64,000 bases of DNA, from NCBI GenBank assembly GCA_964400015.1, contig CAYNRR010000001.1, positions 113,275 through 177,274 on the forward strand. Reading direction: 5' to 3'. The translations under genes were made by a program, and so were the position numbers. The notes beneath the pieces were generated by a model. That model was given only the letters and a program-made list of their open reading frames with translations, searched no databases and was not told the DNA's origin. Shown here piece by piece: positions 1-64,000 of the stretch. This DNA is from an uncultured Eubacteriales bacterium (GTDB lineage: Bacteria; Bacillota; Clostridia; TANB77; UBA1234). How positions within the stretch are numbered: position 1 is the first letter of the stretch; every line of letters starts with the position of its first letter.

Positions 1-976
1 ATGCTCGGTACACTCCCGAGAATAATTCATCAAATTTTTCTTCTTTATCTTCCTTTTTAGGATTTTTGTATATATGTTTATAGTTGAAATCTAGCAATTT
101 CTTTAGGGCCATAAATGTTTCTTTTGAAAATTCCAAATATGGTTTTTCGTAACTGTTTATTATTAGGTCTTGCACTAGTGTATTGATTATCGTCGAGTTT
201 TTGTTCCCTAATACATTTGTTATTTCTTCTGGAATGTCTTTGCGTGTTATTAAATTTACTACTATTGCATCTTCTATATCGCGACCTACATATGCTATTA
301 TATCAGATATTCTTACTACGCATCCCTCTAGTGTCATCGGGCGTATCGTTTTGTCAAAGCTCGGCTCTTTTGCAGAACGTTCGTATTCTTTCAAAAATTG
401 TTTTGCTGTTTTTTTGTAGTCCGGCTCATATTTACGATTTAGCATTTCTCCATTATGACACAAGATTCCATCTAGCACTTGTAATGTTATATTTAATCCC
501 TTGCCCTTGTTTTCAATTTCGTGTAACACTCTTACGCTTTGCACGTTATGTAAAAACAATCCTAAATTATTTTCTGTACATATCCTATTTAAACATCTTT
601 CGCCAGTATGACCAAATGGTACATGACCTAAATCGTGGCCTAGCGATATCGCTTCTATTAAATCTTCATTTAAATTTAAAGCTCGGCCTATAGTTCTTGC
701 AATTTTAGAAACAAATTGAACGTGTAATCCTCTATGCGTAATCAAGTCATTGTGAAATAATGCAAAAACTTGTGTTTTGTCCATGTATCTTGTATATGCT
801 GTAGAATGTAGTATTCTATCAACATCGCGTGAAAAGTCGGGACGCACATTAAACTCTCTTTCGTTTATAACTTTTTCTTTTCCTAATCTTATCGCGTTTT
901 TTGTTTTACACGCATATGGCGATAAGTTTTCTTCTTTTTCCAAGTATTGATTTATTATCATTTCATCAAACCTCAT
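1..976 (-). CDS. dGTP triphosphohydrolase-like HD-domain phosphohydrolase; the C-terminus is truncated by the window edge
   Basis: The reverse-strand translation starts MRFDEMIINQYLEKEE at 976 with an AAGGG RBS. It contains the HD motif ...GHDLGHVPFGHTGE... typical of the dGTPase family. It is absent from the ORF track because it runs off the window. Confidence 0.7.
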   Translation of the reverse strand, partial: MRFDEMIINQYLEKEENLSPYACKTKNAIRLGKEKVINEREFNVRPDFSRDVDRILHSTAYTRYMDKTQVFALFHNDLITHRGLHVQFVSKIARTIGRALNLNEDLIEAISLGHDLGHVPFGHTGERCLNRICTENNLGLFLHNVQSVRVLHEIENKGKGLNITLQVLDGILCHNGEMLNRKYEPDYKKTAKQFLKEYERSAKEPSFDKTIRPMTLEGCVVRISDIIAYVGRDIEDAIVVNLITRKDIPEEITNVLGNKNSTIINTLVQDLIINSYEKPYLEFSKETFMALKKLLDFNYKHIYKNPKKEDKEEKFDELFSGVYRA

Positions 977-1010
977 ACATTCAACCCTTTCTAATTTGTA
1001 TATTCGCATT

Positions 1011-1745
1011 CTATTTGCGAATCAAAGTTATTTTTATTCTACCACTTTTACTAGTTCCACCTATTTCTTTTATTTCTAGTCTTCCTTTTCCACGAACAGA
1101 AATCAAATCGCCCTGGCGTACTGCTTTTACTGGACTTTTTATGATAATATGATTCAATTTCACAAGCTCCGATTTTACTAATGATGTGCTTTTTTCTCTT
1201 GAAACGCCATATCCTGCACTAATTATATTGTCCACTCTTAGTGAAGAAACTGTAGTTTTTACTTCTTTCGATGTGTCCTCTGGCAAAACTATTTCATTCA
1301 AACCAACTTCTTCAATCTTAACTTTTATATTTCCTACATGGTTCAAATTGTTCAAAAGATATTCTACTATACTTTTTGAAACAATTATATCACATATATC
1401 TTTTTGAACAATTATATCTCCTATCATTTCACGTTTTATACCAAGTCCTAACACACTACCTAATACATTTCTGTGTGTTAATGTTTCGCCGGATGCATCA
1501 ACTCTCAACACTGTGATATATTCCTTAGCAAAATCATTTACCTCATTTTCGGCAATATCAAGACCTATCAAAATAATTTTTCTTTCTGCATTTTCAAAAC
1601 CACCCCATGAAATGTAATCAACATATTTAAGCTCACTTTTTACATTTACAATTTCAGATGGATCTAAAAAATTCGTAGCCACAACTTTTTCATACTTATA
1701 ATATTGTTCAACTTTGTCAGCAATTTTTTCATTTATATATTTCAT
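1011..1745 (-). CDS. YlmH-like RNA-binding S4-domain protein
   Basis: A 244-aa product starts MKYINEKIADKVEQYY at an internal ATG preceded by AAGGAG. It shows overall similarity to Firmicutes YlmH and has a C-terminal S4-like segment. Confidence 0.6.
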   Translation of the reverse strand: MKYINEKIADKVEQYYKYEKVVATNFLDPSEIVNVKSELKYVDYISWGGFENAERKIILIGLDIAENEVNDFAKEYITVLRVDASGETLTHRNVLGSVLGLGIKREMIGDIIVQKDICDIIVSKSIVEYLLNNLNHVGNIKVKIEEVGLNEIVLPEDTSKEVKTTVSSLRVDNIISAGYGVSREKSTSLVKSELVKLNHIIIKSPVKAVRQGDLISVRGKGRLEIKEIGGTSKSGRIKITLIRK

Positions 1746-1810
1746 TAGATACTCCTTGATTTTTGTAAAATAAAAAAGGTAGATTGTACTCAACCTACCT
1801 CTTTTGTTTA

Positions 1811-2566
1811 CTATTTGTTAACTTCAAAATAGCCGTCTTCATCAATTGAAAAAGGCATTTCAAACTCTAAAGCGCCATATTTATTAGCTGCAACCTCAGA
1901 TGGATCAAAGTACATAGTTAGCTTTCCATCACGTATATAAAACTTTTGTTTTGTAGGAAGTTTTTGTAATCCATCTCCACCCATTAAAACAATGTTTTTA
2001 TCCTTAGCTTGTTTTGTAACTTCCTCAATTATTGCATCTTCATAATCAACAGTTGCTCTAAAAATATCTTCAAGATAAATTATTCTTTCCTTTGAAACAT
2101 CTATATTATAAATTTCTTTCCATGTATTCGATCTGATTCCACCTGTTTGATAATCGTGATTAACAATAAGTGTTAAATAAGAACCCCAGTTATATCTTTC
2201 AAAAGTTGTAATATATGAATATTGTTTTACGTCTAAAGTGTAGTCATCTACAACCTCATTTATTTCATTTCTATAATCGGCAATATTTGTAGCTATTGCA
2301 TTATTTATAGATGCCTGAAACTCTTTACTTCTAAAAGATTTTATTGATGGGAACTTGTTGTCTATATTTATATGATCAGCTTTGTTATTTACTGAAACAG
2401 ATTCTACTATAACATTTTGTGCTAAATATGTGTTTTGAGACACTTGTACATTATCTCCACTCGATGGATTATCATCATTTGTATTACCAGTAATCATTTT
2501 GTAGCCAAAAATAGAACCTGCTGCAACAACCACGATTAAAGCTAATATTGCAATTATCTTTTTCAT
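1811..2566 (-). CDS. Membrane-anchored DUF3298/DUF4163-like (RsiV/PdaC-like) protein
   Basis: Starts MKKIIAILALIVVVAAG (signal anchor) after GGAGG. The extracytoplasmic domain has the architecture of anti-sigma-V RsiV-like proteins. Confidence 0.45.
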   Translation of the reverse strand: MKKIIAILALIVVVAAGSIFGYKMITGNTNDDNPSSGDNVQVSQNTYLAQNVIVESVSVNNKADHINIDNKFPSIKSFRSKEFQASINNAIATNIADYRNEINEVVDDYTLDVKQYSYITTFERYNWGSYLTLIVNHDYQTGGIRSNTWKEIYNIDVSKERIIYLEDIFRATVDYEDAIIEEVTKQAKDKNIVLMGGDGLQKLPTKQKFYIRDGKLTMYFDPSEVAANKYGALEFEMPFSIDEDGYFEVNK

Positions 2567-2650
2567 AATCTTGACCTCCAAACTTTTTTCTAAAACAATA
2601 GTATCATAACCCAAAAGTAAAAACAAGTTTAAAAATTAAAGTTACTACAA

Positions 2651-3955
2651 TTACTCTTCATCAAGGAATTTTGAAAGAAGTGTCGCAAATGGTACAGTTA
2701 TAACCATAGCTAACAACATTACTAAAATTCTTACAAATTCAATCAAGAAAATCTCAGACTGAATTATATAATCTCTTGTATAGCTCTTTACTACCAACAA
2801 CATATATTTAGGAAGTGTATTAGCAATCATAACAAAAGTTGCAACTAATGACATTTCTGAAACATATGATTTAACATCTTCACTTATAATCATAGCATCC
2901 TTAATTTTCGTTTTTTTAGCATCATACGATTCAACCGTTTTACAGGCTGTTAAAACAATTACAATAAACATAGTAAGTATAGTTACTGCAATGCTCAAAG
3001 CATGGAAATTAAATATATTTACCACTTCATTTGCAATTATGTTTGGTGTTACACCACTACTCATCAAGAATGTTTCAGTAGTTAATCCACTGAAGTTAAG
3101 CATATAATCAATAATTGCTTGAATTATAATACCCACAGCAGAAATGATAATTGTTGTAAATACTGCAACAAAACTTTTAGAATTAACACCTAATTTAATC
3201 GTACAAATCGCAATAGCATTTAGTATAATCGCAAATGCAACTAAAAGCCATAACGCAAAGCCTTGCAGAATCATAGGTCCAACAACTCCGAAAATTATAT
3301 CAACAGCTAAAAGTGCTGGAATAATTAGTTTAACAGAATTTTTACCTAAGAATACTATTACTATAAATAAAGTAATAACAGTTATTGCAATTAGTGTTGA
3401 AAACCTGTCAATATATGTATCAGGTTCTGGTGAAAAACCTACGACAGTATCATCGCCGATTTGCATTAAAGTTATATTAACAATGTCTCCAACCTTAACT
3501 TCAGGCATCGTGATATTTCCATAAACATCGTAAGTCAAGCAAGTCATGTATGTTAACTTCACACCCTCTAACTCGCCCTCGTCAATAATCTCAACTTCAC
3601 CATTTTGATAAAGTCCTCTTGCAAATTTAGCAGTAGATTGGTCTTGTGTGTATTGCATTTCTGGTTCTGAAATCGAAAGCACTTTAGCTTTAAACAACGG
3701 AACCTCCGAACCATTTTTATCTTCTTCAAGTTCTTCAATAAGTTGCTTAATATATTCAACTTTGTTAACTTCATTTTGGTCAAAACCATTCATCAACTCT
3801 TCATATTCTTCATACGTTTTCAAATAAACAGTTTCTCCACTTTCAACATCCTCTAGGAAACTAGTAGCAAAAGCTTTGCTTGGGAATACTATCAAGCAAA
3901 TCACTAAAGAACATAATATTGCAATAATTCCAAATCTCTTATTCAATAAAATCAA
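2651..3955 (-). CDS. YibE/F family membrane protein
   Basis: It has a signal peptide and a roughly 150-aa extracytoplasmic domain followed by many transmembrane helices (PALLAVDIIFGVVGPMILQGFALWLLVAFAII...), the typical YibE/F topology. The start may be TTG at 3955 or the TTG three codons later. Confidence 0.55.
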   Translation of the reverse strand: MILLNKRFGIIAILCSLVICLIVFPSKAFATSFLEDVESGETVYLKTYEEYEELMNGFDQNEVNKVEYIKQLIEELEEDKNGSEVPLFKAKVLSISEPEMQYTQDQSTAKFARGLYQNGEVEIIDEGELEGVKLTYMTCLTYDVYGNITMPEVKVGDIVNITLMQIGDDTVVGFSPEPDTYIDRFSTLIAITVITLFIVIVFLGKNSVKLIIPALLAVDIIFGVVGPMILQGFALWLLVAFAIILNAIAICTIKLGVNSKSFVAVFTTIIISAVGIIIQAIIDYMLNFSGLTTETFLMSSGVTPNIIANEVVNIFNFHALSIAVTILTMFIVIVLTACKTVESYDAKKTKIKDAMIISEDVKSYVSEMSLVATFVMIANTLPKYMLLVVKSYTRDYIIQSEIFLIEFVRILVMLLAMVITVPFATLLSKFLDEE

Positions 3956-4028
3956 CCTCTTTTATACATCAAATTTTACTTAAGTATAATATAAAAATTT
4001 TATTTAGTCCACAAACTAGTTATTTTTC

Positions 4029-4070
4029 ACATAAAAATCCCACTCCATTTTCCAGAGTGGGATTAAAAAT
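4029..4070 (-). terminator. Rho-independent terminator downstream of giant gene 1
   Basis: Perfect 10-bp stem AATCCCACTC / GAGTGGGATT with a 9-nt loop. A T-run follows on the minus strand. Confidence 0.6.
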
Positions 4071-4090
4071 ATTTTGTAAACTAAGTGACA

Positions 4091-4116
4091 CATTTAACGG
4101 ACGTCCCTAGTGTAGC
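4091..4116 (-). repeat. Copy 1 of the conserved 26-nt GC-rich motif ACATTTAACGGACGTCCCTAGTGT; it overlaps the stop codon of giant gene 1
   Basis: The 26-mer is identical to the copy at 15808 and contains the palindrome GGACGTCC. On the minus strand, CAC-TAG encodes the final His and the stop of the gene. Confidence 0.8.
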
Positions 4117-7100
4117 AGAAGGCCTTGGGTTGGTCCTATGAAGTTGGCTTGATACCACATTACTATTCCGTTATTGTTTTGGATGGATGTGTTTCCTGTG
4201 ATTGTTGGTGTTGATGTTTGGGTACTGTTTTCACCGATGATTACTAGTCCTTCGTTGTTTATGATACCTACTTCATTTCCTGTTATTTGTGTTTTTCCAT
4301 CTACTTTTAGTGTACTTTGTTTTGTGCTGTAATCTTTGTAAGTGTATGATGCGTAGTAATTTACGTTGCTGTCTACCATTGTTATTGTGTCTTTATTTTT
4401 TGATGTGATGTTTACTGGTTTTTCTTTTGAGTTTGCATCTGTTCTTACTGCTGTCCAATTGTCTTTGTGATAGTATATTCTGTATTTGTCGCCTTCTATT
4501 TCAGTTGCGATCTTGTATTGTTCTTCTGGCACTGTAATTGTTGCGCCATATGGATATGTAGCTTCTGATACTAGTTGTTCTCCATTTATTCCGTTGTCGT
4601 TGTAGAATCTTACTACATATTCTAAAACGTTCCATGTTGCGTATAGCGTCATGTCTTCGTTTCCTGTATATAAATCATTTGCTTTATATGTTTTTCCTGT
4701 ATTATCTTCTTTTGTATTCCATGAAGTGAAGTTATAACCAGCTTTTTCAAATCCATTTGCTCTTATTCTTATATCTGTATCTTTTATCTTTATTTGATAA
4801 TTTGTTTTACCTGTATAAGTTGTTGCATTTGGCTTGTAATGTATTTCATATGCTGTAATTGTTATTGCTGTAGTATTTCCTTCATAGTCTTTTACTTCAA
4901 CTGTGTAGTCACCTGATTTTGAAATATCAAATTTACCTGTTGCTGCTCCTGTTTCTGTATTCTTTTCTATTTCAATTGGGTTACCATTTACAATGATTTC
5001 GTTTACACCCGTTTCTTTGTCTTTACCTGTTACTGTTATTGTTGCTGTTCCATCTTCGTTATAATTTACTGAAGAATTTACTTCTTCTGGCGCTTCAAAG
5101 TCTCCTAATGAGATTGTTGCTTTATTTGATTCAACTGTATAATAATATGTTCCATTGCTTTGATATGCACTTCTTACAACTAGTTTGTACACGCCCTCGT
5201 CTGCATTTGTAAACGATGTTTTTGTATATGACAACGAATTTGCACCAGGTATTGCTACGCCGTCTTTGTACCATTGATATACTACATCATCTGCTATATA
5301 ACCATCTATTACTTCTACTTCAAAGTGTAATGTATCTCCACGTGCAATTTCGGCATCTGCTAATGTTGTTGTTATTTCAAATGGATAATACACTTTTGTT
5401 CTTTCTGCTGTATATTCTACATCTGGTGTTAATAAGTCTGCGACTGCTTTTGACTCTGTATAAATTATTGAATTTCTAGCCAAGTCAATAAAACGACTCT
5501 TACTTGAACTTTCACCTAATTCAGTTGACTTTAGGTACACAGCTTTCAAACTTCTACAATAGATAAATGCATGTCCTTGTATTTTATTTACACTTGCTGG
5601 TATTGTTATTTCTTCTATTGCTGTAGTTTCAAATGCACCCCAGTCTATTATTTCTAAAGTATCTGGTAATGTTACAGTTTTCAAGTATTGATTCTTTGCA
5701 AATGCAGATACACCAATGCTTACTGTACCATCTATTACTGTTGTTGTTGCATTTGTTCTTGCTGTTGGATATGCTATCAATTTATTTCCACCATACAAAG
5801 TATCATTTACAACTTTAAATCTTGTATTTTCCGCATCTACTGTAAATGATGTTAACATTGTGTCATAGAACGGATTATCATTAGCTATTGTCGTTACATT
5901 TTTAGGAATATTTACATTTCCTTTTAATGCACGCATTTTTGCAAATGCACTTGCACCGATTGCTTCCAATGAATCTGGAAGTTTCAAGCTTTCTACGTTA
6001 ATCAATCTATAGAATGTGTAATCGCCATATCTCGTTACGCCTTCTTCTAAATCTAGTTCTACTATAGTTTCACTATATTTATCAAACCATGGAATGTCTG
6101 TAAGAATCTTATCATCAATATATTCTAAAACAAACGATTTTGCTTTTCCTGTTCCACCAACTACAAGTTTATATCTTGTATTGTCTGTTATTCCATCGCC
6201 TTCCACGATTTTTATTCCTGCATATACATTGTCAACTCCTGCTGTTTTTGAGATATCCCAATATTCTATCCATGTATCATTAGTTTCTAAGTACATTTCT
6301 TTTATTGTTTCTGTTTCATTTTCAACTAAGTGATATCCTGATTGCAACGTTGTTGCTTTACCATCTAATGTTATCTTTTTATTTGTCGATACTAACTTAC
6401 CGTCATAAATATTCAAAGTTGCGTCATTATCTACTACTACATTTGCTCCTTCTATATATGGAACTTCTAGCGAAACTGTATTATCTTCTTTACCTAATGT
6501 TAATGTTCCTACATTATGAATCGTAGCTTCCGAATTATTTGAAATCACTTTACCATTTCTTAATTCAGCTTTACCATTTGCAAGCACTTCAATTGCATGG
6601 CCAGCATTAGAAGCTGATTCAATTCGAACATTACCATCAATTATCAATTCGCCTTCCACAGATATTGTTGAAGTTGTTGTTAATCCAATTTCATGTTTAA
6701 TGTAGCTCATATTTTCAGCAGAATTAGCAATTGTAAGTTTTCCTCTAACGACAATTCCGTCATTGCATACTAATTCTTTACCATTTAAATCAAGTGTATA
6801 ATCAGAATCTGCATAAATCACAATTTCTTTTATAACAGAATTTTCAAAATCACTAGAAATCATATTGTTTTCTAATAATTTAATTGTTGCTGTCGCTACA
6901 CCTTTACTGTTTAAAGTTTCAATTGCTTTGTACACATCAGAATAATATTCTGTTTTTCCATCACTAGTCACTTCTACTGTTATCTTTTCATTTGTTGTTA
7001 ATGTATACACTTCAGAAACATTTCCAGCATTATCTCTTACCCATGTATACCAAGTGCCATTTTCAGGAATCAATAATTCATTGCGTGTTTGCCATGTAGC

Positions 7101-10100
7101 TGTTGAAATATCATTTGTAGCAGAAATTGCATATGCTTCTATTCCACTTGAAATTCCGCCATCATACGTTACAAGCGAAATAACTTCATTTACGCCATCG
7201 TATCTTATTCTTTCATGTGTTACTATCTCTGGAACTGTTTTATCCAATTTAAGTTCAAATGTTGCTTCAGATGAAATGTCTTCATTATCTGCAACACCTC
7301 TTGCTTTTGCACGAATGATTGTAGATAAAGTTTCTTGTTCATAATTAAATGTATTTCCTGTTGTCCATTCAGAACCATTTATTGAATAAATGTATTCAAT
7401 AGCACCTTCTGTATACTCACTTCCACCTATTGTTACCACAACATTACCATTTGCCCAATTTCCTGAAGATATTTGAGTAGCACCTTGTGTTACCGTTATT
7501 GTTGGTACAGTTGGAATATATCTTACATATACATCTCTTTTTACACTCATTAGAGCATTACCAGTAGGCTTGTAAACTGTCCAAACCACTTCATATCTTC
7601 CTGAAACATTTTCTTTAACAGTGCTTGTAGAACTTAAAGTGTAGCCTAATCCTGTATAAATATCTGAATTTGCTACAGTTAAACCTGCAACAGTAGCACC
7701 TGATTCAGTATAAATTTCACCTGGTTTCATCACTACATATTCTTCGCCTTGAAGTTCAAGAATTGGTCTAATTCTATCTGCACCTAACTCACTTTCATAA
7801 TTTTCTGCATTCTCATAATTCGTTTCAGATACTGGATCTAAAACATACAAGATTGCATTTGGCAAGTCTTTCAAACCTGTATTTTCAGGAAGCTTAATTG
7901 CATCTGAAGGTGATGTTATTTGTCTTTCTGTAATGATGGCTTTTAGGCTATCGCAATCTTCAAATTGGCCTTTATCTAGCCATGCAAAGTCTTTGCCTAG
8001 TTGGATAATTTCAAGCGAAGTACAATCGGCAAACATATAGCTCATGTCTGCTACATTATTTGTATTGAACTTTTCGCCTAGGTTTAGTTCTGTTAAGGAA
8101 TAACACTCGTTAAACATACTATACATATCTGTTACATTACTTGTATCAAAGTTATCGCCCAAATTTAATTCTGTTAACGATTCGCAGCAATAAAACATTT
8201 CGCACATATCTGTCACATTACTTGTATCGAATTTTTCTCCCAAATTCAATTTTGTTAATGAATAACACAAGCTAAACATCTCGTCCATTCCTGTTACATT
8301 ACTTGTATCAAAGTTTTGACCCAAATTCAATTGGGTTAATACGTAACACGAACAAAACATATAATTCATGTCTTCGACGTTACTTGTATAAAATTTCTCT
8401 CCTAAGTTTAGTTCTGTCAATGAACTACAGCCACCAAACATCGCATGCATATTTACTACATTACTTGTATCAAAGTTTTTGCCCAAGCTTAACTCTTTTA
8501 GTGACCAACAATCACTAAACATATAGCCCATATCTATTACATTACTTGTGTCAAAGTTGTCGCCCAAGTTTAATTCTACAAGTGATTTACAAGCCCCAAA
8601 CATTCCATACATATCTGAAACATTGCTTGTATCAAAATTATCGCCCAAGTTTAGTTCTGTTAATGATCTACACTCTTCAAACATTCCATACATATCTGTA
8701 ACATTACTTGTATTAAAGTTTTCACCCAAGTTTAAGTTTGTTAACGAATCACAATCATAAAACATTTTAAACATATTTGTTACATCTCTTGTATCTAACA
8801 ATTCCATTCCTTTTATTTCAGTAATTTTAGTATACTTATTAAACAAATTCTCACCTGATGTAACTTTTATTTCAGATTTTGCCACTATGTATTGGTCATA
8901 ATATTGTGTGCCATCTTTTACAACTGATGGTACCAAGTATGATGTTACTGTACCTGTTGCGTTTTCAGCAGACACATCCCATTTAGCAGTAGTATTTGAT
9001 GGTACTGTATTTGTGAATATAATTTTTGTTATTCTATCTGCTGTGTAATCTTTTTCATTTGCTCTTTTTGCACCAAGTGCATAGTATACAAATTCTCCAT
9101 CGATATAATCGTAGCTTTCTCTTGCCATCAACTGAGGTGCAATATTTGCTACTGTTACTGTTCTTGTTAATTTATCTATCCTTGTTGTCATGTTTGCACT
9201 ATCTGTATATTGCAAATTGTATGTTATTGTTTTTGTTCCTAGTGTAGAAGTGTCTACTGGCAAACCTGTAACTTCAACCGTGTAACCTAAATTGTTGTAG
9301 TTTGCAGCATTTGTGCTATTCCAATCAAATACTGTTGCTCCAGCATCTACATATTCAGTATCTAATCCTATTTTGGCTGGATTAGCTCCTAATAAACTCA
9401 TGAAAGGCTTAATCTTTTCTACACCCAATACTGAAATATATGTGCTGTTTGCTTCATACAATGCTTCATCAGAAGCTGTTGGCACGTAAAGAATTGCCTT
9501 TTTGCCCGATAACCCATTATTGGTTGCAATTTGCATCAAATCGCTTTCGCTACTTACACTACGTAAAGAAATTATTCGAGTAAGTTTTGTCATGTTGCCA
9601 AACATATAAGTACCAGTAAGTCTATCGAAATTTGATGGTAATACTAACGTTTCTAGTGAAGTACAATAGTCAAACATATACCCCATATCTGTTACTTGGC
9701 TTGTATCAAATTTATCGCCTAAGTTTAGTTCTGTTAAGGAATTACAATAATAAAACATATCGTTCATATTTGTTACATTGCTTGTGTCAAAGTTTTCTCC
9801 TAAGTTTAGTTCTATTAAGGAACTACACTCTTCAAACATTCCAGACATGTATGTAACATTACTTGTATTAAATTTTTCTCCTAAGTTTAGTTCTGCCAAT
9901 GACTCACACCACCCAAACATATTACTCATGTCTGTTACTTGGCTTGTGTCAAATTTATCTCCCAAGTTTAGTTGTTCTAACGAATAACATTCGCAAAACA
10001 TAATTTCCATATCTGTTACATTTCTTGTATCAAAGTTTTCCCCTAGATTTAATTGTTCTAACGAATAACACCCGCAAAACATACCGTACATATTTGTTAC

Positions 10101-13100
10101 TTGGCTTGTATCAAATTTATCGCCTAGATTTAATTGTTCTAACGAATAGCATTCGCCAAACATAATTTCCATATCTGTTACATTACTTGTATCAAACTTT
10201 TCTCCCAAGTTTAGTTCTACTAAAGAATTACAGTAGTAAAACATATCGCTCATATCTATTACATTGCTTGTATCAAATTTTTCGCCCAAGTTTAGTTCTG
10301 TTAAGGACTCACACGCCTCAAACATCTCACACATATCTGTTACATTACTTGTATCAAATTTTTCACCTAAGTTTAGTTCTGTTAAGAAATTACAGCCGCC
10401 AAACATATCATACATATATATTACATTGCTTGTATCAAACTTATCGCCTAAGTTTAGTTTTGTTAAGGAACTACAACAGTAAAACATCCCCCCCATATCT
10501 GTTACGTTACTTGTATCAAATTTTTCACCAAAATTTAGTTCTGTTAAGGAATTACAGTAATGAAACATACTATCCATATTTGCTACATTGCTTGTATCAA
10601 ATTTTTCACCAAAATTTAGTTCTGTTAAGGAATTACAGTAGTTAAACATACCGTTCATATTTGCTACATTGCTTGTGTCTATCAATTCCATTCCTTTTAT
10701 TTCAGTAATTTTAGTATACTTACAAAACAAGTTCTTACCTGATGTAACTTTTATTTCGGATTTTGCTACTATGTATTGGTCATAATATTGCGTGCTATTT
10801 TTTATAACTGATGGTACCAAGTATGATGTTACTGTACCTGCTGCACTTGATAATGATGCATCCCAATTAACAGTAGCATTTGATGGTACTGTATTTGTGA
10901 ATATAATTTTTGTTATTCTATCTGCTGTGTAATCTTTTTCATTTGCTCTTCTCGCACCAAGTGCATAATATACAGCTTTTCCATCGATATAATCGTAGCT
11001 TTCTCTTGCCATTAGCTGAGGTGCAACACTTACTGTTACTGTTCTTGTTAATGTATCTATTATTGAGGTTATGTTTGTCTTATTTGTATATTTTAGTGTA
11101 TAAGTTATTGTCTTATCTCCTAGTGTACTTGTATCTATTGGTAATCCTGTAACTTCAAGTATATATCCTAAATCGTTGTAGTTTGTAGCATTTGCATTGT
11201 TCCAATCAAACACTGTTGCTCCTGGATCTACGTATTCAGTACCAACATTTACAGTGTCTGGATTATTGCCTACCAGACTCATGAAAGGTTTAATCTTTTC
11301 TGCACCTAATACTGAAATATATGTGGTATTTGCTTCATACAATGCTTCATCAGAAGCCGTTGGTACGTAAAGAATTGCCTTTTGGCCAGATAACCCATTG
11401 TTAGTTGCAATTTGCATCAAATCGCTTTCGCTACTTACGCTACGTAAAGAAATTATTCGTGTAAGTTTTGGCGTGTTATCGAACATATAACTACCAGTAA
11501 GTCTGTCGAAGCTTGATGGCAATACTAGAGTTTCTAGTGAAGTACAACCAGAAAACATACGATACATTTGTTCTACATTGCTTGTATCAAACTTATCGCC
11601 TAAGTTTAGTTTTGTTAATGATGTGCAGCGATAAAACATTGCTTCCATATTAGTAACTTTACTTGTGTCAAAGTTTATACCCAAGTTTAGTTCTTTTAAC
11701 GAATTGCAGTTATAAAACATATAAGACATAACTGTTACTTGGCTTGTGTCAAACTTTTCGCCTAAGTTTAGTTCTGTTAAAGAACTACAGCCGTAAAACA
11801 TACTATCCATAGTTGTTACTTTACTTGTGTCAAAGTTTATACCCAAGTTTAGTTCTTTTAACGAATTACAGTTATAAAACATATAAGACATTCTTGTTGT
11901 TACTTTACTTCTGACAAAATTTTTGCCAAAATTTAGTTCTGTTAAAGATGTACAGTTGCCAAACATCCACGACATATCTATTACATTGCTTGTGTCGAAA
12001 TTGGTACCTATATTTAATTTTGCTAATGAATTGCAATTAGCAAACATATTTACCATACTTGTTACTTGGCTTGTGTCAAACTTTTCGCCTAAATTTAGTT
12101 CTGTTAACGAATTGCAATTATAAAACATATAACTCATATCTGTTACTTGGTTTGTGTCAAACTGGGTACCTATATTTAATTTTGTTAATGAATTGCATTT
12201 AGCAAACATAGATTTCATATTTGCTACTTTACTTGTATCAAACTTTCTACCCAAGTTTAATTCTTTTAGCAAATAGCAATTGTAAAACATAGAACTCATA
12301 TTAGTTACTTGGCTTGTGTCAAAATTTGTACCTATATTTAATTTTGTTAATGAATTGCAATTAGCAAACATATTTACCATACTTGTTACTTTACTTGTAT
12401 CAAATTTTCCACCCAAGTTTAACTCTTTTAACGAATTGCAATTATAAAACATACAAGCCATACTTGTAACATTGCCTGTATCAAAATTCTCACCCAAATT
12501 TAATTCTTTTAACGAAGTACAGTTATAAAACATAAAATTCATATTTGTTACATTACTTGTATCAAATTTAGATATATCTAATGTGGTTAGTTTTTTACAA
12601 TCAAAAAACATTCCATACATATCAGTAGCATTATTAGTAGTTAAATATTCTATATTTTCTATTTGAGTCAAATTTGAATAGCCCTTAAATAAAATGTATG
12701 TATCTCTAGCATTTATTGTATCAGTTGCAACAAAGTACTGTGCATAGCATTGTGCACCGTCAATTATTGTTGACGGTACTAAATATGATGTTACCGTACC
12801 TGGTGCACTTGTTGAAGATGCATCCCAACTAACAGTGGCATTTGATGGTACTGTGTTTGTGAATACTACTTTTGTTATAAGGTCAGGTGAATATTCTGTT
12901 TTTCCAGCTCTATACGCACCTATTGCGTATTCATATGAAACATAACCATTAACTACATCTCTCCCCATTAACTGAGGTGCAACATTTACTGTTACTGTTC
13001 TTGTTAATGTATCAAATGTTGAAGTTGTGTTTGTACTATCCGTATATTGTAAATTGTATGTTATAGTTTTGGTTCCTAGTGTAGAAGTATCTACTGGTAA

Positions 13101-15182
13101 ACCTTTGGCTATATATGTTAGTCCTATATTTTGATATTTACTTGCTTCTTCATTAGTCCAACCTGCTATTGTTACGCCTTGATCAATATACGTAGCATTT
13201 TCAACAGTGCTTACTGAATCAGAACCGACAAGTTCAAGGATTGGCTTAATTCTGCTAGCACCTAAGATTGGTCCTAAATCTGTAATCTCATAAAAAGCTT
13301 TGGCAACTTGTGGTGCTACATAAAATATCGCATTTGTATTTTCAATTCCTGTATCTGACGAAACTTCCATTATGTATGACTGCGAAGGTGCTCTTCTTAA
13401 TGAAATTATTCGTGTAAGGTTTGACATGTTACCAAACATAGAAGTACCAGTAAGTCTGTCAAAGCCTGATGGTAATACCAAGGTTTCTAATGAACTACAG
13501 TGAGAAAACATGTAATTCATTGTTGTTACATTGCTTGTATCAAAGTTTGTACCAAAATTCAAATTTTTCAAAGAAGTACAGTGAGAAAACATCCAGTTCA
13601 TGTTAGTTACATTGCTTGTATCAAACTTATCGCCTAAGTTTAGTTCTGTTAAGGAACTGCACTCGTAAAACATATTACTCATGTCTGTTACATTTTCTGT
13701 GTTAAATTTTTCTCCCAAGTTTAATTCTGTTAAGGAACTACATGTAGCAAACATACAATGCATACTTTTTACATTACTCGTATTGAAATTTTTTCCCAAA
13801 TTCAGTTCTGTCAATGAATTACACTCTTGAAACATAAGATACATATATGTTACATTGCTGGTATCAAAGTTTTCTCCCAAATTCAACTTTTTTAAAGAAT
13901 TACAGTACAAAAACATGCCATACATATCTGTCACATTGCTAGTATCCAGCAACTCTATTCCTTCTATTTCTTTAACGTTAGTATAATTTTTAAACAACAG
14001 TCTACCTGATGCAAGTTTTATTTGTGTGTTTGCTACTATGTATTGAGCATAATACTGTATTCCATTATTCTTTACCGATGGTACTAAGTATGATGTTACT
14101 GTGTTTGGTGCACTTGTTGATGATACATCCCAACTATCAGCGATATTTGTTGGTACTTTATTTGTAAATATTACTTTTGTTATAAGGTTTGTAGTATATT
14201 CAGTTTTTCCCGCTCTATATGCACCAATCACAACATCTCCATTTTCTCTCTCCATCAATTCACTTTGTGTAGTCGCATATACGCTTATATTCTCTCCTAG
14301 TTGTGTTGTTATGTTGCCTACAAGTTCTGTTTCAACAAATATTGTTATATTTTTATCAACACTTAATATGTTACACACTTTTCCTTTTTCATTTTCTGTT
14401 ATTGTTATTGCACTATCTCCAGATGCAAGTGTTGATTCTATGCTTATTATCTCATAATCATCATTAGGAGCAATATTAAAGTTTAATGCTGTTCCTTGTG
14501 CTACTGTTGTGTTTCCTACTATTTCTTCTCCGTTTGTATAAAATACTTTGTAGTTTTCACCGTCAAATGTTATTTTTCTTGTATTTACTGTGATGATTAT
14601 ATATGTAGAGAAACTGCCTGTTGTAAATTCTATTTCTTCTGCTGTTAATTTGCTTATTGGCAATATCTCATAGTTTTCGTTGTTCATAATATGCATAAGT
14701 GCATATGTTTTTGAATCGTCTATGTCAAGGTTCATGTCTAAGTTTGAAAGTTTTACTTTTACTTTTTGCCCATACGCAGTTGGTTGATATTTTAGGTTTT
14801 CATTTGTTACATCGATATCGAATGCGTCTACTACTTGTTCTGGTAAAATATCTTTTTTATAGCTTTGTGCTAATGATACTGCGTCTTCTTTATTTAGTTT
14901 AGCAACTTCTACTTGCGAATTTTTGATTAGTACACCTGTGACTTGAACTTTTTCATTTGTAGAAGTTTGTTCCGATTCTATCTCATCATATTCTACGTAG
15001 TTTGAGAAAGGAAGCTTTTCACTACACAAGTCACAAATCATATCGATGTCACTATCGATATGTTCGCAAGATATTAACTTATTTTTTTCAGACTTTCTTA
15101 TAAAGCCTGCTCCTATTCCAGCCGTGGCTACCAGCACCACTATGCTCATTAAAATTAAGATAATCTTGTTCTTTTTCATCAT
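4107..15182 (-). CDS. Giant (3,691 aa) BspA-family / DUF285-repeat surface protein (putative adhesin)
   Basis: An N-terminal signal anchor MMKKNKIILILMSIVVLVATAGIGAG is followed by a Cys cluster. There are four tandem modules, each an Ig-like segment, then about seven 27-aa repeats LNLGxKFDTSNVTxMxxMFxxCxSLxE (DUF285/TIGR02167-type), then a conserved roughly 250-aa segment. The C-terminal part has beta-helix-like, Ig-like (YQWYKDG) and Listeria/Bacteroides Flg_new repeats (GYNFTSWN...LYATW). No LPXTG motif is present. Confidence 0.8.
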   Translation of the reverse strand: MMKKNKIILILMSIVVLVATAGIGAGFIRKSEKNKLISCEHIDSDIDMICDLCSEKLPFSNYVEYDEIESEQTSTNEKVQVTGVLIKNSQVEVAKLNKEDAVSLAQSYKKDILPEQVVDAFDIDVTNENLKYQPTAYGQKVKVKLSNLDMNLDIDDSKTYALMHIMNNENYEILPISKLTAEEIEFTTGSFSTYIIITVNTRKITFDGENYKVFYTNGEEIVGNTTVAQGTALNFNIAPNDDYEIISIESTLASGDSAITITENEKGKVCNILSVDKNITIFVETELVGNITTQLGENISVYATTQSELMERENGDVVIGAYRAGKTEYTTNLITKVIFTNKVPTNIADSWDVSSTSAPNTVTSYLVPSVKNNGIQYYAQYIVANTQIKLASGRLLFKNYTNVKEIEGIELLDTSNVTDMYGMFLYCNSLKKLNLGENFDTSNVTYMYLMFQECNSLTELNLGKNFNTSNVKSMHCMFATCSSLTELNLGEKFNTENVTDMSNMFYECSSLTELNLGDKFDTSNVTNMNWMFSHCTSLKNLNFGTNFDTSNVTTMNYMFSHCSSLETLVLPSGFDRLTGTSMFGNMSNLTRIISLRRAPSQSYIMEVSSDTGIENTNAIFYVAPQVAKAFYEITDLGPILGASRIKPILELVGSDSVSTVENATYIDQGVTIAGWTNEEASKYQNIGLTYIAKGLPVDTSTLGTKTITYNLQYTDSTNTTSTFDTLTRTVTVNVAPQLMGRDVVNGYVSYEYAIGAYRAGKTEYSPDLITKVVFTNTVPSNATVSWDASSTSAPGTVTSYLVPSTIIDGAQCYAQYFVATDTINARDTYILFKGYSNLTQIENIEYLTTNNATDMYGMFFDCKKLTTLDISKFDTSNVTNMNFMFYNCTSLKELNLGENFDTGNVTSMACMFYNCNSLKELNLGGKFDTSKVTSMVNMFANCNSLTKLNIGTNFDTSQVTNMSSMFYNCYLLKELNLGRKFDTSKVANMKSMFAKCNSLTKLNIGTQFDTNQVTDMSYMFYNCNSLTELNLGEKFDTSQVTSMVNMFANCNSLAKLNIGTNFDTSNVIDMSWMFGNCTSLTELNFGKNFVRSKVTTRMSYMFYNCNSLKELNLGINFDTSKVTTMDSMFYGCSSLTELNLGEKFDTSQVTVMSYMFYNCNSLKELNLGINFDTSKVTNMEAMFYRCTSLTKLNLGDKFDTSNVEQMYRMFSGCTSLETLVLPSSFDRLTGSYMFDNTPKLTRIISLRSVSSESDLMQIATNNGLSGQKAILYVPTASDEALYEANTTYISVLGAEKIKPFMSLVGNNPDTVNVGTEYVDPGATVFDWNNANATNYNDLGYILEVTGLPIDTSTLGDKTITYTLKYTNKTNITSIIDTLTRTVTVSVAPQLMARESYDYIDGKAVYYALGARRANEKDYTADRITKIIFTNTVPSNATVNWDASLSSAAGTVTSYLVPSVIKNSTQYYDQYIVAKSEIKVTSGKNLFCKYTKITEIKGMELIDTSNVANMNGMFNYCNSLTELNFGEKFDTSNVANMDSMFHYCNSLTELNFGEKFDTSNVTDMGGMFYCCSSLTKLNLGDKFDTSNVIYMYDMFGGCNFLTELNLGEKFDTSNVTDMCEMFEACESLTELNLGEKFDTSNVIDMSDMFYYCNSLVELNLGEKFDTSNVTDMEIMFGECYSLEQLNLGDKFDTSQVTNMYGMFCGCYSLEQLNLGENFDTRNVTDMEIMFCECYSLEQLNLGDKFDTSQVTDMSNMFGWCESLAELNLGEKFNTSNVTYMSGMFEECSSLIELNLGENFDTSNVTNMNDMFYYCNSLTELNLGDKFDTSQVTDMGYMFDYCTSLETLVLPSNFDRLTGTYMFGNMTKLTRIISLRSVSSESDLMQIATNNGLSGKKAILYVPTASDEALYEANSTYISVLGVEKIKPFMSLLGANPAKIGLDTEYVDAGATVFDWNSTNAANYNNLGYTVEVTGLPVDTSTLGTKTITYNLQYTDSANMTTRIDKLTRTVTVANIAPQLMARESYDYIDGEFVYYALGAKRANEKDYTADRITKIIFTNTVPSNTTAKWDVSAENATGTVTSYLVPSVVKDGTQYYDQYIVAKSEIKVTSGENLFNKYTKITEIKGMELLDTRDVTNMFKMFYDCDSLTNLNLGENFNTSNVTDMYGMFEECRSLTELNLGDNFDTSNVSDMYGMFGACKSLVELNLGDNFDTSNVIDMGYMFSDCWSLKELSLGKNFDTSNVVNMHAMFGGCSSLTELNLGEKFYTSNVEDMNYMFCSCYVLTQLNLGQNFDTSNVTGMDEMFSLCYSLTKLNLGEKFDTSNVTDMCEMFYCCESLTELNLGDNFDTSNVTDMYSMFNECYSLTELNLGEKFNTNNVADMSYMFADCTSLEIIQLGKDFAWLDKGQFEDCDSLKAIITERQITSPSDAIKLPENTGLKDLPNAILYVLDPVSETNYENAENYESELGADRIRPILELQGEEYVVMKPGEIYTESGATVAGLTVANSDIYTGLGYTLSSTSTVKENVSGRYEVVWTVYKPTGNALMSVKRDVYVRYIPTVPTITVTQGATQISSGNWANGNVVVTIGGSEYTEGAIEYIYSINGSEWTTGNTFNYEQETLSTIIRAKARGVADNEDISSEATFELKLDKTVPEIVTHERIRYDGVNEVISLVTYDGGISSGIEAYAISATNDISTATWQTRNELLIPENGTWYTWVRDNAGNVSEVYTLTTNEKITVEVTSDGKTEYYSDVYKAIETLNSKGVATATIKLLENNMISSDFENSVIKEIVIYADSDYTLDLNGKELVCNDGIVVRGKLTIANSAENMSYIKHEIGLTTTSTISVEGELIIDGNVRIESASNAGHAIEVLANGKAELRNGKVISNNSEATIHNVGTLTLGKEDNTVSLEVPYIEGANVVVDNDATLNIYDGKLVSTNKKITLDGKATTLQSGYHLVENETETIKEMYLETNDTWIEYWDISKTAGVDNVYAGIKIVEGDGITDNTRYKLVVGGTGKAKSFVLEYIDDKILTDIPWFDKYSETIVELDLEEGVTRYGDYTFYRLINVESLKLPDSLEAIGASAFAKMRALKGNVNIPKNVTTIANDNPFYDTMLTSFTVDAENTRFKVVNDTLYGGNKLIAYPTARTNATTTVIDGTVSIGVSAFAKNQYLKTVTLPDTLEIIDWGAFETTAIEEITIPASVNKIQGHAFIYCRSLKAVYLKSTELGESSSKSRFIDLARNSIIYTESKAVADLLTPDVEYTAERTKVYYPFEITTTLADAEIARGDTLHFEVEVIDGYIADDVVYQWYKDGVAIPGANSLSYTKTSFTNADEGVYKLVVRSAYQSNGTYYYTVESNKATISLGDFEAPEEVNSSVNYNEDGTATITVTGKDKETGVNEIIVNGNPIEIEKNTETGAATGKFDISKSGDYTVEVKDYEGNTTAITITAYEIHYKPNATTYTGKTNYQIKIKDTDIRIRANGFEKAGYNFTSWNTKEDNTGKTYKANDLYTGNEDMTLYATWNVLEYVVRFYNDNGINGEQLVSEATYPYGATITVPEEQYKIATEIEGDKYRIYYHKDNWTAVRTDANSKEKPVNITSKNKDTITMVDSNVNYYASYTYKDYSTKQSTLKVDGKTQITGNEVGIINNEGLVIIGENSTQTSTPTITGNTSIQNNNGIVMWYQANFIGPTQGLLLH

Positions 15183-15290
15183 TAGTTAGTCATCCTTTCA
15201 GTTTAAAAGTTTAAAACCTTTCACTAAGTAAAATATTGTAGTTTAAAACTGTGTTGCACATTCCGTTTAAAGCTATTAAGGTCTTTTATC
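14450..15290. repeat. Near-identical duplicate (about 840 bp) of the 5' end and leader of giant gene 2 (partner at about 52810..53650); it includes a remnant of the DGR RT 3' end
   Basis: The first ~290 codons of both giant genes, the RBS and about 100 bp of leader are essentially identical. The embedded plus-strand ORFs 14699..14902 and 53058..53261 are identical. Positions 15190..15290 encode the last ~23 codons of the RT (..ALNGMCNTVLNYNILLSERF*) although no RT gene is present at this locus. Confidence 0.9.
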
Positions 15291-15585
15291 CTATTCTCGC
15301 TAAATAAATTATATTTATTATTTTTTATCAAATCAACATCACACACGCGCGTATGTATGAATATATGTAGGGTTGCAAAAATTTCTGTTTATTTTATTCT
15401 TACGGAAGTATTACCTTTATTTATATTTTTTCTGAAGCGAGCTTCACATATTAAATTTTAATTTATCTTTAATTACAAAGTAATTACAAACGGCGTAATA
15501 GTTTTGTAACAAATTATAAAAACACTTATTCCCCTAGAACTTTAGAAACTCATATATTTTTTATATGGACCATTTTTTATTCTCA

Positions 15586-15640
15586 CACATTTTCCTAACG
15601 ACTTTTTAAAGAACTCGCACATTTTCCTAACGACTTTTTA
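15586..15640 (-). promoter_or_regulatory. Two 23-bp perfect direct repeats (TAAAAAGTCGTTAGGAAAATGTG on the minus strand) spaced 32 bp apart in the giant gene 1 upstream region; a candidate regulator-binding site
   Basis: Exact repeats at 15586-15608 and 15618-15640, about 400 bp upstream of the gene 1 start. Confidence 0.35.
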
Positions 15641-15682
15641 CATTTTTTGTATTTTTGATATTTTTTCGCAGATATATTGCAT

Positions 15683-15720
15683 ACAAAAAATCCCACTCTG
15701 CTTTCAGAGTGAGATTTGAC
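15683..15720 (-). terminator. Rho-independent terminator after trpS
   Basis: Stem TCCCACTCTG / CAGAGTGAGA (one mismatch) followed by a T-run on the minus strand. Confidence 0.55.
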
Positions 15721-15807
15721 TTGGTTTTACCTTATATTCATTTCAGCCTTTTATCTTTTATTTATTTTCCCTTTAATTAGTTTTTCCTTTTACTGGGAAA
15801 AAAGAGA

Positions 15808-15833
15808 CATTTAACGGACGTCCCTAGTGTCTC
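15808..15833 (-). repeat. Copy 2 of the 26-nt motif; it overlaps the trpS stop codon
   Basis: ACATTTAACGGACGTCCCTAGTGT is identical to copy 1. CAC-TAG supplies the ...LRH* end of trpS. Confidence 0.8.
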
Positions 15834-16810
15834 AAGCCGATTTTATTTTTCATCAATTCGTACTTTGCTTTTGCTATTTTTCTTGATGCTTCCATTCCGT
15901 CATTTAAGATTTTATCTAGTTCGTCGCTATTTATTAGTTCGTTATATCTTGTTTGGATAGCTTCAAACTTTTCTATAACTACATCTGCAACGGCTTGCTT
16001 GAATGTGCCGTAGTTTGCATCTGCAAATTTTGCAACTACTTCTTCTTTTGTTTCTCCTGTCATGCTTGTATAAATATTTATTAAATTACTTATTCCTGGT
16101 TGATTTTCAGGATCATAATTTACTTTGCCTATTGAGTCTGTTACTGCTGAGTTTATTTTTTTACGAATTGTTTTTACATCGTCTAAAATTCTTATAACAC
16201 CTTTTTGACTTTCTGATGATTTACTCATTTTTTTGTTTGGTTCTTGTAAGTCCATTATTTTTGTACCAGATTCTCTTATAAGTGGTTCTGGTACTACAAA
16301 TGTTTCACCATACTTTTTGTTAAATCTTATTGCTATATCTCTAGCAATTTCAACATGTTGTTTTTGGTCGATACCAACAGGAACATATTTAGTATCATAT
16401 GCTAAGATATCTGCTGCCATAAGTACTGGATATGTAAATAGTCCTGATGTGAAATTTGCATGCTTTGAACTTTTATCCTTAAACTGTGTCATTCTGCTAA
16501 GTTCTCCAAAGTATGTATTACACTCAAGCATCCATGATATATTTGCATGATATTCATTGTCCGATTGTAAAAATATCATATTCTTTTCTGGATCAATTCC
16601 ACAAGCTATATAAATTGCAAGCAATTGTTTTATATTTTGTGCTAGTGTATCGCTATCTATCGGAACTGTTATAGCGTGCATATCTGCAATAAATACAATC
16701 GATTTATATTTTTCTTGGTTTTCAACCATTTGTTTAATAGCACCTATATAATTTCCTAGTGTTATTATGCCCGTAGGTTGTAAACCTGTTAACATTATTT
16801 CCTTTCCCAT
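15824..16810 (-). CDS. trpS: Tryptophan--tRNA ligase
   Basis: Class I aaRS with the TrpRS N-terminal motif LTGLQPTG..TLGNYIG and KMSKS. GGAGG RBS. Confidence 0.85.
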   Translation of the reverse strand: MGKEIMLTGLQPTGIITLGNYIGAIKQMVENQEKYKSIVFIADMHAITVPIDSDTLAQNIKQLLAIYIACGIDPEKNMIFLQSDNEYHANISWMLECNTYFGELSRMTQFKDKSSKHANFTSGLFTYPVLMAADILAYDTKYVPVGIDQKQHVEIARDIAIRFNKKYGETFVVPEPLIRESGTKIMDLQEPNKKMSKSSESQKGVIRILDDVKTIRKKINSAVTDSIGKVNYDPENQPGISNLINIYTSMTGETKEEVVAKFADANYGTFKQAVADVVIEKFEAIQTRYNELINSDELDKILNDGMEASRKIAKAKYELMKNKIGLRH

Positions 16811-16832
16811 AAAAAACCTCCTATATACAGTT

Positions 16833-17585
16833 TTATATTCTATAAAAGTTTTTCGCGTTATTTAATGTGATTTCAGCCAAAGTTTCAAGTGACATTTCTC
16901 TCAAATCTGCAACTTTTTGTGCTGTATAAACCACGTAAGCTGCTTCATTTCTTTCACCTCTATGTGGTTCTGGAGTAAGATATGGTGCGTCTGTTTCAAT
17001 AAGTAACCTATCTGCTGGAACTATCTTTGCCACTTCTGTTAATGAACGTGCATTTTTAAAAGTGACTGGTCCTGCAATCGATACGTAGGCTCCTAACTTT
17101 AATACTTCTTTTAAAACTTCTACACTTGAAGAAAAACAGTGCATTACAAAGCCATTTTCAATCACATTGTTTTTCAAAATTTCAAGCATATCCATATCTG
17201 CATCTCTACTATGAATTACCACTGGTTTTCCTAATTCATTGGCTATTTTTATTTGTTTAACAAATAACCTTTTTTGACGTTCCTTATCGCCGCCCCAGTG
17301 ATAATCTAAACCTATCTCGCCAATTGCAACAACTTTTGGATCTTTCGCAAGTTCATATATAAAATCAAAATTTACATATTCATCGATATTTTCTGGATGC
17401 AATCCGACAGTTGCATAAACTCCATCATACTTATTTGCATCTTTAACAGCTTCACGCGAAGTAAATTCATTGTAACCAATAGTAGTCATGAACATAACTT
17501 GATTTTTGTTAGCATTTGCAACAATTTCATCACGTATTCCATTATATTGTTCATCCATCAAATGCGTATGTGAATCAAAAAACAT
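16833..17585 (-). CDS. tatD: TatD family metal-dependent DNase/hydrolase
   Basis: MFFDSHTHL...GEIGLDYHW...ETDAPYL motifs. Confidence 0.8.
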   Translation of the reverse strand: MFFDSHTHLMDEQYNGIRDEIVANANKNQVMFMTTIGYNEFTSREAVKDANKYDGVYATVGLHPENIDEYVNFDFIYELAKDPKVVAIGEIGLDYHWGGDKERQKRLFVKQIKIANELGKPVVIHSRDADMDMLEILKNNVIENGFVMHCFSSSVEVLKEVLKLGAYVSIAGPVTFKNARSLTEVAKIVPADRLLIETDAPYLTPEPHRGERNEAAYVVYTAQKVADLREMSLETLAEITLNNAKNFYRI

Positions 17586-17621
17586 CAAGATTATTTCACT
17601 CCTCTCATATTATCAACATTA

Positions 17622-19640
17622 TTAACAAACTTCTGAGCCTTCTTCAATATCTCCATCTATTGTTACAAATTTAACAACTTCATCCTCACCAGCTGCAAGA
17701 ACCATACCTTGTGATTGAATTCCTTTTAGTCTCGCTGGTTTTAAATTAGCAACAATAACTACTTTTTTATCGATTAAATCTTCTGGAGCATAATATTTTT
17801 GAAGTCCAGCAACAATTTGTCTTTGTTCGTTTCCTAACGACACTTGAAGTTTCAATAGTTTTTCAGAACCTTCAACTCGTTCTGCTTCAATAACTTTTGC
17901 AACTTTTAATTTTATTTTATCTAGATAATCAATTGAAATTAGTTCATCTGTATTATCATTTTCTTGAGATTTGTCTTTGTTGTCAGCCTTTGCCTTAGCA
18001 GCTTTTGCTGCCTTTTCAGCCTCTTTTGCAGCATCAATTTTAGCAAATTCTTCAAGAACAACTTTTTCATCTAAACGTGTAAATAATACTTCAACATTTT
18101 CTAGTTTAATTCCAGCTTGAGCCTCAACAAAATTCCAAGTAGCTTTTTCAAGGCCAAATATTTTTCTTACTTTTTCTGAAGAAGCTGGCATAAATGGTTC
18201 CATAATATTTGAAATATTTAAAATCAAAGTTGCACATGTATAAATTGTATTATTAAAAGCATTCATATCTTCTTTAAATTGAATCCAAGGCTTTTGTTCA
18301 TCATAATATTTATTAGCCTCATCGATCAATCTAATTGCTTTATCTGAAGCTTCTTTGAAATCAAGTCTTTCAATCGCAGCACCGATTTCACTGTAAGCCT
18401 TTTCAATTAACGCTTTAACATTAGCATCTAATTCACCATTAGGAATTTCAGAAATGCCTTTAAATTTCAAAGTTCTATTAACAAAATTTCCATATTTGTT
18501 AGTAATTTCATTATTATGTGTTGCAACATATTCAGAAAGAGCAAAATTTGTATCTTTTCTTTCTGGTCCGTTGTTTATCAAATGGAATCTAATTGTATCT
18601 GAATTTAACTTTTCAACAACATCTAAAGCACTAATAGCGTTGCCTTTACTCTTAGAAGCTTTTTCATTATTAAAATTCAAGTATTCAGAAGAAACAATTG
18701 TATCAGGCAATTTAAAGCCATCTTTAAGTGAAAGCAATAGTCCTGTAAAAATAATACTATGGAATACGATATTATCTTTTCCATGAACCATATATACTTT
18801 ATCTGCATTTTTCCAATAATCTTCCCAGTTAAGACCCTTGTCTTCGCAAGCTTTCATAGTTGCTGTAATATATCCCAAAACAGCCTCAATCCATACATAC
18901 AATTTTTTATCATCGTATCCATCAACAGGAACATCAACTCCCCAAGACAAATCTCTTGTGATAGCTCTATCCTTTAATCCTTCGCGAAGATATTTTTCAG
19001 TTTCGTTTTGAGCATTAACTCTCCATTTGCTTTTATTCTCAGCAACAAACTTTTCAATTTCAGGTTGCAACTTTGAAAGTGCAATATATAAATTTTTATT
19101 ATCCTTTTGAACCGTTGGATTTCCACATTCTCTACAAGTAGCATTTACCATGTCTTCTTCAGTTGGTGCATAGCCACAATCACAGCAATCGCATTTGGTT
19201 AAATTGCCACACTTAGGACAAACTATTTGCAATTCTCTGTCTGCCATAAACTTATGGCAATGTTCGCAATATGCTTGAGGCTCAACTTTTTCAAAAATCG
19301 CCCCATTATCATAAATCTTCTTAATAATTTCTTTAACCTTTTCTTTATGATAATCAGTATCAGTCAAAGTATATAAATCATACGAAAAATTTAATCCCTC
19401 AAAAGATTTTACGAATAGCTCATGATACTTATCGCAAATCTCTTTTGCAGTAATTCCCTCTAACTTAGCACGTTCTGTAATTGGTGTGCCGTGGCAATCC
19501 GAACCAGAAACATACATTACTTCGTCGCCTTTTGCTCTGTGATATCTTGCAAGTAAATCACCACCAATTAAGCCTGCAACATGCCCTAAATGTAATTTAT
19601 AATTTGCATATGGCCAAGCGCCACCTATCAATACTCTCAT
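17622..19640 (-). CDS. metG: Methionine--tRNA ligase with a C-terminal tRNA-binding domain
   Basis: HLGH and KSKGN class I motifs, zinc-knuckle cysteines, and a C-terminal EMAP/Trbp111-like domain. Confidence 0.85.
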   Translation of the reverse strand: MRVLIGGAWPYANYKLHLGHVAGLIGGDLLARYHRAKGDEVMYVSGSDCHGTPITERAKLEGITAKEICDKYHELFVKSFEGLNFSYDLYTLTDTDYHKEKVKEIIKKIYDNGAIFEKVEPQAYCEHCHKFMADRELQIVCPKCGNLTKCDCCDCGYAPTEEDMVNATCRECGNPTVQKDNKNLYIALSKLQPEIEKFVAENKSKWRVNAQNETEKYLREGLKDRAITRDLSWGVDVPVDGYDDKKLYVWIEAVLGYITATMKACEDKGLNWEDYWKNADKVYMVHGKDNIVFHSIIFTGLLLSLKDGFKLPDTIVSSEYLNFNNEKASKSKGNAISALDVVEKLNSDTIRFHLINNGPERKDTNFALSEYVATHNNEITNKYGNFVNRTLKFKGISEIPNGELDANVKALIEKAYSEIGAAIERLDFKEASDKAIRLIDEANKYYDEQKPWIQFKEDMNAFNNTIYTCATLILNISNIMEPFMPASSEKVRKIFGLEKATWNFVEAQAGIKLENVEVLFTRLDEKVVLEEFAKIDAAKEAEKAAKAAKAKADNKDKSQENDNTDELISIDYLDKIKLKVAKVIEAERVEGSEKLLKLQVSLGNEQRQIVAGLQKYYAPEDLIDKKVVIVANLKPARLKGIQSQGMVLAAGEDEVVKFVTIDGDIEEGSEVC

Positions 19641-19673
19641 GAATATAATCCCTCTTTCTATATATACTCTATT

Positions 19674-20063
19674 TTATTTTTTACTTATAACAACTGTAGC
19701 AATAGCGAAAGAATCATCATGTGATAAACTAATATCAACATCTTCATCTGCAATGCCTTTGCTTTCAACAATTTCTCTAAGTTTGCCATGAAAAGCTAAA
19801 TTAGGCTTTCCATTTTCATTTCTAACAACCTCAAAGTCACGCCAACTTACACCTTCCGATACATTTGGCGAAAGTGCTTTATAAGCTGCCTCTTTTGCAG
19901 CAAACCTCGCAGCATAACTTTGAAACTTAGACATTCGCCTAGACTCACAATAGCTGATTTCCTCGTCCGTATATATTCTTTTCAAAAAAGTGTCTCCAAA
20001 CTCTGTAATCGAATTTTTAATTCTATCCACGCTTACAATATCTGTTCCACAAAAAACTGCCAC
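19674..20063 (-). CDS. acpS: Holo-[acyl-carrier-protein] synthase
   Basis: GTDIVSVDRI and overall 4'-phosphopantetheinyl transferase similarity; about 125 aa. Confidence 0.7.
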   Translation of the reverse strand: MAVFCGTDIVSVDRIKNSITEFGDTFLKRIYTDEEISYCESRRMSKFQSYAARFAAKEAAYKALSPNVSEGVSWRDFEVVRNENGKPNLAFHGKLREIVESKGIADEDVDISLSHDDSFAIATVVISKK

Positions 20064-20118
20064 ACTTTCACCTCCTCATAACTAGTTAGAAATTATATCA
20101 TCAAAAGCACAATTTGTC

Positions 20119-20145
20119 CATTTTTTAAAATATATAGTTCATTTT
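20119..20145. repeat. Left copy of a 27-bp perfect direct repeat, CATTTTTTAAAATATATAGTTCATTTT, bracketing the toxIN unit
   Basis: Exact match to 20923..20949. Confidence 0.85.
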
Positions 20146-20173
20146 AAAATTTGTTCGCACCAGTCTTTTTACA

Positions 20174-20674
20174 TTATTTGTCATTTCTTTCTTTTATGTA
20201 TTCTAAGCACTTCTTTTCCAATATTTCAAAATTACATATATTAAATTTTTCTCTAGTCCTTTTATTCAGACCCAATTTATATACCATATTAGCTAATTTT
20301 TTTATTTTTTCCACATTTAAATTACAATATTTTAATTCTTTCATTAACAGGTTTCTATATTTCTCGTTTTCCTTTGAAAAGTCTTTTTGGCTTAAGTATT
20401 CTATTGGACATGGAAACATGAATGAAAATCTAAGAGAAGAAATTGCTTTTATTTGATTTGTCTTTTTATCTTTTTCTTTTATCAAAAATACTGTATGAGC
20501 TTTTTTGTTATATGAAGATACTGGAGCAAAATAATTAAAATTGTTAATTGTGAGAACTATTCCACAAAAAAATTTCTTATGTTTTTCATAATCTATATCT
20601 GGTATTTTATCATCTGCATTTTCTTTTAAATATTTTATATATTCACTATCTACTTCATAAAATTTTAATTTCAA
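20174..20674 (-). CDS. toxN: Type III toxin-antitoxin ToxN/AbiQ-family endoribonuclease toxin
   Basis: (M/L)KLKFYEVDSEYIKYLKE...FCGIVLTINNFNYFAPVSSYNKKAH aligns closely with the ToxN/AbiQ N-terminus. TTG start with an AGGAAG RBS. Confidence 0.8.
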   Translation of the reverse strand: MKLKFYEVDSEYIKYLKENADDKIPDIDYEKHKKFFCGIVLTINNFNYFAPVSSYNKKAHTVFLIKEKDKKTNQIKAISSLRFSFMFPCPIEYLSQKDFSKENEKYRNLLMKELKYCNLNVEKIKKLANMVYKLGLNKRTREKFNICNFEILEKKCLEYIKERNDK

Positions 20675-20687
20675 ATCTAACTTCCTT

Positions 20688-20730
20688 TCAAAAATAAAAA
20701 TAGGGAGCTAAAACATACGTTTTAACCCCC
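20688..20730 (-). terminator. Hairpin plus T-run between the ToxI-like repeats and toxN (attenuator-like)
   Basis: On the minus strand, GGGGGTTAAAAC-gtat-GTTTTAGCTCCC is followed by TATTTTTATTTTTG. Confidence 0.45.
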
Positions 20731-20745
20731 ATTAAATTACGCATT

Positions 20746-20868
20746 TTGTTGTGAGCTGCGAAACACTCGAATATATCGCTCGCACTTATTATGGGCTGCG
20801 AAACACCCAAATATATAGCTCGCCATTTATTATGAGTAGCGAAACACTCGGATTACTTTAAAGTATCC
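20746..20868 (-). ncRNA. toxI: ToxI-like antitoxin RNA: about 2.7 tandem 41-nt repeats
   Basis: Tandem imperfect repeats (plus strand ..GCTGCGAAACAC(T/C)C.AATATATCGCTCGC.. with period 41) lie immediately upstream of toxN. This is the canonical type III toxin-antitoxin arrangement. Confidence 0.65.
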
Positions 20869-20883
20869 TTTATTAGTATACTA

Positions 20884-20913
20884 ATTATACTATTTATATA
20901 TGCAAATTGTCAA
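20884..20913 (-). promoter_or_regulatory. Sigma-A-type promoter driving toxI-toxN
   Basis: On the minus strand: TTGACA, an 18-nt spacer, then TATAAT. Confidence 0.5.
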
Positions 20914-20922
20914 TCAAACCAG

Positions 20923-20949
20923 CATTTTTTAAAATATATAGTTCATTTT
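20923..20949. repeat. Right copy of the 27-bp direct repeat bracketing the toxIN unit
   Basis: Exact match to 20119..20145. Confidence 0.85.
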
Positions 20950-20988
20950 TATACTTTTACGCATATACATATTTAATGGAGGTGCCAT

Positions 20989-21144
20989 ATGAATAATGAA
21001 ATGATTTACACTATGTTTTTGAATAGCATTAGAAATATGAGTGATGAAGAATTAAAGAAGACTCTTGAAAAAACCAAAAGTATTTTGAATGAAAATGATT
21101 ACAACAAGTTATTAGAACTTATCCGAAAAGAAAGGAACATATAG
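20989..21144 (+). CDS. Small hypothetical protein (51 aa)
   Basis: GGAGGTG RBS then ATG. The product is MNNEMIYTMFLNSIRNMSDEELKK... It is below the length cutoff of the ORF track. Confidence 0.35.
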   Translation: MNNEMIYTMFLNSIRNMSDEELKKTLEKTKSILNENDYNKLLELIRKERNI

Positions 21145-21160
21145 AAACGGAGATGGGATT

Positions 21161-21484
21161 ATGGAAGAAACGCCAGATATGTCAAAAATACTTGAATTAG
21201 TTAACATTCTTAAAAATGCTGATTCATCTAGCAATAATCAAGAAAATGGCAAGAATAATGTGCCTAACAATTTTGAAATGCCTGACGTTGAAACTATAAT
21301 GAAAATCAATCAAATTATAAAAGCTATGAATTCTAGTTCAAATACTGCAAGTGCAAACTTGTTATATTCCCTCAAGCCATTTTTGCGAAAAACAAAGCAA
21401 GACAAAATTGATCAATATGTAAATATGCTCAAGCTTTCTTCTGTAATCTCTGAATTTAACAAAAACGATAAGAATTTATTTTAG
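21161..21484 (+). CDS. Hypothetical protein (107 aa)
   Basis: ORF with a Ser/Asn-rich low-complexity region. No recognisable domain. Confidence 0.4.
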   Translation: MEETPDMSKILELVNILKNADSSSNNQENGKNNVPNNFEMPDVETIMKINQIIKAMNSSSNTASANLLYSLKPFLRKTKQDKIDQYVNMLKLSSVISEFNKNDKNLF

Positions 21485-21493
21485 GGTGATTGT

Positions 21494-21634
21494 ATGGAAT
21501 TACTTTTAAAAAATTTAAAACTAGAAGAGAATTTTGATAATTACCTAATAGCAATTTTACTGATGCTATTTTTAAATGAGGGGGGTGAAGACACGGCAAT
21601 TGTGATAATATTATTTTTACTTCTATTATCATAA
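21494..21634 (+). CDS. Small hypothetical hydrophobic peptide (46 aa)
   Basis: ATG follows AGGGTGA. Sequence MELLLKNLKLEENFDNYLIAILLMLFLNEGGEDTAIVIILFLLLLS. Confidence 0.2.
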   Translation: MELLLKNLKLEENFDNYLIAILLMLFLNEGGEDTAIVIILFLLLLS

Positions 21635-21667
21635 TTGCCTGTCTTCTTTATGGATTTTTTATGGATA

Positions 21668-22159
21668 TTAGCAATTTAAAATTTTAGCAGATTCAATATA
21701 CCCTGGAAACACATCACTTTTCAGGTTCATTCCTGCCGTATTAAAAACATAATCATGCTCATCTAAAATGTTGTATAACATTGTATTTGAGTTATAAACT
21801 TCGTAACAATTTATAATTCTAAGCTCTGTAAAATTATCAGTAAGGTTTTCCAATAGATATGTATTTATTTCTTTTATAAACTCCATTGTGCCTTGTACAA
21901 CAATGTTTACAGGATTTTTTTCTTTCAATTCTAAAACAACCTCGTCATTAAACCATTCGACTTCATCTATTCCCTTTTCATTTTCAAAATGCAAATTTAA
22001 TCTTTTAACTAATCCTTTCATTCCATTTTCAAGTTTGTCTTGAGATATAACTAGCACTTTATTTTTATTTTTTAATTCCTCACGCACGTATGGCAAAAGA
22101 GCTGCAAACAGGTGCCATTCACTTACGTAAAAATTACAAGCCTTTATTATTTTATACAT
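21668..22159 (-). CDS. Hypothetical protein (163 aa)
   Basis: GGAGG RBS before MYKIIKACNFYVSEWHLF... No confident family assignment. Confidence 0.4.
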   Translation of the reverse strand: MYKIIKACNFYVSEWHLFAALLPYVREELKNKNKVLVISQDKLENGMKGLVKRLNLHFENEKGIDEVEWFNDEVVLELKEKNPVNIVVQGTMEFIKEINTYLLENLTDNFTELRIINCYEVYNSNTMLYNILDEHDYVFNTAGMNLKSDVFPGYIESAKILNC

Positions 22160-22606
22160 TGTTTTTCCTCCTTTGTTATCTTGTATTTTGATATTACCAT
22201 TTTTTACCAGTTGTGTCAATAAAATATTTCCATTTTTTGGTATTTTTATAAAACATACGGAAATACTTTATCTGGAGGTGTTGATTTTGAAAAAATTCAT
22301 ATTACTATTTGTTTATTGGTGGGCAATAATTTTTCCTTCGTTTGCATTTAATGAACAATTTAATTATTCCGAATCACAAGATATTGAATTTCATTTTAAG
22401 ATAGTCGACTGCATTCAAGAACATTTTCAAATGCCTACATCCCTACATTTTTCGTCATAACTCTACTTAAAATATCTACTTGTAAATAAAATTCATCTAT
22501 GATATATTCTTTATGGGAGTAAATCTCCTTATTTTTTGCCTTCTGCAAATACCATATAGACAGGCAAATTTTATAAAATATAAATATAGAAAAAGGTGTG
22601 ATATAA

Positions 22607-23332
22607 ATGGGAATTATAGAATTTTTTACTTCATCAGTAGCTATAGATACCCTACTAAAATTAGCATTAGCTGTACTTCTTTCCTCTATCATAGGAATTG
22701 AAAGAGAACTTGTTCATAAACCAGCAGGTATCAAAACTCATACGCTCATCTGTATTTCCGCTACGCTAGTTATGTCATTAGGCATGTTTATACGTAATTT
22801 ATATCCTGAAATGACGATGGATCCAACTAGATTACCTGCTCAAATACTTGCAGGCATCGGTTTTGTTGGTGCTGGCACAATTATCAGAGAAGGACTTTCT
22901 GTAAAAGGTATTACTACTGCTGCAAGTTTGCTTGCTATTACATGTGTAGGGCTTGCTGTTGGTGCTGGCTTTTATGAAGGTGCAATACTTACAACAATAC
23001 TTATGTTTTTCATACTTTATTTTACTTCACCTATTCAAAATATTATTTCGTCAAAAGGTAAATTGACTACGGTTTGTGTGATTAGTAAAGTTTCAACTGG
23101 AATTATAAGTAATGTTCAAGAAATTTTTGAAGGAAATAATTTAGATGTAGTTTCTATCAAACAAGAAAAATCAAATTCTTCAAAGTCAACTATCTATAAA
23201 TTTTTAGTTAGATTCAATGACTTTTCGGATAAAGAAACTTTAATTCAAGAAATTTTGAAAATACATGGCGTACATGAAGTTCATCTTTCTAGAGGAATTT
23301 CAAAGCTTGATAATGATATAGAATTAGATTAG
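22607..23332 (+). CDS. mgtC: MgtC/SapB family membrane protein
   Basis: LALAVLLSSIIGIERE...AGIGFVGAGTII...ITCVGLAVGAGFYEGA; MgtC fold with a C-terminal soluble domain. Confidence 0.75.
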   Translation: MGIIEFFTSSVAIDTLLKLALAVLLSSIIGIERELVHKPAGIKTHTLICISATLVMSLGMFIRNLYPEMTMDPTRLPAQILAGIGFVGAGTIIREGLSVKGITTAASLLAITCVGLAVGAGFYEGAILTTILMFFILYFTSPIQNIISSKGKLTTVCVISKVSTGIISNVQEIFEGNNLDVVSIKQEKSNSSKSTIYKFLVRFNDFSDKETLIQEILKIHGVHEVHLSRGISKLDNDIELD

Positions 23333-23364
23333 TAAATATCTTAAATTTAAGAAAAGAGGTACAT

Positions 23365-24633
23365 ATGGATAAGTTTGTTATAAAAGGAAGCACTCCTCTT
23401 AGAGGAACGGTTAACGTTAATGGTGCGAAAAATGCTGCTGTTGCAATTTTACCTGCTGCAGCACTTATAAATGGGAAATGCAGAATTGAAAATGTTCCAA
23501 ACATTAGTGATATTAAACGTTGTTGTGAAATACTAGAATTGCTTGGGGCAAAAATCAATTTTATAAATTCACATGAAATAGAAATAGATGCTACAAATGT
23601 ACAAGAAAAAGAAATACCACTTGATATAACTAAAAAGTTTAGAGCTTCTTATTATTTTATCGGCTCACTTTTAAGTCGTTTTGGAAAAGCTTCTGTTGGT
23701 TTCCCTGGTGGATGCAACTTTGGTTCAAGACCTATTGATCAACATATTAAAGGCTTTGAAACTCTAGGTGCAACTGTTGTTTGCGAAGGTGGAATGATTA
23801 ACGCAACTTCTGAAGATGGTCTTGTTGGTAATTCTGTATACTTAGATGTTGTTAGCGTTGGGGCTACAATAAATATAATGTTAGCTGCAGTATTAGTTCC
23901 TGGAACAACTACTATTGAAAATGCTGCTAAAGAACCTCATATAGTTGATTTAGCAAATTTCTTAAATACAATGGGAGCAAATATCAAAGGTGCAGGTACT
24001 GACATTATTAAAATAAATGGTGTTGAAGAATTACGTGGTAATGCTACTTATTCAATCGTTCCAGATCAAATAGAAGCTGGCACTTTTATGATTGCCGCAG
24101 CAGCTTCACGTGGTGACGTTACTATTAAAAATTGTATTACAAAACACTTAGATCCTATTTCTGCTAAACTAGTTGAAATGGGTGTTAATATAGAAGAATC
24201 TGACGATGGTGATGAAATAAGAGTTTGGTCAGATGAGAGAACCACAAAAGGAAATATTAAAACATTACCTTATCCTGGCTTTCCAACTGATATGCAACCT
24301 CAAATAGCTGTATTACTTGCACTTTCAGAAGGTACAAGTTATCTAACAGAAGGGGTTTATGATTCTCGTTTCCAATATACAGAAGAACTAAAAAAGATGG
24401 GAGCCAAAATTAGAGTTGAAGGAAAAACAGCTTGTATCGAAGGTGTAGAAGCACTTACTGGTTCTCAAGTTACAGCTACTGATTTAAGAGCTGGTGCTGC
24501 ACTTATTATTGCAGGAATTTGTGCAGAAGGTGAAACTGAAATATACGGAATAGAACACGTTGAAAGAGGATATGAAGCAATAGCTGAGAGATTTAATTCT
24601 CTTGGCGCAAAAATAGAAAGAGTATCAGAATAG
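23365..24633 (+). CDS. murA: UDP-N-acetylglucosamine 1-carboxyvinyltransferase
   Basis: GSTPLRGTVNVNGAKNAAVAILPAAAL... and full-length EPT-family similarity. Confidence 0.85.
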   Translation: MDKFVIKGSTPLRGTVNVNGAKNAAVAILPAAALINGKCRIENVPNISDIKRCCEILELLGAKINFINSHEIEIDATNVQEKEIPLDITKKFRASYYFIGSLLSRFGKASVGFPGGCNFGSRPIDQHIKGFETLGATVVCEGGMINATSEDGLVGNSVYLDVVSVGATINIMLAAVLVPGTTTIENAAKEPHIVDLANFLNTMGANIKGAGTDIIKINGVEELRGNATYSIVPDQIEAGTFMIAAAASRGDVTIKNCITKHLDPISAKLVEMGVNIEESDDGDEIRVWSDERTTKGNIKTLPYPGFPTDMQPQIAVLLALSEGTSYLTEGVYDSRFQYTEELKKMGAKIRVEGKTACIEGVEALTGSQVTATDLRAGAALIIAGICAEGETEIYGIEHVERGYEAIAERFNSLGAKIERVSE

Positions 24634-24645
24634 GAAGTTATACAT

Positions 24646-25428
24646 ATGATAAAATTTTGTAATTTATTTAGTGGCAGTAGTGGCAATTCAAGTTATATTG
24701 AATCTGGTTCTACTAAAATTTTAATAGATGCAGGTGTTAGTTGCCAAAGAATAACTAAAGCACTAGAATCTATCGGTACTAGTTTTGATGAAATAAGTGC
24801 AATTCTAATAACACATGAACACATAGACCACACTAAAGGTTTAACTACAATAGCTAAAAAATTTAATACACCAATATATGCAACAGCTAAGACATGGCGA
24901 CAAATGAGTACATTAAACGTCTTAGATCATTGCAAACAATTTTTTATTCCATATAAAGATTTTACAATTGGTGATTTAACAATTCATCCATTTTCTATAC
25001 CACACGATGCTGTTGACCCTTGTGGATTCAGTATTTTGAACGGTGAAAAGAAAATAACTATTGCAACCGATATTGGACATGTAGAAGAAAGCCTTATAGC
25101 AGAAATGTGTGGTAGTGATCTTTTACTTATAGAATCAAATTATGATAATGACACTCTACTTTGTGGAGCATATCCTTATTTTTTAAAGAAAAGAATTTCT
25201 AGTGATATTGGACATTTATCAAATGAAGCAACAGGTAAATTAGTAAAAACTTTATATGAAAATGGTGTAACAAAATTTATACTCGGTCATTTAAGTAAAG
25301 AAAACAATTTTCCTGAACTTGCTTATCAAACAGTTTTAAACGAACTAAACAGTTCAAATTTAAAAGTACCTTTTCATCTTTCAATTGCAGGTAGAGATAC
25401 CGTTGATGAAATTTTAGAAATTGTTTAA
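24646..25428 (+). CDS. MBL-fold metallo-hydrolase (YycJ/WalJ-like)
   Basis: THEHIDHTKGL (HxHxDH) metallo-beta-lactamase motif. Confidence 0.7.
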   Translation: MIKFCNLFSGSSGNSSYIESGSTKILIDAGVSCQRITKALESIGTSFDEISAILITHEHIDHTKGLTTIAKKFNTPIYATAKTWRQMSTLNVLDHCKQFFIPYKDFTIGDLTIHPFSIPHDAVDPCGFSILNGEKKITIATDIGHVEESLIAEMCGSDLLLIESNYDNDTLLCGAYPYFLKKRISSDIGHLSNEATGKLVKTLYENGVTKFILGHLSKENNFPELAYQTVLNELNSSNLKVPFHLSIAGRDTVDEILEIV

Positions 25429-25450
25429 TCATTTAATATGTGAGGAATTT

Positions 25451-25930
25451 ATGAATATAAAAATTATTTGTTTGGGTAAAATCAAAGAACAATCGATGTC
25501 AGACTTAATAAACGAATACAAGAAGCGTATATCTAAATATGCAAACATAGATATCATCGAACTTCCCGATGAGCCATTGCCTAGTAATCCATCTGAAAAA
25601 GAGATCTTAAATATAAAGCATATGGAAGCTACAAAAATAAAAAGCAAGTTAGGTTCATCAGATTATATAGTTTGTCTAGATCAATATGGTAAAAGTCTTA
25701 CTTCTGAAGAATTTGCAGACAAATTACAAAGCATTACCGTACAAGGATTTAGTACAATAACATTTATAATCGGTGGGACAGTTGGATTAGATAGAGAATT
25801 AGTTGCTAACAGTAATTTGTCTTTATCTTTCTCTAAACTAACATTTCCACATCAACTAATTCGATTGTTTTTGACAGAACAAATTTTTAGAGCTTTCAAA
25901 ATACAAAATAACGAACGTTATCACTGGTAG
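25451..25930 (+). CDS. rlmH: 23S rRNA (pseudouridine1915-N3)-methyltransferase RlmH
   Basis: MNIKIICLGKIKEQ... SPOUT family. The ATG at 25451 follows GAGGAA. Confidence 0.75.
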   Translation: MNIKIICLGKIKEQSMSDLINEYKKRISKYANIDIIELPDEPLPSNPSEKEILNIKHMEATKIKSKLGSSDYIVCLDQYGKSLTSEEFADKLQSITVQGFSTITFIIGGTVGLDRELVANSNLSLSFSKLTFPHQLIRLFLTEQIFRAFKIQNNERYHW

Positions 25931-25952
25931 TCATTTTCATGACTACCTTTTA
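25925..25952. terminator. Hairpin terminator between the convergent rlmH gene and the pilus cluster
   Basis: Perfect inverted repeat GGTAGTCAT-tttc-ATGACTACC followed by a T-run. Confidence 0.5.
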
Positions 25953-26338
25953 CTTACTGAATTTCTAGTGATATTCATTGGCACTTCCATACTTTCAGCA
26001 AACGGTATATCTATCTTATAATTATATTTCGCCTCCAAAAAAATAGGTTCTCCATACGCAACTCTACTAGACGTATATTTTATAAATAATTCATCTTCGT
26101 TAAACCCTTGACTTTTCAATTCATCTTTTAAATTTTTAGCTTCCACTTTAGTAAGATATCCAAACTCCTCCATTACGTATATATACTTAATACAAGTACT
26201 AGATAATTTTTCATACCAAATATATGGTGTGATAATATTTACAGATAGTACAATAAGTACTGATATAATCAACATTCCAATCGCTATTATAATCGGAGTC
26301 GTTAATATTGCACTCCCTTTATTCTTATTATTTTTCAT
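25943..26338 (-). CDS. TadE-like (Flp pilus assembly) membrane-anchored protein
   Basis: About 130 aa with an N-terminal transmembrane segment, lying in a cluster with the Flp pilin, CpaB and TadB/C genes. Confidence 0.4.
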   Translation of the reverse strand: MKNNKNKGSAILTTPIIIAIGMLIISVLIVLSVNIITPYIWYEKLSSTCIKYIYVMEEFGYLTKVEAKNLKDELKSQGFNEDELFIKYTSSRVAYGEPIFLEAKYNYKIDIPFAESMEVPMNITRNSVSKR

Positions 26339-26350
26339 TCCATCACTCCA

Positions 26351-26851
26351 CTATTTAACAACCATCGAATTTAAACTAACATCTTCATGTATTGTGAAAA
26401 CGAAAATGTTTTCCAACAAGTTTTTAAAAATTATTGGTTTTATTTTAATATTCATTACTGTATGAATCACTCTACCATCGCATCTTTTCCCCGTATATTC
26501 ATCTTTTCTGTTGTCCTCGTATATTTCATAATCAATTATTTCTACCTTGCTTATTAACTTATCCTCATTTTCCAAGTTCTCATTCAATTCATAATTACTT
26601 TTTAATCCTTTTATAAATTCATTTTTGTAAGCATTTTTATTATAGGAAAAATTATCTATACTTGTTTCATATTTATTTATAGCTATGATTGCACTTCTAT
26701 TTAACGAATACATATCTATCTTGAAATTATATAGCACATTATTTATATGACTCATAAATATTGCTAGTGTGAACATAAATATTATTATAACGATTGCGAC
26801 AAATATCATAGAAATACTTAAGATTTCTCCACTTTCTTTTCTTGTATTCAT
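26351..26851 (-). CDS. TadE/TadG-like membrane-anchored protein
   Basis: N-terminal transmembrane segment and cluster context. Confidence 0.35.
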   Translation of the reverse strand: MNTRKESGEILSISMIFVAIVIIIFMFTLAIFMSHINNVLYNFKIDMYSLNRSAIIAINKYETSIDNFSYNKNAYKNEFIKGLKSNYELNENLENEDKLISKVEIIDYEIYEDNRKDEYTGKRCDGRVIHTVMNIKIKPIIFKNLLENIFVFTIHEDVSLNSMVVK

Positions 26852-26862
26852 AATTTAAACCT

Positions 26863-28503
26863 CTATTTCACATACCTTGAAATATCTCTATTAAACAATT
26901 CATCCCATCTTTCAGCAACATCTAATCCATATGTTCTAGTACTTGTACCCAAATAATTTCCAGACATTATTACTAATCGATACGGGTTTTGTTTTTTAGT
27001 GAATAACTTCGATTCATCTATATTAAATGCATCCTTTGATTCATTTCTAAGTGAATTCCACGAATGTAAAGTCTGCGTAGTTTCATAAGGAATAATATAT
27101 GTTGCAGAAAAAATTTTATAGTTTTCAGTTTCAGCTTCTAATTTCATTTTTCTTGGCAATTTATACATATTTTCTAGTTCTTTCAAACTTGTATATACTA
27201 AGGTCTCTTGCCTACTTTTAGGTTGGTCATACAAGAATAATTTTGTAGTATCATCTAATGTTGAAATTGAGCTTAATCCATTAAAACCAAAACTACAACT
27301 CATAGCATTTGACGATGTTTTTACTTCTATTTTTATCATCTGACCGGCACAAATAAATTTACTCTTAGTTGCTAAATTAGTATACAAATCAACATATTTT
27401 TCTTTGCCTTTACTATCCGTAGTTACACGTTTTACATTTATGCTATATATAATCGGTGCATTTTCGTCGTTTACAATTGAATATTTTATTTTATCTTCAC
27501 TTTTTAGATTTATCACTACCGTTTGTTTCTTTGTTGAATACATTATTGGATCATTAGGAAAGTATGTACTCGCAAACGAATTCACTTCCAGATTTAAGAC
27601 AATTTTGTCAGTATCACTATAATCATTCTTGCTAATAGTCAAAATTCCATTTTTACTTATTTTAATCGCTTCTGAATCGCTTTTTAAAGCCTCTTGTCTA
27701 CCATTTACTTTCAATTCACTTTCAATAATTTTTATGTGTTCTGGTTTTGTATATTCAGTTAGTCCTTTAATTTCTGCACCAAATATATACGGTATCTCTA
27801 TAACATCTTCATCTTTTTCAATTGTATATTCATTTCCATTAGGCAATAGCAATATTCCATCTATGTTAGCATCATTAGCCATCGGTGGAACATTAAAAGT
27901 TGCTGCCCAATAAACATTTCCTTCACCTGGTTTTTCTGTATATATACTTCCTGCTGTTCCCCAAGTAGCATAATTTTCAACTTTAGCTTTATCTAAGCCT
28001 ATATCCAAAGCTGTAAGATCATATGTAATCCCAAATCTTGATAATTTTTGCGTTAGCATATATTCTCTTTGCAACTCATACATATATAGCGAAGTATCAC
28101 TCCAAGATTCCTCAGCGTTTTTTACAATGCGATAATTCCAATTTAATGGTGACGTTCCAGAATTATAGTCGTCTGGAAAAAGTTCATTGTGCACCACTTT
28201 ACCAGAATAATCTTGACCCAAAATCCAATATTCACCTTTCACTCCATTATTCATCCAATTGCCATTACTTACATTTTTCCAACGTTGCCTTGCAGCATTT
28301 ATTGATACTGGATCACCGTATACTAATAACTTGTATTTTTCATATATTTCTTCATTTATATAAAAACCATTTACATTTTGCTTTGCAATTCCCATCGCAT
28401 CTATCATATAACTAAATCCATCACTATATGCATAAGTTACTGATGTCATCATAAAAAGTATCATTATTGTTATTATAAATTTTCTCACATTATTTCCTTT
28501 CAA
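26863..28503 (-). CDS. Secreted hypothetical protein (546 aa) in the pilus cluster
   Basis: Signal peptide MKGNNVRKFIITIMILFMMTSVTYA. No recognised domain. Confidence 0.4.
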   Translation of the reverse strand: MKGNNVRKFIITIMILFMMTSVTYAYSDGFSYMIDAMGIAKQNVNGFYINEEIYEKYKLLVYGDPVSINAARQRWKNVSNGNWMNNGVKGEYWILGQDYSGKVVHNELFPDDYNSGTSPLNWNYRIVKNAEESWSDTSLYMYELQREYMLTQKLSRFGITYDLTALDIGLDKAKVENYATWGTAGSIYTEKPGEGNVYWAATFNVPPMANDANIDGILLLPNGNEYTIEKDEDVIEIPYIFGAEIKGLTEYTKPEHIKIIESELKVNGRQEALKSDSEAIKISKNGILTISKNDYSDTDKIVLNLEVNSFASTYFPNDPIMYSTKKQTVVINLKSEDKIKYSIVNDENAPIIYSINVKRVTTDSKGKEKYVDLYTNLATKSKFICAGQMIKIEVKTSSNAMSCSFGFNGLSSISTLDDTTKLFLYDQPKSRQETLVYTSLKELENMYKLPRKMKLEAETENYKIFSATYIIPYETTQTLHSWNSLRNESKDAFNIDESKLFTKKQNPYRLVIMSGNYLGTSTRTYGLDVAERWDELFNRDISRYVK

Positions 28504-29758
28504 TATAGAATTGTGGAAAGCCTTCCACTTTTTTATAATAATTAACTATATATTTCCCTATAACCTTCTTTTCTGCTATTTCTTCAGTAGTAGTTGAATT
28601 TGTAACATAGCTTACACTTTTATCTATAATATACTTTGAAATTTTTGTACTACTAGTTCCGAATTCAGCTTTTAAAGCTTCGTTTAATTTTTCCTTTTTG
28701 TATTCATTTACATATATCCCATTTTTGTATTCTGAATAATCGTCCCACAATTTAAGTACATCTATTCTTAGATAACAATCGTTTGAAAATTCTTCGTGCA
28801 TCGATTTATTCGCTAAGTTATACATGGCGTTTTCATAATAGTTAAAAGAAAAATCATACTCGCCGTACAAAACTTTATTTCTATTAGCACCATATAATAT
28901 TTTTAATTCGTTTATCGTATATTTTGATGGAACATATATAACTGCAACGTACGCGTTTTCATTTATCAATTTTTTAATGATTTTTATGACTTTATCTATA
29001 TCAATTTGAATGTTTGATACTTCATAGCCTTCTAAATAAGAATATCTGCCATAATCATATATTTTCAAGGAGTCATTTGATATCTCATAAAACGTTTCAA
29101 GTAAATTACTTTTTTCTTTAAGATAGTTCGATAACTCTTTTTCTTCTTCCACGTTATAAGTACGCTTAGATACTAAATTATCTCTTACGGAAATTGAATT
29201 AAGTATTACTTTTGCAGCCTCAGCCCTAGTTACATTATTGCTACCCTTAAAAGTTTTATCTGTATATCCATTTATAACACCAAGCTTTACAAGTTTTAAC
29301 ACATTTTCTAATTTATCTTTTTCTATGTCATTCACATCTTTAAATATATTTCTGCTTGCTTTGGTATCTTTTAAATTTATGAAATTTGCCACTATCTCTG
29401 ACATCTCGTATCTGGTCAATGGCTTGTTTATATTCTTTTCATCCATTGTCTGAATTATATTTTGTCTTTGAGCTGTTGCTATGTAAAAATCCGGATATAT
29501 TGCATTCCCTTCTCTTACTATCGTATATTCTCCTGCTTCAACTATCATTTTTATAAATTCAGCAAATGTAACATTATCTTCGGGTTTAAAAGTATTATCC
29601 TCGTATCCAGATACAATTTCTTTCTCTGTCAATTTAACTATGTATTCTTTTGCCCAATGATTTTGAATATCGCTAAAACATATTTCTTGTGCATTTACTT
29701 GACTAAAAGTACTACCAATGCACACTATAAAAATTCCAATTACTTTTTTAAAATTCAT
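28490..29758 (-). CDS. SLH-domain-containing cell-surface protein
   Basis: Signal peptide then three S-layer-homology repeats (FSDIQNHWAKEYIVKL...GYEDNTFKP...VTFAEF ; ...GYTDKTFKGSNNVTRAEAAKV). Confidence 0.7.
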   Translation of the reverse strand: MNFKKVIGIFIVCIGSTFSQVNAQEICFSDIQNHWAKEYIVKLTEKEIVSGYEDNTFKPEDNVTFAEFIKMIVEAGEYTIVREGNAIYPDFYIATAQRQNIIQTMDEKNINKPLTRYEMSEIVANFINLKDTKASRNIFKDVNDIEKDKLENVLKLVKLGVINGYTDKTFKGSNNVTRAEAAKVILNSISVRDNLVSKRTYNVEEEKELSNYLKEKSNLLETFYEISNDSLKIYDYGRYSYLEGYEVSNIQIDIDKVIKIIKKLINENAYVAVIYVPSKYTINELKILYGANRNKVLYGEYDFSFNYYENAMYNLANKSMHEEFSNDCYLRIDVLKLWDDYSEYKNGIYVNEYKKEKLNEALKAEFGTSSTKISKYIIDKSVSYVTNSTTTEEIAEKKVIGKYIVNYYKKVEGFPQFYIERK

Positions 29759-30465
29759 TCTATTACCATACCTTCTTCATCTGGTAAGCCAGTTATACTA
29801 AATGTAGCAATTTCCCTTAGAAGGTTAATTTCTTTAGCATCCTCTGGCGTTACAGCAATCATTATTGAATCTATATTTCCATCTTCATAACCATTAACTT
29901 CAATGCCGTCTAAGTTAAATGCCCCTAGTACTTCAACCGAATCTATTAGTTTTACTACGGTATATCCATCATATTCATCGCCTACACTCAAACGTTCTTT
30001 CATAGCAGAAAAATTTTTAGCGTAATCACTTCTAAATGTTGCATAGACAGCAATTTTTGAATTAGCTTTTATGGCATATGACAATCCATTTTCAGCATTT
30101 GAAATTTTTATAGATATTTTTTCTTTTCCATTTTCCACTTCAAATATTGAAAGATTTTCTTTTGTGTCAAACTGATTTTTCATTGCAATTTGATTTTTTA
30201 ATATATTATCTTTTGCATATAAACCATCTATTTCACTATATTTACTAACAGTTGTGGTACCAGTAATTAGTGAAATCGGTATTTCTTTTTCAATAAACAT
30301 CTCTGAACTTATTTTCTGATTTTTTTCTATATCTTGAGTCAACATCAAACATTTAATTTGAGGTTCATAATTTATAAGTTGTTTTTGCAAATGTGTTGAA
30401 ATAGCGAATACAACTATTGTTAAAACAACTGTTATACTTAGTATACTAATCTTATTTTTATTCAT
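29755..30465 (-). CDS. Flp pilus assembly CpaB/RcpC-like (SAF domain) protein
   Basis: N-terminal transmembrane segment then a SAF-like beta domain of CpaB size, adjacent to the flp pilin gene. Confidence 0.45.
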   Translation of the reverse strand: MNKNKISILSITVVLTIVVFAISTHLQKQLINYEPQIKCLMLTQDIEKNQKISSEMFIEKEIPISLITGTTTVSKYSEIDGLYAKDNILKNQIAMKNQFDTKENLSIFEVENGKEKISIKISNAENGLSYAIKANSKIAVYATFRSDYAKNFSAMKERLSVGDEYDGYTVVKLIDSVEVLGAFNLDGIEVNGYEDGNIDSIMIAVTPEDAKEINLLREIATFSITGLPDEEGMVIE

Positions 30466-30479
30466 ATTTTCTCTCCAAA

Positions 30480-30665
30480 CTACACAGTAAACGGTGCACT
30501 TCCTGTGGTCTTAAACCAATTAGTGATTGTGCTCATTACATTTTCAAATAAATTTTCCATTTGTGGGTAAAAAACTGTAATTATTATTACTAGTAATACG
30601 CCTGCAATAAGTATTACTTGCAATATTTCAGAACCTCTTTCTGATTTCATATTTTCTTTTTTCAT
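30480..30665 (-). CDS. flp: Flp/Fap-family type IVb pilin (61 aa)
   Basis: Short prepilin: charged leader, then ERGSEILQVILIAGVLLVIIITVF hydrophobic helix. Confidence 0.55.
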   Translation of the reverse strand: MKKENMKSERGSEILQVILIAGVLLVIIITVFYPQMENLFENVMSTITNWFKTTGSAPFTV

Positions 30666-30678
30666 GTCATTGCTCCTT

Positions 30679-31518
30679 TTAACTAAATATATTGTTAAAC
30701 CCCTGTCCTATCGAAATAAACAAAGGATAAAATGTTATTAGAATAATATTGCCCAACGCGATAATTACTCCCAATGTTATATACAAAACTTTAGCGCGCG
30801 TATCTTCTTTTACTTTTTCTATGTATTTTGTTTTAAGCATTTCCGATAAGTTTTCTAATATATCCACAATATTCTCTACTTTGTTATATTCTTTTAGAGA
30901 ATTGCAAAACATATTTAATTCCAATATATCGAACTTGTCCTTTAATTTTTCTATTGATTTTTCAATATTCAATTCGGAAAAAGCGTACTGCGTTGAAAAC
31001 TCTAACATTGCTTTTCTAAAATCTTCATTCTTGCAATTTCGATATTGATATTTTATAGAATCTTTAAGTGAAATTTCTGCCGACATTTGCAGAATTATCG
31101 AATCTACCACTTTTAATAAATCTACACAAATTTCATTATTACGATTTTTCTTGTGCAAAAAAATATATACGTCTACACAAAAATATCCTAACAAACTCAG
31201 AAGTATGCTAGCCATTACGGAACCGTAGTTAATTGTTCCTGCAATTAGAAATAAACCTACTAAAAAAATTTTTAATGAATAATATGAAATTGCATTTAAT
31301 TTCAGTGGATAACCTTGTTTAGATAAATAATTTTCTTTGGAATTTATAAAATTGATTTTTGAAAAAAAGTTTTTTAAAGAATTTTCTTTGGTTTGAACTT
31401 TAATGTTGTTTCGTTTTTTATAATTATTGGATTCAATAGAAATATTTATTTGATAAATAACAATGTATACTATCACAAAAAGCGAAACAAACAGAAGTAC
31501 ATCAATCAAAAGCTTCAC
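30679..31518 (-). CDS. TadB/TadC-like type II secretion system F-domain membrane protein
   Basis: Topology TM, cytoplasmic helical domain, two TMs, matching T2SSF. Located adjacent to the pilin gene. Confidence 0.45.
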   Translation of the reverse strand: MKLLIDVLLFVSLFVIVYIVIYQINISIESNNYKKRNNIKVQTKENSLKNFFSKINFINSKENYLSKQGYPLKLNAISYYSLKIFLVGLFLIAGTINYGSVMASILLSLLGYFCVDVYIFLHKKNRNNEICVDLLKVVDSIILQMSAEISLKDSIKYQYRNCKNEDFRKAMLEFSTQYAFSELNIEKSIEKLKDKFDILELNMFCNSLKEYNKVENIVDILENLSEMLKTKYIEKVKEDTRAKVLYITLGVIIALGNIILITFYPLFISIGQGFNNIFS

Positions 31519-31632
31519 TTCCCAACAGTTTCTTTTTAGAAAATAAAATCATAGATTTAAATTTATGACCCCATAATAAACCCCTGTCTAAAGTTTGTCA
31601 AACACTTTCACTCGACAAAAGTCGACAAATTA

Positions 31633-32176
31633 TCAGCTCAATACCTGCAGTTGCCATATCCAAGTTGCTATCAAAAAAGCTATCAGATCGCAAAATAATC
31701 CAACAAACAATGTGAACTTTTCTTTTGAAATTCCCACAGCAGATGTATATATCGCAAGTACATATAAAGTTGTATCGCTTGCGCCCATTATGGTTGAGGC
31801 CACTTTGCCTATAAAAGAATCAGGTCCATTGTCATTAAAAATATCTGTTAAAAATCCTAAAGCTCCACCACCAGAAATACTTCTCATAAGTCCTATTGGT
31901 ATTACTTCTGCTGGTATTTTAATCATTGAAAATATTGGCGTTAGTATCTTTACAAGGAAATTCATTCCACCGTGAAACCTTAAATAAATTTATCATTAAA
32001 AGAATTGCCAACATGCTTGGAAAAATATTTAGTATTACTGAAAAGCTTTCTTTTACCCCCTCGATAAAAGTATCATAAACTGAAATCTTAGTTTTGGCAC
32101 TCATACCAATTACAAAAACTATTAGTATCGGAATTAGTAAATACGAAATGTACTCAACAAAATTTATCATTTTCAT
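31633..32176 (-). pseudogene. spmB: Spore maturation protein B with a 1-nt frameshift (or sequencing error)
   Basis: Two overlapping minus-strand ORFs (32176..31919 and 31965..31633) cover the N- and C-terminal halves of SpmB. Deleting one base in ..AAGGTTTCA-C-GGTGGAATG.. (about 31958-31965) restores ..LFKVSGGMNFLVKILTP.., which matches SpmB. Confidence 0.65.
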
Positions 32177-32214
32177 TTTTCACTCCTTTAGTAAAATTCC
32201 ATATCCTGTCAAAA

Positions 32215-32240
32215 AATGAACATTTAACGGACGTCCCCGG
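32215..32240 (-). repeat. Copy 3 of the 26-nt motif (variant ACATTTAACGGACGTCCCCGGTGT) overlapping the spmA stop
   Basis: 24 of 26 positions identical to copies 1 and 2 (TA to CG). Here spmA reads through CACACCGGGGACGTCCGTTAA and stops at the TAA inside the motif. A tandem GTGTGTCGCT(T/G)CGG repeat follows. Confidence 0.75.
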
Positions 32241-32826
32241 TGTGTCGCTTCGGTGTGTCGCTGCGGCTGCTGCCCGATGCTAAGAGGAGGCCGACGGTGG
32301 TGGCTGTGAGGCTGGCTATTAGGATTGGGAGGACGACTTCTGTGGGGTTTTGGGAGTTGTAGGATGTTCTTAGGCCGATTATTGTTGTGGGGATTAGCTG
32401 AATTGATGACATGTTTAAGATTAGCAGGGTTCGCATTGATTTACTTAGTTTTTCTTTGTTTGGGTTTTCTTTTTGGAGTTCTTTCATTGCTTGTATTCCT
32501 AGTGGTGTGGCTATGTTGCCTAATCCTATTATGTTGGCTGTGATGTTTAGGGCTATGCTTTTTATTGCTGGGCTGTTCTTTTTTAGTTCGGGAAATAGGA
32601 GTTTTATTATTGGATATGATAGTACTTGTAGTTTTGCCATTACTCCTGATTTTTCTGCTATTTTCATTATTCCTGACCATACTGCTATTGTTCCAAATAT
32701 TTTGATGCATGTTGTGATTGCAAGTTCTGATGATTCTAGTATTGTTGTTGTTAGTTCTGCTGCCTTGCCGTTTAGTATTCCTATAAGCAATGATATTAGT
32801 ATTAAATTCCCCCAAATTATATTCAT
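32224..32826 (-). CDS. spmA: Spore maturation protein A (nucleoside-recognition-domain membrane protein)
   Basis: MNIIWGNLILISLLIGILNGKA...NITANIIGLGNIATPLGIQAMKELQKENP matches the SpmA family. Confidence 0.75.
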   Translation of the reverse strand: MNIIWGNLILISLLIGILNGKAAELTTTILESSELAITTCIKIFGTIAVWSGIMKIAEKSGVMAKLQVLSYPIIKLLFPELKKNSPAIKSIALNITANIIGLGNIATPLGIQAMKELQKENPNKEKLSKSMRTLLILNMSSIQLIPTTIIGLRTSYNSQNPTEVVLPILIASLTATTVGLLLASGSSRSDTPKRHTGDVR

Positions 32827-33197
32827 TTTTTCACCTATTTTTACCTTTCTTTGATTTTTCTTGATGTCCTTTAACCCTTGGGAATACTTAATTTTATTCG
32901 GCTTTTTGTGATTTTATTCCTCTTTAAAAATGTTACTTATAGTCTACATTTTTTAAAATCATTTTTCAGCTTATTACTTAATCATTTTTCAAATTATTTT
33001 TTATCACTTTTCCCGTTCGGCTCCCTTTTTAAAGCGAACATAAAGTGTACATAATTTGAACGCATTATCGAACATTTTTTGACTTTATATGGCTTTTTTA
33101 CAATTTTTCGAAAAAAATTTTATTCCTGCAAAGCCTACGCGTTAGGCTGTTTTACATAATTTTCTTACATATCTTTCCATAATTTTACTTAATTATC

Positions 33198-33226
33198 TTG
33201 ACATTTTTTGTAAATGATGATATATT
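33198..33226 (+). promoter_or_regulatory. Sigma-A promoter for abrB
   Basis: TTGACA, 17-nt spacer, TATATT. An AAGGAGG RBS lies 11 nt before the ATG. Confidence 0.5.
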
Positions 33227-33283
33227 TATGTTGCCTTGAAAAAGTAAGGATATATTTAGAAATTTTGTAAGGAGGTATTTAGC

Positions 33284-33526
33284 ATGAAATCAACTGGCAT
33301 AGTTAGAAAAGTAGATGAGCTAGGAAGAATCGTGTTACCAATCGAATTAAGAAGAACTTTAGGTATTGATATTAAAGATTCTATCGAAATTTACGTTGAT
33401 AATTCTACAATCGTATTAAAAAAATATGAACCTACTTGCATTTTCTGTGGCGAATCTGAAAATGTAGTAACTCATAAGGATAAAAATGTTTGCAAAAAAT
33501 GTTTAGAAGAAATTAAAAGTTTATAA
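33284..33526 (+). CDS. abrB: AbrB-family transition-state regulator (clostridial type with a C-terminal Cys cluster)
   Basis: MKSTGIVRKVDELGRIVLPIELRRTLGI (SpoVT/AbrB swapped-hairpin) plus C-terminal CIFCG...CKKC. Confidence 0.85.
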   Translation: MKSTGIVRKVDELGRIVLPIELRRTLGIDIKDSIEIYVDNSTIVLKKYEPTCIFCGESENVVTHKDKNVCKKCLEEIKSL

Positions 33527-33605
33527 TTTGTATATACAATAGAAAAAGGATCCATTCACTTTGTGGGAGACATTGTGGATGGGTTTTAATTTTTATTTTT
33601 ATTTT

Positions 33606-33658
33606 TTAAAAAAGTACCAACGGAAAATAATTTCCATTGGTACTTTTGTTTTTTTTAC
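33606..33658. terminator. Bidirectional rho-independent terminator between the convergent abrB and giant gene 2
   Basis: AAAAAAGTACCAACGGAAA-taa-TTTCCATTGGTACTTTTGTTTTTTTT; a long near-perfect stem flanked by A- and T-runs. Confidence 0.65.
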
Positions 33659-33708
33659 TTTTTATTTTACTTGAGTTTTTATTTTACTTCATCTTTACTA
33701 TGTACTTT

Positions 33709-36700
33709 TTAGTTTATTGTGTATACTGCAGTGTTTCCACATTTGTCTATTGTTTCTAGTTTAGTTCCACTTACAAGTTCTATATCGTATTTTGCTTTTA
33801 AGTCTGATTTTGTTATGCTTCCGTTGCTTAGTTTTATTGTTTTACCATCTATCTTGATTACGTTCATTGAGTGATTGTCTGCATCTGTTACAGTAACTGT
33901 TGTGCTACTAACTGTTATAACTGGTTTGTTTAATTCAACTACTACATCTGTTTCTAATTCTAGTTTTGCAGTTGCTATCTTATTTCCTGCTTTATCTACT
34001 TCTACAGTATCTCTAAAGCATAGATATACGATACCTTCTCCAGCTATATTTTGAGCTGTTACGTAATAGTATCTACCACTCATTGCTTGTGAACCTTCTT
34101 GAATTGGTCCGTATACTACTGGTGTTTTTGCTAGGACAATGCCTTCACCGTAGTCACCTGTGTATGTTTCTGCTCCTGTAGTATCTTTTACTTTGATGTA
34201 TAAGTCGTCTGCTGTTAATTCTTTTCCATAGTTATAGTTTGCATCTTTTGATAAGAATTTGAATGAAGTACTATTCTCACCATTGTTACCTATATACTGT
34301 GCAAGTAATTTTGTTGTTGCTGTTGATGTTTTACTTATTCTATTTGCTTTGTCTTTAACCCATACGTATATTGTCTTTTCTCCATCACCTATTGGTAATG
34401 TCCAAATTACGTCTTCTGTATATGGTACCCATTCTTCTGAATCTAATACTTGATTATTTGTTAATAGTTTGTTACTTATTAAGATTTCTTTTACGCCTGT
34501 ATCATCTTCGGCATCTACTTTTATCATTACAACTGAACTGTTTGCAAAGCCTCTGTCGTTGTCTACTATTTCTAGTGATTTGATTACTGGTGCTGATGCA
34601 TCAACGTCTGTAATGTCTATCACTGAATTGTATTTTCCGATATTACCTGCATCGTCAATTGCGTATAAATAATATTTACCGTTTGATGTTACTGAAATGT
34701 CTAACTCAACTTTTGTCATTATTTTGTTTAGTTCTTTCCATTTTGTTGGTTCTACTTCGTATTTGCTTAATAAGTATCCTCTTACACCTGACGCATTATC
34801 TTTTACTGTAACAGTTAATGTTACTTCTTTTTGATTTGCCATCGCTGTGTATGATAAATTCTCAAATGTTGGTGATTCTTTATCAATGTTAGTTATTGTA
34901 ATACTTTCCTCTGCTGTGTTTCCTGCGAAGTCTATTGCTTTGAATGTATATGTTCCATTTTGTTCAACTTCTACTGTTATCATGTTGTTTACAAGTGTTA
35001 CTTCTGTTTCACCGTAGTATGCGTTTTGAACACCTGATTCTTCATCTATAAACTTAGCTTGAATTGTAACTTTATCGTTTGTCCAATCTGGAGTTAAGTT
35101 TTTCAATTCAATTATTGGTTTTGATACATCGAAGTCTAGGTATGCTTTTTCACGATCTCCTACTAGTTTTTTAATTAGTGCGTATCCTGGAACAACTTTC
35201 ACTTCATTTGTGTAAAGTGATCTGTATGCTTCACCTTCGATAACACCATCGTAGAATTCTAGTTTTCCTCCTACGTTTCTTAAACCATCTTTTGTACTAT
35301 AAATTATTGGTGATTCTTTACTTATTGATTCGTCATTTTTACCTGATACATAAGTTCCTTTTTCGATATATACACCTGTTGTTGTTCCTTTGTTTCCAGA
35401 TAATAATCTTGAAGTGATTTGACCACCTGTTACATTTACATTACCATTAGCTACATACAATGCGTATGTTTTGCCTTCTATTGTTGAAGATGTAATTGTA
35501 CCGTTTTCCATTTTTAATGTGCCTTCGTTATACATACCATAACTTGTGCCCTCTGTGTTTACAGCACTTATAGTTCCACCTGTTATATTTACTTCGCCTT
35601 TATTTAATACACCGTATGCTAATCCTGTTTTTAATGTCTGTGCTCTTATTACACCACTGACTAATTTCAATGTGCCTTCATTTTCTATTGCACATGCATC
35701 TAATCCTGTACTAATAGTACTTAGTTCACCTGCACCAGAGTCAATAACGGTTAATGTACCATTGTTCTTAATCAATCTTGTGTCTTCTGATTGGTCACAG
35801 TTTAAGCTAACTTTCTTACCATTTATATCAAGTGTTACTAACGTGTTAGCTTTAAATGTTGCAACTTTCATTGCATCTTCATTTAATAGCATTGTTAATT
35901 TTCCTGTGCTTGTAATATATTCTGTTGCATCACTTAATCTTGGGAAGTATTTATTTTCTTCAAAGTCGCTTTCTAAAAGCACTCCACTTCTTGCATATAT
36001 GTTGCCATCTATTGTCTTTGGACCTTTAAATTCACTCTTATTATCAAGTTCATCGTATAGTTCACCATCGAATGATACACATTCTAATTGACCTAAATCA
36101 TCTTTAGTAATTGTATATGTGTATTTGATGTTTCTGCCATCTACTCCATTTGGTTGAAGTTTTATAACAGAGCCACTACCAAATTCTATTGATAATTCTG
36201 GTATTGTTCCTTTTATAGTCAAGAAGTTTTCTGACATTATAGCTGTAATTTCTAATACTGTACCTGCTGAATATGTACCATTTTCACGGTTTGTAACTTT
36301 CAAACTCATTAGTCTTGGTCCGATTTCATCTATCATGATGAAGTCTACATTTATGTCTGGATAGTATTTTGCATACTCTTCCATTGCATTACAGCCTTCA
36401 TAATAATATACTTTAGCATTTTCAGGGAAATTGCTTCCCATTTTTTCAAATACATTTCTAACATTTTCTTCATCAGCTAAAATATTAGCTATCGTTCTAT
36501 ATACTTTCAATGTTTGTAGGTTTTTCAAATTAGCAAATGCATGATGATCAAGTGTTTTTAATTCTGTACATAATATCATTTCGATTTCTGTAATCATATT
36601 ACAATTGCTAAATGCATATGAACCAATATAAGTTACATCTTTAGACATTTCGATACCACTTAGTTTTGAACAGTTTTCAAACACATAACTTTCTATTCTA

Positions 36701-39700
36701 GTTCCACCAATCTCACCATTTATTTTCTCTAGTGTATTGTTGTTATTGAATGCTCCTTCTAATAATGTTGGATTTGATGTTGTAGTAATTGTTACAATAT
36801 TTGAATTGTTTGCAAATGCGTATTCACCAATTGTTTTTACGTTTTCATCTATTGTGTATGTTATGTTTTGATCTCTGTTTGAATGTACATATAAGATGCT
36901 CTTATCCATTGAATATAATGTATAACCATCGTAAATAAATGTTTCTGTTCCGTTTGGGAAAGTTATTTCATAGAAGTTATTTGTTTTTGCAAATGTTGAT
37001 GTTTCAACTTTTGTAAGTGATTTTGGTAACGAGATTTCTCCTACATTTGTCATATCAGCAAGTGTATATTTTTGAAGTTCTGTTACGCCCTCACGCACTT
37101 CTATTTTATTTACTTTTTCTAGGTAATCTTTCCATGGAATATCTTCTTTTGCAAAATATCTTACTGCACCTTCACCCTCAAATATAATCGTGTTATCAAA
37201 TGAGATTGAAGCAAATACTTTGTTTGGCACTACACCAACATCCCATATTGCAGCACATATATTTTCTGCTTTTACAGTTTCCATTGCTACATTACCAGCT
37301 TCGTCTTTTACCCATACAAACCATTCACCATTTTGAGTTGCATATACTACATTTGAAGTGCTCCATACATCTGAATCTAAGATTGGTTGTGTATCAGTTT
37401 GAGTTATTGCATATCCTGCAATCTTATGATTATCTGATGCTATAATTTCAAATTTTTCTCTTTGTGCTTGTGCAACATCTAATGTAATAATCTTTTCAAT
37501 TACTGGTGGTGTTGTATCTTGAACTTTTACATTTCTTGAAAGTTCTGTTCTCGCATTACCATTCAATTTCAAAATATAATTTACTGTTTGATTTCCTAGT
37601 TTTGCTGTATTTACATTTGAGTTAATTTCAACAGTAATATTATCTATATCTGGGTATGTTGATGTTGATGCAAATAATACATCTATCGCATATACACCAG
37701 AGTCTATATATTCTGTTCCAGCCTCAATAGTAATATTTTCATCACCATTTAATCTGAAGATTGAATATATTCTATCTGCAATTGCAGTCCAACTAGCAGA
37801 TTCTTTATACATTTCTTTTTCTAACACATAAACTTTTGTATTTTCATTTAATAATGAAACATTATCAATATCGCATACATAGTCTGCACTTGTAAAGATT
37901 ACAAGTTGTTTCAATGCTGAAGTGTTTTCAAAAGCGTTTGCTTTGATACTTCTTGCATTTTCTAGAATTACTGTACTTAGTGAAGTACAATCTGCAAATA
38001 GATATTCAGGAATTGCTTGTATGTTTGAATTCAATTCAAATATTGTAAGTCCTGTATTTCTAAATGCTTCTCTACCAACCATTGTATAATTATCTTTAAT
38101 ACTTAACTTTTGGATGTTTGTAGCATTCATGAATGCACCTTCGCCAATCTTCTTAATTCCGATTGAAGGACATTCTAAAGAAATTGTTCCTTTTCCTGTT
38201 GCATATTGTATTAAAGTACCCGTTGTAGTATCTAATAACAAGCTGTCTTCATGTACTTTAAATTTAGAAGTTACATTTTCATCGTCTAAAACAATCTTAT
38301 CTATTAAGCTTCCTGCAAATGCACCCTCAGCTATATTATCAATACTTGCTAATATAGTTAGTCTTTCTGTGTCTAAAGCATTTCTAAATGCTCTTGTTTC
38401 AATACTCTTTAATAATTGTGAATTATTAAGTGTAGTAATGTGAGCATTTTCAAAAGCTCCTTCTTTGATTACTCTGACATTTTTATTCGTATCAAGAGCT
38501 TTTAATCCTGTATTCTTGAATGCATTTTCTTCAATTGTTAAAACATTGTATTCAATATTTATTGATTCTAATTTTGTACAATTTACGAATGCATTTTTAC
38601 CTACATGAATTATTGTAGTTGGCAATTCTACAGTTGTTGTATTTACATCTACTACTGGATTTTCATCTAAGCTTTCGATTTCAATTACTCTGTACGCTAT
38701 GCCTCCATCTGTTACTATTTCAGGGAATACTACATTTGTTGAACCTGAATATTTAACAATCTTAGCATAGTTCTTGTCAGTATGTTTTACAAAATCAAAT
38801 CCGTTTTCACTAAAGATTGTTGTTCCCCAACTATCTTCAATTACATCTACTGTTTTGTAAAATTCTCCTGCTGGAGTTCCATAGTAATCTAACGAATAAA
38901 CTATTTGTTTTTCGCCAACAGTTGTTACGTCTATATTAGCATTAACTGTTACTGTAACTCCTTCAGTTTCAATTGAATAGTTGCCTTGTACTTCTTCATT
39001 GAATTCATAATATCCTTTTCCAGTTCTATCAACATATTGAACAATAGTATCATTATGTTCAAACGCAAAGTCATTTGCACCTAATATAATTGTGTCTGTT
39101 GCGTATTGCTCACATATGTTTCCACTCGTATCCATTACCCAAACGTAAAGTATTTTTATACCATTTCCACCTGTAAGTGTATATGCTACTTCTTTTTCGC
39201 CTGCGTAATCTGTCCAACGAGGATCACCTGAAGTAATATTTTCAGATAATGTTGTTTCAATAATAATCTTGCTTATTGCTTTATTATCTGTAGCATCAAT
39301 ATTTAATGTTACATTTTCATTATCTGTTGAAACTTCATTATTGTTGATTACGAAGTTTTTAATTACTGGTTTGATATCATCAATTTCAATAAATTCAGTT
39401 TCACTGCCGTATGCTTTTACGTATTCTACCATTGCATCACAAGATGAATAGTAGTAGATTGGTCCACGGGTTCCTGCAAATACTTTTTCTCCGATTTTAT
39501 TTAACGTTTTTGGTATGTATTGATTTGCAAAGTGTGTGCATCCGTTGAATGCGTAACTTTGAATTTCTTTAACATTTGTTAAATCTAATCTTGATATATA
39601 AATACTATTTGCAAATGCTGCTGCACATATCTTTTGAACGTTTGATGGAATTTCATAATCATTTGTATGTTTAGTTGTATGTACATATAATTCTGTCTTA

Positions 39701-42700
39701 TCAGCATTATACAATGTACCATTTTCATATACTAAATGAGTGTTGTTTCCTAATTCAATATTTTCAAAATTGTTTGTGTATGCAAATGCACCATCTATTA
39801 CTTTTTCAAGTGTGTTTGGTAATGTAATCGTCAATACGTTTGGCATATATCCAAGTAGATAATCGCCAATTGATGTTACACCATCTTCTACTGTTATTGT
39901 TGTAACAGTATCTTTATAATCTTCATACCATGGAGTTTCTTTTTCTGCATAATTTTTAGTTTCGCCATTACCTTTAATAATTAAAGTTTTGCCGTCTAAA
40001 GTAATTATTCCATGTACTGAATTATCTTGGTTTTTGCTTACATCCCATTTGCCTGCTGCAACCCAAGTTGATATTACTTGATAACGTGTTGAAATATTTC
40101 CTGCAGCATCTTTTGCGAAGATGTACCATATTTGGTTTGCATCAACTTTTAGTTTTTCAGATGTTTGCCATCTTGAATCATCTACTGATGGAACTGTATT
40201 TTCAGTAGTAATGATATATGCTGTAACAGCTATATTATCTGTTGCTTTTACTACAAATGTTTGATATGGAGATACCCAATCGCTGTCTGTAGTTACACTT
40301 TCAATAACTGGTGCGATATTGTCTTGAATATCAACTATTCTTTCTATTCTATCAACTTCCACGCCGTTGTACTTAGCAATATAAACAATTGTATTTCTAA
40401 GTGACTTGCTTGGATCAACTGTTCCATCTATTACAAGTTCTAATCCTTTTACAGTAGAACTATTAGCAGATGTTTTTAATGTTTCGCCTGCTAGTTTTAC
40501 ACCATCTTCAACATATTCATTGTTTATTGTCCATACAATTTCTTGATTTCCAATTAGTTCAAGAATAGGTTGAATTTTTTCTGTACAATTTTCATATTGA
40601 CTATATATGCTATCTGATTCATATATAACTTCCATACTTGTTGGTACATAAATTGTTGTGCTATCTGGAATTGAAGTTTTATCTGCTATTGTTACAATAC
40701 CCGTATTGTTTGTAAATACAGCAGTCTTCAATGATGTACAATTTTCAAATGCACTAATAGAGATTGATGGCTTACCTTCTATAACAACTGATTTTAATGT
40801 TGTTATTCCTTTGAATGCCTCAGCCTTTATTGATGTGATTTTTGAATGTATTGAAACATCAGTTAATTTAGAGTTTTCAAATGCACCTTTAGAAATATTA
40901 TTTAAGTTTCTATTAAATGCAAAACTTGTTACTCCTGAATTTAAGAATGCATATTCTCCAATGTTTGTTAATAGTTCTGAATAATTTACTTTTTCAAGAT
41001 TTGTAGCACCTTCAAAAGCATATTCGTTTACTGTATTTGCACTGCTTGAAACATTTACAATTTTTAGTTTTTCAGCATCTTTGAATGCTTTTCTACCTAT
41101 AGTTGTTACACCTTGTGGAATATCGTATTCCTCAAAATCACTAGCTATTGGATACAATACTAACATTTCTTCATCATTTGTTAATAAAGAAATTCCGTCA
41201 TCATCAATTATGAATTTGTTGTTGCCTTCTTCAACTGTAATATCATAAATCTTTGTTGACTCGAATGTATCTAATCCTAAAGCATCTAATGACGCTGGTA
41301 ATTTTAATACAAAGTTTTCTGGCACTCTAACATTTGCGAATGCGTTATCGCCCAAGTATTTTACCATGCTACCAAAATCTATATCACTTATTCTAGCATT
41401 TTTAAATGCTTCTGCTTTAATCTCTCTAAAGTTTGAACCTAATTTAACAAATATTCCGTTCATTAAACCTGCACTTGCGAAAGCATTTTCGTCAATGCTC
41501 ATTACTGCATCCGGTATATCAACATTTTCTAATTCATTAAACTCGGCAAATGCTCTGTTACCTATGTTTATAAGTGTATCTGGTAACTCTACAGTTTCGA
41601 CGATTCTATTAGCTCCTATGCTTTCAACATCAATTACTTTGTATTCAGTTCCATCTAGAGTAACACTAGCTGGTATTCTTAATACTCTTGTAAATTCGCC
41701 TGTATAGCCTGTAATCTTTGCATATTTTCCATTTGTATGAATTACATATGTAAATTCATCTTGAGTAGTACCTTTAGCTCCTGTCCATGAATTTTCGATT
41801 ACGTTTACTGTTCTTGTTAAAGTTTGCATCTCTATGTCGTTAAGCATAACACTATACTTAATTTCATATTCGCCTGAAACTTTATGATTTACGCTACCTG
41901 TTACATTTACAGTAACGTTGCTCTTACTTGTGTATCCACCTTGTACTGATTCAATGTATTTATAATAATCTTTACCAGTTGTGTCTACGTATTGAACTAT
42001 TTCTGCTTGGTTTAACAATTTAACTTCTATATCACCATAGAAAATCGAATCGTTTACAGATGATGAAATGTTTCCACTTGAATCTTTAACCCATACGTAT
42101 ACTGTCTTTGTACCAGTACCACTTGATACTGTATATGGATATTCAGTACCGTTGTAGCTTATCCATTCGCTATTTGCTTTGTTTCTTATTTCTTCATCCG
42201 TATAATATTGTTCAGAAATAAATACGTTTGAAACTTTAACATCATCTTTTGCGATAATTGTTAATGTTACATCTTGACTTATTGTAGAAATATCATCGTT
42301 GTTTATTACAAAAGACTCAATTACAGGTTTAACATCGTCTATTGCAATAAAGTTAGCTTCTTCTGAATTTGCTAAAGCATATTCTTTCATAGTTTCGCAT
42401 GATGTGTAGTAATATACATCAGCTTTGAAACCTTCAAAAGCATCTTCGCCAACACTTGTTATATTCTTGTTTGTTCTAATTTCTACAAGTGTTCCATTTT
42501 CGTAGAATAATCCTGTTACAAGTGTTTTAACTGTATCTGGTATTGTAAAGTCTATCTCTGTATTCTTTTTACTATAAGAATATAATGTTGTTTTGCTTAT
42601 GTCGTATATACTCAACTCGTCTATTGTGAAATGTGTATTACCAGAAATGTTTATTGAAGAATAATTATTTGTTCTATACAATGCTGATTCTGCAATTTCT

Positions 42701-45700
42701 GTAAGTGATCTTGGTAATGTTATTGAATCTGCAACTATCATGTTAGATAATCCATATTCCCCAATCTTTGCGATGCCCTCTGAAACTACTACACTTGTTA
42801 CTCTAGTATCATTACTCCATGGAGCATTTGATACTGTGTAATCTTTAATGTATCCAATTGTTCCATTTACTACTTCAAATAACAATGTTCCATCAAGTTT
42901 TAATATTGCTCTTGTGTCTGTTCCTGATTCACCTGTTGTATCCCAAATTTCTAAGCATATCCATTTTGCAACAAATTCTTTACTTACTACATTTCCAGCT
43001 GCGTCTTTAACCCATACAAAGTATGATTTATTTTCTGTAACTGTAAATGTGTTTGCTGTATTCCAAACATTACTATCTAAAGCAGGCATTTCATTTGTTT
43101 CTGTTAATGCATATCCTGTAACTTTAATATTATCTCTTGCAATTATTTCAAGTGTTTGTGAATTTTTCACCCAGTCTGTTTGAGAAATAATATTTTCAAT
43201 TACTGGTGCTTCTGTATCACGTACAACATATCTCGTTTCTTTATTACCATTTATTTCACTACAAATAGCAATAGATTCTTCAAGAATTGGTTCTACGCCA
43301 GAATATATTGTAGCTGCATTTGCAGTTATTTGACCATCATACCAGTAGAATTCGCCTACGTTTTCAATAGCAGTTTGTGTAGCTATTACTTCAACTAAAT
43401 CTCTTTGAGTAACATCTCCTGCTACACCAAAAGTTAATTTACCTTTATTTACTATACCTGTAATACCTGTAATTTTTACATTTTCAGATACGTTAACAAT
43501 TCCTTTTGAAGTAATTGCTGTATTAGAGCCATTTACTTCTACTGCTCCTTTTAATGTTAATGTTCCACCATCAACTACAATTAGGCTTGATGTACTTGTT
43601 CCATCTGTTGTGCTTTGTGAAATTGTTCCTAATCCTTCAATTGTTAAGTTACCTTTTACAGTTATAAAGTCATTAACTTTTATTGTTGAATTATTTCCAT
43701 TAAGTTTTAATGTTAAAGTTTTTGAGCTTTCAACTACTGCAACTGTATTTTCAGTTACTTCGTTTAATTGAATTATTATTGCTCCATCTTTAGCACCTGC
43801 AAATGCTGATGCTAATGTTTCATAATAATTTGTACCATCAGTGTAATTTGCACTTAATGTACCAACTACTACTGTTGCAGTTGCTGCAGAGTAGTTAATT
43901 GATTCATCCAATGTAACAGTAATAATTGTAGAACCTGTGCCTTTTGAAATAATTTCAATAGTCTTTCCTGTCAAATCTATGTTTCCAGCAGTTGCTACGC
44001 TAGTATCTGCTGATTCAACTGTAATCGTACTTTCAACATTTGATGTGTAATTTAAAATTCCTGTGTTACCTTGTGTTATGTTTAACTGAGTTGGTGTAAC
44101 TACAAATTCAGGAGTTGCTTTATTTATCTTAAAGCTTGCTGTTTCATTTATTAGTACGTAGTTGTTTGCATTTGCTCTTCCACCTGTTACACTTGCGATT
44201 CTTGTTTTAGCTATATAGTTACCAGCATCTACTTTAATATATTTTGTAAGTGTTACTACTTCGCCATCAACTACAGATTCTGTATGTACTTCTGGTCCTT
44301 GCTCTGTTCCGTTATATGTGAATGTAAATGGTCCATCCCAAATTGCTGCAATTGATTTTTTAGCAATTGTCCATATTACTTCTTCAGTAATTTCTTCACC
44401 TTTATCCCATTCGCAATCATCTGGATCTGTTAATATATATTCGGCTTTATATGTACCTGCATCAGTTCCAGTGTTGCCTGTAACTTCCATGTATTTTTCG
44501 TTATATCCATCTGGTATAAATTCTTGTTCTTCACCGTTATATACAAGTGAATTATCATCTTTTGGAAGTGTTACAACTTTTTTAGCTATTGTATCGCTAA
44601 CATTATTAGCTTCATCTGCTAAATCATAGAATTTTGCTTCTTCATATTCGCCATAATTTCCTGTAACTTCAACATAGATATACTTTCCAACTAATCCTTT
44701 GCCTACTGTATAAGTCTTGTTTGTTGCACCCTCAATTGGTGTTCCACCGTTTGTAGACTTTATGTCACATATGTACCATTGGTAAGTATAATTTTCTTCT
44801 GGTATTGTTGATGAAGTAATCTTCGCTGTTAATGTAGAATCGTATTCATTTTTACCTTCTACCTTAACTGTTGCTTCAATTCCTCCAACTTGTACTTTTC
44901 TTGTTAATGACATAAATGTTGTATATGTTGCATTTTCGTCATATGGATTTTTGTATTCAAGTGTATATACTACGTCATAAACACCCATTGTACTAAAGTC
45001 TATATCTTCAACACCTGTAATTGTTACTCTGTAATCTCCGATATTTTCATCTTCTAAAGTTTCTGGCATTTCATCTGCAATCTTGTATCCGTATTCTGTA
45101 TATGAACCACCTAGATTTACTTTCACTCTTTCATCGCCTATTAGTGATAATAGAGATTTAATTCTATCGGCAGTAAATTGATTGATATATGAACTATTTG
45201 CTTCATATAAAGCTTCTGCTGTTTGGCTTGATACATATAAAGTAGCTGGTGTATTTCTTACACCTATACCAACACTATTTATAGCCATCATATCTGATGA
45301 TGTTTCAACACTTCTGTTTGAGATTATCTTTTGAAGGTTTTCACAACCATTAAACATGTAATAACCATTTAAAGTATTAAATTTTTCACCTAATACTAAT
45401 GTTTCTAAATTTGTACAATTTTGGAACATAGAGAACAGTGGACCTCTTCCACGCAATTGTTGAGGTTCTCCTGCATTGCTTGTATCAAAGCTACTCAAAT
45501 CTAATTTTGTTAAAGAACTACAATTTGTAAACATACCGTACATTGCTGTAACTTCACTAGTATTAAAATTAGTTACGTCTAATGATAATAAAGAAGAACA
45601 ATTATTAAACATCTCAGCCATTACTGTTACGTTAGATGTTTCAAAACTTCTTAAGTCTAATTCTTCTAAACTTGTACATCCACTAAACATGCTTTCAAAT

Positions 45701-48700
45701 GATGTTGCATCTTGTGTTGATATATATTCTATGTTATCTATTTCAGTCATATTGCTATATCCATAGAATAATTTTGCACCATATGCTGCTGTTATTCTAG
45801 CTGATGCTACTATGTATTGATCATAATATTGTGTTCCATCTTTTAGCTCTGATGGTACTATGTATGACATTACTGTCTTATGACCATTTACAAGTGATAC
45901 GTCCCATGAATCAACATAGTTTGTTGGTATTTTGTTAGTGAATATAACTTTTGTTACTTGTGAAGCGTTATATGTAGTTGCTTCATTTGCTCTATATGCA
46001 CCCAACATAGCTCCTGTTGCAGTTTCTCTCTCCATAAGTTCTGGCGCACCTTTTATAACGATTTCTCTTGTTATATTCATTACTTCTTTTGTCGTACCAT
46101 TTTCTGTGTAATTTAAAGTATATGTTATTGTTTGTGTGCATACTTCACTTGTGTCAATTGATGTTTTATCTACGGTTACTGAGTATCCGTATTTTGTATA
46201 ATTTGTTGCATTAGCACTATCAAATCCTGCAACTGTTGCTCCTTTTTCTGTGTAGCTTTCGCCTTTTATCTTGTATGTTGGATTATCTCCATTTAGTTCT
46301 AGTATTGTTCTTATTCTGTCTGAACCTAGTGCTGTTTCATAAGGAGTTGTTGCCTCATAATTTACTTTTGCAGTTTGGTTTGGCACATATAAGATTGCAT
46401 TTGTTGCTGTGTCAAATCCAACTGAAGCTGTTGTTGTCATCGACTCTGCTCTTTGTGCAATAATTCTGCTTAAAGAAGTATCGCCTGCAAACATATTTGC
46501 TCCAGATATTTTTGTAAAGTTTTCGCCTAGTACTATTGTTTCTAAGTTTGTGCAATTTTCAAACATTGATTTCATTGATGTAACATTTGTTGTATTAAAG
46601 TTTCTTAAATCTAATTCTTTTAGTCCTGTACATTCTGCAAATGTGTAATCTGTTTTTGTTATCTTTGAAGTATCGATATTAGACCAATCGAAAGTTTGCA
46701 TTGATTTAATATTTTTAAACATTCCATACATACTTGTAGCTCTTGATACGTCAACAATTTCAAAATTATTGATCGAAATACAATTTGTATAGTCTGCAAA
46801 TAACATAGACAATCCAAGTGGTGATATTAAAACTTTGTTATCTGAACCTATATATAAATTGTCATCTTTTACCCATGCTAATATGCTTTCATCTTGTGCC
46901 TCAGATACATCCCAGCTAGTAGCACCTGCTGGTACATTTGTATTTTCTACAAATGTAACTGATTTAATTTTGTCTGATGTAAATTGTGTATATCCAGCTT
47001 CTTCTGCACCTATTACATATGTAGCATATGGTTTTGATGTGGCATCTAACGAATAGTTTCTAATCATTAGATATGGTGCTAAGTATGCTGTTTCGTATTT
47101 TTTACCGTTTATTGTTTCTTCACTCTTATATACATCATATCCATCTGCAATCGATGTTATATCTCCACTATAGGCATTAGTTCTACCTTTTAATATACCA
47201 TCATAAAATCCAAAACCGTTCGGTGAAGTAATAGCATATGTTTTACCTATAATGCTTGGTGTAGTTGTACTAACTGTTTCATCATTTGAACCAATTACAA
47301 TTTTACCAGTTGATGGATTGTTAATTGCTTCTCCATATTCTGATATTAGAGTACCACCAGTAATATTTACTGTATTTGATGTTGAATAATTTCTGATTGC
47401 GTAACTGCCTTTTGATTTAAGCTCTCCACCAGATATGTTTACTATACCTGTTTGTTTTTCATCTGTTCTAATTGCATATCCGTTTGATTCAATTGTACCA
47501 CCACTAATATTTATTATGAATTCTTTAGTTTTATATAGATTACAATATATACCATTAGTTTCACTAATAATTTTTCCACCTGTTACATTAACTGTTGCCT
47601 GTTCTTCATCAATTATTATCGCAGCATTTCCATCGTTTAATGTGATTTGGCCTGCCTTAATATTTAGTATTCCAGCTTTTAAATGAAGCACACAGTTCAT
47701 ATTATTTATTAGTGTAACTTCTTCTATATTTAGAGTTCCATACGTCGAAATCAAATATTCTAAAGTTGTATTATCGTCTGCTAGTTTTATCACACCATCG
47801 CCGTTAATTGTCAATGTACCTAAATTAGCAATTCTTTTGCCTGTTAGTGTTATTGTATGTCCGTTTGTGTTGATTGTTATATCTTTTCCACTTTCAACTA
47901 TTAGTTCTGATGTATCTGTATTATCTGCTTCTACTTTAATTGTTCCTTTTGTTCCTGTGATTGATGCATAAGCTTCTGCTAATGTATCGAACATTACTCC
48001 ATCTACACTATAGTTTGATGCTGTTACTGTTACTTTGGCTGAATTTGATATTGTTCCTACAAGTTTTTCTTGTGTCATTTTTGCATTTGGATATGCACTA
48101 TTTGATAATACGCATCTGTATTCATAACCATTCATTGCTTGTGTTAGACCTGTTGTTGTAAATGTTGCCGTTGTTCCATTTGTTCCTTGTGCATCTGTTA
48201 CGTTTGTCCAAGTACCTGTAGCACTTGTTCTGTATTGCCATTGATAATTTATATCTGCTGGATTACCTGCTGTTGCAGTAACTGTGAATGTTGCTTTATG
48301 TCCTGCATTTACACTTACGTCTGTAGGTTGTGCATCTATCATTGGTGGATAATATATCTTTGTATTTTCAGCAGTATAGTGAGTTCCACTTACAAATTTA
48401 TCTGCAACATCTTTTGACATTGTATATATTACAGAGTTTGCTTGAAGATTTGTAAATGCTTCTGTTCCTATTTCTATAATTGATGTTGATTTCAAGTATA
48501 CTTCTGCTATATTTTTTGCTCCTGCATATGCGTAATCTGCTATGTTTTCAACATTTGCATTTATTATATGAGTTGCTGTGCCATTTCCTGCTGGATATGA
48601 TACAACTGTTTTTCCGTCATATGTTAGCAATGCTATGTTTTCTACTTTGTAATTTGTATTACCTGTTGCTATTGAGAAGCCTGTAATGTTTGATCCCATA

Positions 48701-51700
48701 AATGGATTTGCTCCCATGCTTGCAACTTGTACAGGTATTGTTAAAATACCTGTCATGTTTTTAGTATCTGCTAATGCAAAATCTCCTATTGCTTTTAGTT
48801 GTGTTGGTAATGTAATTGTTGTAATTGCAGTACCTCTAAAAGCATTGTTTCCTATGCTTGTTACGGTTGAGTCAATACTAATTTCAGTAATTTTTGAAGT
48901 ATATGAATTCCATGGTGTATCTGCTGTTGTAAAGTCTTTCATTTCTCCCATACCTGTTATTAGTAATTGGTATTTTGTATTGTCTTCGTTGTTTATTAAG
49001 TATGCCCAAACATTATCTACTCCTGCATTTTTTGAAATATTCCATGCTTGTTTTAATGATGCAACTTCGTAGTGCATTCCATCAATTTCTTCGTGATAAT
49101 TGTATATTGCTGTGTTGTTTGGTGTCACTACGTTTGTTTTATCTACTGCATTTATTCCACCTTTTATTAAACCATCATAGAAAACTATATTTGAGCCATC
49201 AGTATATACCCCATAACCTTCACCAATGATTGTTACTAAGTTATCGTTTATAATTCCATCATCTGTACCAATAGTTAATATGGCGTTATCAGATATATAT
49301 ATAGCTGATGTGTATGTTGCTCCACCGTTATCTACGGCACTAATAGTTCCACCATTTACATTTAAAGTACCACCATTTACATGCATATATAGAGCAATTG
49401 TATAAAGACCATCTTCCATAGTTGTATCACGGTTTATTGCAATAGTTCCACCATTTACATTTATTGTGCCACCATAATCTAATATTGTACTTTGTATGAT
49501 TCCAACATTTTCAGCACTTACTGTACTTGTTAACGTACCTGAATTTATATTTGTAACAGCTCCATAATTATTAAATAAAATTTCATACTCTCCCGTTCTT
49601 TCACTTACATTTAATTCTATTGTCGCTGTTTCTATATTTAGTTCTCTGTCATTTTGAATTAAGTTAATGTCGTTTCCAACAAGTGATCCAGCACCAGTTA
49701 TATTAAGTACGCCGTAGTTTACTATTCCTCTTTCATTTTTTGTTAGAGCGTATGTACTTAAATCTAATGTAATATTTTTGTTTGTTGGAATTATTGCATT
49801 TACAACATCTGTGCAATCTCTCATAACTTCAACTGTACCTGTTGTAGTAATTGATTCGATTGCAGATTCTAATGTTGAGTAATATTTTTCTCCAACACGA
49901 TAATTTCCTAAAGCAATTGCTATAGTTCTTGTTTGTGTATCTACTACTGTTGTTTCATTTGCTTTATTTGTATATTTCAATGTGTAAGTAATTGTTTTGT
50001 CACCTAGTGTGCTTGTATCTATTGGTAATCCTGCTGTTTCAACTGTGTAACCTAAATCGTTGTAATTTGTAGCGTTTGTGCTATCCCAATCAAATACTGT
50101 TACTCCAGCGTCTACATATTCAGTACCTGCTTCCATTTTTGCTGGGTTATCCCCTAATAAGCTCATGAAAGGCTTAATCTTTTCTGCACCTAGCAATGAA
50201 ATATATGTGCTGTTTGCTTCATACAATGCTTCATCAGAAGTCGTTGGCACGTAAAGAATTGCTTTTTTATCAGATAAGCTGTTATCTGTTGCAATTTGCA
50301 TTAAATCGCTTTCACTCCTTACACTACGTAAAGAAATTATTCTTTCAAGTTTTGTGTTGTTAAGGAAAATGTATTTACCATCAAGTCTAGTAAATTTTTC
50401 ACCTAGTATTACAGTTCTTAAATTTGTACAGTTAGATATTAAAGCAGTTGTATCTGTAAGTGCTTTGCCTGTATCTGCCCACTTATACGCACCTGTAACG
50501 CCATCTAATGCAGAAGTGTCAAAGCTCGATAAATCTAAGAATGTTAAACTTCTACAGTTGTCAAACATTGATGCCATACACTTAGCAGACGAAGTATCGA
50601 AACTTGTAACATTTAATTCCGTTAGAGAATAGCATCCCTTGAACATATGATCAAAATTCGTAACTTTAGATGTATTAAACATAGATACATCTACGCTCTT
50701 TAGTGATTGACAATCTGCAAACATTTCGGCCATATTTGTTATTTTACTTGTATCGAATTGATTGCCTAAATCTAACTCTGTTAAAGCTTTACAGTTATAG
50801 AAAATATGATACATGTTTGTTACATTGCTTGTATTGAACTGAGTTCCCAAATTTAATGTTTCTATCGATGTACAACTTGCGAACATATAACTCATATCTG
50901 TTACTTTACTTGTATCAAATTTTTCTCCCAAATCTATTGCTGACAATAATGTACATCCTCTGAACATAAGTCTTGTAGTAGTAAGTGCTCTTGTGTCAAA
51001 TTGTTTTCCTAAATCTAATGTTGTTAATGAGCTACAATTTTGTAACATGTTACTCATATTCTTTACTTTTATTGTATTAAAGTTTTCACCTAAATTTAAT
51101 TTTGTTAATGAACCACAAGAATAAAACATAGCAGACATACTTGTTACATTGCTTGTATCAAAGTTCGTACCTAAGTTTAATTCTTTTAGTGCACTACAAC
51201 CTGAAAACATTGATTCCATCAATGTTACATTGCTTGTATCAAATCTAGATATGTCTAATGTCTTTAATTTTTTACAATTTCTAAACATTCCAAACATGTT
51301 AGTTGCATTGTTTGTTGTTAAATATTCTATGTTTTTTATCTCTGTCAAATTTGAATATCCATCAAATAACATACACGTATATTTAGCATTTATTGTATTA
51401 GTTGCAACAAAATATTGTGCATAGCATTGTGTATCGCCACTCATTGTTGATGGTACTAAGTATGATGTTACTGTATCTGGTGCACTTGTTGAAGAAACAT
51501 CCCAACTAACAGTAGCATTTGATGCTGCTGTGTCTGTGAATATTACTTTTGTTATAAGGTCAGGTGTATATTCTGTTTTTCCTGCTCTATATGCACCTAT
51601 TACATATTTGTTTGTAATGTATCCATCAATTCCTTCTCTTTCCATCAACTCTATTTTTACTTCTGCATATACACTTTCTGTTTCTATTGGTTGTACTACG

Positions 51701-53541
51701 CTTAGTGCTGCTACGTCTGATGTTTTTTTGTAATCGGCAATTGATGAATTCCATATTACGCATCTTAATTCAAATCCATCTGCACAGTCACCTGATGTCA
51801 TTTTGCTTGTATCCATTGTTAATTTTGCTGTGTTATATCCTGTTGCAATTGATGATGTTACATCTTCCCAGTAGATGTTATCTCCTGATTTGTATTGCCA
51901 TTGGTATTTGTTTGCACCTTTTGCTGTTATTTCAAAAGTTGCTTTTTCGCCATAGTTTATTTTTTGTGTTTCTGGTTGCTTTGTATATTCTAATTCAAAT
52001 TTTGCTGCTTTTATTGAAATGTCGCCTTCTGCTACGGATACAGTAACTATGTCTGATTTTACCGCATCGTGTTCTTTGTAATAATTGTTTCCTACTAAGC
52101 AACGATATTGATAATCTGTGTTACTATATAATCTTGTTTTTGTTGTGAATGTTGACTTCTTTAGTGGTTTTTCTGTTGTTGAATTTGATGGTGTTGATGT
52201 GCTTGAACTACCTTGAGTTGATGTTGCATCTTTCCAGTAGTCATTTTCACTTTCTCTGTATTGCCATGTAAATGTTAAGTTTGTTCCCATTGCCACTACG
52301 CTAAACTTAGCAGTTCCACTTTGAACTTTTACTTTAGTTAAATCTAAAGTTGGTTGTTCCATGATTATTGGAATTTCTCCTACAGATATACTTGTGGCTG
52401 GTGTTAATGATAGTGCCGCTATATCTGATGAAACTCTTTGTTCTTCTGTAAAATATGTGTTACCAACTAAACATCTATATGTGTATTCTTCCATTACTGG
52501 ATATGTTGATACGCTAAGTGTTGCTGATGTTGAACTTGAGCTTACATTTTTCCAATATGTATTTTCGTTTTCTCTATATTGCCATTGGTAAGTTGTTGCA
52601 TTTTCTGCTACTACTTTGAATGTAGCAGTATTTCCTACTATTACTTTTTGTGTTGCTGGTTGTGTTGTTATGCTTGGTGCAAGCGCTGTTGTAACTGTTA
52701 TTGCTATATCTTCATCAACACTTGAGATATTGCATACTTTACCTCTAACATTTCCTAGTGTTGTGATTGCACTATCTCCTGATGCAAGTGTTGATTCTAT
52801 GCTTGCTATACCGTAATTGTTGTTTGGAACAATATTAAAGTTTAATGCTGTTCCTTCTGCTACTGTTGTGTTTCCTACTATTTCTTCTCCGTTTGTATCA
52901 AACACTTTGTAGTTTTCGCCGTCAAATGTTATTTTTCTTGTATTTACTGTGATGATTATATATGTAGAGAAACTGCCTGTTGTAAATTCTATTTCTTCTG
53001 CTGTTAATTTGCTTATTGGCAATATCTCATAGTTTTCGTTGTTCATAATATGCATAAGTGCATATGTTTTTGAATCGTCTATGTCAAGGTTCATGTCTAA
53101 GTTTGAAAGTTTTACTTTTACTTTTTGCCCATACGCAGTTGGTTGATATTTTAGGTTTTCATTTGTTACATCGATATCGAATGCGTCTACTACTTGTTCT
53201 GGTAAAATATCTTTTTTATAGCTTTGTGCTAATGATACTGCGTCTTCTTTATTTAGTTTAGCAACTTCTACTTGCGAATTTTTGATTAGTACACCTGTGA
53301 CTTGAACTTTTTCATTTGTAGAAGTTTGTTCCGATTCTATCTCATCATATTCTACGTAGTTTGAGAAAGGAAGCTTTTCACTACACAAGTCACAAATCAT
53401 ATCGATGTCACTATCGATATGTTCGCAAGATATTAACTTATTTTTTTCAGACTTTCTTATAAAGCCTGCTCCTATTCCAGCCGTGGCTACCAGCACCACT
53501 ATGCTCATTAAAATTAAGATAATCTTGTTCTTTTTCATCAT
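33709..53541 (-). CDS. Giant (6,610 aa) multidomain surface protein: Ig-like domains, DUF285/BspA-type repeats, LRR_5 (BspA-like) repeats and beta-helix regions
   Basis: Single uninterrupted ORF. Its N-terminal ~290 aa are near-identical to giant gene 1. It contains Ig-like domains with a QWQYR motif, three DUF285 arrays (..FDTSNVT.M..MF..C.SL..L), several arrays of FxxxxxLxxIxLPxxLxxIGxxAF (LRR_5), parallel beta-helix-like Gly/Asn-rich repeats, and SbsA-type Ig domains. Its start codon is only 28 bp from the DGR RT stop codon. Confidence 0.8.
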   Translation of the reverse strand: MMKKNKIILILMSIVVLVATAGIGAGFIRKSEKNKLISCEHIDSDIDMICDLCSEKLPFSNYVEYDEIESEQTSTNEKVQVTGVLIKNSQVEVAKLNKEDAVSLAQSYKKDILPEQVVDAFDIDVTNENLKYQPTAYGQKVKVKLSNLDMNLDIDDSKTYALMHIMNNENYEILPISKLTAEEIEFTTGSFSTYIIITVNTRKITFDGENYKVFDTNGEEIVGNTTVAEGTALNFNIVPNNNYGIASIESTLASGDSAITTLGNVRGKVCNISSVDEDIAITVTTALAPSITTQPATQKVIVGNTATFKVVAENATTYQWQYRENENTYWKNVSSSSTSATLSVSTYPVMEEYTYRCLVGNTYFTEEQRVSSDIAALSLTPATSISVGEIPIIMEQPTLDLTKVKVQSGTAKFSVVAMGTNLTFTWQYRESENDYWKDATSTQGSSSTSTPSNSTTEKPLKKSTFTTKTRLYSNTDYQYRCLVGNNYYKEHDAVKSDIVTVSVAEGDISIKAAKFELEYTKQPETQKINYGEKATFEITAKGANKYQWQYKSGDNIYWEDVTSSIATGYNTAKLTMDTSKMTSGDCADGFELRCVIWNSSIADYKKTSDVAALSVVQPIETESVYAEVKIELMEREGIDGYITNKYVIGAYRAGKTEYTPDLITKVIFTDTAASNATVSWDVSSTSAPDTVTSYLVPSTMSGDTQCYAQYFVATNTINAKYTCMLFDGYSNLTEIKNIEYLTTNNATNMFGMFRNCKKLKTLDISRFDTSNVTLMESMFSGCSALKELNLGTNFDTSNVTSMSAMFYSCGSLTKLNLGENFNTIKVKNMSNMLQNCSSLTTLDLGKQFDTRALTTTRLMFRGCTLLSAIDLGEKFDTSKVTDMSYMFASCTSIETLNLGTQFNTSNVTNMYHIFYNCKALTELDLGNQFDTSKITNMAEMFADCQSLKSVDVSMFNTSKVTNFDHMFKGCYSLTELNVTSFDTSSAKCMASMFDNCRSLTFLDLSSFDTSALDGVTGAYKWADTGKALTDTTALISNCTNLRTVILGEKFTRLDGKYIFLNNTKLERIISLRSVRSESDLMQIATDNSLSDKKAILYVPTTSDEALYEANSTYISLLGAEKIKPFMSLLGDNPAKMEAGTEYVDAGVTVFDWDSTNATNYNDLGYTVETAGLPIDTSTLGDKTITYTLKYTNKANETTVVDTQTRTIAIALGNYRVGEKYYSTLESAIESITTTGTVEVMRDCTDVVNAIIPTNKNITLDLSTYALTKNERGIVNYGVLNITGAGSLVGNDINLIQNDRELNIETATIELNVSERTGEYEILFNNYGAVTNINSGTLTSTVSAENVGIIQSTILDYGGTINVNGGTIAINRDTTMEDGLYTIALYMHVNGGTLNVNGGTISAVDNGGATYTSAIYISDNAILTIGTDDGIINDNLVTIIGEGYGVYTDGSNIVFYDGLIKGGINAVDKTNVVTPNNTAIYNYHEEIDGMHYEVASLKQAWNISKNAGVDNVWAYLINNEDNTKYQLLITGMGEMKDFTTADTPWNSYTSKITEISIDSTVTSIGNNAFRGTAITTITLPTQLKAIGDFALADTKNMTGILTIPVQVASMGANPFMGSNITGFSIATGNTNYKVENIALLTYDGKTVVSYPAGNGTATHIINANVENIADYAYAGAKNIAEVYLKSTSIIEIGTEAFTNLQANSVIYTMSKDVADKFVSGTHYTAENTKIYYPPMIDAQPTDVSVNAGHKATFTVTATAGNPADINYQWQYRTSATGTWTNVTDAQGTNGTTATFTTTGLTQAMNGYEYRCVLSNSAYPNAKMTQEKLVGTISNSAKVTVTASNYSVDGVMFDTLAEAYASITGTKGTIKVEADNTDTSELIVESGKDITINTNGHTITLTGKRIANLGTLTINGDGVIKLADDNTTLEYLISTYGTLNIEEVTLINNMNCVLHLKAGILNIKAGQITLNDGNAAIIIDEEQATVNVTGGKIISETNGIYCNLYKTKEFIINISGGTIESNGYAIRTDEKQTGIVNISGGELKSKGSYAIRNYSTSNTVNITGGTLISEYGEAINNPSTGKIVIGSNDETVSTTTPSIIGKTYAITSPNGFGFYDGILKGRTNAYSGDITSIADGYDVYKSEETINGKKYETAYLAPYLMIRNYSLDATSKPYATYVIGAEEAGYTQFTSDKIKSVTFVENTNVPAGATSWDVSEAQDESILAWVKDDNLYIGSDNKVLISPLGLSMLFADYTNCISINNFEIVDVSRATSMYGMFKNIKSMQTFDWSNIDTSKITKTDYTFAECTGLKELDLRNFNTTNVTSMKSMFENCTNLETIVLGENFTKISGANMFAGDTSLSRIIAQRAESMTTTASVGFDTATNAILYVPNQTAKVNYEATTPYETALGSDRIRTILELNGDNPTYKIKGESYTEKGATVAGFDSANATNYTKYGYSVTVDKTSIDTSEVCTQTITYTLNYTENGTTKEVMNITREIVIKGAPELMERETATGAMLGAYRANEATTYNASQVTKVIFTNKIPTNYVDSWDVSLVNGHKTVMSYIVPSELKDGTQYYDQYIVASARITAAYGAKLFYGYSNMTEIDNIEYISTQDATSFESMFSGCTSLEELDLRSFETSNVTVMAEMFNNCSSLLSLDVTNFNTSEVTAMYGMFTNCSSLTKLDLSSFDTSNAGEPQQLRGRGPLFSMFQNCTNLETLVLGEKFNTLNGYYMFNGCENLQKIISNRSVETSSDMMAINSVGIGVRNTPATLYVSSQTAEALYEANSSYINQFTADRIKSLLSLIGDERVKVNLGGSYTEYGYKIADEMPETLEDENIGDYRVTITGVEDIDFSTMGVYDVVYTLEYKNPYDENATYTTFMSLTRKVQVGGIEATVKVEGKNEYDSTLTAKITSSTIPEENYTYQWYICDIKSTNGGTPIEGATNKTYTVGKGLVGKYIYVEVTGNYGEYEEAKFYDLADEANNVSDTIAKKVVTLPKDDNSLVYNGEEQEFIPDGYNEKYMEVTGNTGTDAGTYKAEYILTDPDDCEWDKGEEITEEVIWTIAKKSIAAIWDGPFTFTYNGTEQGPEVHTESVVDGEVVTLTKYIKVDAGNYIAKTRIASVTGGRANANNYVLINETASFKINKATPEFVVTPTQLNITQGNTGILNYTSNVESTITVESADTSVATAGNIDLTGKTIEIISKGTGSTIITVTLDESINYSAATATVVVGTLSANYTDGTNYYETLASAFAGAKDGAIIIQLNEVTENTVAVVESSKTLTLKLNGNNSTIKVNDFITVKGNLTIEGLGTISQSTTDGTSTSSLIVVDGGTLTLKGAVEVNGSNTAITSKGIVNVSENVKITGITGIVNKGKLTFGVAGDVTQRDLVEVIATQTAIENVGEFYWYDGQITANAATIYSGVEPILEESIAICSEINGNKETRYVVRDTEAPVIENIISQTDWVKNSQTLEIIARDNIKVTGYALTETNEMPALDSNVWNTANTFTVTENKSYFVWVKDAAGNVVSKEFVAKWICLEIWDTTGESGTDTRAILKLDGTLLFEVVNGTIGYIKDYTVSNAPWSNDTRVTSVVVSEGIAKIGEYGLSNMIVADSITLPRSLTEIAESALYRTNNYSSINISGNTHFTIDELSIYDISKTTLYSYSKKNTEIDFTIPDTVKTLVTGLFYENGTLVEIRTNKNITSVGEDAFEGFKADVYYYTSCETMKEYALANSEEANFIAIDDVKPVIESFVINNDDISTISQDVTLTIIAKDDVKVSNVFISEQYYTDEEIRNKANSEWISYNGTEYPYTVSSGTGTKTVYVWVKDSSGNISSSVNDSIFYGDIEVKLLNQAEIVQYVDTTGKDYYKYIESVQGGYTSKSNVTVNVTGSVNHKVSGEYEIKYSVMLNDIEMQTLTRTVNVIENSWTGAKGTTQDEFTYVIHTNGKYAKITGYTGEFTRVLRIPASVTLDGTEYKVIDVESIGANRIVETVELPDTLINIGNRAFAEFNELENVDIPDAVMSIDENAFASAGLMNGIFVKLGSNFREIKAEAFKNARISDIDFGSMVKYLGDNAFANVRVPENFVLKLPASLDALGLDTFESTKIYDITVEEGNNKFIIDDDGISLLTNDEEMLVLYPIASDFEEYDIPQGVTTIGRKAFKDAEKLKIVNVSSSANTVNEYAFEGATNLEKVNYSELLTNIGEYAFLNSGVTSFAFNRNLNNISKGAFENSKLTDVSIHSKITSIKAEAFKGITTLKSVVIEGKPSISISAFENCTSLKTAVFTNNTGIVTIADKTSIPDSTTIYVPTSMEVIYESDSIYSQYENCTEKIQPILELIGNQEIVWTINNEYVEDGVKLAGETLKTSANSSTVKGLELVIDGTVDPSKSLRNTIVYIAKYNGVEVDRIERIVDIQDNIAPVIESVTTDSDWVSPYQTFVVKATDNIAVTAYIITTENTVPSVDDSRWQTSEKLKVDANQIWYIFAKDAAGNISTRYQVISTWVAAGKWDVSKNQDNSVHGIITLDGKTLIIKGNGETKNYAEKETPWYEDYKDTVTTITVEDGVTSIGDYLLGYMPNVLTITLPNTLEKVIDGAFAYTNNFENIELGNNTHLVYENGTLYNADKTELYVHTTKHTNDYEIPSNVQKICAAAFANSIYISRLDLTNVKEIQSYAFNGCTHFANQYIPKTLNKIGEKVFAGTRGPIYYYSSCDAMVEYVKAYGSETEFIEIDDIKPVIKNFVINNNEVSTDNENVTLNIDATDNKAISKIIIETTLSENITSGDPRWTDYAGEKEVAYTLTGGNGIKILYVWVMDTSGNICEQYATDTIILGANDFAFEHNDTIVQYVDRTGKGYYEFNEEVQGNYSIETEGVTVTVNANIDVTTVGEKQIVYSLDYYGTPAGEFYKTVDVIEDSWGTTIFSENGFDFVKHTDKNYAKIVKYSGSTNVVFPEIVTDGGIAYRVIEIESLDENPVVDVNTTTVELPTTIIHVGKNAFVNCTKLESINIEYNVLTIEENAFKNTGLKALDTNKNVRVIKEGAFENAHITTLNNSQLLKSIETRAFRNALDTERLTILASIDNIAEGAFAGSLIDKIVLDDENVTSKFKVHEDSLLLDTTTGTLIQYATGKGTISLECPSIGIKKIGEGAFMNATNIQKLSIKDNYTMVGREAFRNTGLTIFELNSNIQAIPEYLFADCTSLSTVILENARSIKANAFENTSALKQLVIFTSADYVCDIDNVSLLNENTKVYVLEKEMYKESASWTAIADRIYSIFRLNGDENITIEAGTEYIDSGVYAIDVLFASTSTYPDIDNITVEINSNVNTAKLGNQTVNYILKLNGNARTELSRNVKVQDTTPPVIEKIITLDVAQAQREKFEIIASDNHKIAGYAITQTDTQPILDSDVWSTSNVVYATQNGEWFVWVKDEAGNVAMETVKAENICAAIWDVGVVPNKVFASISFDNTIIFEGEGAVRYFAKEDIPWKDYLEKVNKIEVREGVTELQKYTLADMTNVGEISLPKSLTKVETSTFAKTNNFYEITFPNGTETFIYDGYTLYSMDKSILYVHSNRDQNITYTIDENVKTIGEYAFANNSNIVTITTTSNPTLLEGAFNNNNTLEKINGEIGGTRIESYVFENCSKLSGIEMSKDVTYIGSYAFSNCNMITEIEMILCTELKTLDHHAFANLKNLQTLKVYRTIANILADEENVRNVFEKMGSNFPENAKVYYYEGCNAMEEYAKYYPDINVDFIMIDEIGPRLMSLKVTNRENGTYSAGTVLEITAIMSENFLTIKGTIPELSIEFGSGSVIKLQPNGVDGRNIKYTYTITKDDLGQLECVSFDGELYDELDNKSEFKGPKTIDGNIYARSGVLLESDFEENKYFPRLSDATEYITSTGKLTMLLNEDAMKVATFKANTLVTLDINGKKVSLNCDQSEDTRLIKNNGTLTVIDSGAGELSTISTGLDACAIENEGTLKLVSGVIRAQTLKTGLAYGVLNKGEVNITGGTISAVNTEGTSYGMYNEGTLKMENGTITSSTIEGKTYALYVANGNVNVTGGQITSRLLSGNKGTTTGVYIEKGTYVSGKNDESISKESPIIYSTKDGLRNVGGKLEFYDGVIEGEAYRSLYTNEVKVVPGYALIKKLVGDREKAYLDFDVSKPIIELKNLTPDWTNDKVTIQAKFIDEESGVQNAYYGETEVTLVNNMITVEVEQNGTYTFKAIDFAGNTAEESITITNIDKESPTFENLSYTAMANQKEVTLTVTVKDNASGVRGYLLSKYEVEPTKWKELNKIMTKVELDISVTSNGKYYLYAIDDAGNIGKYNSVIDITDVDASAPVIKSLEIVDNDRGFANSSVVMIKVDAEDDTGVKEILISNKLLTNNQVLDSEEWVPYTEDVIWTLPIGDGEKTIYVWVKDKANRISKTSTATTKLLAQYIGNNGENSTSFKFLSKDANYNYGKELTADDLYIKVKDTTGAETYTGDYGEGIVLAKTPVVYGPIQEGSQAMSGRYYYVTAQNIAGEGIVYLCFRDTVEVDKAGNKIATAKLELETDVVVELNKPVITVSSTTVTVTDADNHSMNVIKIDGKTIKLSNGSITKSDLKAKYDIELVSGTKLETIDKCGNTAVYTIN

Positions 53542-53569
53542 TAGTTAGTCATCCTTTCAGTTTAAAAGT

Positions 53570-54517
53570 TTAAAACCTTTCACTAAGTAAAATATTGTAG
53601 TTTAAAACTGTGTTGCACATTCCGTTTAAAGCTATCTTTCCTATTTGGTAGAGATATAATCTCCTTTTTATTTTTCTTTTTGCCGTTCTGTATTTACTGT
53701 ATCTTCCATACGAATTTCTTCCCAGGAAAATGAAATTGTCGGTGTCTTTATAAATTCTTGTTTTTTGATTTAATACTAATTTTTCTTTTTCTAAAAATTT
53801 TTCAATTTTTATCAAGCATTCTTTTAAATATTCTTTCGATTGATGCATTACTAATGCATCATCTTGATACCTAATGTAATACTTTATTTTTAGCTCTTCT
53901 TTTATATAATGATCTAAATCATTAAGATAAAAAATTGCTAATATTTGAGATGTCATATTGCCTATCCCTAATCCATGTTCTTCATTATCTATAATTCTAT
54001 AGATAATATCTAAAGCATCTTTGTCTTTTATTTTTTTACTAACTTTATCTTTTAGTATTTCTTTGTCGATACTGAAAAAGAATTTTCTTATATCGAGTTT
54101 TAAAATATAGTAATTACCATATTTATTTTTGCAAATTTTTGAATAGTTTCTAAAATATCTAAGCCCTGCACCCGTTCCTTTATTTGGTCTACTTGCAACG
54201 TTTGTTTCTATAAGTGACGGTACAAGTGCCGGATATAGTATGTATCTGCTCACTAAATGATTTACTAATTTATCTTCCATACTTTGGCTTTCTATTCTTC
54301 TTTCTTTTGGTTCATAGATAGTAAATACATATGGCTTGCTAGGTACGTATTTTTTGCTTTTTAATATTTCGTACACTCTAAAAATATTTCTACATTTGTG
54401 TTCTTTATATCTTGCAACTTTTCTTTTGTTTTTTGTATTTCTGCAAATTTCATCGTAAACTGTCATTATATTTTCTAAATTATATATATCTTTATACAGA
54501 TTACTTTTTCTTTTCAT
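53570..54517 (-). CDS. Diversity-generating retroelement reverse transcriptase
   Basis: RT motifs including YQDD and the DGR-specific GIGNMTSQILAIFYLNDLDHYIKEE (I/LGxxxSQ). 315 aa. GGAGG RBS. Confidence 0.85.
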   Translation of the reverse strand: MKRKSNLYKDIYNLENIMTVYDEICRNTKNKRKVARYKEHKCRNIFRVYEILKSKKYVPSKPYVFTIYEPKERRIESQSMEDKLVNHLVSRYILYPALVPSLIETNVASRPNKGTGAGLRYFRNYSKICKNKYGNYYILKLDIRKFFFSIDKEILKDKVSKKIKDKDALDIIYRIIDNEEHGLGIGNMTSQILAIFYLNDLDHYIKEELKIKYYIRYQDDALVMHQSKEYLKECLIKIEKFLEKEKLVLNQKTRIYKDTDNFIFLGRNSYGRYSKYRTAKRKIKRRLYLYQIGKIALNGMCNTVLNYNILLSERF

Positions 54518-54731
54518 CTCGCCTCCGAAAAAGTAGCACAGGTGAAATTTTATTTCACCTTTTGCACCACTTAAAAATAGTACTAGTATTTACTCCCTTT
54601 CGCTTGTGCTACTAACAAATAAACACATCTATTTTTTATTCTTACTTAAATTGCTTTAAGTAATGGATAACAGTTTGTTTCTAAGATTCTCGTATATCAC
54701 CTTTAGTAGATATACCCACATTTGATAGAAG

Positions 54732-54830
54732 CTACAGGGCGCACCCCATTCGTGTTGTTGTTGTTGTTGTTCACGTTGCCGTTGTTATTCACGTACCACA
54801 AGTTGTTAGAGTTATAAGCAGAGGCTAGCC
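54732..54830 (-). repeat. DGR template repeat (TR), 99 bp
   Basis: 99 bp aligned to the VR at 55810..55908 with 14 mismatches. On the coding (minus) strand the TR carries runs of AAC codons (six consecutive) that align with varied codons in the VR. Confidence 0.85.
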
Positions 54831-54860
54831 TTTTCAACCGTACCCTATGTAATACCCTTT

Positions 54861-55235
54861 TTAAGGTTTATTACCAATTTCTTTTTTGTATGAATTTATC
54901 CATCCTGCATAGTACCTAACGATATTATCTAGTGACTCTCCAAATCTAAAATATCTTTTTGCATTTATGATTTCTTTGTCATAACATTGATTGATTAAAA
55001 AATCTAAAAGTTTTATGTGTGCAACTCCTTTTTCTTGCAAATCTCTTCGTTTATTTTCATCAATTGTTATATTGGCTTCATATGTTATGTACAACAAATC
55101 GTATGCACAGTCTTTTATTTTTCTTTTTAATTCAATTTCTTTGTTTGGGAAATTGACTAAATATTTATCTATTGCTGTAATTAAATCTTTTATCATTTCT
55201 ATTATTTTAAATTTTTCAGTTGGCTTATAATTCAT
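54861..55235 (-). CDS. avd: DGR accessory variability determinant (Avd; four-helix-bundle family)
   Basis: About 124 aa, helical, with a basic patch. The position between target/VR and TR-RT is canonical. Similar to the 23S rRNA intervening-sequence four-helix-bundle protein family. Confidence 0.65.
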   Translation of the reverse strand: MNYKPTEKFKIIEMIKDLITAIDKYLVNFPNKEIELKRKIKDCAYDLLYITYEANITIDENKRRDLQEKGVAHIKLLDFLINQCYDKEIINAKRYFRFGESLDNIVRYYAGWINSYKKEIGNKP

Positions 55236-55665
55236 CAAATATTATCTCCTCTATATTTTGAATTTTCTTTTTTATTGTTGGAGAATTTATATTTTCAATT
55301 AAATAATTGTATATTGCATTTATTCTGTTTTTTATTGTTACATACTTATATGCTTTTTCATAAAGTGAAGTATATTCGTTTTTATCTTTATATTTCATTT
55401 CATGTGATACTTCATAATTTTGTGATTTTACTGTTACGATATAGCTTACTTTGTTATCTTCTAATAATTTTAAGTTTTTATTTAATCCTGCTTTTGGGAA
55501 ACCACATGTATTGTAACTATTTTCTAAGGTTTTAATTTGATACCCACATAAATATGATAGTATGTACGAATCTTTGCCATACACGTGATAAAATGCACCG
55601 ATTTGTATCAATATTATTGTTTCAGGATTTATTTGTTTCATTGTTTTTATCATGGTATCTTTCAT
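55225..55665 (-). CDS. MutS-domain-I-like (mismatch-binding-domain-like) small protein encoded inside the DGR cassette
   Basis: 146 aa. NPETIILIQIGAFYHVYGKDSYIL...NTCGFPKAGLNKNLKLLEDNKVSYIVTVKSQ aligns with MutS domain I (E. coli [21 protein letters not shown]...[29 protein letters not shown]). The phenylalanine of the GxFxE motif is conserved, but the glutamate is replaced by histidine. Confidence 0.5.
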   Translation of the reverse strand: MKDTMIKTMKQINPETIILIQIGAFYHVYGKDSYILSYLCGYQIKTLENSYNTCGFPKAGLNKNLKLLEDNKVSYIVTVKSQNYEVSHEMKYKDKNEYTSLYEKAYKYVTIKNRINAIYNYLIENINSPTIKKKIQNIEEIIFDEL

Positions 55666-55738
55666 TTTATTCCCCCCATTTTTTGTTTTTTCTCCGTAAG
55701 CAGACCTTAGGCCTGCTCACGGACATACTGTTCAAGTT

Positions 55739-57172
55739 TTATTCCATATTTATATTCCATGCACCTATCATGTCTGTGCCTTCGGCTAGGACCTCAGACT
55801 TTAGAGAAACTACAGGGCGCACCCCATTCGCGTAGTAGCTGTTGCTGTACACGTAGCCGCTGCTATCCACGCACCACAAGTCGCGAGAGTTATAAGCAGA
55901 GGCTAGCCAGTAGTATGCGTAGTTGCCACTATTAGTAGCAGGTACAGCTAATAAGTCTTGATACTTAGCTGCTGTTACAGATGTACCAGATTTGGTGGTT
56001 GTATTCCCTGTTGGATCGTATACTTTATCCAAATCTTCTTTTGTCATTGCACGTACTTTTAAAGTACCTGCCTTTTTTTCTCCTGTAACAGTAGTTGTAG
56101 CTCCAGAATATTGTGTACTAGTATATGTAACTGTTGTATCTTGTGTATATGTTGCTGTATATTTATTAGTAAAAACTTCTGTTAATGTTTGAAAAGGATT
56201 AAATCCTGTTGTTCTATAGGTATTATCATCTGATGAAGAAAACGCTGTTGTTAAAAAATTTATAGCTAAATTTTTTATACTTGTAGTTGGATAACTATAA
56301 TGACGATAAGTTAAAGGTACACCAGCACTTACCAGGTTCACCGTTCCTGGTGCAGGATTTCCGTCTATATCTACATCTTTACTTAGAACTCTCCATCCTC
56401 TTCTTTTAGCAATGTAACTACTACCACCATTACTTGATACATTATCATAATAAACCGGATAATTTACGTAGTCCCCTATTTCTACTACTTCTGAAAGTTG
56501 TGGCAATGCACCTAAACTTGTTGTCCATACTGCATAAAGCGTTGCTGATGTTTCTGTTCCTATTTGTACTGCAGCAGGAATTATATCTCCTTGTCTGTAG
56601 CTTGGTGTTGTTGCGTTTTTGTCTGTGCTCCAACCTAAAAAGTAGTATCCCTCTCTTGTAGGTGTTTGACTTGTTACTACAAATGGTGCGCCGTGAACTC
56701 TTGTTGTTGCAAGACCTGTAGGCATTGTTGCATCTGTTGCATTTACATCGTATGTTACTGTTTGAGATACTGAGCTGTCATATATTATTGAAGTATTTCC
56801 GTTTGCATCTTTAAGTGCAAGGTATAGAGTATTTGTACCACTTAGGTTTGGAAGTGTCATTTCAATAACCTTGTTTGTTTCATAATCTTCCCAAGCTGTA
56901 ATTTTTTCAGTATTAGAAATTGGGCTTGTGCTTATGTAGTACTTAATCTCGTTATCTGCACACATATTGTCTGCTGCAAAAATTTGCACTTGAACTTTTG
57001 CTCTGTCTACGTAATTTACATTATTTACTTCTGTCGCTCCTATTATTTGAAGTCTGCCCCATGGAGCAACTACATCATTGTCGTAATAAAGGTTTTCTGC
57101 AAAAGCTATACTACTCATTCCAAGTATTAGCCCTGCTCCACAGCATAACTTTTTTAAATATTTTTTATTCAT
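55739..57172 (-). CDS. DGR target protein: secreted, with a Flg_new repeat and a C-terminal DUF1566-like C-type-lectin-fold domain carrying the VR
   Basis: Signal peptide MNKKYLKKLCCGAGLILGMSSIAFA, GYYFLGWSTDKN...LYAVW (Listeria/Bacteroides repeat), and C-terminal ...YYWLASAYNSRDLWCVDSSGYVYSNSYYANGVRPVVSL, in which the diversified codons lie. Confidence 0.8.
   Translation of the reverse strand: MNKKYLKKLCCGAGLILGMSSIAFAENLYYDNDVVAPWGRLQIIGATEVNNVNYVDRAKVQVQIFAADNMCADNEIKYYISTSPISNTEKITAWEDYETNKVIEMTLPNLSGTNTLYLALKDANGNTSIIYDSSVSQTVTYDVNATDATMPTGLATTRVHGAPFVVTSQTPTREGYYFLGWSTDKNATTPSYRQGDIIPAAVQIGTETSATLYAVWTTSLGALPQLSEVVEIGDYVNYPVYYDNVSSNGGSSYIAKRRGWRVLSKDVDIDGNPAPGTVNLVSAGVPLTYRHYSYPTTSIKNLAINFLTTAFSSSDDNTYRTTGFNPFQTLTEVFTNKYTATYTQDTTVTYTSTQYSGATTTVTGEKKAGTLKVRAMTKEDLDKVYDPTGNTTTKSGTSVTAAKYQDLLAVPATNSGNYAYYWLASAYNSRDLWCVDSSGYVYSNSYYANGVRPVVSLKSEVLAEGTDMIGAWNINME
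55810..55908 (-). repeat. DGR variable repeat (VR) inside the 3' end of the target gene
   Basis: See TR. The IMH-like GC-rich end GGGGTGCGCCCTGTAG is on the minus strand. Confidence 0.85.
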
Positions 57173-57192
57173 TAAAATTCTCCTCTCTTTAA

Positions 57193-57741
57193 CTAGTTGT
57201 CGTTATTTGCAATTTCTATTTTTACATCGCTGGCATAAGTAATATCTTCAAGCACATATGTTTTAAACTTGCTACTCTCTAGCCCTGCAAGGTCGGTTAA
57301 AATTCCACCAAAAACATCTTGTACTTCGCCACTTTCATTTAGTGCTTTAATACTCAAGCTTTCTGCTTTTGAATATTCTTCTGATGTATTTTTTACATCT
57401 GCTGTAAAAGTGCATTTGCCACTATCTATCTTGCCGATTTTCATGTTTGAAAACTCAACATTTCCAAGCTTTTGCACGCCAGAAACATTTACATACTCCA
57501 TTACTGTATCGTTGTTATCTAGTCTTCCTTGTATGCTACCCTCATACTCTGGAATGTTTTCATAGTCCTTATCTACAACATCGTCATCTCCGATTTCATC
57601 ACCAGAGCTAGTTTCTATTTTCTGCTCTTTTTTCCTCATCAAATCGTTAGAAGAACTTGAAAGAGTAAAAGCTTTTATAAACAGCAGTATTAACCCCATC
57701 ATTGCAGCCAGCAAACAAATGTAACCAATGTTTTTTTTCAT
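57193..57741 (-). CDS. Membrane-anchored hypothetical protein immediately upstream of, and likely co-transcribed with, the DGR target
   Basis: AAGGAG RBS then MKKNIGYICLLAAMMGLILLFI. The gap to the target gene start is 21 bp. Confidence 0.45.
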   Translation of the reverse strand: MKKNIGYICLLAAMMGLILLFIKAFTLSSSSNDLMRKKEQKIETSSGDEIGDDDVVDKDYENIPEYEGSIQGRLDNNDTVMEYVNVSGVQKLGNVEFSNMKIGKIDSGKCTFTADVKNTSEEYSKAESLSIKALNESGEVQDVFGGILTDLAGLESSKFKTYVLEDITYASDVKIEIANNDN

Positions 57742-58117
57742 TCTTCTCACTCCTTTCATCCAGAATAAATCATCTTGGCTTGATTATAGCTTTTTCGCCA
57801 CACCAATTCAACACGCGTATACGCGCGAAATATAATTATAGGTAGGGTTTGCGAGCTTCAGCAACTTGTTTTTACTTTACGGAAGATAGTTTCACGCAAA
57901 TTATTTGTGTTGCTATTTTACGTTTTATTAAGTTTAACTTACTTTTTTATTACACACCTGTTACAAGAGCAACAAACTGCGTGGCTGAAAGTCCTTTAAA
58001 ATATGGTTTCCGTAAGTGAAGAAGTATAAAAAAATAGAAAATGTACAGGAACTATCCTGCACATTTTCTATTTTTAGTTTTTATTACTTTTTAGGACTAT
58101 TAGTTTGTTTCATATTT

Positions 58118-59317
58118 TTATACACTCTTATCTAATAACCATTCCAACACATTTTGAATTATAATACCTTCTTCGTTATATACTGGAATATGATCCATGG
58201 TTAATATGGTTTTGGTGTAATTATCAGGTATCTTTTGCAATGAATTTAACTCTCGTGCTAATATTCTATTTTCATTATCTCTTAAAGTTTCACAAACTTG
58301 GATATATTGTTTTCCTTTGCTATTTATAGCTACAAAGTCAACTTCTAGGTTATCAACTTTTCCAATAAAAACTTCATAACCTCGTCTTAATAATTCCAAG
58401 TAAACAACGTTTTCCAATATATGACCACTATCGCCTGGCTTTCTTCCCAACATAAAATATCTTAGCCCCAGGTCTGAAACGTAGTATTTTTCACCTGTTT
58501 TCAAATATTGTTTTCCTTTTATATCATACCTTGTTGCTTTATATAAGAAAAATGACTCTATAAAACCTTCAAGATATCTTTCAACAGTTCTAGAGTTTAT
58601 GGTTCTACCGTCACTTGTTAAAGTGTTTGCAATAGTATTTGCAGAAGTCAAATTGCCAATATTGTCTAACGCAAAATTTGCAACACTTTTTAACATTGAT
58701 TCACTAGTTATATTCTTTCTTATCATTACATCTTTTATAATTACATCGTTATATAATCCACCTAAATATTTTCCGATTTCATCTTCTTCTAACTCAGTTG
58801 TGTAAGGGAAACTACCCAATGAAACATAATTGCTATAAATCTTTTCTAAGTTATCGGTATTCATTGTACTGCAATATTCTTTAAAAGATAACGGCAACAT
58901 TTTAATTTCTATATATCTTCCAGATAAAAGTGTAGCAAGCTCAGATGACAACAAATTAGCGTTAGATCCAGTTATATATAAATCAATGTTTTTATTTATA
59001 TATAAACTATCAATTGCTTTTTGGAAGTTTTCGATTTGTTGAACTTCATCTATAAACACATAATTCTTTTTATTTTCTACTAGGTTATCAACTACATAAG
59101 TATATAAATCCATATATGTTTTTATAAAGTTATATCGTAAATCTTCCAAATTTATGCTTATAATCTGCTTTTCATCGATGCCATTTTCGAGTAGATATTT
59201 TCTAAACATCTCTAAAATAGTACTTTTACCACATCTCTTAATTCCCGTAACGACTTTTATTAAATCTTTATCTTTAAATTTCTTTAATTCATTTATGTAT
59301 TCAGTTCTTTCTATCAT
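58118..59317 (-). CDS. AAA-family ATPase (AAA_14 + DUF4143 architecture)
   Basis: Walker A GIKRCGKST, a Walker B-like VFIDEVQ, and a C-terminal DUF4143-like region. Confidence 0.7.
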   Translation of the reverse strand: MIERTEYINELKKFKDKDLIKVVTGIKRCGKSTILEMFRKYLLENGIDEKQIISINLEDLRYNFIKTYMDLYTYVVDNLVENKKNYVFIDEVQQIENFQKAIDSLYINKNIDLYITGSNANLLSSELATLLSGRYIEIKMLPLSFKEYCSTMNTDNLEKIYSNYVSLGSFPYTTELEEDEIGKYLGGLYNDVIIKDVMIRKNITSESMLKSVANFALDNIGNLTSANTIANTLTSDGRTINSRTVERYLEGFIESFFLYKATRYDIKGKQYLKTGEKYYVSDLGLRYFMLGRKPGDSGHILENVVYLELLRRGYEVFIGKVDNLEVDFVAINSKGKQYIQVCETLRDNENRILARELNSLQKIPDNYTKTILTMDHIPVYNEEGIIIQNVLEWLLDKSV

Positions 59318-59342
59318 AATAAATTTATCCTTTTTCTTCTTT

Positions 59343-59597
59343 CTATATTTTATCTATTTCATCACGTAGTTCTTCTTCCGAAAATTTTTCGCCGTTTTCT
59401 AATGAATCAATTCCTTTCTTTAGTTCTTTATATAGTACTTGAGTATTTGTTAAAACTTCAAATAATTCAATACTCATTACAGCTAAGTCACCATAACCAT
59501 TTTTGGTAATATATACAGGATTGTTTGTTTTATGGCAAATCTCTGAAATTTCATTGTATTTATTTCTTAAATCTGAACTTGGTCTAATAAGTGGCAT
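59343..59597 (-). CDS. Phd/YefM-family type II antitoxin-like protein
   Basis: MPLIRPSSDLRNKYNEISEICHKTNNPVYITKNGYGDLAVMSIELFE is a canonical Phd/YefM N-terminal fold. No Doc, YoeB or RelE toxin is adjacent; the next gene is the AAA ATPase. Confidence 0.65.
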   Translation of the reverse strand: MPLIRPSSDLRNKYNEISEICHKTNNPVYITKNGYGDLAVMSIELFEVLTNTQVLYKELKKGIDSLENGEKFSEEELRDEIDKI

Positions 59598-59741
59598 ATT
59601 AACTCCCTCCCTATAAATTCTATCGATATATTATCGTAATATTGATATTTTATCAATATATTTTCAGTGGAGTAATAGAAATCTAGTCAAATTATAAAAA
59701 CAAAATTATATTATCGACAAGAAAGAAAAAATGTGCTAAAA

Positions 59742-59779
59742 TGTAACAAAAGGGTGTGAAAATACATACTTTTGTTACA
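59742..59779 (+). promoter_or_regulatory. Inverted-repeat operator (TGTAACAAAAG-N16-CTTTTGTTACA) upstream of abiEi
   Basis: Perfect 11-bp inverted repeat ending 19 bp before the abiEi ATG. AbiEi antitoxins autoregulate through inverted repeats. Confidence 0.45.
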
Positions 59780-59797
59780 AAAAGCGTGGGGATATAA

Positions 59798-60550
59798 ATG
59801 AAAAGATATGAAAAAGTACTAGCATTAAAAGTTTTTAATGTGAAAGACGTATGTGATTTGACTGGTAATATAAATACAGCCAAAAGTCTAATAAGGAACC
59901 TATTATTATTTGGATACATAAAAAGAGTGAAACACAATTTATATGTTGTATGTAATATAGAATTTAAAAATACAATTCCAGATCAATATATGATAGCCTC
60001 AAAAATAAAAGATGATGCGTATATATCATATCATTCTGCATTAGAATATTATGGAGTTAAGAATCAGCTTTTTTATGAGGTATATGTTTCTACAAAGAAA
60101 AGGTTTACAAATTTTGAATTTGAAGGCATATCATACAAATATGTAGATAGTAAATACGATTTTGGAATAGTAGAAAACAATAAAGTTAGGGTAACAGATA
60201 AAGAAAGAACATTTATAGATTGTATAGATAAAACGGAATTAGCCGGTGGAAATGAAGAACTAATAATGTGTTTAGAGCTATTGGGGAAACTAAATGGAGA
60301 AAAAATACTAAAATATTTAGAATATTATAATTCAAACAAATTGTATTTAAAAGTAGGTTTTTTCTTGGAATTATATAAAGAACATTATGGAATAGAATAC
60401 GACGTAATAGATATCTGCAGAAAAAAAAGTGAAAACAAAAGATTATATTTTAATGAAGAAACAAAAAGAATGAAAGGAAAATATATAGAAGAATGGAATT
60501 TAATTGTTCCAAAAATATTTTTAAATAAAGGAAGAGGTTTGTATTGGTAG
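59798..60550 (+). CDS. abiEi: Type IV TA / abortive infection AbiEi-family antitoxin (transcriptional regulator)
   Basis: N-terminal wHTH (LTGNINTAKSLIRNLLLFGYIKRVKHNLY) plus a C-terminal AbiEi domain. It overlaps the downstream nucleotidyltransferase gene by 7 bp. Confidence 0.7.
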   Translation: MKRYEKVLALKVFNVKDVCDLTGNINTAKSLIRNLLLFGYIKRVKHNLYVVCNIEFKNTIPDQYMIASKIKDDAYISYHSALEYYGVKNQLFYEVYVSTKKRFTNFEFEGISYKYVDSKYDFGIVENNKVRVTDKERTFIDCIDKTELAGGNEELIMCLELLGKLNGEKILKYLEYYNSNKLYLKVGFFLELYKEHYGIEYDVIDICRKKSENKRLYFNEETKRMKGKYIEEWNLIVPKIFLNKGRGLYW

Positions 60551-61503
60551 AAAATTATAGAAATTATATAGAGAATATTTCAAAAGAGACAGGCTTTATT
60601 CAATCAACACTTGAAAAAGTAGAAAGACTGTTGAGAATTTTGGAGTGGATGAACAATGACGAAAAATTAAACAAACTATTAGCATTAAAGGGTGGCACTG
60701 CAATAAATACAGCAATTTTTAATTTTCCAAGATTATCAGTAGACATTGATTTGGATCTAACTAAAAATTTAAAAAGGGATGAACTGATAAAGGAAAGAGA
60801 AAATATACACAACTTATTAGTTAATTATTTGAGTGGTAATAATTATAAAGTCAATGTTGAAAAGTCTAAAAATGTATATGCACTAGATTCAATTGTTGCA
60901 GAATATATTGATATAAAAGGAAACGTTGATAATATTAAAATCGAAATAAATTATATGAATAGAGTACATATTTTAGAAACGAAAAAAATAGATGTTAATA
61001 CTGATATTTTTAGTGACAAACATTTAACAATACATTGCATTCACCCAATAGAAATTTACGCTGCAAAGCTTTGTGCTTTATTAAATAGAACTACTGCAAG
61101 AGATTTATATGATGTTTATACATTAAGCAAATATAATTTGTTTGATAAAGAAGAAAAACAACTGTTAAGACAATGCTTTATGTTAGAGTATATTGCTGTC
61201 AATGATTACAAATTAAAGGATATGAAAATTGATAATATTGAAAAATTAAAAAGACAAGATATAAAAACTATGTTGTTACCAACGTTAAAAGATAGAAATC
61301 CTAAAAATAATAATGTGGATGTAATGAAAAATGCTGTAAGAGAATATTTAAAAGATATTTTAATTATGGATGATAAGGTAAATGAATTTTATGATAAATT
61401 TCAAAAAGGAATTTATGAACCCGAATTATTATTTGATAATAAAGAAATAATAGAAAGAGTAAAAGAACATCCAATGGTAATATGGAAATTAAATAAAAGG
61501 TAA
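60544..61503 (+). CDS. abiEii: AbiEii/AbiGii-family nucleotidyltransferase toxin (DUF1814)
   Basis: LALKGGTAINTAIFNFPRLSVDIDLD (NTase motif GS/G...D.D) and size of about 320 aa. Confidence 0.75.
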   Translation: MVENYRNYIENISKETGFIQSTLEKVERLLRILEWMNNDEKLNKLLALKGGTAINTAIFNFPRLSVDIDLDLTKNLKRDELIKERENIHNLLVNYLSGNNYKVNVEKSKNVYALDSIVAEYIDIKGNVDNIKIEINYMNRVHILETKKIDVNTDIFSDKHLTIHCIHPIEIYAAKLCALLNRTTARDLYDVYTLSKYNLFDKEEKQLLRQCFMLEYIAVNDYKLKDMKIDNIEKLKRQDIKTMLLPTLKDRNPKNNNVDVMKNAVREYLKDILIMDDKVNEFYDKFQKGIYEPELLFDNKEIIERVKEHPMVIWKLNKR

Positions 61504-61879
61504 TAAAAAAGTAAGTTAACCCTAAAAGAGAGTTAGTATAGAAACATAAATAGACACTTTTGTAATTTGTCGCAGTAGTGTCGCAGCTTTACTGCATATA
61601 AAAATAACTAACAGATACTCAAGTACTATATAAAGAACTAAAAAAATGAATTGATTCATTAGATAACGGCGAAAAAGATTGATAATTTGTGTAAACTAAT
61701 AAAATCCTTTCTATGTTAGTTTGTATATAACATAGAAAGGATTTATTTTTTCGTCAGTCCTCGCAAATATTTTTACATACTCAAGATTTTAATTTTCTAG
61801 AGCTTTTAACGTTTTTTGTATCAAAAAGGTGTATTTTCACATTCTTTCAATACATTTTTCGTGTTTTGGCTTATTCATT

Positions 61880-62497
61880 TTATTTTATTATTCTTATCTC
61901 GCCCATTTCTATTTTTGCACATTCAAATCCTTCTTCATTGTCTATTTTTTCTATGTTGGCTTTCATGATTATGTCTGCAATTCTTAGTTGCGTAGGGTTT
62001 ATTTCATTTGCTGCTATGAATGCACTTCTGTTTCCTTTTGCTCCTGCATGTGCAAATCCTCTAAGTTTTCCTAATACTATTACGTTGCCTTCTGCTATTA
62101 TTTCTGCTCCTGAATTTACATCACCTAGTACTATTATGCTTCCCTCAAAGTCTACTCTTCTTCCTGATCTTAGGACTCCTTTTATTACTTTTGTTTGTGT
62201 TATTGTTGTGTCTTTTGTGAATATGTTGTTTATTGTTGCCAGTCCCATTTGCTTTGGTCTTTCTATTTTTACTTCTAAATCTGTTTTTGTTTTTATCATT
62301 GCTTCTATTTCGGTTTCTTCACCATCTAGTAGACGCTTTCCTGTTACTATTATTGGTGGTTTTACTTTTTCAAATAACGTGTCTGATGCTGATAATATTT
62401 TTGTTAGTTTTGATTTTATTTCTGGGTAACTTACATCTTTATTTAGTGTTATTACCAATTTGTTATTTTTATTTTCAAAAAGTACTTCTGTATTCAT
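61880..62497 (-). CDS. minC: Septum site-determining protein MinC
   Basis: C-terminal beta-helix motif IIVLGDVNSGAEIIAEGNVIVLGKLRGFAHAG. Confidence 0.8.
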   Translation of the reverse strand: MNTEVLFENKNNKLVITLNKDVSYPEIKSKLTKILSASDTLFEKVKPPIIVTGKRLLDGEETEIEAMIKTKTDLEVKIERPKQMGLATINNIFTKDTTITQTKVIKGVLRSGRRVDFEGSIIVLGDVNSGAEIIAEGNVIVLGKLRGFAHAGAKGNRSAFIAANEINPTQLRIADIIMKANIEKIDNEEGFECAKIEMGEIRIIK

Positions 62498-62509
62498 TTT
62501 TCTTTCTCC

Positions 62510-64000
62510 TTACCTTATTAAAATATCATCTATCGGCTTCATTTCTAGTGTTTCGTCTATTGTGTTGTTGTATCCAAAGTATTCTTCCATTACTTCTTTT
62601 ACTGCTGGTGCTGTGTATGCACCGTGTCCACCGTGTTCTATCATGCACACTACTGCTATTTCTGGATCGTCATATGGTGCAAATCCTACAAACCATGCAT
62701 GTGCTGAACCTGAACTTGCTGTAGCTGTTCCTGTTTTTCCTGCTACTTCTATTGGAAATGATGCAAATGCACTGTATGCTGTTCCTCCACTTTCTCCTGT
62801 TACTGAACGCATTCCTTTATACACTACATCTAGTGTTTCTTGACTTATATTTAGGTCTGCTGCTGTACTTTCTGTTTTTCCTATTTTTGCATCTACTACT
62901 GAGTCTACAGACATCATTGATACTTCATTTCCTTCTGCTGATATTACATCTTTTAAAATTGTTATTTCGTTTTTTATTCCACCGTTTGCTAGTGTTGCTA
63001 TATAATATGCCATTTGTAATGGCGTGAAACTGTTGTATGATTGTCCTATTGCAGCTGATAATGTGTCTGCAACCATCCATTGTCTTTTCTTTCCGTCTTT
63101 TTCTGTTAATTTATTTATATATTCTTTTGATGCGATTGTTCCTGTGCTTTCTCCAAATAGTTCTATTCCTGTCTTGCTTCCTAGTCCAAACATTTTTACG
63201 TACTTGGCTAATGTGTCTATTCCCATTCTGTATGCTACTTCATAAAAATAATAGTTACATGATACTTTTAATGCTTTTTCTGCGTTTACGTATCCATGTG
63301 TTTGTCTGTAACTGTTCCATAACCAACATGCTGGTTTGTGACCTTTATCGTATTTTCCTTGAGTTAGTATTGTTTCTGTTGAACCTATTACTCCTGATTC
63401 GATTGCTGCTATTGCTGTTATCATTTTGAATGTTGAACCTGGTGAGTATGTTCCTTGTATTGAACGATCATACATTGGCCTATCTTCACTTAAGAAATAT
63501 TTTTCATATTCTGTGTTGCTTATACCGTTTGTGAATTCGTCGGGATTGTAATTTGGATAGCTTGCAAGTGCTAGTACTTCTGATGTTTTTACATCTACTA
63601 CTACTAATGCTCCTGCATTTGCGTCTTCACATTTTTCTGTGAAGCCTCCTGTACGTATTTTTTCAATGTATTTTTCTAGTACTTCTTCTGCTTTTTTTTG
63701 CAAGTCTAAATCTATTGTTAAGACTACACTATCTCCCATTCGGCTTTCTTCTACTTCTTCTTTGCTTGTTACTCGTCCTTCTGAGTCCATCTCTAGTCTT
63801 ACTGTACCGTCTTTTCCTCTCAAGTAGTCTTCTAGTGTTGCTTCTACTCCTGCTTTTCCTACTACATCATTTTGTGTATATCCTTGTGACTTTTTTTCTT
63901 TGTATTCGTCGCTACTAATTTTTCCAACGTATCCGACAATATGTGATGCAACTTCTCCTGCAACGTATTTTCGTATCGGATATGTTGTTATTACTATTCC
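62510..64000 (-). CDS. Penicillin-binding protein 2-type transpeptidase (the N-terminus lies outside the window)
   Basis: ..SHIVGYVGKI.. dimerisation-domain motif, STFK active-site serine motif (GSTFKMITAIAAIESG), and SxN/KTG-type motifs downstream. The frame is open through to position 64000. The ORF track starts it at an internal TTG at 63823. Confidence 0.8.
   Translation of the reverse strand, partial: GIVITTYPIRKYVAGEVASHIVGYVGKISSDEYKEKKSQGYTQNDVVGKAGVEATLEDYLRGKDGTVRLEMDSEGRVTSKEEVEESRMGDSVVLTIDLDLQKKAEEVLEKYIEKIRTGGFTEKCEDANAGALVVVDVKTSEVLALASYPNYNPDEFTNGISNTEYEKYFLSEDRPMYDRSIQGTYSPGSTFKMITAIAAIESGVIGSTETILTQGKYDKGHKPACWLWNSYRQTHGYVNAEKALKVSCNYYFYEVAYRMGIDTLAKYVKMFGLGSKTGIELFGESTGTIASKEYINKLTEKDGKKRQWMVADTLSAAIGQSYNSFTPLQMAYYIATLANGGIKNEITILKDVISAEGNEVSMMSVDSVVDAKIGKTESTAADLNISQETLDVVYKGMRSVTGESGGTAYSAFASFPIEVAGKTGTATASSGSAHAWFVGFAPYDDPEIAVVCMIEHGGHGAYTAPAVKEVMEEYFGYNNTIDETLEMKPIDDILIR

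Follow-up and report, generated by a model that had tools for sequence, protein, structure and literature searches.

The locus lies on the minus strand of a 64-kb stretch of DNA (the window, meaning the whole stretch that was analysed) from an uncultured low-G+C gut Clostridia bacterium. Along that strand the order is small TM protein gene, target gene, msl, avd, TR and reverse transcriptase (RT) gene, and the ORF positions confirm the arrangement given in an initial annotation of this DNA (target, a small ORF, avd, TR, RT). The four ORFs of the cassette (target, msl, avd and RT) are all intact and the catalytic motifs are present. The features of the locus are collected in Table 1.

Table 1 Features of the retroelement locus and of the surface genes on either side of it
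Feature	Position in window	Strand	Description
Giant surface protein	33709..53541	-	6610 aa; DUF285, BspA-type LRR and Ig-like domains; starts 28 bp past RT stop
DGR reverse transcriptase	53570..54517	-	315 aa, pI 9.7; RVT_1 2e-16
Structured spacer RNA	54573..54730	-	Between TR and RT gene; H1-H6 and 3' arm of duplex
TR	54732..54830	-	99 nt, non-coding, 33 adenines; between avd and RT gene
TR-bracketing RNA duplex, 5' arm	54836..54846	-	11 bp; partner 54664-54675
Avd accessory protein	54861..55238	-	124-125 aa, pI 8.9; overlaps msl end
Msl (MutS-like) accessory protein	55225..55665	-	146 aa, pI 8.8; MutS domain I only
Hairpin past target stop	55693..55723	-	14-bp stem, 3-nt loop; 86 nt 3' of VR
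Variable (target) protein	55739..57172	-	477 aa; VR in C-terminal domain
IMH-like 3' boundary	55790..55825	-	G+C-rich run GGGGTGCGCCC (55815-55825), common to VR and TR
VR	55810..55908	-	99 bp, target codons 422-454; 14/14 TR mismatches at TR adenines
Small acidic protein	57193..57759	-	188 aa, pI 4.6; N-terminal hydrophobic segment; heads three-gene module
Promoter-like site	57783..57811	-	TTGAAT-17-TATAAT; upstream of first gene of co-oriented block

The VR and the TR, both read on the minus strand, were compared without gaps over 99 aligned bases, which was the check proposed with the initial annotation. As claimed there, 14 mismatches were detected and each falls at a TR adenine (nine A>G, four A>T and one A>C, TR base first). 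With 33 A among the 99 nt of the TR, the hypergeometric probability that all 14 would fall on A by chance is 2.2e-8. The first mismatch at a base other than adenine (TR C, VR T) is immediately 3' of the repeats, which indicates that their 99-bp boundaries are correct. The VR is in frame within the target ORF, and 70 nt precede the stop. Read in the frame of the VR, the TR consists in part of 12 AAC and two AAT codons, including the previously described run of six consecutive AAC codons (codons 442-447). The residues listed earlier for the VR required a correction; the Asn codons are indeed diversified, but 13 codons rather than 14 are altered, since N430>R takes two substitutions and the listed N (codon 444) is unchanged. 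No substitution of a TR adenine can generate a stop codon, and the diversity ceiling is approximately 2e18 variants over 17 codons on the lectin-fold surface. Among 54 target homologues the hypervariable columns are the TR-adenine codons, with a VR entropy of 2.95 bits at TR-Asn positions versus 1.35 in the remaining C-terminus. An adenine-masked TR search of the 64 kb (full length with up to 6 non-A mismatches, 45-nt pieces with up to 4) returned no VR besides the TR and VR themselves. The giant 6610-aa ORF was considered as a second DGR target and was rejected, as it contains no VR.

The RT contains IGNMTSQ at residues 185-191 and YQDD at residues 217-220, which align with IGxxxSQ and YxDD respectively, and the attribution of the DGR-specific I/LGxxxSQ motif to this enzyme was thereby verified. 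Among solved structures the enzyme is closest to the RT of the Bordetella phage DGR (bRT; E 1e-27). Its relatives in the genome collection share at most 65% identity and come mostly from uncultured Clostridia MAGs from animal guts. Adenine-specific TR/VR pairs were found at 12 of 22 related RT loci (gut Clostridia/Bacilli and other MAGs), in addition to the locus of a sister strain (L001).

Avd was matched by Pfam bAvd (4.8e-7) and NCBIfam DivGenRetAVD (NF033474; 2e-8), both below the curated cut-offs, and by the PHROG 'Avd protein of DGR' (4.9e-12), so that three libraries recognise it in all. Related loci have avd in the corresponding place, and a comparison of Avd with PDB sequences gave nothing meaningful. 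The small ORF of the initial annotation is Msl, the accessory protein of "Architecture D" DGRs, which are the Msl-containing DGRs of Wu et al. 2018 (PMC5758913). Msl matches Pfam MutS_I at 3e-8 (34.3 bits against a cut-off of 20.6), PF01624 is present in nearly all of its 45 homologues, and its length falls inside the published range of 112-283 aa (PMC5758913). The G-x-F-Y motif, which supplies the mismatch-stacking Phe of MutS, never varies, whereas F-x-E has another residue in place of its Glu, His in the window protein. The Msl profile found nothing at E<=1 among PDB sequences, so that the evidence for kinship with MutS is the Pfam match together with an alignment to the MutS proteins of E. 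coli and Taq. A profile search for an HRDC gene gave no match in the cassette. A small MutS-domain-I protein encoded beside avd in a cassette of this composition identifies the DGR as Msl-type, and the element is a genuine, intact and clean example of this previously described type.

The target protein begins with a signal-peptide-like segment (MNKKYLKKLCCGAGLILGMSSIAFA, then E) and a beta-sandwich domain, followed by a Flg_new repeat (residues ~138-217) and a DUF6273 C-type-lectin-fold domain (~220-477). Modeling of the C-terminal domain produced a confident C-type-lectin fold whose structural matches include DGR variable proteins, which puts the VR, 3'-terminal in the target gene, on a C-type-lectin scaffold. 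In the earlier description of this protein as secreted, with Flg_new and DUF1566-like domains, the Flg_new repeat, the signal-peptide-like segment and the lectin fold held, but the DUF1566 assignment did not. Membership of DUF1566 (Lcl C-terminal domain) was rejected, as there is no sequence-level profile match and the domain is DUF6273 instead. Considering these properties, we are highly confident that the locus is a chromosomal DGR of the Msl-containing type, and that what it varies is the ligand-binding face of a secreted protein with a C-type-lectin fold.

The target is part of a conserved three-gene surface module composed of the small TM protein, the DUF6273 lectin and the giant BspA/DUF285 protein. 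The small acidic protein has no Pfam or PHROG match, but in L001 and in three further loci (L026, L027 and L028) a homologue of it immediately precedes the target homologue. In the latter three loci, homologues of the N-terminal 1000 aa of the giant protein lie directly downstream of the target homologues, with no DGR cassette in between. The cassette of the window is inserted into this conserved module, and the variable protein could consequently be a ligand-binding partner that an adhesin of several thousand residues can exchange, a putative role that we put forward with considerable reserve.

RNAalifold analysis of 7 loci identified a duplex bracketing the TR, in which 93.5% of the cells are paired compared with 29-52% when the partner was slid, and in which four pairs are compensatory. 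In the spacer, the nested stem-loops H1 and H2 lie directly 3' of the TR and are followed by H3, an A-rich run and H4-H6; H2 (54692-54715) is a candidate Avd-binding stem-loop. Covariation in the spacer extends over 45 pairs, with 96.3% of cells paired (40-59% in slid controls) and two-sided changes at 24 pairs (2-7 in controls). An Rfam search of positions 53000-58200 returned nothing relevant and no family matching the spacer RNA. Compared by description, the TR duplex and the 3' stem-loops fit the published DGR RNA elements, which include a distal duplex around the TR (bioRxiv 10.1101/2023.10.23.563531).

Beyond the G+C-rich run shared by the two repeats, the flanks are only partly similar from position 55809 (VR TTTCTCTAAAGTCTGAGG versus TR CTTCTATCAAATGTGGG, read from the alignments). 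By analogy to the IMH/IMH* of the Bordetella phage DGR, this IMH-like boundary may direct homing. The hairpin past the target stop is conserved, with a change confined to the loop in L001 and three compensatory pair changes in another locus (L014), and may correspond to the VR-proximal hairpin/cruciform element. A part in homing is uncertain because the hairpin is located 86 nt from the VR and because a shorter core of it follows the target stop in L026, a locus without an adjacent DGR. An intrinsic terminator was rejected as an explanation for the hairpin, given that no T-run follows it on either strand. The promoter-like site is a consensus match only, and such sites are no commoner in the region than in shuffles; judged by its sequence, it may be where transcription starts. 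The strong terminator of the preceding gene is at 58030-58075.

Comparison with the one sister strain that provides a VR bears on whether the DGR still operates. The target protein of the window is absent from the records as an exact sequence, and the sister locus was reached through an 89%-identical cluster member of that protein. L001 has ~92% nucleotide identity to the window locus over 5.7 kb. The TRs of the two strains differ at 1 of 99 nt, whereas their VRs differ at 20 of 99 positions, 18 of these at TR adenine positions; the TR was conserved while the VR varied. The sole TR polymorphism (position 44, T/C) is matched in each strain by the strain's own VR, which argues for recent retrohoming. 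Two Logan contigs with near-identical RTs supplied no further VR alleles of the species, since both stop short of the VR, ~270 nt before the RT and in or beside the TR.

An alternative reading is that the cassette formerly wrote the VR and is now inactive, leaving the VR frozen in this strain. Activity of the DGR is inferred here, and static versions of the target protein do exist, since some homologues in other species (e.g. P0028) are identical on 6-7 contigs with no DGR cassette within 10 kb. In addition, 22 of the 23 mismatches between the L001 VR and its own TR are at adenines, the exception (position 36, T>C) meaning either that time has elapsed since the last homing event or that the RT erred. 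The window VR, however, shows zero non-adenine differences from its TR over 99 nt despite the ~8% divergence of the whole locus from L001, and conservation of TR and spacer from one strain to the other is ~98-99%, indicating purifying selection. Together with the four intact ORFs and the strain-matched allele at position 44, these results render an inactive cassette unlikely. VR turnover between strains and the TR allele carried over into each strain's own VR support mutagenic retrohoming indirectly, and the DGR is probably active.

A second alternative is that the DGR belongs to a phage or prophage, diversifies a receptor-binding protein and has a merely apparent cellular character. DUF6273 domains do serve as phage DGR targets (tentaclins; PMC10743442), and the RT matches the PHROG RT family at 3.9e-79. 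The closest phage RTs, though, are at most 38% identical (that of nd12, among them, at 36%), and a search of 50,697 phage records gave nothing matching Msl. The absence of phage structural genes noted in the initial annotation extends over the 64 kb, where the neighbours are instead MetRS, TrpRS, TatD, a MurA-like EPSP-fold enzyme, RlmH, MinC, a PBP, SLH proteins and giant adhesins. No tRNA or integrase was found nearby, and L001 shares the same chromosomal neighbours. A phage origin is accordingly very improbable, and the housekeeping neighbours support the original view of a cellular DGR diversifying a surface protein.

The remaining alternative, in which a group II intron, retron or defence RT happens to lie beside a direct repeat derived by chance or recombination, is hardly credible: toxin-antitoxin and Abi genes are nearby and the top NCBIfam matches of the RT are of these kinds, but they score far under their cut-offs (TIGR04416, 89 bits against 300; Drt3a, 56 against 200; retron St85, 48 against 235), the Bordetella phage bRT (8ub7, E 1e-27) leads the other PDB RTs by 15 orders of magnitude (7e-13 or weaker for group II intron enzymes and for a chain whose deposition names it a retron-type RT), adenine-only mismatches (P ~2e-8), Avd, a frameless TR and a lectin-fold target are foreign to those systems, and base-specific differences cannot be produced by duplication or gene conversion.

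For the Msl-containing DGR favoured here, a mechanism can be proposed. A minus-strand transcript would cover the small TM protein gene, target, msl, avd, TR and RT. The RNA from the 3' end of avd through the TR and spacer would fold into the long-range TR-bracketing duplex with the stem-loops just 3' of it and would be bound by an RT-Avd complex. The RT would then copy the TR into cDNA, misincorporating opposite adenines only, and this cDNA would take the place of its 99-bp homologue in the target gene, the VR. The transfer is expected to owe its direction to the G+C-rich 3' end common to both repeats and to the IMH-like flank that only the VR has, possibly helped by the post-stop hairpin. Msl consists of a mismatch-binding MutS domain standing alone, and its probable substrate is the cDNA:VR heteroduplex with its many mismatches. 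The outcome would be a repertoire reaching the ceiling given above.

Msl may act as a DGR-encoded mismatch-repair decoy, an idea we offer only tentatively. The putative decoy would have retained the base-stacking Phe while losing the catalytic-signalling Glu and the ATPase and clamp domains. If this reading is true, Msl coats the cDNA:VR heteroduplex and host MutS cannot restore the parental VR. Host MutS has been reported to suppress DGR mutagenesis 5-10-fold in Bacteroides (bioRxiv 10.1101/2024.11.15.621889).

Msl-containing DGRs include that of Legionella pneumophila and the Bacteroides Bfr, Bth and Bun DGRs (bioRxiv 10.1101/2024.11.15.621889). The window element resembles these in carrying target, msl, avd, TR and RT on one strand with no HRDC gene, in a small Msl limited to MutS domain I and always alongside Avd, and in a chromosomal location with a C-type-lectin-fold surface protein as target. 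It differs in that its target is a secreted Flg_new and DUF6273 protein rather than a lipoprotein (Legionella) or type V pilus tip (Bacteroides), that its host belongs to the Clostridia, and that the cassette is embedded in a conserved module that also encodes a giant BspA/DUF285 protein. Resemblance to the BPP-1 DGR (Mtd, Avd, TR, bRT) is seen in the presence of Avd between target and TR, adenine-specific AAC mutagenesis, a C-terminal VR carried by a C-type-lectin fold, and a 3' boundary rich in G+C with a candidate hairpin element beyond the VR. The RNAs are alike in their TR-bracketing duplex and in the stem-loops 3' of the TR. BPP-1, in contrast, is phage-borne, targets a tail-fibre tip, lacks Msl, has its hairpin far closer to the VR and shows low sequence identity to the window element. 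The phage tentaclins/DUF6273 targets (nd4/nd12 and Faecalibacterium prophages; PMC10743442, PMC11792537) share DUF6273 and a VR on a beta-hairpin surface, but they sit in phage genomes and their VR can be near the N-terminus. Treponema denticola TvpA and Thermus TaqVP belong, unlike the window target, to the FGE-sulfatase/DUF1566-type domain family, and HRDC takes the place of Msl in the Treponema DGR (PMC5758913).

The locus alone leaves existing knowledge of DGRs unchanged. Its intact cassette, perfect adenine pattern, RNA covariation and a sister strain showing TR-to-VR transfer nevertheless make it a good model, which could address the function of Msl and the ligand recognised by a DUF6273 lectin that has a giant BspA-type adhesin as its partner. 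DGRs are abundant in gut Firmicutes and are, to our knowledge, the sole known natural targeted protein hypermutation systems in prokaryotes; we know of few well-described cellular DGRs with a non-phage target. The msl gene is linked to avd in most of the related RT loci, and some relatives within the clade carry a second Msl-like ORF, either beside the RT or fused to it.

The diversity-generating retroelement (DGR) of the window is real, and the initial annotation, which had described it as diversifying a surface protein, was essentially right. Ungapped alignment of the variable region (VR) with the template region (TR) on the minus strand bore out the reported 99-bp repeat pair with 14 mismatches, all of them at TR adenines (nine A>G, four A>T and one A>C). 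The TR contains 33 adenines, and the probability that 14 randomly placed mismatches would all fall on adenine is 2.2e-8. Because the first non-adenine mismatch lies directly 3' of the 99 bp, the boundaries initially assigned to both repeats are exact. The VR lies in frame within the 477-codon target gene, and the TR read in that frame holds 12 AAC and two AAT codons. The six consecutive codons listed originally are present, while the 14 listed codon changes reduce to 13, N430>R being the product of two substitutions and codon 444 being the same in both repeats. No adenine substitution in the TR can create a stop codon, and the repertoire computed from the TR adenines amounts to approximately 7e19 DNA variants and 2e18 protein variants. 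No further VR was found in the whole 64 kb window.

Coordinates of the DGR components and of associated features (window positions unless a related locus is named)
Feature	Position (strand)	Remarks
VR	55810-55908 (-)	codons 422-454 of target
TR	54732-54830 (-)	
RT	53570-54517 (-)	315 aa; matches RVT_1
Avd	54861-55238 (-)	pI 8.9 (basic); PHROG 'Avd protein of DGR' 4.9e-12
Msl	55225-55665 (-)	MutS domain I, Pfam 3e-8, above cut-off
Module gene 1	57193-57759 (-)	small TM protein, 188 aa
Module gene 2 (target)	55739-57172 (-)	DUF6273 lectin-fold
Module gene 3	33709-53541 (-)	giant DUF285/BspA LRR, 6610 aa
Module, L026	9255-17143	
Module, L028	9440-21665	
Hairpin	55693-55723	past target stop codon
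TR-bracketing duplex	54836-54846 with 54664-54675	6 nt upstream and 57 nt downstream of TR
Second Msl-like ORF, L004	4036-4518	
Second Msl-like ORF, L005	4-426	
Second Msl-like ORF, L006	6945-7364	
Second Msl-like ORF, L017	7123-7545	
Second Msl-like ORF, L018	1536-1838	
Second Msl-like ORF, L023	1265-1669	
Other giant surface protein	4107-15182 (-)	3691 aa
AAA_14/DUF4143 ATPase	58118-59317 (-)	
Terminator	58030-58075	20-bp stem
ATPase homologue, L011	10866-12053	
Phd/YefM antitoxin	59343-59597	
AbiEii upstream partner ORF	59798-60550	
AbiEii nucleotidyltransferase toxin	60544-61503	
ToxN-family toxin	20174-20674 (-)	Pfam 3.5e-33
Tandem repeat	20752-20847	40-nt unit x2.4
SLH-domain protein, SAF/RcpC-like protein and unannotated 546-aa ORF	28490-29758 (-), 26863-28503 (-), 29755-30465 (-)	

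The closest solved structure to the RT is that of the Bordetella phage DGR (bRT, 8ub7; E 1e-27), followed at 7e-13 and weaker by a chain deposited as a retron-type RT and then by group II intron RTs. GIPIGSLTSQ of bRT lines up with GLGIGNMTSQ of the window RT, and the DGR-specific I/LGxxxSQ motif that had been read from the sequence is present as IGNMTSQ (residues 185-191), with YQDD at residues 217-220. Scores against the NCBIfam group II, retron and Drt models were all far under cut-off. Avd matched both Pfam bAvd and NCBIfam DivGenRetAVD under their curated cut-offs. The small ORF noted beside avd is also present, and its MutS domain I match identifies it as Msl, an accessory protein known from 16 DGRs in which avd is always present and which defines Architecture D (Wu et al., PMC5758913); Msl was subsequently noted in Bacteroides DGRs (bioRxiv 10.1101/2024.11.15.621889). 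The window DGR is one of the Msl-type or Architecture D elements, a class already described, and the msl-avd pair also occurs in most of the related RT loci. When Msl was aligned with 23 homologues and with the MutS proteins of E. coli and Taq, G-x-F-Y proved invariant; it reads G-A-F-Y in the window protein, and its Phe (Phe25) corresponds to the Phe that stacks on mismatches in the GxFxE motif of MutS. The Glu of GxFxE is not conserved among Msl proteins and is His in the window protein. In Bacteroides, the MutS of the host cuts DGR mutagenesis 5-10-fold (bioRxiv 10.1101/2024.11.15.621889), which makes the question of Msl relevant, and the locus could serve as a clean model for Msl function and for the biology of a giant adhesin and its variable lectin partner. 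Other DGRs have already been reconstituted in E. coli. Several related loci carry, besides the msl-avd pair, a second and more divergent Msl-like ORF that adjoins the RT gene or is apparently fused to it, an arrangement reminiscent of the RTs with MutS_I-like C-terminal extensions to which Wu et al. 2018 (PMC5758913) refer.

GGGGTGCGCCC is a G+C-rich end common to VR and TR, past which their flanks are just partly alike; by sequence, this 3' boundary appears to be the IMH/IMH* pattern of the Bordetella phage DGR. The hairpin behind the target gene has a 14-bp stem and a 3-nt loop and is maintained in the related locus L014 by three compensatory changes. Neither strand has a T-run after it, and a shorter core of the hairpin also occurs at a locus without an adjacent DGR. 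The 214-nt spacer between TR and RT has a conserved structure of 45 pairs, with 96% of cells paired across seven loci against 40-59% in slid-partner controls, and changes on both sides in 24 pairs against 2-7 in the controls. An 11-bp duplex brackets the TR, its downstream arm being a conserved block; 93.5% of its cells are paired, compared with 29-52% in slid controls. As only seven related sequences were used, the covariation evidence for these RNA elements is moderate. The spacer stem-loops, one of which lies at 54692-54715, and the bracketing duplex correspond to features of 207 Avd-containing DGRs, which have a stem-loop just 3' of the TR and a distal duplex around it (bioRxiv 10.1101/2023.10.23.563531). 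No Rfam family matched the spacer/TR RNA.

A Logan contig from another sample (L001) holds the same locus of a sister strain in the same chromosomal context, approximately 92% identical over 5.7 kb. The two TRs are identical except at position 44 (T/C). Between the two VRs there are 20 differences in 99 positions, 18 of them at TR adenines. Position 44 is one of the two remaining differences, and each VR has the allele of its own TR, indicating TR-to-VR sequence transfer since the TRs diverged. Non-adenine differences between VR and TR number zero in the window and one in the sister strain. From these comparisons we infer that the DGR is probably still active in this strain. Adenine-specific TR/VR pairs were also found in 12 of 22 related RT loci (gut and other MAGs), in addition to the sister strain. 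In short-read assemblies of this species, contigs end at the TR (L024 1-269; L025 1-274), which may be due to the repeat itself or to VR heterogeneity within a sample. An Msl homologue (P0126) occurs on two contigs, the longer of which (1063 bp) is roughly the VR-to-TR distance and probably breaks at both repeats.

The target begins with a signal-peptide-like segment, as read from its sequence (residues 1-26 have low pLDDT), followed by a beta-sandwich and a Flg_new repeat. Structural matches included the N-terminal domain of the Thomasclavelia ramosa IgA peptidase (score 11.8), named DUF6273 (PMC12402451), the Legionella Lcl C-terminal domain (6.0), a Bacteroides fimbrial protein (5.5), dozens of C-type lectins (about 3-4) and the DGR variable proteins TvpA (4.1) and TaqVP (3.1). 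The target domain, too, belongs to a class already described: it is a DUF6273 domain of C-type-lectin fold, and DUF6273 is on record as a C-type-lectin-like target in phage DGRs (PMC10743442). Among 54 target homologues, entropy was 2.95 bits at columns matching TR-adenine codons and 1.35 bits elsewhere in the C-terminus, and L432, W433, G439, G450 and R452-L457 form a near-invariant scaffold.

Target homologues in other species (L026/L027 and L028) have a 188-aa-protein homologue before them and a giant DUF285/BspA homologue directly after them, with no DGR cassette or TR within 10 kb. The window has its msl-avd-TR-RT cassette between the second and third genes, and the cassette-free arrangements therefore indicate that the cassette is embedded in a conserved surface module of three genes. 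In L026, the VR-equivalent contains AGC, GGC and CGC codons and is G+C-rich within an A+T-rich genome. Such codons are typical of a DGR-written VR and suggest, speculatively, that this region too was written from a TR, the cassette perhaps now acting in trans or lost. The two giant surface proteins of the window, which carry DUF285, BspA-type LRR and bacterial Ig-like domains, cover almost half of it.

The DGR is a cellular element, as originally proposed from the lack of phage structural genes nearby. Genes of the window include those for MetRS, TrpRS, TatD, an EPSP-synthase-fold enzyme, RlmH, MgtC, MinC, a PBP, SLH-domain proteins and toxin-antitoxin components. Phage structural genes, an integrase and tRNAs are all absent, and the G+C content of the window is uniform at approximately 31%. 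The nearest phage RTs share at most 38% identity with the window RT, and Msl had no match among 50,697 phage records.

Directly upstream of the DGR block lies an AAA_14/DUF4143 ATPase gene with a strong terminator; a homologue is found near the DGR of L011, a related locus. A stretch of approximately 2.4 kb (about 59320-61762) containing the AbiEii and Phd genes has no counterpart in the sister strain and is an indel of defence or toxin-antitoxin genes adjoining the DGR block. The ToxN-family gene and the tandem repeats directly upstream of it look like a type III (ToxIN-like) toxin-antitoxin system with RNA antitoxin repeats. The cluster of SLH-domain and SAF/RcpC-like proteins suggests an S-layer-bearing Firmicute, possibly with a pilus-assembly remnant.

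What the first reader, a model, noticed from the sequence alone, without database searches (positions are those of the whole stretch)
55225..55665. A stand-alone MutS mismatch-binding-domain (domain I)-like ORF between the VR and avd inside the DGR
The 146-aa ORF is translationally coupled between the target gene and avd. It aligns with MutS domain I (..IILIQIGAFYHVYGKDS.. against ..[17 protein letters not shown].., and ..CGFPKAGLNKNLKLLEDNKVSYIVTVKSQ against ..[28 protein letters not shown]). The mismatch-contacting phenylalanine is conserved, but the catalytic or structural glutamate of GxFxE is replaced by histidine. DGR mutagenic homing necessarily creates heteroduplex or mismatched intermediates at the VR. 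A dedicated mismatch-binding module in the cassette could protect or fix the new information against mismatch repair, or direct strand choice. The accessory genes usually listed for DGRs are Avd and HRDC-type proteins. A MutS-domain-I-only accessory is, to my knowledge, not a described DGR component.
Basis: inference. Interest (0 to 1): 0.8.

Follow-up and report, generated by a model that had tools for sequence, protein, structure and literature searches.

The report
Known MutS-like (MSL) DGR accessory gene
The small gene between the variable target gene and avd really does encode a stand-alone copy of the mismatch-binding domain of MutS, but this "MSL" accessory protein of diversity-generating retroelements was already described in 2017/2018; its function is still untested.

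Summary

The novelty claim is wrong. Wu et al. 2018 (PMC5758913) named this accessory gene class MSL ("MutS-like"). Later reviews list it, one paper ties it to PF01624, and Bacteroides DGRs encode it. The family is large: 1,128 cluster representatives at 50% identity. Of 26 full-length genomic copies, 21 have avd and an RT next to them.

I found no functional study. My best inference is that MSL is an Avd-linked DNA-distortion-binding subunit of the retrohoming complex.

Three side observations may be new:
- Natural MSL-Avd fusion proteins exist.
- Some cassettes carry a second MSL paralogue.
- In this MSL lineage the hairpin after the target gene always carries a fixed G·T (or G·A) mispair, unlike the perfect GRNA-loop hairpins of the MSL-less phage DGRs compared here.

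The parts
55739..57172 (-). DGR target (variable protein) gene, 477 aa. It has an N-terminal signal-like segment, a Flg_new repeat and a C-terminal DUF6273 (C-type-lectin-like) domain that carries the VR.
   Evidence: Flg_new 8e-7; DUF6273 4.5e-5, residues 410-459. The C-lectin-like reading of DUF6273 comes from PMC10743442.
55810..55908 (-). Variable region (VR). The homology with TR extends to 55795. A GC-rich IMH-like block, GAATGGGGTGCGCCCTGTAG, lies at 55810-55829.
   Evidence: The 99 nt are in register with TR and have 14 mismatches, all at TR adenines.
55693..55723 (-). GC-rich hairpin TCCGTGAGCAGGCC-TAA-GGTCTGCTTACGGA. It lies between the target gene's stop codon and the MSL start codon and has G.T pairs at stem positions 3 and 9 counted from the loop. 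It is the candidate DGR target-recognition hairpin.
   Evidence: DNA fold -11.7 kcal/mol, z = -5.1. (the only GC-rich hairpin of this kind in the 64-kb window, which is 31% GC). (no T tract, so not terminator-like). (conserved and covarying in related loci).
55225..55665 (-). MSL (MutS-like) accessory gene, 146 aa. Residues about 1-92 form a MutS domain I fold. Two long C-terminal helices (98-124 and 129-145) have no MutS counterpart.
54861..55235 (-). avd (accessory variability determinant). Its ATG overlaps the 3' end of MSL by 11 nt, and a GAGGAG Shine-Dalgarno-like sequence lies inside MSL.
   Evidence: bAvd 4.8e-7; phrog_3206 5.5e-12; NCBIfam DivGenRetAVD 1.9e-8, 34.5 bits, below its cut-off of 80.
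54732..54830 (-). Template repeat (TR). No comparable hairpin follows it.
53570..54517 (-). DGR reverse transcriptase, 315 aa, with no C-terminal extension.
   Evidence: (RVT_1 2.1e-16).

Best explanation
The ORF is an ordinary member of the already described MSL (MutS-like) family of DGR accessory proteins.

What the protein is:
- It is a MutS mismatch-binding domain (domain I) cut loose from the rest of MutS. It has no connector, lever, clamp or ATPase domain, and it carries a family-specific C-terminal pair of helices.
- It keeps the G-x-F wedge motif and the GFP turn of domain I.
- It does not keep the glutamate that, in MutS, couples mismatch contact to repair licensing.

How I think it works:
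- It is made together with Avd (overlapping genes) and works as a partner or subunit of the Avd-RT retrohoming complex.
- It gives that complex a module that grips non-Watson-Crick or kinked DNA at the target. The most likely ligand is the densely mismatched duplex that forms when adenine-mutagenised cDNA pairs with the parental VR.
- Binding there would hold the intermediate and keep host MutS off it, so that the new sequence becomes fixed instead of being reverted.

What is shown and what is inferred:
- Shown here: the fold, the family, the DGR context and the genetic linkage to avd.
- Inferred: DNA binding, the identity of the ligand and the effect on mismatch repair.
For: Family membership:
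- Pfam MutS_I above threshold. All 29 diverse family members also match it.
- Fold searches return only MutS/MSH at the top.
- The size, the co-occurrence with avd, the absence of HRDC and the position in a DGR match the published MSL definition.

DGR linkage:
- 21 of 26 full-length genomic homologues have avd and an RT adjacent.
- Five of nine metagenome look-ups show complete cassettes.

Selection on the wedge:
- F25 is kept in 166 of 169 members, G23 in 165 of 169 and D32 in 167 of 169.
- The Glu38-equivalent position 27 is free: H 77, Y 17, N 17, E 16, K 14, R 13.
- MutS E38 mutants still bind a G.T mismatch in crystals (1wb9, 1wbb, 1wbd).

Link to Avd and RT:
- The MSL stop overlaps the avd start by 4-29 nt in most loci.
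- P0374 is a natural fusion of MutS_I (residues 1-66) and a complete bAvd domain (120-223). It is identical on five contigs, four of which were retrieved from four different samples, and it sits inside a DGR with 16 of 16 adenine-specific differences.
- Three DGR RTs carry a weak C-terminal MutS_I motif according to Wu et al..

Relevance of mismatch repair:
- Deleting mutS raised VR mutagenesis 5- to 10-fold in a Bacteroides DGR, in an all-or-nothing manner.
Against: - I found no experiment on any MSL protein.
- In MutS, domain I binds DNA together with the clamp domains of a dimer. Whether a 146-aa monomer binds mismatches at all is unknown.
- BPP-1 retrohoming does not need MutS, as Wu et al. 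report.
- The constitutively active Bacteroides elements (Bov and Bfi) are not among the three reported to encode Msl. MSL is therefore not generally required.
- Several full-length MSL genes sit in decayed cassettes that lack avd and RT (L007, L017, L031, L033, L125).
- Shielding 14 or more mismatches from MutS with a small protein is stoichiometrically demanding.
Confidence: 0.55

Rival explanations
1. Target-hairpin reader. MSL recognises the fixed G.T (or G.A) mispair in the hairpin that follows the target gene. That hairpin would form as a cruciform or as single-stranded DNA at a replication fork. MSL would thereby dock the Avd-RT-cDNA complex at the correct VR, taking over the role that the GRNA tetraloop plays in BPP-1-type DGRs.
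For: - In 25 of 25 distinct loci of this MSL lineage (MSL 37-100% identical), a hairpin lies between the target stop codon and the MSL start codon. It has a G(5').T(3') pair (23 loci) or a G.A pair (2 loci) two or three pairs below the loop. That position is never Watson-Crick.
- The rest of the stem covaries: 97.3% of cells are paired, 11 of 11 pairs show compensatory changes, 0 of 500 shuffles reach this, and slid controls give about 40%.
- A second non-Watson-Crick site lies 6 bp further out in 14 of 20 loci.
- About 45 MSL-less phage DGR loci analysed with the same pipeline show mostly perfect GC stems with GRNA tetraloops 31-46 nt after the VR. This matches Guo et al. 2011.
- The hairpin is not a terminator and matches no Rfam family.
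- From my own knowledge, G.T is the best-bound MutS substrate.
Against: - All 25 loci belong to one DGR lineage, so the association may simply be inherited.
- Two other MSL-bearing lineages do not show the motif. L254-L257 have no GC-rich hairpin within 260 nt of either VR. L250 has hairpins with G.T at other positions.
- Ordinary terminators in this window also carry G.U pairs on the transcribed strand, so a wobble is equally compatible with an RNA-level element.
- The hairpin lies about 70 nt beyond the VR, further than the 4-34 bp of the tested BPP-1-type elements.
Confidence: 0.17
2. Role in cDNA synthesis rather than at the target. MSL binds the mismatched TR-RNA:cDNA hybrid or the primer-template junction. 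It would help the RT extend past misincorporations opposite adenine, or stabilise the RNP.
For: - MSL is linked to Avd and RT by gene overlap and by natural fusions (RT fusions).
- From my own knowledge of the BPP-1 work, Avd-RT is the cDNA-synthesising unit.
- Adenine mutagenesis necessarily creates mismatched RNA:DNA termini.
Against: - To my knowledge, MutS domain I is not known to read RNA:DNA hybrids.
- Most DGRs, including the best-studied ones, synthesise mutagenised cDNA without MSL.
- There is no direct evidence.
Confidence: 0.12
3. A free-standing dominant-negative inhibitor of host mismatch repair in general (a mutator or anti-MMR factor). It would not be part of the DGR machinery as such.
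For: - It has domain I without the ATPase.
- mutS deletion raises DGR output.
- Engineered DGR systems benefit from a dominant-negative MutL.
Against: - A global mutator would be costly.
- The tight, ordered linkage to avd and the fusions to Avd argue for action within the complex.
- From my own knowledge, domain I does not mediate MutS dimerisation or MutL contact.
Confidence: 0.08
4. Structure-specific nuclease or nickase acting on the target. MutS domain I shares its fold with the tRNA-splicing endonuclease catalytic domain.
For: - The step that opens the target DNA in retrohoming is unknown.
Confidence: 0.03

Closest known systems
MSL (MutS-like) accessory proteins of DGRs (Wu, Gingery, ... 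Zimmerly, NAR 2018; PMC5758913), 'Architecture D'
   Same: Both are small stand-alone proteins (146 aa here, published range 112-283) with MutS domain I homology. Both are encoded inside a DGR, always with avd and without HRDC. In this window the gene order is target, MSL, avd, TR, RT. The Pfam assignment PF01624 matches the one given in PMC10053308.
   Different: Nothing essential differs. The pI is somewhat higher: 8.8 here and 8.5 +/- 1.1 for 126 relatives, against the published 7.2 +/- 1.7. I could not compare directly with the 16 published sequences because the supplement is not held.
Msl of the Bacteroides DGRs Bfr, Bth and Bun (Macadangdang et al., bioRxiv 2024.11.15.621889)
   Same: Both are an accessory factor additional to Avd, with homology to the MutS mismatch-recognition domain, in gut-bacterial DGRs that diversify surface proteins.
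   Different: The host phylum differs (the relatives here are gut Clostridia MAGs). The target type differs (Flg_new/DUF6273 protein here, type V pilus tip proteins there). No sequence comparison was possible.
MutS / MSH mismatch-repair proteins, domain I (PF01624)
   Different: Only domain I is present. There are no connector, lever, clamp or ATPase domains, so no sliding clamp and no MutL signalling. Glu38 is replaced by His, and this position varies across the family. Two extra C-terminal helices are present.
BPP-1-type DGR target hairpin/cruciform (Guo et al. 2011, PMC3240598)
   Same: Both are a GC-rich inverted repeat downstream of the VR and absent after the TR. In both, the stem sequence is free but pairing is conserved.
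   Different: Here the stem is 14 bp, the loop is a 3-nt TAA rather than GRNA, the hairpin is about 70 nt beyond the VR rather than 4-34 bp and lies after the stop codon, and a non-Watson-Crick G.T is fixed in the stem.
XPB (Rad25) damage-recognition domain
   Different: The structural similarity is much weaker, there is no sequence relationship, and the domain is part of a helicase.

Membership tests
MSL (MutS-like) DGR accessory family | Small stand-alone protein (published range 112-283 aa) | tested here: met
   146 aa. The median length of all 193 retrieved sequences, including fragments, is 142 aa.
MSL (MutS-like) DGR accessory family | Detectable homology to the MutS mismatch-binding domain | tested here: met
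MSL (MutS-like) DGR accessory family | Encoded within a bona fide DGR cassette (RT plus a TR/VR pair with adenine-specific differences) | tested here: met
   14 of 14 mismatches at TR adenines. RT matches RVT_1. The same arrangement is seen in related loci.
MSL (MutS-like) DGR accessory family | Co-occurs with avd and not with HRDC | tested here: met
   avd is directly downstream and overlapping. No HRDC hit on the Pfam-scanned ORFs: the five cassette ORFs from 53570 to 57759, four flanking ORFs up to 61503 and the first 2000 aa of the giant ORF downstream of the RT.
MSL (MutS-like) DGR accessory family | Direct sequence or profile similarity to a published MSL (Legionella Corby, Bacteroides Bfr/Bth/Bun) | not testable with these tools
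   The supplement of PMC5758913 is not held, and no Legionella or Bacteroides locus was retrieved.
Canonical MutS (mismatch-repair ATPase) | Phe-X-Glu mismatch-contact motif | tested here: not met
   Phe is present (F25) but Glu is replaced by H27. Across the family this position is H, Y, N, E, K or R.
Canonical MutS (mismatch-repair ATPase) | Domains II-V, including the ABC ATPase and the clamp | tested here: not met
   The protein is 146 aa and has only a MutS_I hit. The NCBIfam MutS equivalog scores 14.8 bits against a cut-off of 480.
BPP-1-type DGR target hairpin | 7-10 bp GC-rich perfect stem, 4-nt GRNA loop, 4-34 bp from the VR | tested here: not met
   The stem is 14 bp with two G.T pairs, the loop is TAA, and the hairpin is about 70 nt from the end of the VR alignment.

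The most novel reading that the evidence does not exclude
In this lineage of DGRs the target is marked by a covarying hairpin that carries an obligatory G.T (or G.A) mispair, not by a GRNA-loop hairpin. The cassette's own MutS-domain-I protein, delivered on Avd, reads that mispair with its Phe wedge and so docks the cDNA-RT-Avd complex at the VR. This would make MSL the first identified protein that recognises a DGR target site. It would also be a case of a mismatch-repair sensor domain being reused as a sequence-independent DNA address reader.
Probability: 0.17. Interest if true: 0.75.

Novelty: new member of a known kind. Interest (0 to 1): 0.3.

Why it matters
As a discovery, it matters little. 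The gene class has been named, counted, built into DGR annotation tools and listed in reviews since 2017/2018.

It still matters as an open problem. I found no test of what MSL does. How DGR cDNA finds and replaces the VR, and how it escapes mismatch repair, are the main unsolved steps of mutagenic retrohoming. They also limit engineered DGR mutagenesis systems, which currently rely on mutS deletion or a dominant-negative MutL.

- the strict conservation of the Phe wedge while the Glu is lost;
- the natural MSL-Avd fusions;
- the lineage-specific hairpin with a fixed mispair.

There is also an annotation point. NCBIfam has no MSL model, and the only two named relatives in the searches are labelled 'hypothetical protein', so these genes may go unrecognised in automated annotation.

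Tried and rejected
- Sequence searches of the PDB with the protein and with the family profile found nothing. Only Pfam's profile and the fold comparisons see MutS.
- PHROGs has no family for the ORF.
- tblastn against PLSDB plasmids and INPHARED phages found no match.
- Four IMG/VR scans with MSL queries (A-type alignment, L039 type, MSL-B, P0188 type) found no relatives. I found no evidence that these MSL types are phage-borne.
- The metagenome scan with a distant MSL pair returned only two short contigs, which were uninformative for the hairpin test.
- Scanning IMG/VR for the hairpin core GCAGGCCNNNGGTCTGC gave 120 hits. All are in phage contigs of about 60% GC with no RT, avd or MSL, so they are chance matches.
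- I tested whether MSL travels with the target as a conserved 'target-hairpin-MSL' unit. This is rejected. L017 and L125 are not syntenic orthologues (adh_short 29% identical), and the L017 MSL is 96.6% identical to that of the complete L019 cassette. They are recently decayed copies.
- L036 is a decayed second cassette copy whose VR still matches the L019 TR.
- No second MSL gene exists in this window.
- No Rfam family and no terminator signature fit the hairpin.
- The AFDB Foldseek library was unavailable.
- The exact protein is in NCBI without a name, and its contig could not be retrieved.

Full report
**1. What is in the sequence**

The minus strand of 53570-57172 holds a compact operon-like cassette:
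- a 477-aa secreted-type protein (55739..57172);
- a 73-nt spacer;
- the 146-aa ORF of the finding (55225..55665);
- a 124-aa ORF whose ATG (55235) overlaps the end of the 146-aa ORF by 11 nt (54861..55235);
- a non-coding stretch;
- a 315-aa ORF (53570..54517).

Pfam, PHROGs and NCBIfam identify the last two as Avd and a reverse transcriptase.

A 99-nt repeat lies between avd and RT (54732..54830). It recurs at the 3' end of the first gene (55810..55908). The two copies differ at 14 positions, and all 14 are adenines in the avd-proximal copy. This is the signature of a diversity-generating retroelement (DGR): template repeat, variable region and adenine-specific mutagenesis. The GC-rich block GAATGGGGTGCGCCCTGTAG that ends both copies occurs nowhere else in the window.

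**2. The ORF is a MutS domain I protein**

- Pfam's MutS_I model matches residues 7-83 at 34.3 bits, against a gathering threshold of 20.6.
- A profile of 25 homologues aligns to E. coli MutS residues 19-90 (hhalign E = 1.7e-5).
- An AlphaFold model built on that alignment is confident (pLDDT 90.9).
- Its 50 best Foldseek matches in the PDB are all MutS, MSH3 or MSH6 chains, with rmsd 1.2-2 A over 72-90 columns.
- Residues 98-145 form two long helices with no MutS counterpart.
- No other MutS domain is present.

Plain sequence searches of the PDB see nothing, so the similarity is remote but solid.

**3. It is a family, and the family belongs to DGRs**

- The protein has 45 close cluster relatives, nearly all about 146 aa.
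- A profile search of 1.84 billion cluster representatives finds 1,128 at E <= 1e-3 and 329 at E <= 1e-10. The best 150 are all 70-190 aa.
- A broader profile finds 1,985 clusters at 90% identity.
- All 29 members of a diverse alignment pass Pfam MutS_I.

In one genome per species, 31 loci were found. Thirty of their record titles name Clostridia-type gut bacteria or give no phylum, and one names Muribaculaceae. Scoring these loci with RT, Avd and MSL profiles gave the following for the 26 full-length copies:
- 21 have avd directly downstream and an RT within about 2 kb;
- one has avd only;
- one has RT fragments;
- three have neither.

Metagenome look-ups show the same order (target, MSL, avd, TR, RT) at 47-73% identity. 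In most loci the MSL stop and the avd start overlap by 4-29 nt.

**4. It is already known**

Wu et al. surveyed 372 DGRs (NAR 2018, published online November 2017, PMC5758913). They defined two new accessory gene classes, one of them 'MSL (MutS-like)':
- 16 DGRs carry it;
- the proteins are 112-283 aa;
- three are annotated as MutS homologues and 11 are supported by Phyre2;
- they are always found with avd and never with HRDC;
- one is in the Legionella DGR;
- they form 'Architecture D'.

The same paper notes weak MutS_I motifs fused to three DGR RTs and speculates about mismatch repair.

Later work takes MSL as established:
- Reviews list Avd, HRDC, MSL and CH1 as the accessory proteins.
- One study assigns MSL to PF01624 and recovers it as DGR-associated.
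- MyDGR compares neighbouring genes against HMMs built from the accessory genes identified in that survey.
- The Bacteroides DGRs Bfr, Bth and Bun encode 'Msl'.
- A 2026 preprint cites 'many MutS-like homologs in natural DGR systems' as the reason for suppressing mismatch repair.

The window ORF meets every published feature of MSL that I could test (see the membership table). I could not align it to the published sequences, because the supplement is not held. NCBIfam has no MSL model, and the only two named relatives in the searches are labelled 'hypothetical protein'.

**5. What can be said about mechanism**

I found no experimental work on MSL, so everything below the level of fold is inference.

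(a) The wedge is under selection. Across 169 aligned relatives, F25 is kept in 166, G23 in 165 and D32 in 167. The position equivalent to MutS Glu38 is unconstrained: H 77, Y 17, N 17, E 16, K 14, R 13. In more distant members it is I, L, A or V. From my own knowledge of the MutS literature, Phe36 stacks on the mismatched base, whereas Glu38 mainly serves discrimination and licensing of repair. E38A, E38Q and E38T MutS still crystallise on a G.T mismatch (1wbb, 1wbd, 1wb9). A module that keeps Phe, drops Glu and has no ATPase looks like a binder that cannot signal.

(b) It is tied to Avd. Besides the overlapping genes, there are natural fusions. P0374 (226 aa) is MutS_I (1-66) plus a complete bAvd domain (120-223), and both pass Pfam's thresholds. 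It is identical on five contigs, four of which were retrieved from four different samples, and its end is overlapped by the RT gene. It sits in a DGR whose TR and VR differ at 16 of 16 adenines. A second apparent fusion, P0264, comes from a single contig and may be a frameshift. Together with the RT-MutS_I fusions of Wu et al., this argues that MSL acts inside the Avd-RT complex.

(c) Mismatch repair does restrain DGRs. Deleting mutS raised VR mutagenesis 5- to 10-fold in B. ovatus without changing the mutation pattern.

My best-supported reading is that MSL is an Avd-borne module that grips the mismatched cDNA:VR intermediate, so that it is fixed rather than reverted. I give about 0.55 to the general 'distorted-DNA-binding subunit at the target' idea, and less to any specific ligand.

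**6. A side observation that bears on mechanism**

The 73-nt spacer upstream of the ORF holds the only GC-rich hairpin of its kind in this 31%-GC window (55693..55723). Its sequence is TCCGTGAGCAGGCC-TAA-GGTCTGCTTACGGA, with z = -5.1 and no T tract.

In relatives:
- The same element sits between the target stop codon and the MSL start codon in 25 distinct loci whose MSL proteins are 37-100% identical to this one.
- Stem sequences differ but pairing is kept. On a 23-sequence alignment, 97.3% of cells pair, all 11 pairs show compensatory changes, no shuffle out of 500 reaches this, and slid controls pair at about 40%.
- Against that background one pair, two or three below the loop, is never Watson-Crick. 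It is G.T in 23 loci and G.A in 2, always with G on the 5' arm. In one search this appears as G.U 19 and other 2, plus two sequences that are one column out of register.
- A second such site lies 6 bp further out in 14 of 20 loci.

For comparison I collected 80 MSL-less phage DGR loci with an RT profile. About 45 of them gave distinct TR/VR-bearing loci when run through the same TR/VR and hairpin pipeline. They show the classical elements of Guo et al. 2011: mostly perfect 6-11-bp GC stems with GATA, GAAA or GCAA loops, 31-46 nt after the VR.

A G.T mispair in a DNA hairpin next to a gene for a MutS mismatch-binding domain suggests that MSL reads the hairpin. I rate this at only about 0.17, for three reasons:
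- All 25 loci are one lineage.
- Two other MSL-bearing lineages do not show the motif. L254-L257 have no GC-rich hairpin near either VR, and L250 has G.T at other stem positions.
- Ordinary terminators in the window also carry G.U on the transcribed strand, so an RNA-level role is not excluded.

I found no paper describing this feature.

**7. Verdict**

- The structural interpretation is confirmed.
- The DGR association is confirmed.
- The claim of novelty is refuted.

The ORF is a new, unannotated member of a known accessory family whose function remains an open question. Interest in the finding as stated is low. The hairpin with a fixed mispair and the MSL-Avd fusions are the parts worth following up.

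Noticed in passing
window 55693-55723 (-); also L001, L002, L009, L011-L013, L015-L019, L021, L024, L026-L030, L032, L034, L038, L124, L125, L127 upstream of their MSL genes: A covarying GC-rich hairpin lies between the target stop codon and the MSL start codon. Two or three pairs below the loop it has a pair that is never Watson-Crick: G.T in 23 loci and G.A in 2, out of 25. A second such site often lies 6 bp further out. This differs from the mostly perfect GRNA-loop hairpins of about 45 MSL-less phage DGR loci. I found no description of it in the held literature.
   Followed up: yes
L250 2092-2772 (also L251-L253); L127 1743-2366: Natural fusion proteins of MutS domain I and a complete Avd domain. 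P0374 (226 aa) is identical on five contigs, four of which were retrieved from four different samples, and sits in a DGR ordered target, TR, fusion, RT. P0264 (207 aa) comes from a single contig and may be a frameshift.
   Followed up: partly
L001 8089-8496(-), L002 8083-8484(-), L021 about 2676-3149(-), L022 about 2442-2873(-), L127 3655-4092(-): Some cassettes carry a second, divergent MutS_I gene ('MSL-B', 133-145 aa, with motif G-x-F-x-I/L). It lies just upstream of a reverse-oriented RT, so the architecture is target, MSL, avd, TR, then RT and MSL-B on the opposite strand. The window has only one MSL gene.
   Followed up: partly
L254 4571-5011 (+): In another MSL lineage, a degenerate A-type MSL copy sits between the first target and the intact 133-aa MSL. 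It has no canonical start codon, Gly is replaced by Tyr and the wedge Phe by Lys, and it has no Pfam hit. This DGR has two targets flanking the cassette, with 16 of 21 and 20 of 23 differences at TR adenines.
   Followed up: partly
window 33709-53541 (-): A 6,610-aa ORF starts 29 nt after the RT stop codon. Its first 2,000 aa contain DUF285, BspA-type LRR_5 and Ig domains. A 1,129-aa DUF285/LRR_5 protein occupies the same position in L005 and L006. It contains no copy of the IMH-like end block shared by TR and VR, so it does not look like a DGR target. A second giant ORF (3,691 aa) lies at 4107-15182.
   Followed up: partly
window 58118-61503: A defence or addiction-type cluster lies upstream of the cassette: an AAA_14/DUF4143 ATPase (58118-59317, -), a Phd/YefM antitoxin (59343-59597, -), a 250-aa ORF with no Pfam match (59798-60550, +) that overlaps the start of an AbiEii nucleotidyltransferase toxin gene (60544-61503, +). 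An AAA_14/DUF4143 gene also flanks the L254-L257 DGRs.
   Followed up: no
L036 7689-8349 and L019 (same MAG, CAOKQZ01): L036 is a decayed second cassette copy (MSL fragment plus RT fragment). Its VR still matches the TR of the intact cassette on another contig, with 26 of 28 differences at TR adenines. It may still be diversified in trans.
   Followed up: partly
L002-L004 (relaxase, MobC, integrase), L001 (Mob_Pre), L122 (TraG, integrase), L007/L008 (serine recombinase): Several MSL-type DGRs lie next to mobilisation or integration genes. No MSL relative was found in IMG/VR, INPHARED or PLSDB. This suggests carriage on integrative mobilisable elements rather than on phages or plasmids.
   Followed up: no
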